From Squalus acanthias (lineage: Eukaryota), in assembly GCA_030390025.1 (NCBI GenBank), contig CM059431.1:123196001-123260000 (forward strand): a stretch of 64,000 nt of DNA, written 5' to 3'. Below, piece after piece: positions 1-64,000 of the stretch. The notes beneath the pieces were generated by a model, which ran no database searches, had not been told where the DNA came from, and saw only the letters and a list, made by a program, of their open reading frames with translations. Within the stretch, counting starts at the first letter, position 1. Each line of letters starts with the position of its first letter. A program made the position numbers and the translations under genes.

Positions 1-310
1 TCAAAGTATTAAAAAATTCTAACATTCCCTCCTTCTGAGCCTGAGTGGAACCTCTCTGGGTCAATTTTCACATGGGAATTTTCACTTACCTCTTAACTTT
101 CTTTCTGGCTCGCCTTACATCATCTTGGATTATCCAATCGGTTAATATTAGATTTACATAAACATACATAGCATATACGTATTGCTCCAATGATTCCTTT
201 TGGTCTTATATCATTTGTTGATAATTATCCATGAGCTCCCCTGTATGCCACACTTGGGAGAGCTCTCTGCTGACCCGATCCCTTTGTTTTCTCTTTAATT
301 TTGTAAGGGC

Positions 311-1830
311 TCACTTAAGCAATACGTACTTGATAATCACCAGCACCAATATGCAGCATCAAAAAATAACTAATAGTTGTGAGATAATTTCTTTCCATGG
401 GTGTAGTGAGATGTTATTTATGTGCTCCCACCAAGATTTCCTCCCTAGCCCCTCAATCTCTGTTGCCAAAATTTGATTTTCCTGATGTAGCTAGTGCAGC
501 TCTTTTACTGAGATCATGGTTCATCTATAATCACTTTTATTTTAATGTTGGGGGGAATTAGATATCCATATTGAATCAACAATTTGTCAGTGGCTGAGGA
601 CATACCAACGTCCACTGTGATGTTAGTGACATCATGCTTGATCACTGGTATCAGGACCTGATGATCAATCTTGGTAACCTGGGTAGGTTCAAAGCAGAAT
701 GAGAAATGGGTAACAGGGCAGCTGAAGGGTCCATACTCAAAAGAGGCCACAGCCGTAGTGACACAATAGTGTCCCTGTCCGATTAGTTTAATTTGTCTTG
801 GGTGCAACGTTGTTGTAGACATGGTACAGTTTGAAGTTTCCTTATTCCAAGCAAACCCACATGCCGGTTTAATAATTTCTCCTCGATCATATCAACACAT
901 CCATGTATCTTTGACCAATGAACATCCTGCCATGTCTGGCAGTGTCCATGTTTCATTTATTTGTACCACATACGACAGGAAGGGGGTGATATTCCTTATG
1001 CATTTGCTCCTCCAATACCCAAATTGATTCTACCACCCATACTTTTACGGCCACATGGGTCTCTAGGATTGGCAGGGCAAGAATTATCCCTACCAGAGCC
1101 TTGGTCTTATCATGGCATGGGTGAGATGAAGCCCTGCCCAACCTCCTTAGTTCAACAGTGGAAAATTTGGAAGAAGTGACCTTCCATTGTGTGAGCTGTT
1201 TTTCTGACACAGGTGTGGGGATTAAGTTGTTCTGATTATCGTCCAGTCCCTGTTGTATTTAGGAGAGAAGGAATGCCCCATACATGCTACAAGCAACCCC
1301 CTTTGAGGCATTACTTGAAGTCTGAGTATCCTCTTGGATAAGTGTGTTAATTTTGTTCTGGATTCTTTGGTCATTTGATACTAGATCTGTCACTGAAAAC
1401 AACACCTGTCTAACCTCCCATCCTTGGTCATCTAGCATGTGGTTCTCCGTTAGCAGCATTTCTTTAAGCTGGCGTTGCAGCTTCTCATCACGTTCAGCTA
1501 AGGACTCAATGTCCGTCCTATTCCACCTTGCAGTGCTCCCCACAGCTCTAATACCTAACCATTCGGCCACTCCCCACTTTTTATGGTGTCGGGAGGAAGG
1601 TGGAGCAGAGGACTGGTTAACCTCGCTTGTGGTGGCAGGGGCCGGAGGTGAAACTCGAACTCGGAGGTTTTGGAGCTAACGTCTTATCAGCTGTTGTAAA
1701 AAGTTACATATGCCAGGTTGCAAAGTTTTTCTGGTATGGACACACTGCTAAAGTTAAACATCACTGGAAATATTTCATATTGTACATCATTATGTAGAAT
1801 TTGTCCTGTATCTCAAGCTATTAGTCCATT
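311..1830 (-). pseudogene. env: Decayed env (F-like fusion glycoprotein) of an older retrovirus-like element, homologous to the env at 35571-37922
   Basis: Minus-strand fragments align colinearly with the intact env: NGLIA*DTGQILHNDVQYEIFPVMFN vs GNGLVLVPTDQILFQGVHYAVASVILN; KLQRQLKEMLLTEN...INTLIQED...ACSMYGAFLL vs GLKTQLKDILTDEN...VNALIRED...VCVLYGAWLL; GQGHYCVTT...CPVTHFSFCFEP...YGYLIPP vs GGGTYCVTT...CPVSDSSFCFKP...FGYLIPP; SWWEHINNISLHPW...IISQLLV vs PWWNLFTNIEVPSW...IASHILV. Stops and frameshifts present; cut at ~1830 by a CR1 tail. Confidence 0.88.
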
Positions 1831-1831
1831 A

Positions 1832-2140
1832 TATAGAATTACATAGAAAAAAACAGCACAGAAACAGGCCATTCAGCCCAACCAGTCCATGCTGGCATTA
1901 ATGCTCCACTTGAGCCTCCTCCCATCCTTCCTCATCTCACCCTATCAGCATAACCCTCTATTCCCTTCTCCCTCATATGCTTATCTAGCTTCCCCTTAAA
2001 TGCATCTATACTATTCGCCTCAACTATTCCCTTTGGTAGCGAGTTCCACATTCTCACCACTCTCACTCACTCTTCTGAATTCCTTATTTGATTTCTTGGT
2101 GTCTATCTTATATTGATAGCCCCTAGTTCTGGTCTCCCCC
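1832..2140 (-). mobile_element. CR1 LINE 3' end fragment
   Basis: Reverse-complement CR1 tail (catagaa...acagcacagaaacaggccattcagccc) followed by RT C-terminal sequence similar to the other CR1 copies here. Confidence 0.75.
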
Positions 2141-2608
2141 ATGGAGGGGGCAAGTGGCATTCAGAGCTATTTCCTTTGACACCTCTTTCTTTTGTATTTG
2201 TAGCCGTATGCATTTATCTCTATGGGCTTGTCAAAGTTGCGAGGGCATGTTGGATAAGACAAAGGGATTACACAGGATGTAAGTGGAGTGTTCAACAACC
2301 TCCTGCCGAGGTTGTGGCGGCCGATCGGGAGAAGACCTGAAGAAATTCCCGGTGATTACGTCTTGAGTTACATATGCCTGAGAGCTATATTTATGGTGTA
2401 ATAAATATATTTAACATCATGTAAGTCAGAAAAAGAATAAAGTTAGCCAGTGTATGTCATAAGTACTTCCAACAAGTTTCTTCCGCACAGCGCTGTCTCT
2501 CTCTAGGTTCTGGGACTTGAGTTCTATTCTGTTTTCAGAGCTTGGATTTTTCAAATGGGTTAAGGAGTTCTCGCTCCTGTTGGCACATTTTGTGTATGTA
2601 TGAGAAAA

Positions 2609-3012
2609 AAACAACAATAACTTGCATTTATATAGCGCCTTTAACATAGTTAAACATCCCAAGACGCTTCACAGGAGCGTTATCAAATAAAATTTGACAC
2701 TGAGCCACATAAGGAAGTATTAGGACAGGTGAACAAAAGCTTGGTCAAAGAAGTAAGTTTTAAGGAGCGTCTTAAAGGAGGATAGAGAGGGAGAGGGGCG
2801 GAGAGGTTTAGGGAGGGAATTCCAGAGCTTAGGACCCAGGCAGCTGAAGGCATGGCCGCCAATGGTGGAATGATTAAAATCAAGTTGCGCAAGAGGCCAG
2901 AATTCGAGGAGCGCAGAGATCTCGGAGGGTTATGGAGCTGGAGGAGATTACAGAGATAAGGAGGGGCAAAGCCATGGAGGGGTTTGAAAACAAGAATGAG
3001 AATTTTAAAATC
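2609..3012 (-). mobile_element. L2 LINE 3' end
   Basis: ORF ...FKILILVFKPLHGFAPPYLCNLLQLHNPPRSLRSSNSGLL is the typical L2 ORF2 C-terminus; tail reads acaacaataacttgcatttatatagcgcc on the + strand. Confidence 0.8.
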
Positions 3013-4844
3013 CCTTACCAATTTTATTGGTCCAGTTGCCCTGAAAAGTTGTTGGTGCACACACATCTATGCAAATGAGTAACTTGCTATCAATTAGAGG
3101 CGGACACACTGGCTGATTCACCCACATCCACTCCGCCACCACACCCTGCCCCCCTCCCCCCGTCAACCCAGGATCATGAAAGATATTTATATCATTCTGT
3201 CTGTGCTGAGATCAGCTCGCTCAGCACAAACAAGGAATTAAGGGAAGTAGAATAAGGAAGATTCCATGACTGATGGGCACTGGAGGGACTGCAGTGCATA
3301 GTCAACACCAGGAACAATATTCTGATTTAATTTGATAGGTTTCCTTTTGTTTTACTTATAATTTGGAGTTTATTGTTTGTGCCCCTTTATTACTGATGAC
3401 ATCTGAGTCATTCTAATTGGCATTTTGTAAGAATTAGGAAAAGGAAGAGTGCAAAGGTCCAGGCACACTATGGTCACAGAACTTTTCTCTCCTAACCTGC
3501 AGATCCACAGGCTGCAAGGAAGCAGATTCACCCCCATGAATGCCTCATGGTGAATTCTTAATCAGAGCTGTATTGTGGGTTGGGAGGCACCAACATAGCT
3601 ATCTTAAGCTAAAACAGAGATGATATTTGGCATCAACATTAGCAGTGACATTAACTGGCGTAATTATCAAAGTTAATGCAAGAGACATAAGTTGGCATCA
3701 GCAATAATGTGCCAATTACAGCAGGGAACATTGTAGGCACCAATATCAAAATGACTGTCATTAATTCATAACATTACAAGACATATTGGCATTAAAACCA
3801 GAATGATAGTTGCTGCAGGAGACAGTGCTTGGCATCAATAAATGACGATAATCATTGGAGAAGCTGTTTGGCATTAGCAAGTGATTGATGATTAGAGGAG
3901 CCAGCTGGTGTCACCTAAACACTGGCAAATGATAAGATATCCAGAGTAAAATATTGGGACCCGAATTGTGCTGAGTTAGCGTATCTCAGCTACGGTAGTG
4001 GTGAGACCACAGCTCTAGCTCAGTGACCCTTGGCTAGGTAGGGGAAAATGAATTAGTGTTCCTGCTCCTGTGAATAATCCCTGTGAAAAGTGCGTGTGTG
4101 TGCACGTGTATGTGTGTGTCTGTATGTAGGTGCACGCATATAGATGTCAAGTGAAGGCAGAATCTGTTTTGTCTGTGAATCCCTTCATGAATGGATAGTC
4201 TGCCAACTGATGTCAACACCATGAAAAGTGGTTAGTTGGGCAAGGTTAAAGAGGGCACTAGGTATCCATGGAATCGTCGCACCCCGCCCCCCACCCCCCA
4301 CCCCCACCCCACCCCCCCCCCACCACCCCCAACCCCCCATATATTAGTGACTTCAGGAGAGGAGAAAATAAAAAAAAAATAGGTCTTCTGTCCCCCAAGG
4401 AAACTAATTCTTAAATATTGATGCAAAAACATAAATTCCATTTACTAATTGATTATAACAGTACAATAACCAGAATAGTTGTGCAAAACAGGCAATGGAG
4501 AATCGGCAGTCTGTTTTACACTCTGCCTGATTTTTTTTCATTAACTTCAATGGAAAAAGAAATAGGACGGAGTGTAAAAAAGGCTGCCCATTCACTACCA
4601 CCTGTTTTGAACTATTGCCCAAGACCAATTTCACCCCTAGTGTATATAGTAACAATGAATGGTCATCTGTGTTGTAGTAGGGAGACAAGCATAAATGTGC
4701 TGAATCCTTCAATCTGTTGGTTATCTTTGGTTCCTTAGTATTGTACCCCATAGATAATCTATTATTACTACTCCATCACAGGTTCCATTACAATGAGTCA
4801 CTATTCTGATGCAATGCGGCTGTACAAAATCACTGACTATACAA

Positions 4845-6668
4845 TCATAGAATTATAGAATGGTTACAACACAGAAGGAGGCCATTCGGCCCGTCGAGCC
4901 CGTGCCAGCTCTCTGCAAGAGCACTTCAGCTAGTCCCACTCCCCCGCCCTTTCCCTGAAGCCCTGCAAATCTTTTTCCTTCAGGTACTTATCCAATTCCC
5001 TTTTGAAAGCCATCATTGATTCTGCCTCCACCACACTTTCAAGCAGTGCATTCCAGATCATAACCGCTCACTGCATAAAAAAGTTTTTCCCCATGTCGCC
5101 TTTGGTTCTTCTGCCAGTCACCTTAAATCTATGTAATCTGGTTCTTGACCCTTCTGCCAATGGGAACGGTTTTGCTCTATCTACTCTATCTAGACCCCTC
5201 ATGATTTTGAACAGCTCTATCAAATCTCCTCTCAACCTTCTCTGCTCTAAGGAGAACAACCCCAGTTTCTCCAGTCTATCAACGTAACTGAAGTCCCTCA
5301 TTCCTGGAATCATTCTTGTAAATCTTTTCTGCACCCTCTCTAAGGCCTTCACATCCTTCCTAAAGTGCGGTGCCCAGAATTGGACACAATACTCCAGTTG
5401 AGGCCGAACGAGTGTTTTATACAGATTCATCATAACATCCTTGCTTTTGTACTCTATGCCTCTATTTATAAAAATGAGAAGTCGCACAACACCAGGTTAT
5501 AGTCCAACAGATTTATTTAATTTTACAAGCTTGTAAAATTAAATAAATCTGTTGGACTATAACCTGGTGTTGTGCGACTTCTCATTTTTGTCCACCCCAG
5601 TCCAACGCCGGCATCTCCACATCATGACCTCTATTTATAAAGCCCAGGATTCTGTGTGCATTTTTAACCGCTTTCTCAACCTGCCCTGCCATGTTCAACG
5701 ATTTGTGCACATGTACCCCGAGGTCTCTCTGTTGCCGCACCCCCTTTAGAATTGTACCCTTTAGTTTATATTGTCTCTCTTCGTTCTTCCGACCAAAATG
5801 TATCACTTCGCACTTTTCTGGTTTAAATTTCATCTGCCACGTGTTTGCCCATTCCACCAGCCTGTCTATGTCCTCTTGAAGTCTATCACTATCCTCATCT
5901 CTGTTCACTATACATCCAAGTTTTGCATCATCTACAAATTTTGAAATTGTGCCCTGTACACCCAAGTCCTAGTCATTAATATATACCAAGAAAAGCAGTG
6001 GTCCTAGTACCGATCCCTGGGGAACAACACTGTATACCTTCCTCGAAAAAACAACCGTTCACTACTACTCTCTGTTTCCTGTCACTTAGCCAATTTTGCC
6101 ACTGTCCCTTTTATTCCATAGGCTTCAACTTTGCTGGCAAGCCTATTATGTGGCACTTTAATCAAACGCCTTTTGGAAGTTCATATACACCACGTCAACT
6201 GCATTGCTCTCATCAATCCTCTCTGTTACCTCATCAAAAAACTCAATCAAGTTAGTTAAACACAATTTGCCTTTAACTAATCCGTGCTGGCTCTCCTTAA
6301 TTAATCCACACTTGTCCAAGTGACTGTTAATTTTGTCCCGGATTATCATTTCTAAAAGCTTCCCCACCACTGAGGATAAACTGACTGGCCTGTAGATGCT
6401 GGGTTTATCCTTACACGCTTTTTTGAATAAAGGTGTAACATTTGCAATTCTCCAGTCCTCTGGCACCACCCCCGTAGCTAAGGAGGATTGGAAGATTATG
6501 GTCATTACCTCCGCAATTTCCACCTTTACTTCCCTCAGCATCCTAGGATGCATCCCATCCAGTCCTGGTGACTTATCTACTTTAAGTACAGCCAGCCTTT
6601 CTAGTACCTCCTCTTTATCAATTTTTAGCCCATCCCGTATCTGAACTGCCTCCTCTTTCACTATGACG
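4845..6668 (-). mobile_element. CR1 LINE, 5'-truncated, degenerate RT
   Basis: Fragments KSPGLDGMHPRML...PEDWRIANVTPLFKK...YRPVSL, ISKFVDDAKL, YKTLVRPQLEYCVQFWAPH; frameshifted; short insertion at 5470-5627. Confidence 0.93.
5470..5627. repeat. Penelope-like terminal-repeat-derived insertion containing a 120-bp perfect palindrome
   Basis: 5470-5589 is a loop-less inverted repeat centred on aagctt; the insert is flanked by the direct repeat cctctatttataaa (5459-5472 and 5628-5641); same sequence family as 21388-21518. Confidence 0.75.
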
Positions 6669-7049
6669 TATGTTAATGTAAGGTGCAATTGGTATTGACT
6701 GAGTTAAATACTGAACAATACTGAAACAAATGTGTCTTAATTGTATGCAGAAGCCTCGAGTTGTTTTGTTTACAGCACTTCCTGCCATGTGCTATTTTCA
6801 GAATGTTTGCCCATACATGTCGCAGCTATGTGTGAAAATGGCTTACGGCTCATTTGGCTTCTAAAATATTAACAAGGTGTATATATTCCAGACAACTGAC
6901 AGCACAGTATGAGGGATTCTGAGGCATTTTATCATAAACATTCTGGATGCACATACATCACAGAACATTTTCAGATGTTCTATAATGAAATACATACAGC
7001 TCATACTGGAATGGATATACTAAACTGCAGATATAATATAGTCAAAAGG

Positions 7050-8080
7050 AAGCCCATATCCAGTGGTGTACCACAGGGATCGGTGCTGGGTCCTTTGCTG
7101 TTTGTAGTGTACATTAATGATTTAGATATGAATGTAGGAGGTATGATCAGTAAGTTTACAGATGACACGAAAATTGGTGGAGTGGTAAATAGCGAGGAGG
7201 GAAGCCTCAGGCTACAGGACGATATAGACGGGTTGGTTAGATGGGCAGAACAGTGGCAAATGGAATTTAACCCTGAAAAGTGTGAGGTGATGCATTTTGG
7301 GAGGACTAACAAGGCAAGGGAATACACAATGAATGGTAGGACCCTAGGAAGGACAGAGGATCAGAGGGACCTTGGTGTGCATGTACATAGATCCCTTAAG
7401 GCAGCAGGACAGGTAGATAAGGTGGTTAAAAAGGGCATATGGGATACTTGCCTTCATTAGCCGAGGCATAGAATATAAGAGCAGGGAGGTTATGATGGAG
7501 CTGTACAAAACGTTAGTTAGGCCACAGCTGGAATACTGTGTGCAGTTCTGGTCGCCACACTATAGGAAGGATGTGATTGCATTGGAGAGGGTGCAGAGGA
7601 GATTCACCAGGATGTTACCTGGGCTGGAGCACTTCAGCTATGAAGAGAGACTGGACAGGCTGGGGTTGTTTTCCTTAGAGCTGAGAAGGCTGAGGGGGGA
7701 CCTGATTGAGGTGTACAAAATTATGAGGGGCTTAGATAGTGTAGATAGAAAGGAACTTTTCCCCTTAGTAGAGGGGTCAATAACCAGGGGGCATAATTTC
7801 AAGGTAAGGGGCAGGAGGTTTAGAGGGGATTTGAGGAAAAACTTTTTCACCCAGAGGGTGGTTGGAATCTGGAACTCACTGCCTGAAAGGGTGGTAGAGG
7901 CAGGAACCCTCACAACATTCAAGAAGCATTTAGATGAGCACTTGAAACGCCATAGCATACAAGGCTACGGACCAAGTGCTGGAAAATGGGATTAGAATAG
8001 ACAGGGCTTGATGGCCGGTGTGGACACGATGGGCCGAAGGGCCTCTCTCTGTGCTGTATAACTCTATGACTCTATAACTC
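7050..8080 (+). mobile_element. CR1 LINE, 5'-truncated
   Basis: SGVPQGSVLGPLLFVVYINDLD...ISKFTDDTKIGG RT motifs, C-terminus ...GYGPSAGKWD, tail (ctctatga/ctctataa)n. Confidence 0.95.
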
Positions 8081-10169
8081 TAAATATATATAAAATGAGA
8101 TGAGCGGGGTTTACTGTACATATATTAAAAATTGGAATCACTATAGTCGGGGGAGGGGGTGCTTTTGATTTGTTTTAATTTAGAAATGCATTGGTCTCAT
8201 TGGCCTTTCCTCCTCCTTCTCCCCACCCCCCAAATAATGGGGGCAGTTTCCTACCACTGTTGTTGTTCAGCCAGACACTTGCAAGTTTAACTATTCCTTG
8301 GTGCTTTCTTCACAGATGGGATCGCAAAATTATTGTGCAGGGAAATTCAACGCCATGTGAAGTTTCTGATATAAACATGCCACAAACCCACAACACTATT
8401 TTTCTTCCAAAATATGCCAGCAGATCTCCTGTGACATTGTTCAAAGTGCGACAGAGGTCACTCTGTTGCTAGCTGGTTTCTTTTTCACCTTTAGGCACAG
8501 GAGTCAGCTGGGTGTGGTTAAACCACCTACATTTAATCCGACATAGAGGTGGTTTCATCAAGGCCAGTCCAACACTGCCAGCTATAACCTCAAATCTGCA
8601 AATAGTCACAGATATTAAATGTACATTTATTGAACCTCTGTTACATAAACTAAAGTACATCAATCAGGCATACTTTCCTGTTTTAACCAATAATTTTTCT
8701 AAACATAACTTTGAACATAAATAATTTGCCTTACAGTTTCTTCATGGTTAAACGTATTAATTCCATGTTTGAGTAAAAATAAAACAAATTGTGGTTCCTT
8801 TCAAAAACAGTCCTTCCCTATAATCATAGAAATAAAACCATAGAAATTTACGGCTAAGTAGGAGGCCATTCAGCCCATTGTGTATACCTAACAAACAGGC
8901 TTTCCCTTGTGTTTAAGGTGAATCTTACCCTCTTTTTCCCTTCCCACTCCAATATCACCCGACACACTCTGCATGATTAAGTGCAGCTGCTTTGAGCAGC
9001 CATTCATCTCTCTCTCTGCTTACCCTTGACACTAAAGGTTCCTCTCTTCCAGGTAAGGTCTAGAAGCTGTACCTGAGTGAGCAGAGGAAGAGAAGCGCAG
9101 CATGTTAGAAGAGGAAGCATCACTTGACCTTACCCTTGCAGGCACCAGATCATATACTGCCACCACATGCAGGCCAGAGGGCCAGTTAGATGGGTCTGCA
9201 CAGGGAGATGCACCCAGCACGAGTGCGCTGGAGCAAGGTCAGGGGGATCGGACAACCCACGAAGCAGCTCGCCTAAGGGAGAGCTTGCATCCGAGCCATG
9301 CTGCAGAGGGCACAGATGATGACATTGATGGCCTAGACTATAGAAAAAGGCTGATGGCTGTATACGAGAAAACTTCTAGGTGCACTGGGTTGCCTCAGAA
9401 TATTGGCACTCCAGTATGGAGGAGTCCAACTCCAACCTGTGTGTGATGCTTTCGTGGGACATCATAACACTGGAATCACCCATGGAGCCAGTGGTCAGCT
9501 CTGTCAACCTTACAGGGGTGCCTACAGCTATGAAACCCCTCGTGTCAGCTCTCACAGTTTTGCTGTGTGCTCAGACTGCAGCCATTTTTTCTGTCTTTCA
9601 AGCCATGAGAGACACAATGGAATGGGTCTCCAAGATATGTGCTTCACTCCTGCACCCAGGAAGAGCAGTGGGAGTGCTCAGGCTTAGCACTATTAGAACT
9701 ATAGTGGCACCCACCAGCATCTCAATCAGTGCCCTTGTTGGTATCAAGCAGCGAGCTGGGCCAGACTGTCCCGGCCGCTGATGAGAGGTAGCAGACTGCA
9801 TCCAAGCCCTCTGCCCCGAGAACTCCTCGAGGTCGCCCACCATGGCCATCTCAAGTGCCCTGAATGGTAGTTCAGCAGCTTTCCAACTCTCAAGCTCCAG
9901 GAGAACCACCTCATAGGAGCACCATAATAAGGAAAAGAGCACAGAAGTCAGGCACCAGAGCTTTGCACAAGTATTTGTCCACTTTGTGGAATTATGAAAT
10001 GAAAAATGACTCTTCTTTGTGTGTTGTTGGTCTTCTGTTAACTGTGCTGCTGGTTTAACTTTCACACTGATGGTGACGTGAGACTGAAGAAGGTTTGCAG
10101 TTTAAGGGCATTAATGTGATGGGTGTAAGGACCTTGGTGAGATGGGAGCAGAGATTGTTGGTACATTGA

Positions 10170-11626
10170 GGAGGGGAGGGATTGTTCAGGTGAAGCTCTC
10201 CTGGATTGATTGCCGTCTGGTAGCTCTGGCAGCTGCTGTGATTAGTCGCCCTGCTCTCTTCCTTGTCATCCTCATCATCTTCCGCCTCCTTCCTCATCTG
10301 GTGGTTCCAAGGGTTGGCTCCTATGGAGGGCAAGGTTAAGAAGTATGCAGCAAATGACCTACAAATGTGGATACTTGATCTGGGCTGCACTGCAAAACTC
10401 TCACGCATGGTTGAGGCAGCGAGTCTCTGCTTGAGAAGGGCCGTGGTCTGCTCAATCAGAGCTCTGGTGGAAGCATGGCTCCGATTATAGTACTTCTCAG
10501 GATCTGTGTTTGGGTTTCTAACAGGAGATATGTGACACGTGCTCAGGGCATATCTCTGCGCCCTAGCAGCCAGCCTGACACTCGATGCTCTGGGTGGAAT
10601 AGAGAGGGTATAGAGGACTGTCGCAGGATGAAGTTGTCATGACTACTGCCAGGAAACCAGGCACATACCTGCACGATGCGCTGCCAGTTGTCACATACCA
10701 GCTGCACATTGAGGGAGTGAAATCCCTTCCTGTTGACATACATGCCCAGGGTCTTGACGCAAACCAATGTAGGTGTAGTCAATTATTCGTTGCACTCGTG
10801 GGAAGCCTACATCTTGCTGAAGCCCCGAGAGATGAAGTTGTTCCTCCTGCAGTAGAGAGTGTCGTTGACATTCCTGATGCAAAAGGAAAAGAAAGACTTG
10901 CATTTATATAGCACCTTTCACGACTCAGGGTTTCCCATAGCACTTACAGCCAATGAAGTACTTTGGAAATATAATCACTGTTGTAATGTAGGAAATGCAG
11001 CAGCCATTTTGTGCACAGCAAGCTCCCGCAAACAACAAGATAAATGACCAGTTCATCTGATTTAGTGATGTTGATTGAGGGATCAATATTGGCCAGGACA
11101 CCGGGGAGAATGCCTCTGCTCTTCTTCAAAATAGTGCCATGGGACCTTTTAGGTCCACCTGAGAGGACAGATGGGGTGTCAGTTGAATGTCTCATCCGAA
11201 AGACGGCACCTCTGACAGTGCAGCACTCACTCAGTGCTGCACTGGAGTAGGATACTGAGTGATGTCGCTGATGTCACCTGTTGCTTCCTAGAACAACCGT
11301 GTGGCATAGAAATTCAGGGCTAAGATGACACTGACAACTACAGGCAGTTCTGGTTATGCTCTGGGTTGGAGTTCCAGCTTGTGCTGTAACCAGTGACACA
11401 GATCTGTGACCGCTTCCCTTGTGAAGTGCAGACTCCTGAGGGACTGCTCCTCAGTGAGATTGATGTATGAGACTCGAATGCTGAAGACCCGTGTGGTGTA
11501 GGGCCTCCTGCGTCCTCCCTTCCTTCTCCCTCTTCTTGCAGCAACTGCAGATCTGTGGACTCTCCCTTGCTGGTGCTGCTGCTCGTCATCAAGCTGCACC
11601 AATGTCAGACCCAGTCGAACACCCAT
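10170..11626 (-). pseudogene. HARBI1-like Harbinger DDE transposase pseudogene, interrupted by a SINE
   Basis: [48 protein letters not shown]...ARFPGSSHD-like and GWLLG motifs typical of Harbinger transposases; frameshifts present. Confidence 0.85.
10885..11250 (-). mobile_element. Deu-domain SINE (SacSINE1/AmnSINE-like) with L2-type tail
   Basis: Reverse complement carries tgctgcactgtcagaggtgccgtctttcggatgagac...cccatggcactattttgaagaagag...ggtgtcctggcc core and the tail tatataaatgcaagtctttc. Confidence 0.75.
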
Positions 11627-14484
11627 GACAGCCAGAACTGTGCAGAATTATGAAGACAGAATAGCTCCTGCACTTCCTAAAAAGTAGATTAAAGACATTT
11701 TAACGTATTGCAATTGCAGCCAAAGCAACCAAAACCTGCCCGACAAGCAACTTAGCAGCCTAAAATGACGAAACAGAGACTTAACTTAATGGAGGTGAGG
11801 GCCCCTTTAAATAGTGCTTGTGGATACTGCTCCCCAATTGTGCAAGGACCTAAATCAGTTCAAGGACCCTCATTATTATAGTTTAATTGGATCTGTGCTT
11901 AATTTCGGCAAGTGCTTGTTACGCCTAAGGGGCACTGACGTCACCTGACCGCATAGTGGTTTCCCCACTTAGGCAACAGTTCAAATTCACAGTCAGAGCT
12001 CGATGATGTCATTGGACCCTGTTCTGCATATTTAAAGAAGGACCTTGCCGGCTTCAGGCAACTGCCCTTTTCGACTCCACAGAAAAACAGGTTAAAATTG
12101 AAAACAGTGGGACCCTTGTGAGATGTCAGTGAGTAAGTCACCCAGGTAGGCAGGATTAAAATCAACCCTTAAATAGTTACTGTTATGAATCACATTTCCA
12201 AAGTGTGGCTTTAATTTTTACAGGTAACTAGGTAACAACAGGGCAGTTATGAATGGAACATCCCATTAAAGTGTTACTCTCTGAATATTTGACATAATTT
12301 CCAAAGGGTTAATATATTATCAATAGAAATAATTTCTTGAATCCTTTGATTAGTTATGACACTAAATCATATTTTGTTCACTGTTAAGTTAATAGGTGAG
12401 ATATTAAGATGATACTAGCAACGCACAGAATAAAATTCATGCCTCATTAATGGAATCTAAAGTAAAATGTGACAGTTCTGATTAATTTGTAACTTAGTCG
12501 ATGAAGTTGTCATTAATCTACTCTGTTAATTCAGAGGGTTACCTAGCTGTATATTTTTACATGAATACACCAAAGGATTTTGCTGTTGGGAGTTGATTTT
12601 TGATGCAGTATGAGTTCCGGCATATTACCAAGGAAAACATAATTTTATTCTTTAAAATTTAGGGAGATGATTATAATACACTTCCTCTGAATGTGCAAAT
12701 GGTCTCACTCCAGTTGTGTTCTAACTCTTCTGCCTGGCAACACTGACAGTCCCCACTGTGGAGCGACAACCTTTGTGACAGCAGAAGGATCGCAAGGGGA
12801 GATTTTAAGCTCATTTGCATACGCTTGGGCATGACATTCAAATCAGGTGCAAAATTGAAATCTGGTTTGGGCACAAAACGCAGGAGTGAAATAATCTTAA
12901 TTGAATAGCCTTCTGATTTGAATTTTGTATCCAAACCTGATTTTTATCATGTGCCTAAGCACCTGAAAACAAGCTTAAATAATCTCCTGCTGTGAGATGC
13001 ATATATTTTGACTGCTGACAGCAAGCAAGCCTTCCCTTATTGAGAGAAGAGCAATCAACTCAGACTGGGATGTATTGTATGCTCATCATTAACGGTGGAA
13101 GAATGATTGCTCCTTTAGCTATTCCTAAGCAGCCACATATGCTCTGAAGTTTGGAGGACTTAGGATGGTTATAAAGATGGAGGAACTCTTGCTAAGCACC
13201 TTATTCTGGTCAATAAACCTTGATAGTCTGAACAACTTTGATAAAGGTAGCATTTTTGGTAATAATTTAGAGGTGTGGTAACTACTAGTGAGCAAGCACT
13301 TAACTTTGCTCTTCACCGAGATAAACTGACATTCCCAGATGGTTTGGTAAGTTTTGCAAGTGAGTGACTGAATTATATAGAACAGGAAGATCCCAGTTTT
13401 GCTCCCTTTGGCTGGACTTTCCTCTGTGATCCCACCTGATGTCAGGCAGGATAGAGGCAGAAAATAAGGCAAAATTGGGCTACGAGTCCTATCAGCGCCT
13501 CCCTGCATGACTGCAATTTATTTTCCTCCCCCACTACTGGGACCACCACAGGCCGTCCCTTCCCCACCTGTCACATGTAAATGCCAGCAGGGAGGCAGGG
13601 CCTGGAGTCTCAGTTGATTTCCCTGCTGTCTACCCCTGTTACTGCTTGTCCCTGGGACCTCCAAGAGAAGTAGTCCCTAAGATGGTGGTAGGAAAGCCTC
13701 GAAATGCCAGGATGGAAGGAGTTGGCTTTGCAATAGCCTCCTCTCCCTCCAGTTTGGTTCTCCGCACTAAGCCTTTTAGGCTGTGGTCTAAAAGAAATGT
13801 TGCCGTACTCTTCAGGGCTCTTTGATTCTCTTTAAATCAGCGGTCCCACTGCAGCACCCCAGGAATTTTCCAGGGTCAACTGTTATCCAGTTGGCGTTGG
13901 ATGGCGGGGGGTCACCAGGAATCCATCCTGCATAACAAATGACCCCAGCTGCAGGAAAAAAAAATTCGGATCATGGCAGTGTCAGGACAGCAGGGAAATG
14001 TCCCATCATGTCACGAAGAGGAGCCCCTGGTCTCTGCTGAATTGGTTGATCTCAGATAGTGATTGCTTCAAGGCTACTACAATCAGCCTCAGCTCCCAGG
14101 GTACGGAGAGGAAAATCAGGGTTTGTGCTCCTGTTTGATACCAAGCACCCCTTGATAAAGTTGTACATGCTGCATGGGGACAGGATCTAGTTCAGCTGCT
14201 GGACCACGACCTGCAACGCTGCACCAGGGAACGTGGGTGCCCGCTCTGTACCACTTGCAGCCACTTCTTCCCTTGCAAAGTTTCATTGCTGTCTGAAACC
14301 AGAGTGCACCTCCCTGTAAGAGCTGCTGGTTGCCTTTCAATGTCATTAGTGATGCCCAATTTCTCGACCCCTTCCCTCCTACCCAAACTGGTGTGCAGCT
14401 AATAAGCAGTGTGGGTAGCAGTGACTGCATGCCTGACACTTTATAATGAGCTGGCTGCATGAATTTAATACAGTCCCTGCACAC

Positions 14485-17277
14485 TCGTGAACAGGCGTGT
14501 GCCTCGAATCCTGCGTGCCCATGTGAACAGGCATGTGTAGCATGCGCCTCGACTCCTGCGTGCCCATGTGAACAGGCGTGTGTAGCATGCGCCTCGACTC
14601 CTGCGTGCCCATGTGAACAGGCGTGTGTAGCACGTGCCTCGACTCCTGCGTGCCCATGTGAACAGGCGTGTGCAGCGCGCACCTCGACTCTTGCGTGCCC
14701 ATGTGAACAGGCGTGTGCGGCGAGCGCCTCGACTCTTGCGTGCCCATGTGAACAGGCGTGTGCAGTGCGTGCTTCGACTCCTGCGTGCCCATGTGAACAG
14801 GCGTGTGCAGCGAGCGCTTCGACTCCTGCGTGCACATGTGAACAGGCGTGTGCAGCGCGTGCCTCGACTCCTGCGTGCCCATGTTAACAGGTGTGTGCAG
14901 CTCACGCCTCGACTCCTGCGTGCCCATGTGAAGAGGCATGTGCAGCACGCGCCTTGGCTCCTGCGTGCCCATGTGAACAGGCGTGTGCAGCGCGCGCCTC
15001 AACTCCTGCATGCCCATTTGAACAGGCGTGTGCAGCGCGCGCTTCGACTCCTGCCTGCCCATGTGAACAGGCATGTGCAGCGAGCGCCTCGACTCTTGCG
15101 TGCCCATGTGAACAGGCGTGTGCGGCGAGCGCCTCGACTCTTGCGTGCCCATGTGAACAGGCGTGTGCAGCGCGTGCTTCGACTCCTGCGTGCCCATGTG
15201 AACAGGCATGTGCAGCAAGCGCCTCCACTCCTGCGTGCCCATGTGAACAGGCGTGTGCAGCACTCGCTTTGACTCCTGCGTGCCCATGTGAACAGGCGTG
15301 TGCAGCACGCACCTCGACTCCTGCGTTACCATGTGAACAGGCGTATGCAGCGCGCACCTCCACTCCTGCATGCCCATGTGAACAGGCGTGTGCAGCGCGC
15401 ACCTCGACTCCTGCATGCCCATGTGAACAGGCATGTGCAGCACTCGCTTCGACTCCTTCGTGCCCATGTGAACAGGCGTGTGCAGCACGCGCTTCGACTC
15501 CTGCGTGTCCATGTGAACAGGCGTGTGCAGCGCGCGCTTCGACTCCTGCGTGCCCATGTGAACAGGCGTGTGCAGCGCGCGCTTCGACTCCTGCGTGCCC
15601 ATGTGAACAGGCGTGTGCAGCGCGCGCTTCGACTCCTGCGTGCCCATGTGAACAGGCGTGTGCAGCGCGCGCTTCGACTCCTGCGTGCCCATGTGAACAG
15701 GCGTGTGCAGCGCGCGCTTCGACTCCTGCGTGCCCATGTGAACAGGCGTGTGCAGCGCGCGCTTCGACTCCTGCGTGCCCATGTGAACAGGCGTGTGCAG
15801 CGCGCGCTTCGACTCCTGCGTGCCCATGTGAACAGGCGTGTGCAGCGCGCGCTTCGACTCCTGCGTGCCCATGTGAACAGGCGTGTGCAGCGCGCGCTTC
15901 GACTCCTGCGTGCCCATGTGAACAGGCGTGTGCAGCGCGCGCTTCGACTCCTGCGTGCCCATGTGAACAGGCGTGTGCAGCGCGCGCTTCGACTCCTGCG
16001 TGCCCATGTGAACAGGCGTGTGCAGCGCGCGCTTCGACTCCTGCGTGCCCATGTGAACAGGCGTGTGCAGCGCGCGCTTCGACTCCTGCGTGCCCATGTG
16101 AACAGGCGTGTGCAGCGCGCGCTTCGACTCCTGCGTGCCCATGTGAACAGGCGTGTGCAGCGCGCGCTTCGACTCCTGCGTGCCCATGTGAACAGGCGTG
16201 TGCAGCGCGCGCTTCGACTCCTGCGTGCCCATGTGAACAGGCGTGTGCAGCGCGCGCTTCGACTCCTGCGTGCCCATGTGAACAGGCGTGTGCAGCGCGC
16301 GCTTCGACTCCTGCGTGCCCATGTGAACAGGCGTGTGCAGCGCGCGCTTCGACTCCTGCGTGCCCATGTGAACAGGCGTGTGCAGCGCGCGCTTCGACTC
16401 CTGCGTGCCCATGTGAACAGGCGTGTGCAGCGCGCGCTTCGACTCCTGCGTGCCCATGTGAACAGGCGTGTGCAGCGCGCGCTTCGACTCCTGCGTGCCC
16501 ATGTGAACAGGCGTGTGCAGCGCGCGCTTCGACTCCTGCGTGCCCATGTGAACAGGCGTGTGCAGCGCGCGCTTCGACTCCTGCGTGCCCATGTGAACAG
16601 GCGTGTGCAGCGCGCGCTTCGACTCCTGCGTGCCCATGTGAACAGGCGTGTGCAGCGCGCGCTTCGACTCCTGCGTGCCCATGTGAACAGGCGTGTGCAG
16701 CGCGCGCTTCGACTCCTGCGTGCCCATGTGAACAGGCGTGTGCAGCGCGCGCTTCGACTCCTGCGTGCCCATGTGAACAGGCGTGTGCAGCGCGCGCTTC
16801 GACTCCTGCGTGCCCATGTGAACAGGCGTGTGCAGCGCGCGCTTCGACTCCTGCGTGCCCATGTGAACAGGCGTGTGCAGCGCGCGCTTCGACTCCTGCG
16901 TGCCCATGTGAACAGGCGTGTGCAGCGCGCGCTTCGACTCCTGCGTGCCCATGTGAACAGGCGTGTGCAGCGCGCGCTTCGACTCCTGCGTGCCCATGTG
17001 AACAGGCGTGTGCAGCGCGCGCTTCGACTCCTGCGTGCCCATGTGAACAGGCGTGTGCAGCGCGCGCTTCGACTCCTGCGTGCCCATGTGAACAGGCGTG
17101 TGCAGCGCGCGCTTCGACTCCTGCGTGCTCATGTGAACAGGCGTGTGCAGCACGCGCTTCGACTCCTGCGTGCCCATGTGAACAGGCGTGTGCAGCGCGC
17201 GCTTCGACTCCTGCGTGCCCATGTGAACAGGCGTGTGCAGCACGCGCTTCGACTCCTGCGTGCCCATGTGAACAGGT
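14485..17277. repeat. 45-bp GC/CpG-rich minisatellite, ~62 copies
   Basis: Unit gactcctgcgtgcccatgtgaacaggcgtgtgcagcgcgcgcttc; essentially identical copies ~15540-17120, more diverged copies on the left. Confidence 0.97.
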
Positions 17278-19074
17278 GCGATCGAATTCTCGGTCAATGT
17301 CTGTGCATTAAGTAAATAGCTGGCTTTACGTCTCAGCCCAGGTGCTGAAATACAGCTTTGGTATCAATAGCTCTTTTCTGACACAGTTAAAATAAAATAA
17401 TGGTAGAGAATCACCGTAATGATCTTTACCTTTAGACTCATCAGAAGAAGATAGACTTTGGGTGGCCACTAAAAGTTGAGGAAGTTTGCTAGCTGCTATT
17501 TATAAGGGCAAAATTGGAGCTTCAATCAGCAACACTCACTGTCGTGCAGCCAATCCCCTAGTCTTAGCTCTTTGCATACACAAGGCTAAAATGACAGCGC
17601 ACCCACATACTCTGTCTCCTCCCTGCTGACGCAACAGTTTCACACTTTCACACACTGTTGAAGCATGATTAAAGCCTGTTAACTTTTTTCTGCCTTGTAC
17701 AAGACTTCCTTTTCATTTGGTGATGCTGGTAATTTGTACAAAGAAACCGAACCCACAGAACCTTTGCATTCCTAGGGATGTGTTTGTTCTATGTTCAGGC
17801 AAGTCACTCCTAGTTCCAGGAAGGGATGCACAAAGACACATCAAAGAGCAAATTAAAAATGTTCCTTCTGTTGAATTGACAAGAATGAACAGAAAGGACT
17901 GTATGCTAATAGTACAGATATGCAGCATTTTGCTTTACCAGCTTTTTGACAGGGGTTACTGAAAGGTTCATAGCATTTGCTATTCCCAATGTGTAGAAAA
18001 GTTTATTGTATGTAGTAAACACTGGCAATGGCATTTCATTATCAATCTGTTATCATTTTAATTTACAATGCAAGATTTTGAAGTAAGGAGTAAAGTTCAA
18101 AATCTAAGTGCTGCAAGATTGATGGAAACAACAGCAATTGTGACATTGGAGTAGAGTGTGTTGATGAGCTGTCTCAAGTCCTGTAAATTGTTTAGTTAGA
18201 GCTTGGGAAACATGGAGAAAATGAGCCCATGCTGGAGCAGTTTGTTTTAGCTTTTACTTAGAAATAAATTCTGCAATCCTCCCAAATAAAGTTCCTTATT
18301 TTCAATGAAGCTTCATGATTCCAATAGTTCATTATTTGAAAATCCCTCTGCAAATTAATGCTAATTTATGAATGGTAGGCATTTCTTAAATGATTTATTT
18401 ATTGGGTGCACACGCTGCTAATCTGTTACTGGAAAGCACAACATCTGCAGAAGCACGTCTAACCAATGCATTTCATTTTATTTTTTAATCCTCTGCACTT
18501 GCAGATTCAGCCTGAAAACGTGCCAATAGCATTTCTCAGTCTCAATACTACATTGTCATTCTGGTCATTACCGTGAAGATGCTTCGACCAACTATTGTAT
18601 ACAAATCCTGCCTTGGAATAACAAGAAGGTTCCTATTTGTGACTTATTAGAGTAGGCTGAGCCTCACATAATTGTTTCTGCTCTCATTTGCTTTGGTGAT
18701 AAGTAGGAACAGAGAGCAATCCTGGCAGGGTGATGATATCCTCAAGGTGTCTATTGATGAATAGCACACTGATAGCCAATAAATCATGGACTTCAAGGTA
18801 CCTTTCAGCCAAAGAGGGGGGGGGGGGGGGTCATTCATTAACTTGATTCTATCTTTTTTTTAATTTAACTTGAACAGTCTCACACAGTGACTGCAAGTCT
18901 CCGCTGGATCGCTCAGCAATCAGAGGAGTACAGCAACAATAATACAAACTATTCCACACCCATGTAGACTACCGACATTAGAACTTCAGATATAGTGGAA
19001 GGATACAGACACATGGAACTATGTGGTCTGCATATCACTTGCCGAAAATAACATCTTAGTTTTATTAGCAACAA

Positions 19075-19378
19075 GTTTTTTTTTATTTGTTCATGGGATG
19101 TGGGCATCGCTGGTAAGGTCAGCATTTATTGCCCACCCCTAATTGCCCTTGAGAAGCCATCTTCTTGAACCACTGCAATCCGTATTGTGAAGGTACTCCC
19201 ACAGTGCTGTTAGGGAGGGATTTCGAACCAGTGGCGATGAAGGAACGGCAATATATTTCCAAGTCAAGATGGTGTGCAACTTGGAGGGGAACTTGGAGGT
19301 GGTGGTGTTCCCATAGGCCTGCTGCCCTTGTCCTTCCAAGCGATAGAAGTCGCGGGTTTGAGAGGAGCTGTTGAAGAA
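19075..19378 (-). mobile_element. LINE 3'-end fragment (non-LTR retrotransposon)
   Basis: Poly-T followed by atttgttcatgggatgtgggcatcgctgg...; the minus frame gives IAVPS...NSTVGVPS..GLQWFKK, a LINE ORF2 C-terminal pattern. Confidence 0.55.
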
Positions 19379-21387
19379 GTAAAACGAGTAAAGCATAAAA
19401 GACCAATTCATTAATAACTGTATGAAATTAATATATTATCATGTTACATGATGTAAGCCAATCATTACAAAACTTCTGCAACATGTGGACTCGTAAAATC
19501 ATTGGTACAGAAAATAACTTAAATATTAGATAATCAAATGTATCAGAGAAAACAAATGACCATTTATAAGGCAGTTGTAACTTGTGTTACCAGAGCCTTT
19601 TGACAACATTATTTAATTGTAATCACATCTGGACATTCATGGTTCTCAAAGTATTAATACTAGTATTAAAAATCAACAAAGTCCTGTGATCTTGCGAGAG
19701 CCTGCATTTAGTTGGTGAACAAATTGTAGCTCTATATTGTGATTTATATTCCTGGTAGCACGTGGTACAGTGACAGGCTTGATGGGGTTCACCTTTCATC
19801 TGTCATATCTAAAGATAGAGTGGAGTAAGCTTTTCATTGCAGCTTTTCTTTCACTTCTAATTTTCGCTTTCAATCCCCCCTTTACTGTTGCCCTCTGAAA
19901 GTAGCAATTGAATATAGTGGGCATTAGTGCCTTGCCAAGACCTAATGCAAGTCATGAAAGAGCCCAGATCAATGTGTGTTAGTGGACTATTCAATCTATT
20001 GAGCTACGACTCACCTTATGCTTATACAGCCTTCTGTATGTGCTAACCAAGTAGTAATAAAGAGCAAAAAAATCTGTCTGAATTTTCTCCTTCTCTATTA
20101 GGTGGTAACATTTCTTAGACGCCAGATAATTTTAGTTATTCAATCTAATAGTTAGAAAATTGAAAGTGCTTTAAAGTCGGTACTAGACCACTGTGACTGA
20201 TTCTCTAATAGGCACTCCCACTGAGTAAGACTCCTGTCAATTTACTCTACTAAGTCCAGTTGTACTGCTTGCAGCATTCTGGTGCAAATTTGTTAAGAGC
20301 ACAGACAGTATTCTGAACCTTGGCCATTCCTGATTTGTAGGATTTTCTTTTTCTGTTTAAAGGCATTATATCAGTTGTTGTTGGTGGTGTTGATATTATT
20401 AATGGCTTAGGTCACAACACAAGCTGTATTTACCCATTAAGCCATTGAGGAGCTGGCAATACAACAACAACTTGTATTTACATAGTGCCTTTAACGTAGT
20501 AAAACGTCCCAAGATGCTTCGCAGTAGTGAACTCAGTCAGAAATATCTGACAATATCTCTTTAATACTAATTATGGCATCTTCGAATAGTTGAAAGATTA
20601 AATTCTTCAAACCTTTATATATGCAAATGAGATTTTCCATGAATAATTAATATATGTACCAAATTTATAGTTGATGCTCATGAGTATGATTCAACAGGGT
20701 GAGTTCTTCCATCATACATGGTTCTACTGTCGAAAGATGCAAAGCTGAAATTAAATTATACAAGTACTTCTTTTTTTCCTTTCTTCACCGATTTTTGCCC
20801 CTCTTCTCCCAGTCCTTACTGGGTATGATTCCACAGGAGCTAACAGCTGAATCTGATCATGTCCTCACCTGATGTCCACATACATGCACTTCCTGCAGGG
20901 GTCACTGGATAGCAAACAGGAACACAAGTTGTTTTTTTCCCTTCCTAACCCTGAGGCACTGGGCTCACTTGTACCATTGCACCAGATGAGATCAGCATAC
21001 TCACCACAGGCAATGGATTTAGCCTTGGACTTTTACAAGTCCACATGGCTCAGTTACACACTCGAAAACTCAAAGCTAGGGAAACTTCACAATTAAGTTT
21101 CAAAATCAGAGCATACTGGAAGGTGTACATCAGTAACTTAGGTTTTACTTTATCAGTACATCTTTCTATTCCTGAATTCTTTGCGTGAGTGGTATTTATT
21201 AAGCCACATATCACTTAAAGAAACGGTTCCCATGAACTTAAAAAAAAAATGCAATGACCTGTGCTGTCACCCTTTATTCTATGCATTACAGCTGCTTAAC
21301 ACTTCACAAAATTGAGCCTTCCTAAATTTATTACCGAATTCAGCAGGTAACACACATTTTCCCTGCAACATGACCACCGATTAACAT

Positions 21388-21518
21388 GATGCGGAGATGC
21401 CGGTGTTGGACTGGGGTGGACAAAAATGAGAAGTCGCACAACACCAGGTTATAGTCCAACAGTTTTATTTGAAATCACGAGCTTTTGGAGCGCTGCTCCT
21501 TCGTCAGGTAAAGTATTA
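21388..21518 (-). mobile_element. Penelope-like terminal fragment with degenerate hammerhead motif
   Basis: Flanked by the 12-bp direct repeat accgattaacat (21376-21387, 21519-21530); minus strand reads cctgacga-aggagcagcgctcc-aaaagc (CUGANGA...GAAA core, G mutated); shares sequence with 5470-5627. Confidence 0.65.
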
Positions 21519-23325
21519 ACCGATTAACATATGTACATTCAAGCTGAAGACCTAGCCACCAGTTATGAAACCTTGGTCTAGTAGTGTTGAAAAATAAGAA
21601 CATTACCTGCTGAAGTGTATAAAGGTTCATAGGCTGGATACGTCAGCACCTTCCCCACACCTAAAGTGCATTGTTCCTATCTAGCACAAGATTACCAGAA
21701 TTTCCGGTCTGGGGCCATTAATGAAACACAGGACCACTCCCAGCACAGGCTTGACCCACAGACAGACCTAGTTTTGTACAGAGTTCAGGAAAATGATACA
21801 CAGCTGCAAGCCTTGGACATTGGGAGCTTCTGGCTGCCATTGGAGAACAGAAGCCAGAAGGTCTGGATTTGATTGAAACATCCTGGGAGCGGGTGGAAAG
21901 TAAAGAAGACATCCTCAACTGCAACTCTTCAGTTTGCACCGAGATTTCCGAGATCCATCCAGTTGGTAGGGATTAAGGGACAGGCCACAATACAATGTTC
22001 TTCGGGTTGTCCTTGCTTTTAACTCAAATGTATGGATAAAGGACCATGGGATTATTTTACAAATATGCCTAATATTGAAGAACGTTGCATCACTAAATTG
22101 CACACCAGCAAGTCCGTCACTGGTTTCCATATTGGTCTCAAACCAAATATTTGGACAAGTATTTAAGAAAGTAATAACTTGCATTTTTGCCACCTGATCA
22201 CATTATCAGGTGACCAAAGATATTTCATATTACATAAATTACTTCTCAAGTGCAGTTGTTGTTGTTATGTAGGCAGGGGCAGCACGTATTGAATTAAATG
22301 ATTTGGAAATAGGCTATCATGGAAGATGACCTACTAAGGAGGTGGTACCCACAACCGCTCAAAACTGCATGGGTTAATGAGGTCTGCCATTCTTTACTCG
22401 TTTATTTTTCTTCGACCATTAACCCTATCACTAGTCTTCTCTGCAAGCAAAAGGCAATCTGACTGAACAGAAGATTTGCAAGGTCAAACCAAAGCCATTT
22501 CAAAGCTAAAAAATTAGCAAAACCAACAAGAGCTGTTGTAGTTTGTAGTAGCATAATCATTATCCATTAATTACCTACCATTTGCAACAGTGACCAAATG
22601 CCATCATAGTAAACTATTGATCATTCTGTCATGGAATCTAATTATAATGAATTCAATTCAAAGATACTCCCCCACTTAAATGGATCATCCTCCAGTATTT
22701 ATTACTTGGCAATTAATCTTTCTAAGAGTCATAATTAGTTGGGGTTGTGACTATCATGCTTACTTTATTAATTTAAAGTTTTTTAATTGGTGTTTTGAGC
22801 ATTTGCAGCATCTTAGCTGCATGGATTCATACTGATGATAGGGGAGATATCACAGTAAAATACATTCATTCTCCACAAACTCAGTCACTAGAACGCTGCA
22901 GTTCATTTTATTTTTCTATCATACTCAAAGTAGCAGATTGCTAAGCAATTTTTCAACTACAGACATCTCGTTCTCACTTGACAAAGTCGGTCTTTTTTTC
23001 CTGTAAATTATATATTGAGAAATTATTTATAAGTATTAGCAGATCTCCCATGGCATCGCTCACAGTAAATTAGATGAGGTACTGTTTTATAATGATAGGA
23101 CCTTTACACCATGTAATATATAATGTATTACTCCATTGCCAAGGTAGACCCATGTTTACAATGTTCTGTCCCTTTAAAGCGTAATTGCTACAAGTAAACA
23201 CAGTTTAATTGTTTTTTGTGAGTGGACTTTAATGACTGGAATGTGCTCGTCAATGGCAAGCTGCAGCTTAGAAGCACCCAGCATTTTAATAATGTTTTGC
23301 ACCAGTAACAAAGTAACAAATCAAT

Positions 23326-24060
23326 GGCCCAGAAATTGATCTCGCTCTGTTCCCGCGGGGGTAAGCCTTCCCCGCGATGTCTCACCTCGCTTGTGCTTTT
23401 TCAGATCCAGCTCGCACGAACTTGATGTTCCAGACATCAGCTGTGCTGGGCTTGCGTATCCCAGCGGCGTAGTGAATTCGTGCGAGCTGTGGGATCACGT
23501 GACTCAGTTAGAGCCAATGGCAGCACACCATCTTCCATTCATAAGTTTCACAGACCTGCTGTGAAATCTATGAATCTTACACCCCCCCAAAATAACAGCT
23601 AAACCTCAATTAAATAAAAAAAAAAACATCACATTAATAAAATAAGTATAGTTAATTAAATTAACCATTTTAAATAAAAAATTAAATTTTTGAAAAAATT
23701 TAAAATCTTTTAAAAAGTTATAAAAATAAACTTACCTGTCTTTAAAGTCTCTAAAAAAGATATACATGTAAAAAAAAATTCAAAAAAATACTTAATTCAC
23801 CTTCTTAAAACCGGGTCTTACTCCTCCTTTTTACATTTCCAAAATCTTCCCTACTTACCTGCGCGTCCAAAGCATGAAGTGCACAGCGTGCGCGCAGCCT
23901 GTAGCGCGCACGCGATGCACCCAGGCCCCGCCCCCTTTTCAGAAGAGCAATTGCCGGTTTTCAGCGCATGCGCAGGGCATGCAGAAAACCGGCAATTGGA
24001 GTGGGAATACGCGAGAGTACGCAGTGCGTACTCTCGCGTCCCGGGATCAATTTTCGGCCC
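23326..24060. mobile_element. Non-autonomous TIR element (MITE), copy 1
   Basis: Imperfect TIRs ggcccagaaattgatc / gatcaattttcggccc; internal palindromes; highly similar copy at 57025-57768. Confidence 0.88.
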
Positions 24061-25620
24061 ATGATGTCTTGAGTGTAACATTTGTGCACATTACAAGTAC
24101 TAGCCCTGAATTTCCTCTGTTTTATTCCAGGGCAAAGATTATACAATCTGGCCAGGACCGTGAGAAATATGGGGCAGAGATTGAATTCATCAAATTTTCA
24201 AACTTTGTTGCGTCCACTAAAAGTTCTGCTGCAAGTAAGGGCTTCTGCCCTCCTCGTTCATACAGATGTAAAGAAATGATGGGATAATAGCAGGATAGTG
24301 TCACCCATTCCAATTCCAGACTTGCCTGACTTGCCCCAACCGAACACATTCCTGCAGAAAGGAAGCCTTGCAACACTCACGAGTAGATCAATCTGGAAGT
24401 AAATCATTAGATTTTTCTTTGAGCCCAAACAATTGTTCATAACTTGGGCTTTGAGTCTGATCTGGATGTTTTTTGTTCTGCAGCTCTTGATGGGGTCTCC
24501 AACTTCGGAGTATAGTCACTGGGGCCAATTCTGAAATTTTTGGTCATTCTTCACACTAGATTAAACATGGGTTCCCAAATGGGGATTCTTCGGTTTACAA
24601 TTATAAATAGAGGAAAAGCAAAAGCAGGAAGAGGAGGAATACAGGAAAGCATGATTGATAAAGTATCATAGGAGGAGGATGAGACCTACTTGATGGGTAC
24701 CCATGAGTAAGAGTTTACAGTGCTCGGCCCTCCATCCTGGAGCTCTAGATAAACAGTGAGGCTAGATTTGCAACCCAGCATTACCATTAGGACAGCACCT
24801 ACTGCTCCAGTGAAAGAGACTACAGCACTCAAACATTTTCCCATGGGATTTTTTTCAAGGTGCCAGGGAGGATTTCACAAACAGTAGTTAGTTTGCTTTC
24901 CATTGCTATATTCATCAGATACCTGAAGCCTTGTTTCTTTATATCCAGGTCCCAGCAAAATTTACAGCCTTTGCACTGCATTTCCACCGGAGTTACAGCA
25001 AAATTGTGCTGCAAGGGCTGAGGATTTTCAGCACCTAATTTCAAGCCCTGGATATTTAATTTTGAGGGAAAGAAAAGTAATGGATGAAATGTTCCGTGAA
25101 AAGCTTTTTAGTGATTTGATGGATTTACTTTTTTAAGAAATTTGCCCGTGTGAATCAGCTGGAAGAATTTTGCACATTCACTGGAGATCTATAAACGTAA
25201 AAGAAATTTGTTGTATTGTGTTCATAGTTAAGTGACATGTTGAGGCATAATATACAGAGTGTGATGTGTTGGGCAGGAAGTTCATGCAGTTATACAGTTT
25301 TTTATGATATTATTAGTAGGTTTCTCTGGTGTCTTTGAAATTCTATCCTAACAAATGTCAATGTTATGAAGTGAAATGGGAAAATTGTAAGGAGGAGAGA
25401 AATCATTTTCAATGTTTACATTTTTTTCCACCATAGTTTTATATGGGCTCAGCAATAACATTGATGCAAATACTGAGCAATAACAACTTGCATTTGCACA
25501 GCACCTTCAACCAAGAAACAATGTCCTAACACACTTCACAAAGGTGTAAGGAAAAGAAATGGACACCAAGCCAAAGAAGGAGATGTTAAGACAGGTGATC
25601 AAAAGCTTGGTTAAAGAGAT

Positions 25621-27778
25621 GGGCCGGAATTTTCTGTTCCTGGGTGGGTCGGGGGTTATGGGTCGCTGTGGGGGGTCGCAACCCCGCTGCTCATTCCATT
25701 CCACTCCTGAGATCGACTTTCCCTTAATGGCGCCTATTAAGGAAGCCCTGTGCGTTACCCGGCCCTACTAAATGGTGCGGGTCTGATGATGTAATCGATG
25801 ACGTATTTTCAGCCGGGATATTTAAAGGAGCCATGACCACATTGCATTTGAAGGTTTATCTCGGATTGTGCAGGCACTGTACTGCAGCATTGGAGTGTTC
25901 CAAACACTTGCAAACATGACTGCACAGAGGCAGAGGGCTGCACCCAGGTTCTCCGATGACTCCCTCCATATGCTTGTGGAGGGAGTGAGAGCACGCAGGG
26001 AGGTCCTCTTCCCTTCCGATGGGCGGAAGAGACCTCCCCAGCAGACCAAAGGAGCCTGGCTCCAAATAGCAGAGGAGGTCAACAGCAGGGATGTTGTCAG
26101 GAGGACCTGGATGCAGTGCTGGAAATGCTTCAATGATCTCATTAGATCAGGAAAGGTGAGTGCAAAGCCACACTCAACTTCATCCTGCTCTGCCGCTCAG
26201 CACATCCCCATCAATCTGCCTCCCCAAGCCTACTCCTGCGCATCCTTACTCACACCAACATACCTTGCACGTCCACCCATCCCTCTCTCTCTATCTACAT
26301 TATCACATCCCCATCTGACTAACCACTCCTCACACTCACCCTCATCCTAATGCAATCATACCAAGTAACAACACACAACGAGGCCATTTGGCATTGGCAC
26401 CGCACTCCATCATAATCTCCCTCTAAAGATGTTACCCATCCATTCCTTACACTCGTTCCATCACTCTCACTCAAACTTTTCTTATTTGCCTCCTTGCAGG
26501 AGAAGAGAGCCCACAATAAGAGGGAGAGGGAGAGAACCGGAGGTGGCCCTTCATCATTGGCCACCTTAACTGTAGCAGAGGAGGTCACTCTGGAAGTCTC
26601 GGGAGTCACAGAGCAGCTGGAGGTGGGAGAAGGAGAGAGCAGGTCATCTCAGCAACCTGGTGACAGAATTACATCTCATACAACCACATGGCATACAGCA
26701 GTCACTCATATGGGAACTGATGTCAGCAGCCAGTGAATGTTCATCATGTGCATAATGGTATCGTTACCCATTCTTTTATGACATTTCTAAATCAGCTCTT
26801 TACTCTCACACAGTTCCATCAAGAATCGTGCCACCCCCCCCCCCCCCCCCGCCATATTGTCCAGGAGGAAGAGGAAGATGACTCCTCAGAGGAGCCTCTA
26901 GCCTCTGAGGGTGCACCGTCACCAGACATAAGCGTACCCAGCACCAGCGCAGATACGCACATCTCGGTGGGTCCTACGCAAGATAGAGTAGTGTTGTCAC
27001 TTGGTTTCTCACAAGTCACAAGTGAGCAAGAGCAGATGGTGGAGACAGGGACAGCAGTGAAGACTCCTCGCCGGAGGGAGGTGGACGCTCCCAGCTCTGC
27101 TCAGCTGCATGCAGATGCTGAGCCTCGGGGGCTATCCAGAAAGAGGGCACTCCTGGAGGTGCAGCAAGAAGGGCAGGAGGCTTTGACAGGTTTTGCGATC
27201 GCGATGTCTGCAAATGTGCAGAGAACGGAGGAGTCCATCTCCAACATGAGCACCAATATGTCGCAGGCAATAGCGACTGTAGGCTCTTCCATAGAAAGGA
27301 TGGCCACCTGCATGGAGCAGCACTTGGAGTCTATGGAGAATAGATGACAGACGGTCATAGACCTCCTCTCTAGGAGAGATGTAAATGTACACTTGGGTCC
27401 TCATGTCCCCATTGCTGTGCAGCAAGGTGCGCTCCAGCTCCTTGCTAGCAGGGAAGTGTGGGTGGCCCATGAGAGGGATGATGGTGAGAGGGGACATGGA
27501 AGTGCGGGCTCCTCTCAAAGCACTCACAGTTCTCCACAGTGTCTCCCCCTCAGTCAGAGCCCCACATGCCTCCTGGGATCGTGATGGCCGAGACTGCCCC
27601 TGCAAAGTCGAAGGAGGAGCAGACTTTGGTGAAGCCATCACAGGCTCCAAGACCCGGAGGACATCCACCAAAAGTGTCTGTGCAGTCGCAGCAGGGAAGT
27701 GAACAGGCTACCTCTACCTCTGCTAAAGCCACGGGGGTAGCACCTCGTAGAAGCACACATAAGAGAAAGATGACACAC
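25621..27778 (+). mobile_element. Harbinger transposon left arm carrying the Myb/SANT-like gene
   Basis: Starts gggccggaattt (TIR-like), inserted into an L2 tail at 25478-25620; truncated by an L2 at ~27780. Confidence 0.75.
25916..27775 (+). pseudogene. Harbinger Myb/SANT-like DNA-binding protein gene, three exons, disabled
   Basis: Exon 1 25916-26155 (MTAQRQRAAPRFSDDSLHMLVEGV...AWLQIAEEVNS...RTWMQCWKCFNDL, aag|gtgag); exon 2 26500-26659 (ttgcag|EKRAHNKRERERTGGG); exon 3 from 26814 with a frameshift in the poly-C run and a stop at 27345. Confidence 0.82.
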
Positions 27779-27782
27779 AACA

Positions 27783-28078
27783 ACAACAACAACTTGTATC
27801 TATATAGCACATATAACATAGTAAAACATCCCAAGGCACTTCACAGGAATATTATAAGACAAAAAATTTGACACCAAGCCACATAAGGAGAATTAGGGCA
27901 GATGGCCAAAAGCTTGCTCAAAGAGGTAGGTTTTAAGGAGGAAGGAGAGGTAGAGAGGCGATGAGCTTTAGGCAGGGAATCCAGAGCTTAGGGCCTAGGC
28001 AACAGAAGGCACGGCCACCAATGGTTGAGCGATTATAATCAGGGATAGTCAAGAGAGCAGAATTAGAGGAGTGCAGAA
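27783..28078 (-). mobile_element. L2 LINE 3' end
   Basis: (caa)n tail, then sequence highly similar to 2609-3012. Confidence 0.8.
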
Positions 28079-28087
28079 TAGAGTCAT

Positions 28088-28958
28088 GGGGGAAAAATTC
28101 AGTATCGCCCTGTTTGGAACGCAATTACCTAGCGCTAATTATTGCCTCCGACTGCAAACTTGACTTTTATCGCCCCTGGAGGTGATTGGAGCGCTAAATC
28201 AGGTGCTACACATCTGTCTTAAGGCGCAAAGGCCGAGGAGTGAGGCGCTAACTCAGAGCGCTGGCGAAGCTCATGTGATGTCAGTCAGCAATGGAACACA
28301 GACACAATGGCGCCAGCCAGTTCTTAAAGGGGAGGGTTGATCTTGCTTTCCATCCACATCCTGCTCATTGCAGCCTTGAATCTCGGCCTGGAGAGACCTG
28401 TACATCAAATCTGCTGGAAAGAACAATGGAGAGTACCAGGGAAAGAGCTCAGAGTGCAGCCCCCACAGTCTCTTCTAAATCAATGCAAGGAAGGGCAAAT
28501 CAAAATGAACCTGCAAAGTGCTGCTCAGTACCCAAAACTCCTTCACACAGCATTGAATCTCTCCAGAAGTCTCTCTCTCTCTCTCTCAGAATGCGTGGTG
28601 CAAAAATGTCACCAACAAAAAAAGGCAGGAAGCGGTCGCCTTTAAATAGCGCTTCCCCAGTCCCTTCCTGACTGCAAAACGCTCCCCTCAACCTGTCATT
28701 GCTAACGGCAGGCGGTAAGGCAGGGGGCGCCACTCAATATCCGCTCCGGGGCGCTACCAGGGCGTTGTGCACTCGACTGACGTCACGATCTGCCGGCGCA
28801 GGAGTTCGTGGCAGTAGTGTTTAGCGCCGCCTGCAAAATATCTAGGTAATTTCACGAGCGGCGCAAACATCGCCGCGCCCGGGCGCTAGTTGTTTTGCGC
28901 CCCATTAGCGCCCTCTTAAGGTGCTAACGGGAGGCGCAACCAACTGAATTTTTCCCCC
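28088..28958. mobile_element. Harbinger-type MITE
   Basis: Perfect TIRs gggggaaaaattcagt / actgaatttttccccc; GC-rich subterminal gcgc repeats. Confidence 0.8.
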
Positions 28959-29032
28959 ATAATTCTTAATACAACCAACTGAGGTGGCTAGGGGGACAAT
29001 GGTGCATCTGGTTGAAGTGTTTTTAATTTACA

Positions 29033-30040
29033 TGTTGTAAAAAGATACAGACAGAAGACTTTCATAAATATGACATCAATAGATGCACCAAGCAATCACA
29101 TTGTTTTTGTGTTGAAATTGGAACACATAGGAGACACAAAGTCTGCTTACAACCAGCTGAGGTGACTTAAGAATTGAACAGGAGACCTTTGTAAAAATTA
29201 CATCAAATAGAACCGCTGCTGTCACATTGTTTTTATGATAAGTTTTGATAAGTATTGAACACCTAAAGGTAGAGACACGATTCTGTAAGCTAACAGCTGA
29301 ACTGACTGTAAGAATAGCAGGGGTCAACAGAAAGATGAGTAGAGATAATTAGCTTACATCAGCAGAAAACTTCAAAGGATATACCACTGGAAAAAGGGTA
29401 TAAAATATAGAACTTTCAAATAGGAAGACAGAATTCGCTGGAAGGGGCAAAGTGATTCTCGGATTCAGAGGCTCTGTCAGCCTACAACTCTTTGAGTCTT
29501 GGGTAATCAAAGGTATTTGATTTTGGTGGATATCCTGGAATAAGAATAAGTAAGAAATGTAAAAATGTAACGACATTAAGATTTGAGAATAAGGATCTCT
29601 GAGAATAAGAATTGTAAGCTATTTGTTTTTGGAATTGTTAAAGTTGCGATTGAATCACCAGCTGTAATTACATGTCGGTTCTTTAATAAATCTATATATT
29701 TTTAGAATTGTCTCACCTAGTACTTCTGTATCAAACTTGTGAACTCAATCTCTGTACACTCTTTGGTGAGGAGTTGCAGAATTCTGGGGAGTTTTCCGGA
29801 CCCTCATAATATCCGGAAGGTTACAGTCTAGTTAAACTTATTAAAAGTGCTATCTGGAGGACAGTAACATCTTCAGGTCATTCCTTTCCTTTAGGGAGAG
29901 ATAGTCTGGACCTTTAGACCCAATTAAGTGTCTTCTAGGAATCGGCTATCTCTAACTTTAGTTGAAGGTGAACGTTTGGGGAATACGCCTGATCCGGGGT
30001 GGCCCGAAAAGGGCTAGGACTAGTAATAATCCCTTCAACA
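29033..30040 (+). mobile_element. Possible solo LTR
   Basis: Starts tgttg and ends caaca; TATA-like at ~29399; AATAAA at ~29685; 3' end tcccttcaaca resembles the tcccttaca end of the intact LTRs. No TSD found. Confidence 0.4.
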
Positions 30041-30452
30041 GAAGGAGGCCATTCGGCCCATCGAGTCTGTGCCAGCTCTCTGTAGAGCAATCCAGTCAAT
30101 CCCATTCCCCCGCTCTATCCCCGTAGCCCTGCAAGTTTATTTCCCTCAAGTGCCTATCCAGTCTCCCCTTGAAAACATTGAGTGTGTCCGCTTCCACCAC
30201 TTCCGTCGGCAGTGAAATCCAGGTCATCACCACTCACTGTGTAAAAATTTTTTCCTCACATCCCCCCTGTATCTCTTGCCCAAAACCTTAAATCTGTGTC
30301 CCCTAGTCCTTGTACCATCAACTAGTGGGAACAACCTTTCCCCATCTAGCCTATTCAAACCCGTCATAATCTAGTACACCTCTATCAAATCACCCCCTCA
30401 ACCTCCTTTGCTCTAATGAAAACAAATCCAGCTTCTCCAACCTGTCCTTTTA
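30041..30452 (-). mobile_element. CR1 LINE 3' fragment
   Basis: gaaggaggccattcggcccatcgag... tail and RT C-terminus, similar to 4845-5300. Confidence 0.85.
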
Positions 30453-30791
30453 GCTCGGGAGGTTGTGGGGCTGGAGGAGATTACAGAGATAGGGAGCGGC
30501 GAGGCTATGGAGGGATTTGAAAACAAGAATGAGAATGTTGAAATCGAGGTGTTGCTTAACCGGGAGCCAATGTAGGTCAGCAAGCACAGGGGTGATGGGC
30601 AAACGGGACTTGGTGCGAGTTAGGATACGGGCAGCCGAGTTTTGGATGACCTCAAGTTTACATAGGGCAGAACGTGGGAGGCCAGCCAGGAATGCATTGA
30701 AATAATCAAGTCTAGACGCAACAAAGGCATAGATGAGGGTTTCAGCAGCAGATGAGCTGAAGCAAGGTCAGAGAAGGGCGATGTTACAGAG
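30453..30791 (-). mobile_element. L2 fragment, left half (split by the ERV)
   Basis: L2 ORF2 sequence; joins with 39976 onward as gatgttacAGAGgtggaaatagg once the ERV is removed. Confidence 0.85.
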
Positions 30792-32426
30792 TGTAGAATT
30801 CGCAATTATCGCGATTTCATTTTTAATAAGGAGAAAACACAAAGTTTCGTTCAAAACAGCTTTTATTTCAGCGGAATGCTGTCAGGTTTAAATTGGACAC
30901 AAGCAGCCTGTAAAATGGCCGCCGCACCTCGTGACAGAACATTCTAGACTTTTCGGCAGGCAGACAAGATGGCGTTCCAATAAACATTCTTGCAAGATCG
31001 ATAACGATTCAGCACAGTGAAGACAATACACAGGACATTATGGGTTTACAGTATAAACATCGATACTGGAATCGGTCTCCCAGGTACAAAGGAAAGCCAT
31101 CAAGGGCCCATCCAAAGGACATTAGTATGTAAACTCCCAACGGCTCTACGATGAGAGAGCCGTTAGCAGGTAGTTATACAGGACACTTGGAAGCCCCCAA
31201 ACCCCTCCAGGGGGAACACCGACCGATTTAACAATGGGAGAAATATTAACAGGTACTCAAACATTCAGGAGTAGCCCCGAAACCCATTAAGGACAGAGAT
31301 CACCCATACAGGACTTTTTGGGCGCCAAACCTTAAACAAAAGAATGGACATTGTAGTTGGGCGGGAAACGGAAGAACTGTGCACTATAATTGCAGGCCCA
31401 AACCGTCCATTCGCTCTCTGGCCTCTTGCTCTTTTGCTCTTGACTCTTGTCGCTTGCTGCTGTTATCATCGTGGCTGCTCCTGTGTTTTATCCGGTCGAT
31501 TCGTAACCTCGTGGCTGCTCCTGGGTAAAAGACTGTTGCAAAGACCTATGTTGGTAGCTGGCAGCGGAACCGAAGGCCCGGGATGAGATGAGATGAGATG
31601 AGATGAGATGAGAGGAGAAGAGAAGAAGACCTTATCCATCGCCACGGTCAGTAAATCCCGACCGCGCCTGTAGGTCGATCAGCCAAGTCTTCTCGACAGG
31701 AAGTTTTCTTCTTTAACAAGACATATTGCATCAATGATAACTGGACTGTGCAAACACATCGTATCAGTGATATTGACAACGGTGCTCCACGATTAAACTT
31801 TGAAGCCCACCAACAGAGGTCTTCACTACAGCGGACGGTCCAGCCGACTGACCGAGCAGCAGAAGCAGTAAACAAGTGGGACCAGGAGATCTCCTGACCA
31901 ACACGTGGGTGCTGCGGTGAAAAACATCCGATCAGCTATTCGGGATTTCTCCGAGTTATTACGAGTGGTGAGCATGAGTCTCGGGATCCTACGAAGCTAG
32001 TTTTAGGATAGTTATTGATAGGGGAGGGTTTAAAGTTTAAGGATATTTGTAATGTGTGCCCTATTTACGTTGTGCTGGTCGTTCCTCGTTTCCCTAAGAG
32101 TGATTATAACTGTTTGTAAGATTGTACTGTCATTAATCTGTGCATATGACATGTATTTCATAATTTTAAGTATCATGCAATAAAGATTTTCCATTTCGTA
32201 CCGTTCAAACCAAGTCTACATGAGTTTTATCTCCATTACTGCTCTCGCATCTAAGTCCAGTGTCTAGAACCGTAAGGGAGAGTGATTCGAACCACTCACA
32301 GGGGTGTCTAGTGTTCCCAGACTGGCTGGAGACCAGGCCTAGACCCGCACTGACATACAGGCTGCACAGAGCCGCGTGAACCTCACAGGCCACGAGACAC
32401 GCAGGGTCAGGAGAGTATCCCTTACA
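30792..32426 (+). repeat. 5' LTR (1635 bp)
   Basis: tgtagaattcgc...gtatcccttaca; direct repeat of 38346-39975; contains (gatga)6. Confidence 0.97.
31358..31390 (+). promoter_or_regulatory. Putative LTR promoter (GC box plus TATA-like)
   Basis: gggcggga at ~31358, then tataat at 31385-31390 followed by a pyrimidine-rich stretch; YY1-like aaaatggccgc and caagatggcg motifs upstream at ~30911 and ~30965. Confidence 0.45.
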
Positions 32427-32430
32427 GAAA

Positions 32431-34242
32431 ATGGCGACCGCGGCAGGACACTGGCAGCGAGAGGGTAGTGTGTTAGATTTTGGAATGACTGTACGAAATG
32501 TGATGCAGGAAAAGATAGCGGATTACGTATTTGGAAAGGTTAATCTAACGAAAAAGTGGATAAGCGAATTGTTAGCGGATAAGAGCCCACTAGAGGCAGC
32601 TGAAAGGTGGACGGATAGTAAGGAGCATAAAAAAGCAGTTGAGAAAGCAGTCTGGCTTATGTGCTACAAAAGGCAGGTTCAGATTTCAAACCAGACCAAT
32701 ACAGCGCTAACCGCTCGAATCAAGCATCTAGAGGAGGAAATGGAGGAGAAGGTTTCTGGAGGGGAGGCGCTCATTAAGAGTTTAAATGAGTTACGCCAGG
32801 AAAGCCAGGAAGTCTCCAGTTACCTTAAAACAAGGGTAGAGTATCTCGAGTGCCAGATCACTGAAGCAAAATTAAACGAGAGTAGGATGAAGGAAAGATG
32901 TAACCGTCAAGCTGCCCAGATAAGAACTCAAGAAGAGAGCTTAATGGGGGTTAGGTCGGCGTATAAGTTGGCCCTTGAGGATAAGTTTCAGGGAGCCGAC
33001 CATAGCGCCTGCGAAAAAGAGATAGAGAGCCTCAAAAAGGCCGTGAATAATGCGAACGGCATGGTGTGCCTTATTAATCCGTCGGCACGCCAGCCGCTAG
33101 TAAATGAGAGATTTAGAAATTCCCCACCAAGTAAAGCAGAAGAAGTAGTAGCCAGTGCGCCCTCCGCGCCACCCAGCTATTCAGAAACCTGGGTTAGGGA
33201 GGAAGCAACGGAAGAAGCAAAAGAGCCCGTTGAAAAAGAGGTAGAAAAGGGATCGTTGTATCCAGTAACGGGGATTAAAAGGGGCCCAAGCAGAAACGGT
33301 GGGGAAGAACCGGGGGATCTCCTCGGACAGCTGGTGTTGCCTCACAGTTCACATCAGCTGAGGGCCATGATAAACCACGTAAGGAAGCTGACCGAGATAG
33401 ACGACCCTTCCGTACATTTTAGGGAAGTTGAGCAAGCCGCAGCCATCAACGGCTGCGATGATGGGGAGACAGCAAAAATGCTGCTGTTCTCGTTAGATAG
33501 CTCGGTCCTTCAGTGTCTCTCAGGCGATAGCAAGAGGGGTAATAAAAGTTATGAGGAATTGAAAAATGAGGTCCTAGAAGTAGTGGGAGCGAACGACGGA
33601 GGTCCGTTTGCTAGAGTGGGACAGACAGTGCAGATGGAGGGAGAACCCCCGAAGGTTTTTGCCGACAGGCTGTGGCCAGTATATGAGCGCAGCTGTCTAG
33701 GTGCGCCCGAGCGCGAAGATGTGGAAGGCGCCGCTTTAATTCATTGGCTTAGGTGCATAATAGCCAACAGTTTACCAGCCGTTAGAGAGCAGGCAAAAGC
33801 CTGGTTCGATCCCAATGACCTCAACCTTACGGAAGAGTCGGTCTTGAATCGACTCACGTTAGGTTACCGTAACATAAGGGGTATGGCAACACGTCCCTTT
33901 AAGGGAAGAGTACATGAGGTACGACCCGCAGCCCCGACTCAAAGAGAGTGGCATCAGGAGGGTAATCGCGCCCCACAGGCAAGTAATGCCTGTTACGGGT
34001 GTGGGAAGACAGGGCACTGGCGCAAGCACTGCAGGAACCCTTGGAAGGATTCCAAGGATAAAAATCCCGCGGTCCGAGCCCAGGCGCCTGTCCCGGCTAA
34101 GGAAGCAAAGGCACCCACCTCTCCCGAAGACCTCGAAGCAGTGTTAGGAGTCATGCGCAAGATGGTTTTGAATGCGCGTGGACAGGTGGCGGTCGCAACC
34201 GGCCCCGTAGGTGCCGCAGGACCGTCTAATAGTGCCCCATGA
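32431..34242 (+). CDS. gag: Gag polyprotein (603 aa)
   Basis: N-terminal coiled coil; PSAPPSY late-domain motif (33160-33180); MHR-like QMEGEPPKVFADRL (33631-33672); CCHC zinc knuckle CYGCGKTGHWRKHC (33991-34032); located directly after the LTR/PBS. Confidence 0.92.
   Translation: MATAAGHWQREGSVLDFGMTVRNVMQEKIADYVFGKVNLTKKWISELLADKSPLEAAERWTDSKEHKKAVEKAVWLMCYKRQVQISNQTNTALTARIKHLEEEMEEKVSGGEALIKSLNELRQESQEVSSYLKTRVEYLECQITEAKLNESRMKERCNRQAAQIRTQEESLMGVRSAYKLALEDKFQGADHSACEKEIESLKKAVNNANGMVCLINPSARQPLVNERFRNSPPSKAEEVVASAPSAPPSYSETWVREEATEEAKEPVEKEVEKGSLYPVTGIKRGPSRNGGEEPGDLLGQLVLPHSSHQLRAMINHVRKLTEIDDPSVHFREVEQAAAINGCDDGETAKMLLFSLDSSVLQCLSGDSKRGNKSYEELKNEVLEVVGANDGGPFARVGQTVQMEGEPPKVFADRLWPVYERSCLGAPEREDVEGAALIHWLRCIIANSLPAVREQAKAWFDPNDLNLTEESVLNRLTLGYRNIRGMATRPFKGRVHEVRPAAPTQREWHQEGNRAPQASNACYGCGKTGHWRKHCRNPWKDSKDKNPAVRAQAPVPAKEAKAPTSPEDLEAVLGVMRKMVLNARGQVAVATGPVGAAGPSNSAP
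32432..32449 (+). promoter_or_regulatory. Primer-binding site, tRNA-Ser-like
   Basis: tggcgaccgcggcaggac 5 nt after the LTR end; TGG complements tRNA CCA; the TGGCG...GGCAGGA pattern resembles the complement of vertebrate tRNA-Ser 3' ends (imperfect, recalled from memory). Confidence 0.6.
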
Positions 34243-35286
34243 CTAGAGTCCACGCAGCCTGCCTACCTGTGTCCTTTTAAAAGACACGCACAGGAGGGGG
34301 TCTGCGGTGAGGAGGCCAGGTTAAAAGAGCAGGCCTTGCGGGAGGAGAACGCCCGCTTAATAGGGAAAATAGATGGGCTGGAAGGGCAGCTTAGAGAGCA
34401 GACCCTGCGGGAGGAGAATGCCCGAGAAATGGGAAAGTTAGACGTGCTCAGGCTAGAAGGGCAGCTTAGAGAGATAAAAGCAGCCTACAGGGTAGCCAGG
34501 AGCAGGGAGTATGAGGATTTAAAACCACAAGGCACACAGGCAGGCGTAGCAGCTTGCATCAGGGGAAGGGACATCCCGGACGATCATGCAGCGTTTTTCT
34601 GGAGTTGGGGGTTAGATGACGAGGACCCCAGGGTACCCTGGTCAGATGAGGATAGTGCAGATGAGCATAGTGATGATGACGGGTGGTTTCAGAGGAACGG
34701 TCTGGAAGGATTGGGGCCGCTAGGTAGAGATCCATACGGGGTGGACACACAAGCTGCAGGTCCCGACAGCAGGAGGAAGGAGCTAGAGGAGGCCGGGCCA
34801 GCCGCTATGTGGTTCCCAGAGGTGTGGCCGCCCGCTTTGAACGTCCAGTCCTCAGGGGAGGCAGAGTTCGCGAGTGAAGGGCCGCCTGCTGGGCCGAGCA
34901 GGGCGGGGCCCCGAACTACCAGCCCCGAGGTTAGGGAGGCGGAGTCAGCGGAGGCGGGGCTGGCGCCTGTGATGGAACCCCAGGTCATCCCGTTGAAGGT
35001 CTCGGGACCCGGTCCGTCCGTCACGGAGCCCCCGCCCATAGCAATTCCCCGTAGGTCAAGCAGAGTCCCCCAGCCCAGGAAGATGTGGTCAGGTCCACAG
35101 GCTGCCCCAGGGCGTAAGTTTCAGGTTAAGATAACCCGGGTAGAGACAGGCCACATCGAAGCAGTAACAGGCTGCGGCAGATCAGAGGCAAGGGTCAGCG
35201 CAGCAACAGGCTGCGGCAGACCAGAGGGAAGGGTCAGTGCCCTCCCACCGTCGGGAAGAGCTCGCAGCAGCCTTCTCAGGATTTAA
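34243..35286 (+). CDS. In-frame readthrough extension of Gag occupying the pol position; unknown non-enzymatic protein (coiled coil, acidic, Pro-rich)
   Basis: Open from the codon after the gag TGA (tga cta gag tcc...) to TAA at 35284-35286 in the gag frame; the ORF-track start at 34336 is TTG; internal repeats LREENAR..GK.D...LEGQLRE x2 and TGCGR.E.RVSA x2. Confidence 0.65.
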   Translation, partial: LESTQPAYLCPFKRHAQEGVCGEEARLKEQALREENARLIGKIDGLEGQLREQTLREENAREMGKLDVLRLEGQLREIKAAYRVARSREYEDLKPQGTQAGVAACIRGRDIPDDHAAFFWSWGLDDEDPRVPWSDEDSADEHSDDDGWFQRNGLEGLGPLGRDPYGVDTQAAGPDSRRKELEEAGPAAMWFPEVWPPALNVQSSGEAEFASEGPPAGPSRAGPRTTSPEVREAESAEAGLAPVMEPQVIPLKVSGPGPSVTEPPPIAIPRRSSRVPQPRKMWSGPQAAPGRKFQVKITRVETGHIEAVTGCGRSEARVSAATGCGRPEGRVSALPPSGRARSSLLRI

Positions 35287-35570
35287 AGGGGCCGCCCTGA
35301 GAACGGGCGGCATTGTAAAGTTATTAGTTTAAGGTTTTAAGTTTTAGTTTAAAGTTTTAAGTGGTTTTAATAAGGTTAAGTTTGTAGTGTTTGTAACAGA
35401 AAACGATAAAATGATGGGAGTTTTAAGGCTAGGTTTAGAGGAAGTCTATTTAGCAAACGTTGAAGTTTACGTGAGGCAAGGTCAGGGGACCCGCTCACCC
35501 TTCACAAAAGCCAGAGACTTTTTGCGAGGCTGGCTACCTCATTCTATCTGATCACAGGAACCAAGGAAGG

Positions 35571-37922
35571 ATGGAACGACTCATAGTATTGCTCGCGGCA
35601 ATCGGATGTGGATTGGCCTATCGGGGCCTCACCAAGGATGTCGTGGTGTTTGGATGTTCCGGGGACACGGCCCCCATCGCGGTGGATGGGACCGGGAGAC
35701 GGAAGGCAGAAGGGACCAGCACCTATTTCCACAAGGGAAGGTGGCCAGGATGGCTGGGAACGAACTCAACGGAGTATTCCAGCACATCGGGGTTCGCCTA
35801 CAAAGAGACTTCTTTAATGTGCCCCAAAGTACGGATCATCGCACCCAGGATCAGCGTCACCGTCGGCAAACGGATTTGTTTGACCTGCAGTGGGAATGTC
35901 CCATTGAGCCGATGGTGGTGGCTGCGAAAGCTGAGCAAAACTATGAGGAACTCTTCGGTTGAGTGGGAGCGACTGGGTAATAATACCCATCGGACAATTA
36001 CGGGGACAAACGGACAAGTGAAAGTCTGTTGGGACAAATGGTGGGAACCGGATGAGGGGATTTATGTTTGTATGTGGGGGTCAAAGTACGTTTGCCCCAA
36101 AGGCATCTCCATATTCTTTATTAACCAGTGGCAGGATAACGGACAGGGGATGAGGTGGGATGCGAGCACCAGGGGGTGCGGAGCCCCATACTCTCCGATC
36201 CCAGTAAATGCCACTGAGCTCATTACGCGCCCACGCAAAGCCCCGCCCACGATTCCGGTAGTTCTAACTGAGGAAGAAGGGTGCCCTAAAACTAGTAAGG
36301 GACCCGGGAACGGTTTGGTACTGGTCCCCACAGACCAGATACTATTTCAGGGGGTACATTACGCGGTGGCCTCAGTGATTTTAAATCTCACTGAGGTACG
36401 GTTACCAGAGTGGTGCCCCAAAAAGACGGAACAGTTGTACCAGGTCCTGTTGACCAAGATGTTCAGGCAATTTTACGAGTTTGATTTTGCAGAAATTGAT
36501 AAGACAAGTTTGTACACCGCACCGCAGGAAGTTTTGGATCAAGTTGGGAGGCAAAGAAGGGGTTTGGTGAACGATGCGTTCACTGCTTTTAACACAGGGA
36601 CATCTGTGGTCAACGCTCTAGACAGTGTGGAGCTGCAGACCCAGATTAATGGTTTAAAAACACAGTTAAAGGATATTCTCACAGATGAGAATAAAGTGGT
36701 AGGGTCGGGTCTGCACGAGGACCAAGCCATGACACTACACTTAAAGGAAATCATAGCAGAGCTGGAGAAACATGCGCGTACGGTAAATGCCCTGATTAGG
36801 GAAGATCGGAATGCATCCGATCAGGCTGCGCAGAACGAGGTGTGCGTGCTTTACGGGGCGTGGTTACTGGGCGAGGGCCGCAGTAATTTGGAGGATTTAA
36901 AACAAGGTTTGGTCCCGTCCTGGATAAGTAACAAACACCTGCGGGCGCTCCACCCTTTTCAGAACGCATTAAGTCCGTGCCAGCTCAGGCTAGCTTCAGA
37001 AGCTTACCCAGTCCCCGTGGACTGCGGACGTTCAAACCATACTATTATGGGAATAGTATTACGCATGCCGGTTTTGGGCAACACAGCAAAGCCCGCCCCG
37101 GTGTATCGGGTAGAGAACATTGGTGTCATTCAGGGGGGAGCCCACATTCGTTATGCAGCGGTTCCACCTTACGTCATCCGCTGGGAGCAAACGATGACAG
37201 GTACAGATCTCTCTGGTTGTCGTGGCAGGGGAGCACACATAATACTGTGCCCCCAGCACTTGAATGCCTTTTTAACACCACAGTGCGGGTTCAGAACGGC
37301 TGGCGCCAAGTCCATGAATTGCACCATGGAGGCAATGGCACAAGATCATGTGCCTCCGCAGGTAGCATACATCGGGGGTGGAACATACTGTGTTACCACT
37401 GCAGCGCAACACTACCAGCATGGAAACCGTAGCCGGTGTCCGGTGAGTGACAGCAGTTTCTGTTTTAAACCCAGGGCTGAAGTTCAAGTAGCACAACAGC
37501 GAATTATCCCAATCCCTGAACCATCCACTGTTCATCTCACAGTAAAAGAGAATTTTACCGACTTGCAGCGATTTGTCGCACATTTTGGGTACCTCATTCC
37601 CCCTCTCCCTGAGCATTTAACCAAACTTCTGAAAGCCGTCGCGGTGTCACAAAAGCATTTTTATACATTAGAACAGAAAACCGTCGAGATAGGTACAGAC
37701 ATTTTGGACATAGTGGTTCCACCGTGGTGGAATCTGTTCACGAATATTGAAGTGCCCTCATGGGTCAGAATAGCCTCCCACATTTTAGTCGTCTGTCAAG
37801 TGTTTATTGTAGTATACCTTTTGTTCATACATTGTAAAAGAGACAAGCGCCTCACCAAGCATGAGAACACGGGAGAGTGGCGAGAACGTTACGTGCGCGT
37901 GCACGATGAGAGCGCAGTGTAA
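35571..37922 (+). CDS. env: Envelope glycoprotein (783 aa): signal peptide, Ig-like domain, F-like class I fusion core, TM anchor
   Basis: Signal peptide MERLIVLLAAIGCGLA; Ig motif C106..W..DEGIYVC167; furin site RQRR (36549-36560), then fusion peptide GLVNDAFTAFNTGTSVVNAL and heptad repeat; Cys-rich region; TM IASHILVVCQVFIVVYLLFIHC (37770-37835); short basic tail; several N-glycosylation sequons. Confidence 0.92.
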   Translation: MERLIVLLAAIGCGLAYRGLTKDVVVFGCSGDTAPIAVDGTGRRKAEGTSTYFHKGRWPGWLGTNSTEYSSTSGFAYKETSLMCPKVRIIAPRISVTVGKRICLTCSGNVPLSRWWWLRKLSKTMRNSSVEWERLGNNTHRTITGTNGQVKVCWDKWWEPDEGIYVCMWGSKYVCPKGISIFFINQWQDNGQGMRWDASTRGCGAPYSPIPVNATELITRPRKAPPTIPVVLTEEEGCPKTSKGPGNGLVLVPTDQILFQGVHYAVASVILNLTEVRLPEWCPKKTEQLYQVLLTKMFRQFYEFDFAEIDKTSLYTAPQEVLDQVGRQRRGLVNDAFTAFNTGTSVVNALDSVELQTQINGLKTQLKDILTDENKVVGSGLHEDQAMTLHLKEIIAELEKHARTVNALIREDRNASDQAAQNEVCVLYGAWLLGEGRSNLEDLKQGLVPSWISNKHLRALHPFQNALSPCQLRLASEAYPVPVDCGRSNHTIMGIVLRMPVLGNTAKPAPVYRVENIGVIQGGAHIRYAAVPPYVIRWEQTMTGTDLSGCRGRGAHIILCPQHLNAFLTPQCGFRTAGAKSMNCTMEAMAQDHVPPQVAYIGGGTYCVTTAAQHYQHGNRSRCPVSDSSFCFKPRAEVQVAQQRIIPIPEPSTVHLTVKENFTDLQRFVAHFGYLIPPLPEHLTKLLKAVAVSQKHFYTLEQKTVEIGTDILDIVVPPWWNLFTNIEVPSWVRIASHILVVCQVFIVVYLLFIHCKRDKRLTKHENTGEWRERYVRVHDESAV

Positions 37923-38333
37923 TGGGAAAATGGCGTCACTCCCGCTCGCCACGTGCGCCGCGGAAGTTTGTACTCATTGTAAATACGTTGGAAACTCGAT
38001 ATGTTTAAGAGTCGGGATTTGTTTATTTTGGTGATGGTGTTGATTGTTTGGTTTTTGGGTTTTGTTTTTCCTTCCCTTGAATAAAAGACAAATATACAGG
38101 TGATGCGTGAGGTATCGGCCTGGTTACGCCGGGAAGGAAAACAAGTGGTGTAAGTTTAAGGGCAAATGATGCCTACGGTGATATAAAATGTGATTTTCTT
38201 GGGAAATAAGGACGACACAGAGACCTAGTGAAGTTAAAATTTTATGGGATTAATTTACTGGATTCGGAGTGAAATCGAGATAAGATTGCTCACCACTGAG
38301 ATTTTTGATACGATAAGCGGAGTTATTCGCATC

Positions 38334-38345
38334 AACAGGAGGGAC
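38334..38345 (+). promoter_or_regulatory. Polypurine tract
   Basis: Purine-rich stretch (caggagggg-type, ending ...ggagggac) immediately before the 3' LTR start tgtag at 38346. Confidence 0.7.
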
Positions 38346-39975
38346 TGTAGAATTCGCAATTATCGCGATTTCATTTTTAATAAGGAGAAAACACAAAGTT
38401 TCGTTCAAAACAGCTTTTATTTCAGCGGAATGCTGTCAGGTTTAAATTGGACACAAGCAGCCTGTAAAATGGCCGCCGCACCTCGTGACAGAACATTCTA
38501 GACTTTTCGGCAGGCAGACAAGATGGCGTTCCAATAAACATTCTTGCAAGATCGATAACGATTCAGCACAGTGAAGACAATACACAGGACATTATGGGTT
38601 TACAGTATAAACATCGATACTGGAATCGGTCTCCCAGGTACAAAGGAAAGCCATCAAGGGCCCATCCAAAGGACATTAGTATGTAAACTCCCAACGGCTC
38701 TACGATGAGAGAGCCGTTAGCAGGTAGTTATACAGGACACTTGGAAGCCCCCAAACCCCTCCAGGGGGAACACCGACCGATTTAACAATGGGAGAAATAT
38801 TAACAGGTACTCAAACATTCAGGAGTAGCCCCGAAACCCATTAAGGACAGAGATCACCCATACAGGACTTTTTGGGCGCCAAACCTTAAACAAAAGAATG
38901 GACATTGTAGTTGGGCGGGAAACGGAAGAACTGTGCACTATAATTGCAGGCCCAAACCGTCCATTCGCTCTCTGGCCTCTTGCTCTTTTGCTCTTGACTC
39001 TTGTCGCTTGCTGCTGTTATCATCGTGGCTGCTCCTGTGTTTTATCCGGTCGATTCGTAACCTCGTGGCTGCTCCTGGGTAAAAGACTGTTGCAAAGACC
39101 TATGTTGGTAGCTGGCAGCGGAACCGAAGGCCCGGGATGAGATGAGATGAGATGAGATGAGAGGAGAAGAGAAGAAGACCTTATCCATCGCCACGGTCAG
39201 TAAATCCCGACCGCGCCTGTAGGTCGATCAGCCAAGTCTTCTCGACAGGAAGTTTTCTTCTTTAACAAGACATATTGCATCAATGATAACTGGACTGTGC
39301 AAACACATCGTATCAGTGATATTGACAACGGTGCTCCACGATTAAACTTTGAAGCCCACCAACAGAGGTCTTCACTACAGCGGACGGTCCAGCCGACTGA
39401 CCGAGCAGCAGAAGCAGTAAACAAGTGGGACCAGGAGATCTCCTGACCAACACGTGGGTGCTGCGGTGAAAAACATCCGATCAGCTATTCGGGATTTCTC
39501 CGAGTTATTACGAGTGGTGAGCATGAGTCTCGGGATCCTACGAAGCTAGTTTTAGGATAGTTATTGATAGGGGAGGGTTTAAAGTTTAAGGATATTTGTA
39601 ATGTGTGCCCTATTTACGTTGTGCTGGTCGTTCCTCGTTTCCCTAAGAGTGATTATAACTGTTTGTAAGATTGTACTGTCATTAATCTGTGCATATGACA
39701 TGTATTTCATAATTTTAAGTATCATGCAATAAAGATTTTCCATTTCGTACCGTTCAAACCAAGTCTACATGAGTTTTATCTCCATTACTGCTCTCGCATC
39801 TAAGTCCAGTGTCTAGAACCGTAAGGGAGAGTGATTCGAACCACTCACAGGGGTGTCTAGTGTTCCCAGACTGGCTGGAGACCAGGCCTAGACCCGCACT
39901 GACATACAGGCTGCACAGAGCCGCGTGAACCTCACAGGCCACGAGACACGCAGGGTCAGGAGAGTATCCCTTACA
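38346..39975 (+). repeat. 3' LTR (1630 bp)
   Basis: Same sequence as the 5' LTR by eye except (gatga)5; AATAAA at 39728-39733; followed by the TSD agag. Confidence 0.97.
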
Positions 39976-40365
39976 AGAGGTGGAAATAGGCGGTCTTAGT
40001 TATGCTGCGGATATGTGGTCGGAAGCTCATTTCAGGGTCAAATATGACACCAAGATTGCGAGCAGTGTGATACAGCCTCAGACAGATGTTAGGGAGAGGA
40101 ATGGAGTCAGTGGCTAGGGAACGGTGTTTGTGGCGGGGACCGAAAAAAATGGCTTTGTTCTTCCCAATATTTAATTGGAGAAAATTTCTGCTCATCCAGA
40201 ACTGGTCTGACAATTTAGAGACCGTGGAGGGGTTAAGAGAAGTGGTGGTGAGGTAGAGCTGGGTGTCGTCAGCGTACATGTGGAAACTGACGCTGTGTTT
40301 TCGGAAGATGTCGTCAAGGGGCAGTAGGTAGATGAAAAATAGGAGGGGCCAAGTGGATGCACAAG
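39976..40365 (-). mobile_element. L2 fragment, right half (RT region)
   Basis: [11 protein letters not shown]...[11 protein letters not shown]...NFLQLNIGK...[13 protein letters not shown], a typical L2 RT; continuous with 30453-30791. Confidence 0.9.
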
Positions 40366-42433
40366 GGTAAGCACGTGGGTGTTTTAATAACTGTGTGAAG
40401 TTTCCGTAATGTGATGTCACAGATAAAACATTTTATTTTCACCACTTTCCGGTCATGCCATTTGTGTATGCACTTTGGAAGTGGCTTAGTGAGTTGCAGT
40501 GAATGGAGAGACATAACGTTACCTCCAGCAATGGTGGTCAGTGTGAAAGGAATGGCCTGGTCATTATAGGGATGCTTTATGGTGTTGCTGTAGGGTGTTG
40601 GCAGCCTGGCACAGCATATGGCAGCCATATGGGTGTAATGCCTGAAGTTAAGTAAATCTGGCCATGATGAGGCTATCCCTGACCTCCCGGGCAGCAACTT
40701 GTTCGGGTGTTGGTGGCATCTGGACTGCAGGTCCCTCCTGCTCCTCCTCCTCCTTGTCTTCCAACTGATGCTCCTCCTCCTCCTCCTCCTGCTCTGAAGA
40801 TGCTGTGTGCTCAGTGCCTTGCTCCTCGTGCAGCGCTAATCCTTGCTGCTGTGCTATGTTGTGCAGGGCGCAGCAGACCACGATGATTCTGGAGACTCTG
40901 GCTGGTGCATTTTGATGGGCTGCTCCAGATCTGTCAAGGCATCTGAAGTGCATTTTCAGCATGCCTATTGTCTGCTGTATGACGCATCTGGTGGAAATAT
41001 GGCTTTCATTCTATCTCTCCTAGGCTTCATGACATGGCCTCCTCAAGGGTGTCATGAGCCACATCTTCAGTGAATAGTCCTTGTTTCCAAGCAGCCAGCT
41101 GGAAAGTCTGTTTGGAGGAGTGAAGAGCTGGACTAGCGCAGGACGAAAGAGTCATGGCAGCTGCCAGGGAATTTGGTGCAAATATGCATGATGATCTTCC
41201 TACGGTTGCAGACCAGCTGCACATTGAGGGAGTGGAAGCCCTTGTTGTTGACAAAGACTCCTGGGTTATGATGGGGTGCCCTGATGGCCACATGTGTGCA
41301 GTCAATAACACTCTCCACCCGTGGGAAGCCAGCCAGAGTGGCAAAGCCAAGTGCCCGCTCAATAACACTAGTTTCATCAGTGGCAAAGTTGATATAATTG
41401 GCTGACTTGTGAAACATGGCATCAGTGACCTGTGTGATGCATCTGTGGGCAGCCGACTGCGAGATGCTGCCAATGTCTGCTGCAGATTCCTGGAAGGAGC
41501 CTAAGGCGAAGAAGTTGAGCGCGCTGGTGACTTTGACAGCCACTGGTAAGGTGTGTCCACCCACTCCTCTGGGCTGCAGGTCTTGCTTCAGCAATCTGTA
41601 AATGTCTGAGACGACCTGTCATGATAGCCTGAGCCTCCTTTGGCACTGCTGCTCAGTCATATTGTGGAAGCTTATCCTCTGCCTGTATACCCTGTGTTGG
41701 GGGTATTGCCTCCTGAGCGGCGCAGCCCTGTGCTGATGCCCTCTGTCCTGTGCAGCATCAGGTTAGTGAGGAGAATGTCGGTGGTGATCTTGGTGCTGCT
41801 GCTGGTGTGCCTGGTACTGCTGGTGTTGGGGCCCTTCGAGCTCTGATTCTGAGCACCAAGGTGAGACAGTATAAATGGCACCCATGCTGATGTAATAGAT
41901 GGCAGGTCAAGTAGAGCTGACAGAAGCAATCTGTCAATGGTGTGATAGGCGGTACCAATGAGGTGACAGTGGATCCCGACTTTGCTGAAAAGACTTGCAA
42001 CCTCTAGAAATCTAAATCTGTGCTGACAATACACTCAGCAACAGCATCTGCCTTAGGAAAGTAATTAGGTGTCAAGTGGGAGTATTTATTGTGCTTTCCA
42101 TGCTGTGCACTAATGAGCTGGATCAATGGCCACTGAACCTCTGCCTCAGGTTCACAGACGTGGTTCCCGAGGTGCGTGATTCCCGTAGTCATCCAGGGAA
42201 ATTTGAAAGTTAGGGTTGAAAAAATGATTCAGGGCCTGGGAAGTACCAAATAATCATCTGATTATCTCGACCTCCTTTGCTGTTCGGGTTACTGTCACGT
42301 TGGCAAACGTGCCTGAGGGAAAGGCGCGTGGAGGCAGGATGACAGCGGGTTCCGGATCCGCTCCAACATATTTCAAATTTCCCTCCCAACCCGCCTCCAT
42401 TCCTGCCCGCACGGATGTCAGAAAATTCCAGAC
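40366..42433 (-). mobile_element. Harbinger transposon arm with HARBI1-like transposase pseudogene (~41885-40648)
   Basis: [20 protein letters not shown]...[10 protein letters not shown]...[16 protein letters not shown]...[14 protein letters not shown]...[21 protein letters not shown]...CCALHNIA; TIR-like gaaaattccagac at ~42433. Confidence 0.87.
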
Positions 42434-42434
42434 A

Positions 42435-43020
42435 TGGGTTTTAAGGAGGGTCTTAACCGAGGAGAAGGAGTTAGAGAGGCAGAGGTGTTTAGGGATGGAA
42501 TTGCAGAGAGTGAGGCCTTGACGGCTGAAGGCACAAGTGCAATGGTGGGACAAAGGAAGGGGGATGTACAAGGAGCCAGAGTCAGAGGAGTGGAGAGTTA
42601 TGGGAGGATAGTAGTGCTGTAGGAGATTAAAGATAGGGAGAGGCACAGTTATGGAGGGATTTAAACACAAGGATGAGAATTTTAAATTAGAGGCATTGGG
42701 GGACCAGGAGCCAAGAAAGGTTAGCAACGGCAGGCTAATTTGTGAGTAGGACTTGGTGTAGGATAGGATAAAGGCAGCACAGTTTTGGATAAGCTCAAGC
42801 CTACAGACAGTGGGGCTCAGGAGGCTAGCCAGAAGAACATTGGAGTAGTCGAGTCTGGAGGTGACAAAGGCATTGATGAGGGTTTCAGTGCCAGATGGGC
42901 AGAGGTGGATGATGTTATGGAGGTGGAAGTAGGTAGTCTTTATGATGTAGAGGATTACAGGATTGAAAGCTAAATTCATGGTCGAATAGGATTGCAGTTA
43001 AGTTTAGACTGAGACACGTG
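42435..43020 (-). mobile_element. L2 LINE fragment
   Basis: AFVTSRLDYSNVLLASL...LELIQNCAA, an L2 ORF2 C-terminal motif. Confidence 0.85.
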
Positions 43021-43823
43021 TCAGGGAGGGGGCTGGGGTCAGCAGCAGTGACAGCACTCACGGCAGTCATTTACCAGATAAGGAGACATATTCAGAAGCA
43101 GCAATAGAAAGCATATTCATTCAGCCTATTTGCATGTACAACTCAGCACAAATAGCACCTCTACAGAACATCTTCATCAAGCACGAATAGGTATGCCAGT
43201 CTAAAATCAAATCTCTCCCAAATTATTGTGCTGATAGACCATGAATGATATTAAAGTTGACTGGAGTTAATAAATGTATGTATTTTGGATATTTCGAAGT
43301 GTTCATAGAAGTGAGGAGAGCGGAGACCCTCATGCAAGCATTAATGACCTGAGGAATGTACAGCACAGCAGAGATGCAAGTGAAATCAAAAATCAATTTG
43401 CTAATAATGCTGAACATCAATCTTGTAAAACCTCAAATTGTCCACATCAGAACTGTTCATACCTGGGTACTGAAGGAACATTTAAATCTTAGATTCATTC
43501 ACATACATTAGCCAAATGTCAAAAAGTGCTTGCATCGCTGTAAAAGGTCAGGTTCCTATTTTCGAACAGCTGAAAGCTGACAAAACAAAAACAAGAATGC
43601 TTCTACTTTGCAGAAATAAAACAATTAATTAGAGTTTGGAAGCAGGCAATTCACATTGCTGAGTTTATTGGCTGTATTTCATCCTGCCTGCTTCGATAGC
43701 AAAATATTACTGCCTATGTAATTTTGATCCTGGAATATTATTGAAGCTAATGACAACTCTTATTCATTTCATTATTTAATGGAGAAAATATAGCTATTTT
43801 TAGGTTATACAACCTGGCTGCTA

Positions 43824-44547
43824 GGGGAAAAATTTGGTATTGACCATTTTGGGGCGCTAACATCGCGTGGGCGCTAACTTTAGCGCCTGGCGCTAATTAG
43901 CATGGGCGACTGCAAACTTCAGTTTTAGCATCCCAAGAGGGAGGTGGAACATTAATTCAAGCGCTCAACTTCCTTCTTAAAGCGCTAACCCCAAATATCG
44001 GGGCGGTGCGTTCTGCAGCGCTATGCACTGGACCACATAGCGCTGCAGCATGGAAGGGCTCTTCCCCTCATTAAAGGGGAGGACCCAAGCCCACAACTCT
44101 GTGGGGCCCTACCTGGACCACCGGGGAGCGGGGTGCCGTGCCAGCAGCCCGGCACACAAGAAGAGTGCCGGGCTCCCAGATCGCGGCACGGACCCCGCGT
44201 TGAAAGATACAATGGTCCGCGACAAGTAAGTCGGCTGATTTTTTTTCCCCGCCCGCCACCTCCCCTTTACTTAGCGCCCCGCGAGCCTCCTGCTGCTCCG
44301 TTCCTGCCCCCTGAATTGGTCGCTGTCATCGCCATGTGCAGATTCAGGGGGCACGGGTCAATTTTGCAGGCGGGGCAAAAACGGGGCGCTGTGCACGGTG
44401 ATGACGTCGTTATCGCCTGCACAGCGGAGCGGGGCACTACCAGTTACCGTCGCCACTGAACTCCCGCTGAATTTAGCGGGAATCGTTAGCGGTGTCGCGC
44501 TCGGGCAGAAAGCCCCCGGAGGCGCTAAGATACCCAATTTCTAGCCC
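43824..44547. mobile_element. Harbinger-type MITE
   Basis: Ends ggggaaaaatttggtat / atacccaatttctagccc; related to 28088-28958. Confidence 0.65.
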
Positions 44548-44663
44548 TCTATCTCTAAAGGTAATTTATCTCTGTTCATTCCATCTCTAGCAAAGCTTGT
44601 ACGGTTCAAAGAAATTTAGTCACCACAACTTTAATATATTTAACACAATCATATATACTAAAC

Positions 44664-44970
44664 GTCTTTCGGATGAGGCGTTAAACTGAAGCCCGTCTGC
44701 TCTCTCAGGTGGATGTAAAAGATCCATTGGCACTATTTTGAAGAAGAGCAGGGGCGTTATTCCTGGTGTCTTGGTCAATATTTATTTCTCAATCAACTTC
44801 ACTAAAACAGATTATCTGGTCATTATCACATTGTAGTTTGTGGGAGCTTGCTGTGCACAAATTGGCTGCTGCGTTTCCTACATTACAACAGGGACTCCAC
44901 TTCAAAAAGTACATCATTGGCTGTAAAGCACTTTGGGATGTCCTGAGGTCATGAAAGGCATCATATAAAT
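44664..44970 (+). mobile_element. Deu-domain SINE, 5'-truncated
   Basis: gtctttcggatgaggcg...gatccattggcactattttgaagaagag core; same family as 10885 and 53262. Confidence 0.72.
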
Positions 44971-45613
44971 CTGTTGAGTGAACTACATCAAACTGGAACA
45001 GTGAGCAGAGGCTGGATTCTGTTTGCGTTATGAGAATTAAACCTGAGATTGCATCAAATCTCTTTCACCAAATAAAATGCCCAGGAAATACAAAAACCTT
45101 CATCTCTAATCCTATTCATTTAGTCATCAGCCCTGATATACTGGCATTCTGCTCTTGACATTAACCACCAATGAAAACAAATTAATTAGTTTTACTGATC
45201 TTCTAAAGATTAGCTTCCTTTTATTCTGGTAGCTTCTTCATGCACCATAGGTCAATACTCCAAGTAATTCCTCCATTGAGCATTTATGAATCCTGGGTTA
45301 AACTCAAAAGATAAAATTTCAGAGACCCCAGCGCCCTTAAATCAATGATAAAGGCCTTTGGATGCTCAAACTTTCCAGATCAATACTCAAACCTTTCTTG
45401 TCAGGCACTCAAGTTTCCCACATCATCACTTGAGATCTTCCTGCCAGATGTTCTAGTCTTTCCTCAGCAGATGCTCCAGCATCAGATGTTAATGATCCAG
45501 TCTTTTATGTCGAATACACTTCCTCTTCAAAAGCTTTCCATCAAATGTCAGTCTTTTTTTATTGCTGCATTTTGGAAGCTCACCAGCATCCAAGAATCTA
45601 AGGAAAACTTTAT

Positions 45614-47384
45614 GGGCTGGATTTTGGCGGCGCTCAGAGGGCGGGTTCGGAGGCAGGTCAGCTGTCAAAATAGGAAAGATTGACAGATGGTAGGGAACCC
45701 ACTGTCAACCCGCCTCCACGCGAGTCTGCCAGGTGTCGGGTCTGTCTGCGCAGAACTGACCCGACACCAAGCGGCGGGGGAGACAATTTATATCATTAAA
45801 TGGCAAATTTAATGCTAATTTGAGCCTAACTTCTAATTTTACGTGCTCCCCCACGGGTTACCCACTGCTCGGGGAACATGACAGCTCACTCTGTCGTGAG
45901 TTGAGTCTGCTTTGATTTATCTGATTAACTGACAGCTGCAGAAGTGGTATAAAGGATACCATGTTGCAGCTGTTCAGTTTCAGAGCTCAGAAACTGTTGG
46001 TTACTGCACTTGTAAGACATATAGAGCTTTCTGTAGCTTGCAAGGGTTTCGAGCCAACTCTCTATCCAGTGGCACCTCATTGGAACAACCTCTCTCACCA
46101 TTGACGGATTTGCTTCTGTCATCTCTCTGTCGTCTGCCATCTATTACATCAGAATGGGTACGGTTTACAATCTTTAACCTTTGGTCCTCAGAATCTGACC
46201 ACGATCAGCCCCAACACCAGCAGCACCAGGCACAACAGCAGCACCCACAACAACACCAACCTTCTCCACAATCAACTGATGCTGCACAGGACACAGGGCA
46301 TCAGCACCCGAGCACAGTGCTGGTGGGGAGGCCAGGGATGGCCTCGCCATGGCCACAATTTACTTCACTTGACGTTGTACAGCTTGGCACCACCCCACAC
46401 TAACACCGTAAAGCATCCCTACAATGCCCAAGCCATTCCTTTCACTCTCATCACCATTGTGGGGGGGGGTTGGGGGGGTGTACCGTTATGTCTCACCATT
46501 CACTGCATCTCACTAAACCACTTCTGAAGGTGCACACAAATCTGTCCAAGAATGCAAAGTGTTGAAAATAAAGATTTCAATGTTTGACACCATATTAACA
46601 GGAACTTCACATGAATATTGGCTAAAGTACACAAGTGCCTACTCTTGTGTGTCGTCAGTTGGTATGATTGGACTAGGATGAGGGTGAGTTTGAGGGGTGG
46701 CTAGTGAGATGGGGAAGTGATAATGTAGCTAGAGAGGGATGGGTGGAGGTGCAAGGTAAGTTGGTGTGAGTAAGGATGTGCAGGAGTAGGGTAGGGAAGG
46801 CAGAGTTTCGGGGATGTAATGAATGGCACAGTAGGATGAGGTTGAGTGTGGCTTTGCAGTAACGTTTCATGAACTACTGAGATCATTGAAACGTTTGTGC
46901 CACTGCAGCCTGGTCCTCCTTACGACATCCCTGCTTGTGTCCTCCTCAGCTATTTACAGCCAGGCTGCATTGGTCTCCTGGGGAGGTCTCATCCGACCAC
47001 TGGCAAGGAAGAGAACCTCCCTGCGTGTTTTGACTCCCTCCACAAGAACATGGAGGGTGTCATCACTGAATTGAGGTGCAGCCCTCTGCCTTTGTGAGCT
47101 CATTTTTGGAGTTGAACAAGCTATCTCAGCAATGGTCGTTTCAAATTCAGGAAGTGGAATGAAGTGGGGCCATGGGCTCTTTAAATAAACCGGCAAGAGC
47201 AGCATCCGCGCTGACGTCACCTGACCCGCACTTTCTAATAGGGTCGGGAAACGTGACGGGCGGGCTTAACAAGGCCCATTAATGTAAAATCCTTTTTTTT
47301 GGCAGGCTTCAGTAGGCAGCGGGACCGTATCCCGACAACGACCTCTCTCGCCCTGAACCCACCTCGGCCAGCAAAATCGCGGCC
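45614..47384. mobile_element. Internally deleted Harbinger transposon (transposase 5' end on +, Myb/SANT exon 1 on -)
   Basis: TIRs gggctggattttg / caaaatcgcggcc with 3-bp TSD tat; minus ORF MSSQRQRAAPQFSDDTLHVLVEGV...; + region similar to the 5' end of the 40366-42433 transposase. Confidence 0.85.
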
Positions 47385-48145
47385 TATGGGGCCAGAAAAT
47401 CAGCTTCCATTACTACTGCCATACATCTGGCATGAGTGCACCGCAATGGCCAGAAATGAGCTGGAACCCAGGTACAGCAAGTCCTGGTGTTGCATTGAGA
47501 TTACACAATCCCTTGTAAAGTGTGGAGCCTTGACCCACCCAAAACAAGGCCAGTGTTATAGGAGGGGGTGGGGATTGGGATGTAGGGTCTACCACGGCAG
47601 GAATTCCTATATTACTAGCTTCTCAGAGGATTGGCGAAGCCATGTGTACCAGGCCGCTAAATGGCAGCTGTGAGCCCCACCTGAGGGACCAGGCCTGGAC
47701 CCCCAAAAGTTGAAGGAAAAATGGAAAATCGGGCACCTCCTTGGTCTTTCTGGGGAAAGGGCCAACTATGCAACTCCCCAGAACTAGCAGCATTAGCCAG
47801 TCTTTCACAGATTGAAACAGGCATATGCCCCAAATGTGCCCCGAGTGGAAAGAGTGTCTTAAATTAATAATGTAATGAGGGAACTTTCCCCTGACCCCAA
47901 AAAGTCTATCAGCATCAGTAGCAGAGGTTCCTGGTGGGCCCAATCCTGGCATTTACACCAGGGCATGCCCTTTCCAAGCTAGATTTGGTCAAGGTGGACA
48001 GTACATTAGAATATTCTCGTAGCAAGAATTTAGGAATGGCTAAATTGATGATGGAGACCAACTAAATATTAAAAAGTAGAGCACACTTTATGGTAAGTCA
48101 ATGATATTAATACAGATTTTATTCCACATATGAAATGACCTCAAT

Positions 48146-48904
48146 GGCCCAAAATTTGCGATCAGAGGCTTCCTGCGGGCGGATGCCTCCGACCTGTAAA
48201 AAATCTATGAATTTACCTGGTGGCCCGGGAGATACGGAGACTTGCGATCCTGGGCCTCTCCGGTTACGTGGGGGCAGAGGCCCACGTATCCCAGGAGTGC
48301 ATACGGTTCGCAAGTGCCCCTGTGATCACATGGGCCAGCCCAGCCAATAAAAGAAGGGAATCCCCATTCATATTTATGGGACTTCCATACGTACGGAACT
48401 CCCATAAGTATGAGTGGGGATCACATAAAAAATACACAAACACATGAAATAGATTTTTTTTTAATTACATATTTAAAATTAATTAAAATGCCATTTCATT
48501 AAATATTTTAAACAAAAATTTAATTTAAAAAAGATGTACATGTTTTAACGGGGCTAAAAATAAACCTTATTGGACAGGGTTTTTATGTATAAATGAGTGA
48601 TAACATTTTATTTTTCTATTTTTTAAAGCTCTTATGCTGGTAAAAGCTGGCCTTACGCCTGCTTTTACCAGGCGTAAGAATTTGACAGGCATTCAGCGGG
48701 CGGAAGTTGGGCAAATAGCGCAACTCTCCACCCGCAGAGGCCCATTTCCCGGGGATGCGGAGGATCTGCCAAGAAAATTCTTGACAGATCGCAAGTTCCG
48801 AGTTTTAGCGCATGCGCTTCGCATGCCTAAACTAGGAACTTGCGCGGCTTCTACGGGCGCGTACATGCCTCGTATGCACCCGTAGGGGTCGCAAAATATG
48901 GTTC
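48146..48904. mobile_element. MITE related to 23326-24060
   Basis: Ends ggcccaaaatttgcga / tcgcaaaatatggttc, TSD aat; same GC-rich / A-rich / GC-rich layout with internal hairpins. Confidence 0.7.
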
Positions 48905-49454
48905 AATATCTCACAGATGTTATCTGTAAGATGGCATGATGTATTTCATCACTTACAATTTGCTTACATAACAGTAACTACACTTAAAGTATAATTGGAT
49001 CTGAAGAGCTTTGGAACATCATGAAGGAATGAAAAAATGCTATATATATGCAACTAAAGAAGATCATAAGATAAATAAAAGTGAGGAAGAATGTTCACCT
49101 CATCTTAGGTCATCCATACAGAAAGACCCAACAGTTCCCTCATAACAGCATCCAATTGCTTCTAAAATAATCCCAGGGTTTGTGCCTCTTCGACTTTACC
49201 CAGAAGTTCATACCAGAAATAACAACAGAAAACGTTGGAAAAACTCAGCAGGCCAGGCAGCATCCAGTTCATACCAGATGTTGGTTACTCTTTGGGGTCA
49301 ATTTTAACTTTCCAAAATTGCCATTAACTGGGCAGTAACTGCCTCAAAATGGGGTTGCATGCTTACCACCCCGCTAACGCCAAAGATCGGCCCGCTGCTA
49401 TTTTCATAGGGGCTGACCGCCGGGCAGCTGAAGAGCCTTTCTGCTTCAGGCAGT

Positions 49455-49720
49455 ATAGAATCATAAAATCATAGAATGATACAGCACAGCCATTCAGCCC
49501 ATTGTGCCTGTGCTGCCTCTTTGAAAGAGTTATCCAATTAGTCCCACTCCCCTGCACTTTCCCCATAGCCCTGCACATTTTTCCTTTTCAAGTATCTATC
49601 CAATTCCCTTTTGAAAATTAATATTCAATCTGCTTCCACCGGCCTTTCAGGCAGTACATTCCAGATTGCAACAATTCGCTACATAAAAAAATTCTCCTCC
49701 TCTCGCCTATGGTTCTTTTG
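49455..49720 (-). mobile_element. CR1 LINE 3' end
   Basis: atagaatcataaaatcatagaatgatacagcacagccattcagccc tail. Confidence 0.75.
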
Positions 49721-50257
49721 CCCCTTTTAATATGACGTACATCGGAACCCCGATTGCCATTTTAGGTTAAAAACTGGCCGGAGCATGCACCGTGCACTCT
49801 CCAACCAGTTTCCACTGGTAATACAGCCAAAGAGGCCCTGGAAATATAAGGTTTAAAATATGTAGTGGGGCCAGGAGTTAGTGGGAGTGCTCCTCCAGGC
49901 CCCACAAAAATAATCCGGGCCAGTTCCACCTAAGATTCGGCCAGCTTGAATCTGGCAAGCTGCGTCGAGATGCCTGTTTGCCGCCCGCAGTTCGCCGGTT
50001 CCATTTAAATGAGGCTCGGCCCTTAAAATGGCTCCAGTCTCTTCCCCGGAATGGGTGGTCTGCAAACGCATTGTATTTGGCAATGATTGGACATGTTGTG
50101 AGCCGAGCCTACCAAGACCGAATGATCTCTTTTGATCTCCATCCTTAGCTATTTTGACAGGATTCATGGAATACTCATGTCACCCACTTTTCATCCCTCT
50201 ATGCAATACTTATCCATACTCAAATTCATCTGCTATTGTACACTTGTTAACATATTA

Positions 50258-50904
50258 GGGGGGAGAAATTCGTGTTTGCTCGTAGGAGTTCACAGCTGCT
50301 GAAAATGGCCGCAGCGCTAACGGGTCAAAATTGGTCTGGGGGCAGGGAGATTGTTGACGCAGCACTTACCTTCCGTGCAACGCCGTGAAACGCCATCTGG
50401 TGGCATTGCTGGAGGCATCCGAGATGAAGTTCCTGTCCAGGTGTGGCATTGGAGCTTCCCACAGTCTGTGGAAGCGAAGCTGTGGAGCTCACAACGAATT
50501 CTGGACAATGAAGAGGTCTGAGAATTAAAGGGGCCTTCAATAAAATTAAAAAAAACAGTTCAAAACCTTACATTCAAACTTACGTAACAATGTGTGTGTC
50601 CCTTTAAGAGGTGCAGACATCGCCACTGTCAGCCTGCTTGCACGCCAAGTTAACCTGGCGTACGTAGGACCCCTAGGGTCAAAGTACGCGTTGGTGATGT
50701 TAATTCGGCGTTGCACGCTAATTGACGTCACCATACCACTATTTTTTCTTTCAGGGCACTACCAGTTACCAGCAGCAGAAAGGGGGAAACAAATATGGCA
50801 GTCGTTGCGGGACCTGCCACCAGTTGGCATAAAAGTGGCCACAGCCATTTTATCACCATTTCACGGCGCTAAGCAGTGGCGGTAAGTAGATGAATTTCTA
50901 GCCC
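50258..50904. mobile_element. Harbinger-type MITE
   Basis: Ends ggggggagaaattc / gaatttctagccc. Confidence 0.55.
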
Positions 50905-53261
50905 TTTGTTCTTTCTTATACCACTTAAGACATTTTTAATATTGCATTATGCTATACTTAAAGTATAAATTTGATATTAAAATATATCTTTGTGTGCATT
51001 GTTATTTTGCTTCTGACCTTATTATTGATTATTGAAAGTGTAGAGGGTACCTTAATGCTATCCGAGATCACTTTTGTCCCTCTGTAGGTGTGTTTGTTGT
51101 AATCGCTTTAATCAGAAAGCTACAACTAAGGGCAAGTCGAACAATAAATTTTAATTTGTCTCGTGTTGGTTCCAGTTTCTATTTGCATGACTCATAAGCA
51201 CTGTAAAAACCGCAAGAATACAAATCATTTTAGTTGGAGAGAAAATATGATGCTAAGACAAGGAGTTAAAAGCCAGGAGAGGAATAGTCACGCAGGGAGA
51301 GCAAAACGTAAGTAGAGAGTGTGGCTAAATCTGGGATAAAGAGACATGAGTCCCCCTCCTGTGTCTGATGACAAGCTGTTTTATGCAGTTGGGATTTCCA
51401 TGCAATTTGCATACACAAAGACTAGTTTAGGTTGAAGCGAATGTAAAGAATTAGGACATGGGGAATTCTTGCATACAACAGGGATTTGCAAATGCCTGCA
51501 TTACCTATATGGGAACTTGACTTTGCTGTTTGTAAAATGTTGCAACAATATTATTGTATTGAGTCATGCTAGGTTGAAGCCAAATTTTGGGCAGTGCAGA
51601 CGAAGCTCTCTGTCTCACAGGAAGACAATGTCGGGTCAAATCTGCTGTTCTAACATTATGATTTTGATTTAGGTGTGATAACTCCAGAAAAATAATTTTG
51701 TCCCTAAAGAAATCTTGCGAAATAAGTAAACCAAATATCACAATGCTGTGTGAAAATTTTCAGATCTCATTTTTTTTTTTTAATTTGGAAGAACCAAAGG
51801 CAACTTCAGGAAGTACAATATTTGAGGGTTGACCTCTTAACGAGAAGAGAAGGACTCCAAAATTCCACTTTTAAGAATAAATTCAAGAAAGAAATGCTTT
51901 ATTCCCTACTCGCGAACTGCTAAAGAAAACATGGGATTTTACAATTTGGAAATATTCGATTGCAGAAGAAAAATTGATTTCCGACCAGAAACAAATATCA
52001 GCCGATCATAACTCGCCAACAATAATAATCCTTTAACATCTCTCAAGCAGCTAATGAGCCACTTAACCAGTAGGAATCTCCCAAACTTCATTAATGCTGT
52101 TCTGGAGTGTGCAATTGTAGGTAAGAGTGGCTGAACACCAACAGAGAACAGTGCATTTCAGCAAGGAAGCACTCCAAGCTCCACTGGGTGTTTTAATGGA
52201 GTGTCACAATCATAATTATGGTGGTTGAGGATGGGGTGCAATTAAGCAGAAAAATGAGGCGTACATCACAGTCTATCTCACAGATGATAAACAGAGCCTT
52301 CAGGACTGAGAGGAATTTAGGAAAAAATTGTGTAACTTAAAAGGTAAGATCTGAATATTTCTTCAAATTAGCAGTACAGGAAAAATAGCCACCTGATGGA
52401 AATTTGCACTGTAAAAATGTATTGTCAGAGCAATATTAACCAAAAATTAACCAACTAAAATAACAGACAACATTATGCATAATATGATGGGAGAGAGAAT
52501 GTACAGCAGGGATGAATATCTGTGGGCCAAATCATCCCAACGTTTTCCACTGCTCTTATGTTCAAAAGCAAAACTGCATACAATAGTAGTGGACCCCCTC
52601 AGAAGGAAACTCCAGCCTCTTCTGAGGGGCCTATAATTGATGTCCTTAGGAGAGACAGTTTTGACATTGAAGTCAATGGTAAGGAAATTTGGGCAGGGTG
52701 TACAACAGGCAGTCGATCTGCTACCGCCCATTTTCCGCCACCGCCAAAAGTGAAAATAAACCCCATGGTGTCCTGGAAGGTTGGAAAAAAGTGCAGAGCG
52801 GGAATGTACATATCGAACAGATTTTTTATGATTAGCACTATAACCCTGAAATCAATGGCCAGAAAATCAGAAGTGCCATGAATCTAGTGCACTATCCTCT
52901 GCAACCAATTCTCCAACTTGTGCTCCCATTAAGCAAGATGCCACCCAAAGGGGCAGTTTTGTAAATTTCGAGGTTTACATGTTTCGTAATAAGTAATGAG
53001 AATGCTGTACCCAGATGGATAAATGTGGTTACTTACCCACAATATACCATCTGCTGTTTTCACATAACAGCAAGATGCAATCACCTTACAACAGAACCAA
53101 AAAATGCTACAGTCACCACAGTCTCAACTGCCGACACCCACATTTGCACCAGGCAGCGGCACAGATACTAACACTACAGGAAATTAATATAGAGATGGTT
53201 ATCAAGAATCACAGGGTAAAGCACAGAGTTCAGGAGGGCCCAATTAGTGTAAGTTGTAGTC

Positions 53262-53712
53262 AGTTTGTGGTTCAGTTCGCATCACTCTCGCCTATTCGTC
53301 AGAAGGTTGTGGGTTGAAGACTCACTCCAGAGACTTCGCACAAAATCAAGGCTGACACTCCACTGCAGTACTGAGGGAGTGCTGCAGCGTCGGAGGTGCC
53401 ATCTTTCAGATGAGAAAAGAGATGTCTGCCTTCACAGGTGGACATAAAATATCCTGTGGCACTATTTCAAAGAAGAGATGGGGGGTTATCCCTGGTGTCC
53501 TGACCAATATTTATCACTCAAACAACACTAAAAACAATTTATCTAGTCATTATCACATTGTTGTTTGTGGGAGATTGCTGTGCATAACTTGGCTGTTGCG
53601 TTTCCTACATTACAACAGTGACTATGCTTAAAAAAATACCTAATTGGCTCTGAAGTGCTTTGGGATGCCCTGAGGTTGTGAAAGGCGCTACACAAATGCA
53701 AGTCTTTCTTTC
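53262..53712 (+). mobile_element. Near full-length Deu-domain SINE (tRNA-derived head, L2 tail)
   Basis: Degenerate tRNA-like head, Deu core gtgctgcagcgtcggaggtgccatctttcagatgag, tail aaatgcaagtctttctttc. Confidence 0.78.
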
Positions 53713-54523
53713 TATCTTTTCCATGCTGAGTGCCCCTCTTGAGTTGGACGATAACTCAGATCTTAATGTGCCTGCTTTGAAATAGAGGCTAGTGGAGCAG
53801 AAGAAACATATTGAACTTTCACCTGGCTCCTTTCACACAACTGTGGGAGTCAATGTGGAAGTGTCCATCACCTAAATATGTACTGCCATCTCTCACATGA
53901 GGGACATTCCGAAGAACAATTATGTTAACTGCAGTTCTGCAATTGAGAATATAATAATACCAGTGTTATCTACAGTGGAGGTTGCATTTACATGGACCAT
54001 AGACAAAATGGGAACATCTGTTACGAATAACTTTTTGGTGCTTTGGGGCTTGCGGTTCCAAAATCCAAAAGCAATTATAACCAGCTTTGGCTCTTTTGGG
54101 GAAACAATAAAGTTGGGAGTTTGAGAGACCTCTTATAGGTTCACCATTCTATACTGAGGCAGATCTGTTTGTCATGTGCCTGCAGTGGCACAATTTTTAT
54201 GGTATAGCAGTAGTTGACTCTATGGGTGCCTGGAAGGTCCCTGTGGTAGACAACTTGAGAACAGTGGTGCACACAGGTAGTGCACTGCAGGTAGTTAATT
54301 GTCTCTGCAGGTCTTCATGAATCAAGTAGCAATCTTAGTCAAAGCCTTCCTGGTGAACCTGAGCATTCTCATGCACTGACCTTATCCATGCCAAGATAGC
54401 TAACTTTGTTGCAGTGCATCTGCTGCCTTGCGTAGTTTGTGCTGTGAATTTTGTGCCTCCTGTTCCTTCTGCACTCCTTTTTTATCCTCTTCTGCACAAT
54501 GATATACACATCTCTGTCACTAC

Positions 54524-55347
54524 GGGCTGGATTTTGCCAATGGGGAGCTTTTGGAGGCGGGACTCCCACTTGTCGGGTTTTAGTCCCGTCTCCATCAACT
54601 TCTGGCCAACCCACGCTATTTTCCCTTGATTGACCTTGTTAAGCCCACCCAGCGGGCTTAGCAGGTCAATTGAGGGAAAGCCGGTTACAGAGATGACGTT
54701 TCATCTGTCAAAAATTTTGGACAGATGATTTGTCATCGTTTGACAGCTCTGTGAAGCTGTCAAACACTGACATTCTCTGTAGTTTGATGAGTTCTTGAAT
54801 TCAAGACCTCATCAAACCTCTTTCTTTTGTAGAAATTAGATGGTTGCTGCATTGGAGAATGCAATGGCCATCTGTCATCTCTGCCGCGGAGGTGCGAGAC
54901 TCTCCGCATGCCCACCGATTGAAGCCTGCAGGAAGAAACAAAGGTAAGTAAAGTTTTTCTAACACTTTGCACTTACCTCAGATACTCACCTCTCCACAAT
55001 TGTACCCATCACTCACCTCCACAGCACACTTTTGGACTCCTCCGACCCTCGCAGACCCACTACTCGCCTCGGTGACCCTGGCGGGCTTCGGAGCCTTCGG
55101 GAAGCCCGCACTTGTGTGGGCAAAATGGTGATAAGCCTATTTTCTGCCTGTTAACTACCTATTAACAGGCAGTTAACTGGCTGTAATCCCTTCCCGCCTC
55201 CAAGGAGATGGGACCCGGCGCGGGACAGCTACCTGCCTCCTGGCAAGATGGCATGGAGGCGGGTTGGGCACCCGCCCCCAAATTGTGCCATTTTCCCAGC
55301 ACTCCCGCCTCCAAACCCACCACCCCAGGGCTGGCAAAATCCAGCCC
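54524..55347. mobile_element. Harbinger MITE
   Basis: Perfect TIRs gggctggattttgcca / tggcaaaatccagccc and 3-bp TSD tac. Confidence 0.88.
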
Positions 55348-55807
55348 TACGCTTATGCTATTGAACAGAAACATCCTGTGTACTATTCGCCTGAGTTATT
55401 GCTATGGTGATACTTTGGAAATCTTCTCTTCCTTAAACTCTAAGTCAGACCTACAGTAAGATATTCCTTTTTTGATTTGATTGTGCATCTATGGAATACC
55501 AGTTGATCGATAATAACGATAGCAAACAGATATTAGCTTTTTAGGTCCTCTTTTGGGAGGATAGGAATCTTTAGAACAGTGCTAAGACAGATACTAAGAC
55601 AGTTAGCTCCATGACACCATTTTTTAAATTCATCTCTACCTTTTTACTTAAAATTAGTGAAGACAAGAATGTTGGTAGTAAGATGTTTGACAGACATCGC
55701 TAAACTTTATTTTTAAAGCCGATTATAATAGATCAGTGATGAGTAACTAAGGTTTTAAAAAAACAGCATGTGACAGCTACTAGAATCAGAAGACTGTGAG
55801 AATGTAC

Positions 55808-57808
55808 AAAAGCAAAATACTGCGGATGCTGGAAATCTGAAATAGAAACAGAAAATGCTGGAAATACTCAGCAGGCCAGGCGGCATCTGTGGAGAGAGAA
55901 ACAGAGTTAACGTTTCAGGTCGATGACCCTTCGTCAGAACTGGAACAAGTCAGAGATGTAACAGATTTTTAGCAGGTGCAGAGGCAGGGAAAGGAGGGAG
56001 GAAAGAACAAAAGGGAAGGTCTGTGATAGGATGGAAGGCAGGAGAGATTAAAAGACAAAAGGGATGATTGTACAAAGCAACAGGAGATGCTAATGGGACA
56101 AGTAAAGAAACAAAAAGATGAGTCTTGAAGAGGTGCAAATGGGAATAGCAGAATCATCAACAGCTGCCATCTGAAAAAGTACGGGCAGAGGTTATGGTCT
56201 GAAATTTTTGAACTCGATGTTGAGCCCAGAAGGTTGCAAAGTACCTAATCGAAAGAGGAGGTGCTGTTCCTTGAGCTTACGCTGAGCGTCATTGGAACAG
56301 TGTAAGAGGCCGAGGACAGAGAGGTCAGAGTGGGAATGGAGCGAAGAATAAAAGTGACAGATGACTGGAAGCTCGGGGTCACGCTGCGTTTAGTCTCCCC
56401 ATTGTAGAGGAGACCACATTGTGAACAGCGAATACGGTGTTTCACCTGGAAGGAGTGTTTGGGGCCCTGGACAGTGGGAAGGGAGGAGGTAAAAGGGCAG
56501 AACACCTCCGTTCAGTCTGTAAGCATGACCCCGAGCTTCCGGTCACCTGTCACTTTAATTCTCCTCCCCACTCCCACTCTGACCTCCCTGACCTCGGCCT
56601 CTTACACTGTTCCAATGAAGCTCAATGTAAGCTCGAGGAACAGCACCTCATCTTTCAATTAGGTACATTACAGCCTTCTAGACTCAACATCAAGTTCAAC
56701 AATTTCAGACCATATCCTCTGTCCCTATTTTTTCAGATGGCAGCTGTTGATGTTTCTGCCATTCCAATTTGCACCTCTTCTAGACTCATCTTTTGTTTCT
56801 TTACTTGTCTCATTACCATCTCCTTTTGCTTTGTACAATCATCCCTTTTGTCATTTAATTTCTCCTGCCTTCCATCCTATCACAGACCTTCCCTTTTGTT
56901 CTTTCCTCCCTCCTTTCGCTGCCTCTGCACTTGCTTAAAATCCGTTACATATCTAAGTTTTTCCAGTTCTGACGAAAGGTCATCGACCTGAAATGTTAAC
57001 TCTGTTTCTCTCTCCACAGATACTGGCCCAGAAATTGATCTCGCTCTGTTCCCGCGGGGGTAAGCCTTCCCCGCGATGTCTCACCTCGCTTATGCTTTTT
57101 CTGATCCAGCTCACACGAACTTGATGTTCCAGACATCAGCTGTGCTGGGCTTGCGTATCTCAGCGGCGTAGTGAATTCGTGCGAGCTGTGGGATCATGTG
57201 ACTCAGTTAGAGCCAATGGCAGCACACCATCTTCCATTCATAAGTCTCACAGCATGGCTGTGAGACTTATGAATCTTACACCCCCCCAAAATAACAGCTA
57301 AACCTCAATTAAATTAAAAAAAAAAACCATCACATTAATAAAATAAGTATAGTTAATTAAATTAACCATTTTAAATAAAAAATTAAATTTTTGAAAAAAT
57401 TTAAAATCTTTTAAAAAGTTATAAAAATAAACTTACCTGTCTTTAAAGTCTATAAAAAAGATATACCTGTAAAAAAAAATTCAAAAAAATACTTAATTCA
57501 CTACTTACCTTCTTAAAAGCGGGTCTTACTCCTCCTTTTTACATTTCCAAAATCTTCCCTACTTACCTGCGCGTCCAAAGCATGAAGTGCACAGCGTGCG
57601 CGCAGCCTGTAGCGCGCACGCGATGCACCCAGGCCCCGCCCCCTTTTCGGAAGAGCAATTGCCGGTTTTCAGCGCATGCGCAGGGCATGCAGAAAACCGG
57701 CAATTGGAGTGGGAATACGCGAGAGTACGCAGTGCGTACTCTCGCGTCGCGGGATCAATTTTCGGCCCACTGCCTGACCTGCTGAGCATTTCCAGCATTT
57801 TCTGGTTC
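55808..57808. mobile_element. Penelope-like element remnant: inverted pair of 3' ends with GIY-YIG endonuclease C-terminus and hammerhead motifs; MITE inserted
   Basis: IRCSQCGLLYNGETKR and EHLRSV...PVTCHFNS..HS...EEQHLIFQLGTLQP..LN GIY-YIG motifs; ~55810-56380 is the reverse complement of ~56520-57020 plus 57769-57808. Confidence 0.85.
57025..57768. mobile_element. MITE copy 2 (same family as 23326-24060)
   Basis: Near-identical to copy 1; 3-bp TSD act inside the Penelope-like terminal repeat. Confidence 0.9.
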
Positions 57809-59479
57809 TGACTCTGAGAATGTCCTGGCTCCTTTCTCCAGAAGTGGTTAGCTATCTTTTCTCTGTCTCACTTTAGTAACTTTTTGGATTGTGCATCTGT
57901 CACCTGCAGAACTTTCTTTTGTGGTCTGCTATTTTTGGCCTTCTGTATTTTATATGCACTTCAGAAACTATATAGGCTTTTCACACAATGATGCCCAGAT
58001 TTTTTGATGACCCCCTGTTGTGGACATGCTGTTCTGGTGCCAAAAATGATGTTTGAGTTTACTGGAGTAAACAGTTCTGTTTCATTGAAATGTACTCTAG
58101 TGTTTGGATTGTCTTTTCTTTCAAAGCAATATACATTTTCAGTGTTCAGGTGCTTCATTTCGCTTATTGGAGCAAGAAGTTTGAACAATTTAAAATCAAC
58201 TAGTTAATCTTTGATAGTGTTGATTGTGGATAGCTACCTTTTAAAAAATATGGGGATGAAATTGGTGTATGGCAGGAGGGCAAAACGGGTTCATAGTGAA
58301 TCGGCAGCCCGTTTTGCATCTCTCCCGATTTAAAGATAATTGGGAGAGATGCAAAATGGGCTGCCAACTCGCTATCACCCATATTAGATTATCGCACAAA
58401 GTCAAAATCTACCCCCTGGTGTTGACCGATTTCTTACCCTCTCTCTTTCTTTTTCTGAAACTGTTTTTGCATATCCCACTTTCTAATTCTTGCTGTCTTG
58501 CTCTCTGTTATATAAATAAAATTACTTTCATTTCACCATTCCATTTCAGTTGTGCCTGTTCTGTCTGCTTTATCTCTGGCATATTGAAATCGCCCATGAT
58601 TATTACATTATGATCCTCTGCAGCTTAAGCAACTTGCTATCTTCCTGTTCACCTTGAGCTGGAAGTTAACAGCAACTGCAAGTTGCCCTTATCAATACTG
58701 GCTTATATTGCTTCAACCATCTCTCCTTCTGCTATAACACCCACTTTTTCAACAGGTGTGATGTCATCCGACACTAATAATATCACTTCTCTACCCAGAT
58801 TATTAGTTTTATCTTTGCTGAGTCCCTTTATCGTTTTTGCTTATTTGTTAAGACCAGCTCACTGCTGATGATCCCAAGCCTCGTCACCTTTTTCAGCCAA
58901 GAAGGCAATAGCAGCACAAGAAGATATGGCATATCAGGGCCAAGGTACCTCACAGTGCAAGCGTACATCGGAAAATTGCAGGCACAAATCCACGTGTGAG
59001 GACTCCTAAAATCTGTCCTCTTTCCTTAATCTGCTTCAAGAGTTGACAAGAATATTGAGAACAAAAGTTTTGCCTCAAGTCAAAGTCAGGGGAAGATTAC
59101 ACTGCATGTGGCCACCACGAGTACAAATGGATTTTGCATCATGAAATTACATGACAGTTGGTTTGACATGACACAAATGACCATTGTGTTTTTGCACCAG
59201 AGTGAAAATTGCAAGTTTGTACATCATCTGTGAGGTATATTGTAATTTTAAATTCAACCATTAGTTAGTGATACCAACAGATCTGCTGTGGTTTTGCTCA
59301 TCATGAGTTGGAAGTTAGGGTTTTGCAAGGGGGTTTGCTGTGAAAGTGGGGGAGAAGTGCACACCTTCACTGCAAAGATTTGGAAATAATTTTGTAAGAG
59401 ATGTCCTCAGAAAGTAATGTAAATTTTGAATAATAGCAGGGAAATGTTAATCTTTCACTCAAAAACAAGAAAGACCCAG

Positions 59480-61206
59480 GAGCGCTGAATCTTTTCTGGC
59501 CTGTCGTCTCGGGTAGTACGGCTCCAGTGGACTGGCAAAGTCTAGGCTACCATAACCCAGTTATGTAAGCGCGACTGCCTAAGCTTGAAAGAAATTAAGT
59601 AACGTAAGAAAACACATTGGAGGTTAAATTGGATAACCCCCGAAAACGGGTGCAGTGATCGCATTGCGCAATTAACCCGTGCCCATTGATTGCTCAAGGC
59701 AGGATGCCAACTACATGCTGTCTGTACATTTCCATGATTGCTGCGTGCAGCCAGCAATGTTGATTGGATGCATGCATCAGCAGGGAGCCTAATATCGTGA
59801 GTGCCTAGTACTACTTAAAGCTAGCCTGCACCTATTATAAGGGAGGTGCATTGTGGCTGCTGGTGGTGCTGAGATCACTCTGAATATTGTGCTGTGGAAG
59901 ATTCAACAATGCCTGACCAGGGGAGCATGCACCAAGGTTTTTGGATGTTACACTGGAGGTCTTGGTGGAAGAGGTAGTGGCAAGAGATAGCGGCAGAGGT
60001 CAATGCCAGGAGTGCAGCCCCAAGAACCTGGATGCAGTACAGGAAGAAGTTTAATGATCTGACATGAGTTGTCAAGGTCAGGAGTGCATCTTCAAATGCC
60101 ATATCCTATCAACTGTACCATTAGCCTCATCCACTGCTCAATTTGCTACACCCCATCACCCACCTACCAACAACCTCTATCAATCAGGGCTCATACCAAA
60201 CATTCATATGCTTTACCTCAACCTCACACACTTAGCACTCGCAAGCCTCGCACTCACATCTCACAGCTTGCAGACACTGGCAGCTATTCAACCATGACAG
60301 CCACATCACCCAAACAGATTGCACGACACTTACTGACACATTTCCCTCTCTCTTGCAGGAGAAGTTGGCACACAACTGGAGGCAGCAGGAACTAACCGGA
60401 GGGGGAGATGCAGGCCTGTATGTTCTAACCCCCATGGAGTAGATGGTGCTGACTATTATGGGAAGGGCCATTCCAGGAGAAGATGGCACACAACAGGAGA
60501 CAGCAGGAATTAACGGGAGGGGCAGAGGCACACCTGCACGTTTTAACCCCCACGGAGGAGACAGTGCTGGCCATTGTGGGAAGGGGCATTGCTGAGAGTC
60601 CTTCTCCCCCTCCTCCTCCTTCCTCTTCTAGCAGCTTGTCCTGCTCTGCGTGGCCCCCGCTCATTCTCCCAGTCATGCTCAATGCCATGAGGAAGCCCTA
60701 CTAGGCCACCCATGCCTGGTTTGGGCACAAGCCTTTAAGTCAGCAAAAATGTACTTCAGCACCAGCCTGTATACTATTGAAATTTTAAACAAGTATGGAA
60801 AAGCACCCAAAACGCATATAATTGCAGCAACAGCCAGAAGAAATAATCCAGCAACTAATCGGCAAACAGTTGACGGTCCCTTTAAACAGCGTTGGTGGGG
60901 GCTCCTTCATGCCGTTGAACGTGTGTTCAGCTGTCAGGTTAAGAGAGGGTGTAGGCTGCAGTGTGGAGCTCCAAAATGGCAGCGCTGGCATCAAATTAGC
61001 ATTACACACGGATTGACGTCATGATCTGCCTGATCCGCATGCTGCCGGCGGTCATTAGGTGCGCGTGCACAAACCCTTTTGCAAATATGGTGTCCGCTGC
61101 ACTTCCTCTCGGAAGTGTGCGTACGCATCGCAGATACCATTTTGGTAGTTTAAGAGGCCTTGTTGCGTCCAAAAAAATAGGCGCTACAGAGCTTAATTTT
61201 GCCCCC
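59480..61206. mobile_element. Degenerate, internally deleted Harbinger element (Myb/SANT remnants on +)
   Basis: WQEIAAEVNA...RTWMQYRKKFNDL and EK.AHN....TGG exon remnants; TIR-like ttaattttgccccc at ~61206. Left boundary approximate. Confidence 0.7.
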
Positions 61207-63795
61207 ACAGTCTCTCATGGAGGAAAACTTCAGAAAGGAGACAAGCCTGAGGGATAGCATTCGTAGTTGCTGATCCACAGGCAACATTAGTGCAGCATGA
61301 CTGAACGACAGTCTCTATGTGCAGGTAATTAGCATTCCTCAAAATATCCTTATCTGTTGGAAACTGGAGTTAATCCTGTTTCCGTTCACATTACAGATAT
61401 ATTTAATCTCGCCTCAAGAAGAGGGCTGGAATATCATGTTGATTTCCTTACGGAGCCTGTTCAGTCTCAGCTACGTCTGACCTAACACATGGCACCTGCA
61501 CAATGAGACTAACAGCCACCTGAATGGAAAACAGCCACAACCCCTGACCCCTGGTTCCTCCTTACCCAAGTAAAATGGTAGCCAGTCCAATACAGTGAAG
61601 GCAGTTACACATGCAGATGCAACTGAATACGTCTTATAGTCTCACCCTCCAAACAATTATGTTCAAAGCTCTGAACCAACCAACCAAAAATCAATCAAAA
61701 ACCTGATTTACAGGCCAGGAGACTGGACGGCAAGTCATACCAGACAGCCTTGAAGGATCCCAAGGCAATCACTTAGTGAAACATCTGCACATTGATCATG
61801 TCATCTTAGATTAGGCATGTATTTTACTCTAAATGTTCCAAGAGCTGAAAGACTCCTTATTTTTATGGGAGTTGAATCACATGGCCATATAGCTACCGGG
61901 AGTGTAACAATGAAACTCCCTTGCGATCTGGACCTGATCTTTACCTCTTACGTATATGTACTTTAATGTCACTGAAGGCAGGCCAGGTTAACACTAGATG
62001 AGGTGATATTTGGTTAAATTTGTAAGCTGCTCTATTTCACAGTAAGGTGAAAAGTAAAGAACAATCGGTATGATCAGTCACTTAGTTCACTCGGTACAAC
62101 TTATATTCATATAATGATACAAGTTAAAGAAAACAAGACACGACCCCCATTTAATGGGTCATCATATTTTAACTTAAACAGAATAACCTCTCTGCTTTCT
62201 GACTTAGAGTCCCAGGGTAGAACCACAGTCTCTTTGTGGCCTTTTGTTGCCTGACTATCTGTGTAGCCCTGCTTCCAAAAATGGTCTTTCTTGGTGTCTG
62301 TGTTTAGCTTTATTCCTCACTGTTCAGTAAGGGAGAGATAAAAGTCCTCCCAACATAATGGGTTTGGGTAGAATTTTCACAGATGTTCTCCCTCCATAAT
62401 GCCATGTCTCTGGGGTTTCCTCTGATCTTCTGACAAAGTTATGTGAGAGATTTGGAGCACCACACAGTAATTCTACTTTTTTATCTCTTACAGAGACAAG
62501 TCATTGAATCATTTATTATTTGGCCTCTGGGAAAAACAACTTCCGATTAGTATATTAATCACATTCCATTGGACTTTGGATTCACAACCTAACATGAGGC
62601 TGTCCTGAAAAATGAACCGCGTTAATGTAAGCTTTAACACAAAACACATTTTAAAATAATTCATATCTAGATCCATACTGTGGAAAAATGGCCGAAGAAT
62701 CCTGGAACATGACAGTAGTGCTTTTCCTTTGAAGAGTGTAGCCCCAACAAATCACGAGTGTAGCTTTTTTTTTAATACACCTATCGAAATTTCCTGCATA
62801 ATGTTCACATCATCTGAGTGTTGATTTCACTATTCTGCCATTCTGCTGTTTCTTATGACAAATGATCTACCAACTAGGACAGATCCCAGTGGAGTTTTGA
62901 CATTATGTGTGCAGTGTCCTAGTTTTTGCCATGCTGGATTAGCTACTGTCTACCTCAAGAACATAATGATAGACACAATACAAAATCCATCATTACTCAT
63001 GTCCCCAGTGAGCAACTCCATTTTGACATCTTTTGAGTCTTGAAAGATACAAATCTTGGCAGAAATATAACAATTTGTAGACAATTAAGTAAAATTGCTA
63101 TCATTCAAGATTTTAATAACGGCATTGTTCCCGTAGGACTTGTGGGTAACACGACTAAATGACCACAAAACGCGAATGGAGTTTTAATATCAGGATTTAG
63201 ATGCTTTTTACAACCTATCAGTCGAGAAAATAACATGTTTTAACTTACCAAACTTTAGAATAAAAGAATAATAAAGTATTGTATTTTCTATTTAATGGAC
63301 GCTGTCAGTGCTATTATACATTACATAGTTAACACTTTCTCAAACGGCAATACATGCTCTTGGGAATTCAGAATAAAAAATAACATCCACCAGGGATGTA
63401 ATTTTTGATCTTTGACAAGCACAAGGAATGGAGCATGAAGTGTGAAAAATAGAAAATCCTTGTTCTCACAGTTGGAAATAAAAGCATGCTGGGTGCTGTG
63501 AACCAGTGTTTCTAATATGCCAAGTCCAGCTGCTGCACTTACATTCTCGTAATTTCCCTTTAGATAATGTTTACACATATTTTTACACAGCATGTTTTTT
63601 TTTCTTCGAACTTAATATGATGTGTATGTGAAAGAGTTTAAGGATGTAGAGCCAGAGATACTCTCACAACTATCAGAGGCTATTACTTTCTCCATTCCAC
63701 CTGAGTCGTAATATTAGTTAACCCATTCATTGAGTTATGTAACTATTTCAATGACATGTACAATAAAATGTATTCTGTTCAATTCACTAAATATG

Positions 63796-63950
63796 AACAG
63801 AAAATGCTGGAAACACTCAGCAGCATCTGTGGAGCGAGAAACAGAGTTAACGTTTCAGGTCTGTGACAGACCTGAGACAGATGCTGCTCGACCTGCTGAG
63901 TATTTCCAGAATTTTCTGTTTAGATTTCAGATTTCCAGCATTTTGCCTTT
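63796..63950. mobile_element. Short inverted Penelope-like terminal-repeat remnant
   Basis: aacagaaaatgctggaaa...ctcagcag ... ctgctgagtatttccagaattttctgtt arms, same family as 55808-57808. Confidence 0.65.
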
Positions 63951-64000
63951 TGCATCAATTCACTTTATGCTAGGAAACAAGTAGTTTATAAAAGAGTCAT

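Follow-up and report, generated by a model that had tools for sequence, protein, structure and literature searches.

A pol-less, lokiretrovirus-like endogenous retrovirus in Squalus acanthias retains a UGA-CUAG gag stop and an open, enzyme-free frame behind it

In a 64,000-nt stretch of the Squalus acanthias genome (contig CM059431.1; the window), the gag reading frame of a provirus (32431..34242, forward strand) ends in TGA (34240-34242) followed by CTAG, and the same frame then stays open for 347 codons, here called X, until it closes at TAA (35284-35286). The ORF coordinates thus confirm the arrangement described in the first-pass annotation, including a possible Gag-X fusion of 951 residues (603+1+347). 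The feature is real, but X is not a new gene; to judge from its matches to other copies and to a related family, it is a patchwork of the two ends of pol and a piece of a related capsid gene. The window provirus inserted very recently and belongs to a subfamily of a lokiretrovirus-like endogenous retrovirus (ERV) that is non-autonomous, having no pol; the subfamily must borrow its Pol from more numerous helpers and keeps recombining with them. Across the subfamily, breaks in the readthrough frame are about as rare as in gag, whereas the residues that it encodes drift.

Pol-less ERVs usually lose their coding capacity; here, a pol-less partner of about 900 copies keeps gag, env, a leaky stop, and an open enzyme-free frame. 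The kept frame separates readthrough from its usual purpose, the making of Pol. Two questions can now be put to the test: does the Pol tail of a retrovirus serve a separate function, and is readthrough of gag maintained because it shields genomic RNA from decay? The family also adds a very young, high-copy, Loki-like element with a UGA-CUAG junction in a cartilaginous fish.

All features of the provirus lie on the forward strand. The 5′ LTR (30792..32426) has TG...CA ends and is directly preceded by AGAG, the 4-nt target-site duplication, and the 3′ LTR (38346..39975) is preceded by a purine tract and followed by AGAG. Apart from a 5-nt microsatellite indel, the LTRs are identical over approximately 1,630 aligned bases (the single listed mismatch falls just outside the LTR), therefore the insertion is very young. 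Gag (603 aa) has an N-terminal coiled coil, a capsid region, and a CCHC knuckle at residues 520-535; Pfam gave zf-CCHC at E=0.31 only, the CCHC motif being visible in the sequence, and only weak matches to coiled-coil families for residues ~60-190. The intact env (35571..37922) has an RQRR cleavage site. At E<=1, env has no Pfam match to PF00523 (Mononegavirales fusion protein), and it has no PDB sequence match; its top ESM Atlas match is Fusion glycoprotein F0 (0.93, 207 of 256 features, a score that is uncalibrated for parts of proteins), so that env may be called F0-like by language-model features only. A weak immunoglobulin-like signal was also seen at env residues ~120-200 (35835-36090; Pfam Ig_3 E=0.41, PDB matches E~1). 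At the other end of the element, the start codon of gag (ATG) and the initial TGG of the primer-binding-site position overlap, 4 nt past the 5′ LTR (32427-32450); the primer site would hence be part of the coding sequence, with the leader inside the 1.6-kb LTR. No tRNA gene matching the primer site was found in the 64-kb window, and the Gag start MAT(A/V)AG is common to the sister family B and to foreign relatives.

The genome (3.7 Gb) contains many near-identical copies of the provirus, with gag 99-100 % identical among the top copies. When 30 loci were fetched by gag, 25 ran past the same stop into LEPAQPVYLCP, protease (PR) and RT, and five, including the window copy, ran into X. Fetching 30 loci by X/env gave 17 with the gag stop just upstream and 13 in which RNase H (RH) and integrase (IN) precede the last 250 residues of X and share their frame. 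Exact matches to 29-nt junction motifs across the whole genome numbered at least 899 for the pol-less form and at least 1,239 for the pol form (lower bounds, since only exact matches count), with none for the controls. Helper copies have the organization LTR-gag-pol-env with PR, RT, RH, and IN, the last three recognized by Pfam and PR lying after the stop, and a modal Pol frame of 1500 aa; the window copy has no pol. Accordingly, the pol-less copies show what defines a non-autonomous ERV: no pol enzymes, intact LTRs and cis signals, many copies, and a helper with shared termini. Mosaic junctions occur among the copies, and tail length variants of +7 and +/-13 codons are found in both pol-less and helper copies. 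The intactness of the pol-less tail, gag, and env may therefore be partly inherited, these parts being refreshed from helpers by recombination. Some pol-less copies stand in tandem at ~7.7 kb spacing (G000:C1:143657921-143673390 and similar pairs), probably sharing LTRs. Four of the 14 runs listed, all of them contigs and of presumed RNA status, were compared with the window; a contig of one of them, X1, spans 34204-34459 with five differences. It carries the pol-less junction in another sample and is not evidence of transcription.

The first part of X is the start of Pol. Residues 1-11 (34243..34275) are identical to helper (family A) copies at 25-28 of 33 nt, and the first-pass suggestion that LESTQPAYLCP is a residual Pol start was correct, as helpers read LEPAQPVYLCP at this place, followed by protease. 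This stub is conserved at the nucleotide level between families: where families A and B have identical residues, 29 of 43 share the codon as well in codons 1-11, but 29 of 90 do so in codons 12-44, and this excess points to constraint on the RNA. Over the following ~35 nt, X resembles the corresponding stretch of pol (13 of 20 nt) but reads it in another frame; in a predicted hairpin, these nucleotides are the 3′ arm.

Residues ~24-93 of X (34312..34521), an internally duplicated segment, are, as judged by profile and DNA matches, derived from the N-terminal coiled coil of a sister family's Gag, of which they represent the end. Profiles of 8-10 foreign Gags scored X at 22.5-29.1 bits, where the best of 1000 shuffles reached 11.5-11.9, and X also scored above all window decoys. 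Family B Gag carries LREENARL...LRDVQAAYKIA at the corresponding place, and the insert has ~71 % DNA identity to family-B gag. The echo of Gag previously noted in X is therefore significant against related Gags, but the element's own Gag is not its source: derivation from it was rejected on a non-significant BLASTP match (E=2.3) and the absence of a DNA match to the element's own gag. The rest of X, residues 95-347 (34525..35286), is the in-frame C-terminal tail of Pol, which in helpers lies downstream of the integrase SH3 domain; 251 of 253 residues are identical to the Pol tail of helper L004. With 73 % of X being Pol tail and residues ~24-93 traced to a related Gag, the earlier description of X as a novel ORF did not hold.

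Other features attributed to X in the first-pass annotation are present. The duplicated LREENAR/LEGQLRE units correspond to two repeats, D7 and D12, spaced 69 and 75 nt, and the TGCGR repeat to a 39-nt repeat, D9; the Trp/acidic and the Pro-rich stretches are both there. Likewise, X is non-enzymatic, with no Pfam match above cut-off and a predicted structure of one long helix and disorder; in the single-sequence model, the confident helix spans residues 21-92. No homologues of X were found among 6,297 candidates of 190-608 aa and 8,000 scored candidates of 609-2000 aa, which is weak evidence. The idea that X is a Loki 'smc' gene placed between pol and env was rejected, since smc lies 5′ of gag and helpers carry no such ORF after IN. 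In length, the window X is atypical. The usual X has 369-406 codons, with a mode of 386 (26 of 150 copies), and the window copy is shorter through an in-frame 117-nt deletion near 34524, for which the genome holds one match with <=2 mismatches.

TGA in the conserved leaky context UGA-CUAG (34240..34246 in the window) was present as the in-frame stop between gag and what follows at all 51 of the 51 junctions examined, including those of family B. Together with a frame of 339-410 codons in 138 of 150 copies, this indicates that the readthrough frame is not due to chance. Helpers have pol behind the same stop, and the pol-less element has indeed retained the gag-pol recoding site, as had been proposed. 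No start codon for Pol is present at the junction, and pol continues the gag frame, so Pol is probably made by readthrough. The available sections of a recent review class UGA-CUA as a type II readthrough context (PMC13517186). A similar stem-loop is predicted 3′ of the stop in pol-less (34249..34309) and helper copies; the two sit at the same place and are distinguished by one two-sided change, and in the pol-less copies the 3′ arm derives from pol in a shifted frame. The stem-loop by itself is not significant, with z-scores of only -0.7 to -1.9, and in most family-B copies MFE folding does not recover it. Family B (L061-L069) is an older sister family with 42 % Gag identity and the same UGA-CUAG junction, and two of its members (L061 and L064) have large pol deletions of their own.

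Frame retention was scored with 40-residue probes in 150 copies each for X, gag, and pol, disregarding the rest of the gene. Besides the 138 copies with X frames of 339-410 codons, 11 were shorter, every length being different, and one had 949 codons. Short frames numbered 19 of 150 for gag and 30 of 150 for pol, giving breaks per codon of 2.2e-4 for X, 2.2e-4 for gag, and 1.4e-4 for pol, in a survey in which the probes pick copies identical over 40 residues, the copies are related, and some breaks are possibly assembly errors. Just 15 % of simulated frameshifts leave 339-410 codons, and the other two frames of the X region have stops every few tens of codons. Each length class of X may combine several events, and a late frameshift could account for one small class. 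The frame of 949 codons through the X probe belongs to G000:C2:83664027, in which the gag stop must have been lost or bypassed. A second 3′ junction (L017 type), in which the insert joins Pol slightly further upstream, is also in frame and has been amplified: all 40 of the matches listed span it at 96-100 %, and the 26 of these 40 that were paired by eye with copies in the X frame set all have frames of 369-405 codons.

The residues behave differently from the frame. Pairwise pN/pS in pol-less copies was 0.98 for the insert and 0.91 for the tail (16 copies of 386 codons; the set leaves out the window, the frameshifted L012, L017, L054, and two duplicate loci), and in 13 helper copies it was 1.34 for the tail and 0.13 for IN; the tail values are dominated by private changes, as the copies are few and most were chosen for likeness to the window tail. 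In gag, pN/pS was 0.18 (19 pol-less copies) and 0.07 (25 helper copies), and in env 0.08 (26 copies). The insert variants, 22 non-synonymous and six synonymous on 260:79 sites, match the neutral expectation, and the contrast between X and gag has Fisher p values of 0.0006 and 0.004. The first 20 insert codons (60 nt), with the hairpin 3′ arm, hold one variant, whereas the 279 nt that follow hold 27. The first-pass annotation had named frameshifted or neutral X in sibling copies as evidence against a preserved ORF; siblings look neutral in their residues but mostly keep the frame, so that preservation of X applies to the frame and not to the sequence it encodes.

Behind integrase, helper Pol is extended by ~270 aa of disordered sequence that is acidic and rich in Trp and Pro (L004 1430-2263; window 34525-35286). 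Catalysis does not depend on this tail, as most related Pols reach only a few residues beyond the SH3 domain; in one catshark relative the tail has 168 aa. The helper tail frame is nevertheless kept, with 3 of 150 copies ending between 1250 and 1478. No tail homologues were found via the Atlas or in the related Pols examined. A basic motif (35050-35091) shared with the catshark Pol tail was not significant, 1,272 of 5,000 shuffles being as good, and no parallel for this motif among chromatin tethers was found in the literature search. Some motifs of the tail may resemble BET-binding or kinesin-binding motifs.

Our leading explanation, held at somewhat less than an even chance, is that the selected product is the Pol tail, delivered on Gag-X by readthrough. 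As the copies show, recombination has swapped PR, RT, RH, and IN for a foreign Gag fragment, giving a pol-less partner amplified in trans, in which the coiled-coil piece is joined in frame, with the Pol start upstream and the disordered Pol tail downstream. Ribosomes would pass the UGA-CUAG at a few percent, as helpers presumably need for Pol, to yield a minor Gag-X of 951 aa here and usually ~990 aa. The tail would be a disordered accessory peptide, acting via short motifs and carried into particles on Gag, with the coiled-coil piece mostly a spacer left over from the recombination that removed pol. Since pol-less genomes dilute Gag-Pol in shared particles, a kept frame would preserve the ratio of tail to Gag. 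Delivery of the tail is favoured because helpers also keep the tail frame even though most related Pols end at SH3. Against it, the residues of X look neutral, when gag, env, and IN have values of 0.07-0.18. In a broader form, the satellite would have rebuilt the recoding cassette for a functional enzyme-free Gag fusion with a virion-borne Pol tail and perhaps the captured coiled coil of a rival family, which we regard as possible but doubtful.

An equally doubtful alternative is that the act of translation matters, occasional readthrough over 1.1 kb shielding the unspliced RNA from NMD, so that more pol-less genomes are packaged. Any open frame would then suffice, and the Pol-tail frame would be the only long one available, the other two being closed by stops. 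This predicts a kept frame with pN/pS of ~1 and fits the neutral residues best; it also agrees with the few variants in the hairpin-arm codons (1 in 60 nt, against 27 in 279 nt) and with the inhibition of NMD by readthrough elements in reporters, as given in the accessible part of one study (PMC5360307). However, more than 3 kb (env and part of the 3′ LTR) would still lie untranslated behind the X stop, and by the same part of that study the readthrough needed to inhibit NMD rises with distance (PMC5360307). In the consulted portion of a 2026 review, the role of NMD in unspliced readthrough RNAs is unresolved (PMC13517186).

Rather unlikely, in our estimate, is simple inertia, by which X would be a harmless in-frame scar of recombination and Gag-X junk, in a family too young and too often overwritten by helpers to have gathered breaks. 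The identical LTRs, the 99-100 % identity of gag in top copies, the neutral residue change, and the lack of homologues are as expected from this, and indels of 39, 69, and 75 nt, being repeat units, preserve the frame from the outset. However, pol-less and helper copies have diverged at 5-8 of 33 nt in the stub and at 7 of 20 in the hairpin arm, which makes the module older than the present burst. At least two 3′ junctions have been amplified, both in frame, and no short X length recurs in 150 copies, when one short length of gag was seen three times.

It is improbable that the captured coiled coil is itself active, altering assembly, or using or blocking the sister family's particles, as a displayed Gag multimerization or Env-binding helix of that family: the piece is a conserved Gag coiled-coil end, duplicated internally, kept by both junction types and modelled as one confident helix, but its pN/pS is 0.98, the family-B copies examined are mostly decayed, and Gag-X would enter particles without an extra handle. 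The earlier idea that Gag-X serves to recruit helper Pol received no support from any result here.

The family is likely to belong to the lokiretroviruses. RT of the helper scores 185.5 bits against foamy virus, 184.8 against MLV, and 127 against Ty3, which gives an order of scores and not a tree, and the nearest Pols are from the sharks Heptranchias and Scyliorhinus. With the lokiretroviruses, as described in the available text of Wang & Han (PMC7947760), it shares LTR-gag-pol-env in helpers, a probable N-terminal coiled coil in Gag, and an RXXR site in env. It differs in its host, a cartilaginous fish, and in the ~270-aa tail of Pol. In the portion of that paper seen, the Loki 'smc' is placed 5′ of gag ('smc-gag-pol'), the one Chondrichthyes row of the table reads 0 of 3, no pol-less gag-X-env form is described, and the terms 'readthrough' and 'stop codon' are absent from the main text (PMC7947760). 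The listed gag of Loki-Bsp ends in TGA and its listed pol starts with CTG, maybe an unremarked readthrough junction (PMC7947760, in the part available).

Among pol-less elements, zebrafish BHIKHARI (Bik-1/-2; bioRxiv 10.1101/2024.03.25.586437) is, from the accessible text, likewise recently active, Loki-related, and pol-less, with an N-terminal coiled coil in Gag; Bik-1 has a single ORF (gag), whereas the element described here adds env, the readthrough site, and a second open frame. ETn/MusD and the mysTR derivatives of deer mice are, in the sections available, high-copy pol-less partners of coding helpers, in which the interior was replaced by recombination and the sequence just 3′ of pol was kept (PMC10089650). 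Those derivatives have no coding capacity (PMC10089650, same sections), whereas the present element shows purifying selection on gag and env, and its replaced part is still open in the readthrough frame. Gamma- and epsilon-retroviral readthrough, in the consulted pages of the review, has in common with this family an in-frame stop that lies after the CCHC knuckle and before the protease DTG motif; it also has a 3′ stem-loop, which in this family is a prediction, and UGA is the gag-pol stop in some fish and frog retroviruses (PMC13517186). The hexamer here, UGACUA, is that of Sindbis virus (alphavirus type II) and is not among the retroviral hexamers given in those pages (PMC13517186). Readthrough in those retroviruses makes Pol, whereas the predicted product of the pol-less copies is enzyme-free. 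A literature search of limited reach turned up no report of a pol-less element whose retained readthrough leads into an open frame free of enzymes.

Elsewhere in the window, a GC-rich minisatellite of 62 copies of a 45-nt unit (14366-17300) is stop-free in several frames, with ORFs of up to 994 codons; it is probably non-coding.

Follow-up and report, generated by a model that had tools for sequence, protein, structure and literature searches.

An intact env gene with a paramyxovirus F-like core in a young, many-copy endogenous retrovirus of Squalus acanthias

A stretch of 64,000 nucleotides of the genome of Squalus acanthias (assembly GCA_030390025.1, contig CM059431.1; hereafter, the window) contains an open reading frame (ORF) for a protein of 783 amino acids (aa). 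In an earlier note, prepared from the DNA sequence, this protein was described as a retroviral Env that combines a paramyxo/pneumovirus F-like fusion core with an immunoglobulin (Ig) domain at its tip, which raises the questions of whether the two domain assignments hold, to which group of retroelements the gene belongs, and whether it serves a virus or the host. We consider it likely that the ORF is the working env of an endogenous retrovirus of the lokiretrovirus type that has recently undergone massive amplification in a cartilaginous fish and that it encodes a class I glycoprotein built on an F scaffold. The results described below establish the ORF itself, its proviral setting and copy number, the F fold of the Env core and the purifying selection on env.

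The env gene and the surrounding provirus

The ORF contains no internal stops, and direct reading places all the motifs named in the earlier note where that note had located them: ISVTVGKRICLTC (aa 94-106), WWWLRK (aa 115-120), DEGIYVC (aa 161-167), GNGLVLV (aa 246-252), RQRR (aa 327-330, nt 36549-36560) and CRGRGAHIILCP (aa 550-561). The predicted basic cleavage site, RQRR, directly precedes the fusion peptide, and the respective alignment column in the Env homologues reads RSKR, RKRR or SKR. The part of Env C-terminal of this site comprises 453 aa, close to the previous estimate of about 450, with a hydrophobic anchor that starts at aa 731 and is followed by a 28-aa tail. Inspection of all Cys positions across the whole Env revealed no two adjacent Cys, so that the CX6CC motif of gamma-type TM subunits is missing, as originally observed.

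The env gene lies in an LTR provirus (30792-39975) flanked by a 4-bp target duplication (Table 1). The two LTRs differ by one 5-nt gap, with 0 mismatches, and the 5' LTR contains a TATA-like site and AATAAA at 32179. The primer-binding site is complementary, in 18 of 18 bases, to the 3' end plus CCA of tRNA-Arg(TCG), as encoded by a gene of the same genome. The gag ORF is open in all 73 scored copies of the element and terminates in TGA, in frame with the ORF that follows. The pol remnant of the window copy, for which Pfam gave no match, retains the initial 32 nt and the sequence for the C-terminal tail, with 249 nt (34275-34523) replacing 3708 nt of PR-RT-RNase H-IN in full-length copies. Given that the window copy lacks these enzymes, it could move only with those of full-length sisters, such as copy L013, in which gag, a 1500-aa pol and env are all open. 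One contig of run X1, presumed to be an RNA run, joins 31966 to 35557, with GT..AG ends and a shorter side of 25 letters, and Env may be translated from a spliced mRNA that uses a donor in the LTR leader and an acceptor 13 nt before the ATG.

Table 1. Features of the provirus and of the env gene (positions in the window; aa, residues of Env)
Feature	Position	Strand	Basis or remark
Target-site duplication, AGAG	30788..30791 (5' copy), 39976-39979 (3' copy)	+	read directly
5' LTR, TG...CA, 1635 nt	30792..32426	+	comparison with 3' LTR
Candidate splice donor, G/GTGAGC	31967/31968, in 5' LTR	+	run X1 contig and sequence
gag, 603 aa	32431..34242	+	coiled-coil N-terminal part, one CCHC knuckle
Primer-binding site	32432..32449	+	overlaps gag start codon (ATG at 32431)
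pol remnant	34243..35286	+	blastn against full-length copy L013
Candidate splice acceptor, AG	35556..35557	+	13 nt before env ATG; weak evidence
env ORF	35571..37922	+	783 aa, open reading frame
Predicted signal peptide	35571..35618	+	aa 1-16; cleavage site after GLA assigned by eye
N-terminal SU-like region	35619..36275	+	aa 17-235; without counterpart in paramyxovirus F
Probable Ig-like (V/I-set-like) domain	35823..36098	+	aa 85-176
F2-like segment	36276..36560	+	aa 236-330; ends in furin-type RQRR
Fusion peptide and long heptad-repeat A (HRA) helices	36561..36902	+	aa 331-444; AF2 helices
Beta-rich, Cys-rich head domains	36978..37520	+	aa ~470-650; AF2 pLDDT 85-97
Heptad-repeat B (HRB) helix	37605..37706	+	aa 679-712; AF2 helix, model residues 455-488
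Transmembrane anchor	37761..37835	+	aa 731-755; sequence and AF2 helix, model residues 506-520
Polypurine tract, AACAGGAGGGAC	38334..38345	+	adjoins 3' LTR
3' LTR, 1630 nt	38346..39975	+	comparison with 5' LTR

The F-like core and the N-terminal region of Env

The core of Env (aa 225-745) was modeled as a monomer with AlphaFold (AF2; mean pLDDT 73.2), with helices at model residues 109-150 and 159-220, that is, aa 333-374 and 383-444. A Foldseek search of the PDB with this model yielded 237 matches at E ≤ 0.001, the best one being F of hPIV3 (1ztm_B, E 3.1e-11), followed by F of RSV, PIV5, Langya, NDV and Nipah viruses. VIA-align gave Z scores of 12.0-12.6 across hPIV3, Langya and Nipah F (1ztm_B, Z 12.6, rmsd 19.0, 392 aligned; 8tvg_A, Z 12.3, rmsd 6.8, 332 aligned; 8dmj_A, Z 12.0, rmsd 5.2, 290 aligned). 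Among the BFVD models, the core matched mononegaviral glycoproteins, baculovirus F, paramyxovirus F, epsilonretrovirus Env (WEHV-1, E 1.3e-8), torovirus/coronavirus S and, at rank 48, foamy virus gp130. The latter was not found among the PDB matches of the core listed for Foldseek and VIA-align and was the best PDB sequence match of the Env core profile (E 0.0012, in the beta/Cys-rich head). The AF2 model confirms, at the level of predicted structure, that the Env core carries the three-domain F fold with HRA and HRB, and the Foldseek comparison of a core model that the earlier note had suggested returned the F proteins it had expected.

The resemblance to paramyxo-/pneumovirus F (hPIV3 1ztm, Langya 8tve, RSV 3rki) encompasses the fold from F2 through domains I-III, HRA and HRB, as well as the furin-type activation site beside the fusion peptide, but the sequence identity is only about 9-14%, and Fusion_gly (PF00523) of Pfam produced no row for Env at E ≤ 1 and none for 17 Env homologues at E ≤ 0.1. 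The model strands of the F2-like segment align with the N-terminal strands of F, and the F alignment begins at Env aa ~245, opposite the mature N-terminus of F, so that the first ~220 residues of the mature Env constitute an addition to the F scaffold, in a protein that belongs to a retrovirus.

Related F-type proteins of DNA viruses and retroelements, namely, baculovirus F (Ld130)/insect errantivirus Env and epsilonretrovirus Env (WEHV, WDSV), resemble the core in their predicted structures (E 1e-11 to 2e-5) but come from other hosts and are associated with other pol lineages. The spikes of coronaviruses and toroviruses are far larger proteins of RNA viruses, with N-terminal domains of other folds. 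In them, receptor-binding modules lie N-terminal of an F-like core, as described in a study of the foamy virus Env (Sci Adv 2024, PMC11468914), an arrangement that resembles that of the window Env. The foamy gp130 itself (8rm0/8rm1) is another retroviral Env with an F-like fusion core but possesses a leader peptide and a receptor-binding domain (RBD) inserted between the subunits, whereas the extra module of the window Env is N-terminal.

Within this N-terminal region, aa ~85-176 probably form an Ig-like domain, although this is not proven, the sequence matches being sub-threshold and the structural model of low confidence. The Ig signature C-x(9-17)-W-x(35-65)-D-x-[GA]-x-Y-x-C is found a single time in Env, at aa 103-167, and was attained in 103 of 200,000 shuffles of the protein; the canonically spaced residues are C103/C106 in the B strand, W115-117 in the C strand and D161-E-G-I-Y-V-C167 in the F strand. 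Pfam Ig_3 matches aa 88-167 below the curated threshold (E 0.089, 13.8 bits against a cut-off of 30), and among 15 members of the Env family, three match Ig_3 (best E 0.0085) and one matches V-set. The neighbors of the domain in a protein language model are Ig clusters (scores 0.88-0.90). With a clean N-terminal profile of 6 sequences, the best PDB match, also sub-threshold, was the IgV domain of CRTAM (E 0.045, 85 residues), and Ig proteins occupied 5 of the 9 rows; a first profile had been discarded, its PDB matches being dominated by zinc fingers that came from chimeric gene models holding env pieces.

The AF2 model of aa 17-245, based on an alignment of 10 sequences, has a mean pLDDT of 37, with values of 50-59 in the Ig part, below 50 outside aa ~98-169 and nowhere reaching 70; aa 17-84 and 177-245 show no resolved fold. 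The Ig part is the sole ordered portion of this model, and for it Foldseek gave Ig domains in the 50 rows listed (best E 1.6e-3), with 0 matches at E ≤ 0.001, and a search of 48,161 structures with the same low-confidence model returned Ig folds in 50 of the 50 top rows (Z 6.3-7.2, where values under 8 are middling according to the tool; rmsd 2.5-4.9; 72-89 residues aligned). Of the Ig tip postulated in the earlier note, the signature is thus present at the indicated place and Ig folds do come out on top in the model searches, whereas the fold itself is to be regarded as probable.

Conceivably, there is no Ig fold at all, and the Cys, Trp and DxGxYxC residues are a look-alike on some other beta-rich or disordered, glycosylated cap. 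The low pLDDT throughout the N-terminal model and the position of every Ig-family sequence match below the curated threshold fit this possibility, and a small beta-sandwich of any kind is prone to match antibodies, which abound in the PDB. However, evidence of five independent kinds converges on one fold over one set of residues, and the alignment with CRTAM covers the domain from strand A' to strand F and brings the conserved Cys, Trp and DEGxYxC into correspondence, so we consider this alternative unlikely, if worth keeping in mind.

On the favored reading, the order of parts in Env is signal peptide, N-terminal region of ~220 aa (with the probable Ig-like domain), F2-like segment ending in RQRR330, fusion peptide and HRA, beta/Cys-rich head, HRB, and anchor with a short tail. 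Paramyxovirus F depends on a separate attachment protein for receptor finding, whereas a retroviral Env must accomplish both receptor finding and fusion. Because retroviruses lack such an attachment protein, receptor binding would most likely fall to the SU-like N-terminal region, in which the Ig-like domain is the sole recognizable fold. Once furin has cut, fusion would be driven by hairpin refolding of the F1-like part, as is usual. As a naturally occurring F-type protein with an N-terminal domain of its own, the window Env suggests one route to a self-sufficient minimal F scaffold and could be a compact system for the coupling of receptor binding to F triggering.

Affiliation of the element

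The 1500-aa pol stays open in most sister copies. In L013, it includes PR, RT, tether, RNase H and IN domains, and the Pfam matches (RT_RNaseH_2 and RT_RNaseH, aa 470-602; RNase_H, aa 650-793) reveal a dual RNase H. By sequence, pol is nearest to proteins of frogs and coelacanth (39-42% identity, compared with 28-31% for canonical endogenous retroviruses (ERVs)), and the close relatives come from Xenopus tropicalis, Latimeria and Rana catesbeiana, all reported as lokiretrovirus carriers (PMC7947760). In an RT tree obtained by a quick search and holding no named lokiretrovirus or exogenous reference, the RT of the sister copies joins the frog and coelacanth rows in one clade (SH-aLRT 91), which is sister to the canonical dual-RNase H ERVs (100), both being separated from Ty3/gypsy (100). 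Ten of the 86 pol matches, with short or partial RT, were dropped from this tree (P0108, P0119, P0129, P0136, P0148, P0149, P0151, P0152, P0156 and P0157). The grouping with frog and coelacanth sequences, as sister to the canonical retroviruses, fits the lokiretrovirus pattern.

The resemblance of the lokiretrovirus Env to paramyxo-/pneumovirus F was published in 2020 (Wang & Han, Mol Biol Evol 2020/21, PMC7947760). According to that report, lokiretroviruses share with the window element the LTR provirus, gag, dual-RNase H pol and env and have an RT outside the canonical retroviruses, which the topology of the quick tree fits, and their Env likewise has a signal peptide, an R-x-K/R-R site, a fusion peptide, a coiled coil and a membrane anchor. 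The published Env scheme, however, names no N-terminal or Ig domain, whereas the window Env has the extra region, and the published Env matches PF00523 (E 2.2e-7), which the window Env does not. In addition, the window element differs from the published lokiretroviruses in using tRNA-Arg(TCG) and in that 4 nt separate its LTR from the gag ATG. The claim in the earlier note that the combination was undescribed therefore has to be divided: the F-like Env had been published, whereas we found no description of an Ig-like module of a lokiretrovirus Env in the literature searched, nor any of the window Env in the searched passages of PMC11521997 and PMC11089739. The module and the cartilaginous-fish host both appear to be undescribed.

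Several observations would fit a different assignment, by which the element would belong to one of the canonical groups of retroviruses whose Env is F-like (foamy-like or epsilon-like). In addition to the foamy gp130 and WEHV-1 matches of the Env core, the PFV integrase is the nearest to that of the element among solved structures (1.4e-33), and gag and pol share a frame across the stop, as they do in gamma- and epsilonretroviruses. The 2020 screen also found its single Rajiformes genome negative (0/1), and it lists Chiloscyllium plagiosum, C. punctatum, Rhincodon and Callorhinchus, four shark and chimaera genomes, without the mark borne by Xenopus tropicalis and Latimeria. Nevertheless, over the whole pol, Ty3 was the best PDB match (5.3e-72), ahead of MLV/XMRV RT (~2e-69) and foamy PR-RT (1.4e-63), the frog/coelacanth pol clade lies outside the canonical ERV clade, the species with close pol relatives are reported lokiretrovirus carriers, and Env has neither a foamy-type leader peptide nor an inserted RBD. 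We accordingly hold the canonical assignment to be quite improbable and retain the lokiretrovirus one, by which an element of this type is now placed in cartilaginous fishes.

The N-terminal module, copy number and selection

A phmmer search with the whole Env against 1.84 billion representatives produced 49 matches; those looked up or named by source turned out to be fragments of retroviral Env or chimeric gene models that include such fragments, and none of the 49 was a host Ig protein aligning with the N-terminal part. The Ig-like domain is common to Env relatives with 45-75% identity from other cartilaginous fishes, including Rhinoraja, Pristiophorus and Rhincodon, and therefore would predate the window insertion by a long way. 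The suggestion in the earlier note that a host-like Ig domain had been captured, to be followed up by a search for the nearest host Ig protein, thus met with no host match. Host proteins typically carry Ig domains, and the variation of the N-terminal part among Env relatives (below) would accommodate a capture, but given the shared domain and the phmmer result, a recent acquisition from a host Ig-superfamily gene seems very unlikely.

When the window/shark-type N-terminal profile was compared with that of the frog and other Envs, hhalign gave a probability of 3.7%, so that homology between the two cannot be shown, and in at least one Env relative (P0036), the signal peptide leads straight into the F core. 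Together, these observations suggest that the N-terminal module is exchangeable. We tentatively propose, as a conjecture that could well prove wrong, that lokiretrovirus Envs in general consist of a self-sufficient F with an exchangeable, often Ig-like N-terminal module, and that the window lineage is currently or was very recently infectious. Such a module is found in the window Env and in those of sharks, with weaker signs of it in frogs, and is missing from at least one relative. If the conjecture holds, these Envs would be the retroviral counterpart of the coronavirus spike layout, and the spread would have occurred by env-dependent germ-line reinfection, in a host group without an earlier report.

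The element is very young, present in many copies, and recently and massively amplified. The 783-aa env frame is open in all 57 scored genome copies, so that there are at least 57 intact ones. For the analysis of selection, 20 loci were picked by best gag, with the window copy as the reference, and the counts are crude and not tree-corrected; a full-length env is present in 16 of these loci and open in 14. In 15 gapless gag-chosen copies, env contains 76 synonymous and 26 non-synonymous variant sites, against 540 synonymous and 1809 non-synonymous sites, for a crude ratio of about 0.10. This count replaces an earlier one (42 synonymous, 4 non-synonymous) that was biased by the choice of 13 loci by env protein score. 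Thus, env is under purifying selection, and the synonymous changes by which copies at separate loci differ show that this selection operated during the spread of the element rather than at one conserved host locus. Lokiretroviruses have so far been known only as genome fossils; the window lineage, with its substitution-free LTRs, dozens of open copies and mostly synonymous env differences, bears on the question of their continued, present-day circulation.

Although an intact env under purifying selection could also be expected of a syncytin-like fusogen co-opted by the host, for which the earlier note had considered this gene a candidate, env exists in at least 57 near-identical open copies that are spread over many contigs and lie within proviruses (this one with its own target-site duplication and substitution-free LTRs), rather than at a single conserved host locus, which, together with selection during the spread, makes co-option extremely improbable.

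The N-terminal part is the most variable region of env and has the highest share of non-synonymous variants: the crude ratio is 0.22 in aa 1-235, 0.10 in aa 236-330 and 0.044 in aa 331-783, and the shared non-synonymous variants, 4 of 4, all fall within aa 1-235.

Env is a class I fusion protein with an F fold and an additional N-terminal region

The analysis shows Env to be a class I fusion protein with the F fold. It has two heptad repeats, a basic site for cleavage and an anchor, and its N-terminus carries an additional region. All motifs quoted in the earlier note lie where it had placed them, and the post-cleavage subunit, estimated there at about 450 aa without CX6CC, measures 453 aa; the entire protein contains zero adjacent Cys pairs and therefore lacks this gamma-type TM motif.

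Features of Env, the provirus and its surroundings
Feature	Position	Remark
Motif ISVTVGKRICLTC	Env aa 94-106	
Motif WWWLRK	Env aa 115-120	
Motif DEGIYVC	Env aa 161-167	
Motif GNGLVLV	Env aa 246-252	
Cleavage motif RQRR	Env aa 327-330	
Cys-rich block	Env, from aa 550	
Hydrophobic anchor	Env, from aa 731	
LTR provirus	window 30792-39975	contains env
Candidate splice junction	31966 joined to 35557	GT..AG ends
Primer-binding site	18 nt from 32432	
gag start, long coiled coil	window 32431-33030	gag aa ~80-200; Pfam matches weak
Insert in place of pol	34275-34523	249 nt for 3708 nt
Post-integrase pol extension	L013 5778-6540 = window 34524-35286	~250 aa, acidic, Pro-rich
env ORF	window 35571-37922 (+)	783 aa; 815 aa stop to stop
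Flanking ORFs, LINE-like	window 39971-40835 (-)	RT-like YADD motif
155-nt flank repeat	30606-30760 and 42749-42903	74% identity
G+C-rich stretch	window 14000-17400	G+C 0.57-0.61

No Pfam family reached the threshold on Env, and Fusion_gly (PF00523) matched neither Env (E <= 1) nor 17 of its homologues (E <= 0.1). A phmmer search with Env of 1.84 billion representatives yielded 49 matches. For the near-full-length ones the alignment begins at aa ~225; their sources are sharks (Mustelus, Chiloscyllium), frogs (Pelodytes, Mantella, Xenopus) and unnamed contigs. Among solved structures, foamy virus gp130 was the best match of the core profile (E 0.0012), with henipavirus F at E 0.7-1.2. The AF2 model of Env aa 225-745 (41 sequences; mean pLDDT 73.2, above 85 in the beta-rich domains) gave 237 Foldseek matches in the PDB at E <= 0.001, led by hPIV3 F (3.1e-11) and followed by RSV F, PIV5 F, Langya and NDV F. 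VIA-align scores were Z 12.6 against 1ztm_B (rmsd 19.0, 392 residues aligned), 12.3 against 8tvg_A (6.8, 332) and 12.0 against 8dmj_A (5.2, 290). Predicted viral structures matching the core include lispi-, arli- and chuvirus glycoproteins, baculovirus and paramyxovirus F, epsilonretrovirus Env, foamy gp130 and torovirus/coronavirus S. Because the model matches F structures by both methods, the predicted core is confirmed as F-like, so that the fold anticipated in the earlier note was found, but not the Fusion_gly match. As modeled, the first ~220 mature residues are extra to the F scaffold, given that the VIA-align alignments start at model residue 20-21 (Env aa ~245), over the mature N-terminus of F.

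Within this extra region, an Ig fold at aa ~85-176 is probable, on several lines of evidence that are each weak. The signature of Cys (B strand), Trp (C strand) and DxGxYxC at canonical spacing is reached by 103 of 200,000 shuffles. Below the Pfam cut-off, Ig_3 matches aa 88-167 (E 0.089) as well as 3 of 15 Env family members (best 0.0085), and V-set matches one of the 15. The language-model neighbors of aa 75-185 are Ig clusters (scores 0.88-0.90), and the UniRef name of the Chiloscyllium homologue is 'Ig-like domain-containing protein'. A profile of six clean shark and skate sequences found CRTAM IgV as its best PDB match (E 0.045, 85 residues, conserved residues in register), Ig proteins making up 5 of 9 rows. 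The AF2 model of the N-terminal region is poor (mean pLDDT 37), and in its sole ordered part (pLDDT 50-59) strands occupy positions B, C, C', D, E and F. With this part, Foldseek returned Ig domains in the best 50 rows (top E 1.6e-3, none <= 1e-3), and Ig folds filled 50 of the 50 top rows against 48,161 chains; structural search scores were Z 6.3-7.2 (rmsd 2.5-4.9, 72-89 aligned). The signature noted earlier is present and the Ig fold is probable; family matches stay below cut-off. No fold is assigned to the two flanking segments, aa 17-84, in which a GRWPGWLGxNS motif is conserved, and aa 177-235.

Origin and possible role of the N-terminal module

The proposal that the Ig domain was captured from the host found no support: no host Ig protein aligned to the N-terminal part among the 49 phmmer matches from 1.84 billion representatives, and the domain is common to Env pieces of Rhinoraja, Pristiophorus, Rhincodon and an unnamed contig, at 45-75% identity. 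The frog homologues and the database protein P0034 carry an N-terminal region of ~100 aa with Ig-like marks (V-set E 0.045; language-model Ig clusters 0.83-0.84), for which homology to the window type was not demonstrable (hhalign probability 3.7%). In another Env relative, P0036, nothing stands between the signal peptide and the conserved beginning of the F core. Because relatives share the domain, no host Ig aligned among the 49 matches and P0036 goes without, the module looks, from sequence comparison, old and exchangeable rather than recently captured. Separately, pieces of this Env family are joined to host exons in public gene models that bear the names Niban 1-like, ZFP2-like and cadherin-related 5-like (Pristiophorus japonicus; P0002, P0003 and P0010) and in an unnamed model with an F-box domain (P0038); all of these are probably annotation chimeras.

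The N-terminal region, with its probable Ig-like domain, would bind a receptor, furin-type cleavage at RQRR330 would free the fusion peptide, and the F1-like part could then refold into a hairpin and drive membrane fusion. In PMC11468914, F is described as a minimal scaffold that gains receptor-binding modules, N-terminally in coronavirus spikes and by insertion in foamy Env; the window Env, with its module N-terminal, resembles the former and differs from the latter. The earlier note knew of no description of the combination. F-like Env is already known from lokiretroviruses, but we found no Ig-like N-terminal module in the accessible portions of the lokiretrovirus literature, including PMC7947760, PMC9040795, 10.1101/2023.10.26.564294, PMC11521997 and PMC11089739, nor, in the same portions, a prior report of a lokiretrovirus in this host group or of very recent env-dependent spread; a link to immunoglobulin was likewise not found in lokiretrovirus literature.

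Env is kept intact by selection

The env gene is open and full-length in 57 of 57 scored copies, and 12,914 candidates at first look place the true copy number above this minimum. To avoid choice by env, a second sample of 20 loci was ranked by gag: within the fetched stretch, 16 have full-length env (14 open, one with a single internal stop, one with a 1-nt gap), one is truncated, one is reduced to the last 228 nt, and two have none.

Crude variant counts in 15 gapless copies relative to the window copy, not tree-corrected
Env part	Synonymous	Non-synonymous	Sites (syn. / non-syn.)	Crude ratio
aa 1-235	21	15	165 / 540	0.22
aa 236-330	14	5	62 / 223	0.10
aa 331-783	41	6	313 / 1046	0.044
Whole env	76	26	540 / 1809	0.10

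Of the variants present in at least two copies, 45 are synonymous; the other 4 are non-synonymous and all fall within aa 1-235. Inter-copy variants are mostly synonymous and hence arose with selection for a working Env, the classical sign, in human ERV studies, of reinfection rather than intracellular copying. By these crude counts, the N-terminal region evolves fastest, and receptor-binding parts usually do so.

The provirus, its pol-less form and its placement

The LTRs (1635 and 1630 nt, TG...CA ends) differ by 0 substitutions and a single 5-nt microsatellite gap and are bounded by a 4-bp duplication, AGAG; a polypurine tract directly precedes the 3' LTR. The genome carries a tRNA-Arg(TCG) gene whose 3' end plus CCA is fully complementary to the primer-binding site, which overlaps the gag ATG that lies 4 nt past the LTR. 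The gag ORF encodes 603 aa with a single CCHC knuckle and stops at TGA, with the next ORF in the same frame. PMC7947760 reports an SMC-like gene in some lokiretroviruses. None of the runs is recorded as RNA; in one guessed to be RNA, a single contig contains the candidate junction. There the LTR leader supplies a good donor (G|GTGAGC), and a pyrimidine-rich acceptor (cacAG|G) lies 13 nt upstream of the env ATG, a hint of spliced env mRNA.

Among 13 copies common to the env and gag lists, the distance from gag start to env start is 6.56-6.60 kb in 10 and 3.1-3.3 kb in 3, including the window copy. The full-length copy L013 has gag, env and an open 1500-aa pol with protease, RT, degenerate RNase H 'tether', second RNase H and integrase (H2C2, core, SH3-like). 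The window copy lacks pol, a coiled-coil-coding insert standing in its place; L014, on a different contig, has the identical replacement plus 115 nt (L014 2032-2373), so the pol-less form was itself copied. This gag-X-env subfamily accounts for ~3/13 and ~2/16 of sampled copies. The insert encodes REENAR...LEGQLRE repeats resembling the Gag N-terminal coiled coil. The locus L031 (G000:C5:127654784-127660884), with ~6153 nt from gag to env, ~446 nt below the common 6599, is a third length class. The post-integrase extension matched no family.

The nearest named pol relatives are from frogs (Rhinophrynus, Pyxicephalus, Aquarana) and coelacanth (39-42% identity), with canonical ERV pols at 28-31%. 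Among solved structures, pol ranks Ty3 (5.3e-72) before MLV/XMRV RT (~2e-69) and foamy PR-RT (1.4e-63); PFV integrase is nearest to the integrase. A quick maximum-likelihood tree was built from RT plus tether (77 rows; 10 of 86 matches left out as partial). In it, the rows of this element family and the frog, coelacanth and unnamed rows form a single clade (SH-aLRT 91), sister to canonical dual-RNase H ERVs (SH-aLRT 100), with Ty3/gypsy apart from both (SH-aLRT 100). PMC7947760 gives lokiretrovirus RT the same position and names dual RNase H and F-like Env as marks; its supplement lists Xenopus tropicalis, Rana catesbeiana and Latimeria as hosts, 0 of 1 Rajiformes genome, and four shark/chimaera genomes lacking the mark given to Xenopus tropicalis and Latimeria. 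By sequence, and on a tree with no named lokiretrovirus reference, the element is likely, though not certainly, a lokiretrovirus.

Because its flanks share the 155-nt repeat, the provirus seems to have inserted into older repeats. All six reading frames of the G+C-rich stretch have open runs of 600-990 aa, suggesting a low-complexity region or repeat array. The tRNA-Arg(TCG) 3' end has 435 matches genome-wide, most in tandem arrays of period ~1.62 kb, which lie on one contig (G000 C26, about 38.99-41.88 Mb; loci L036 and L037).
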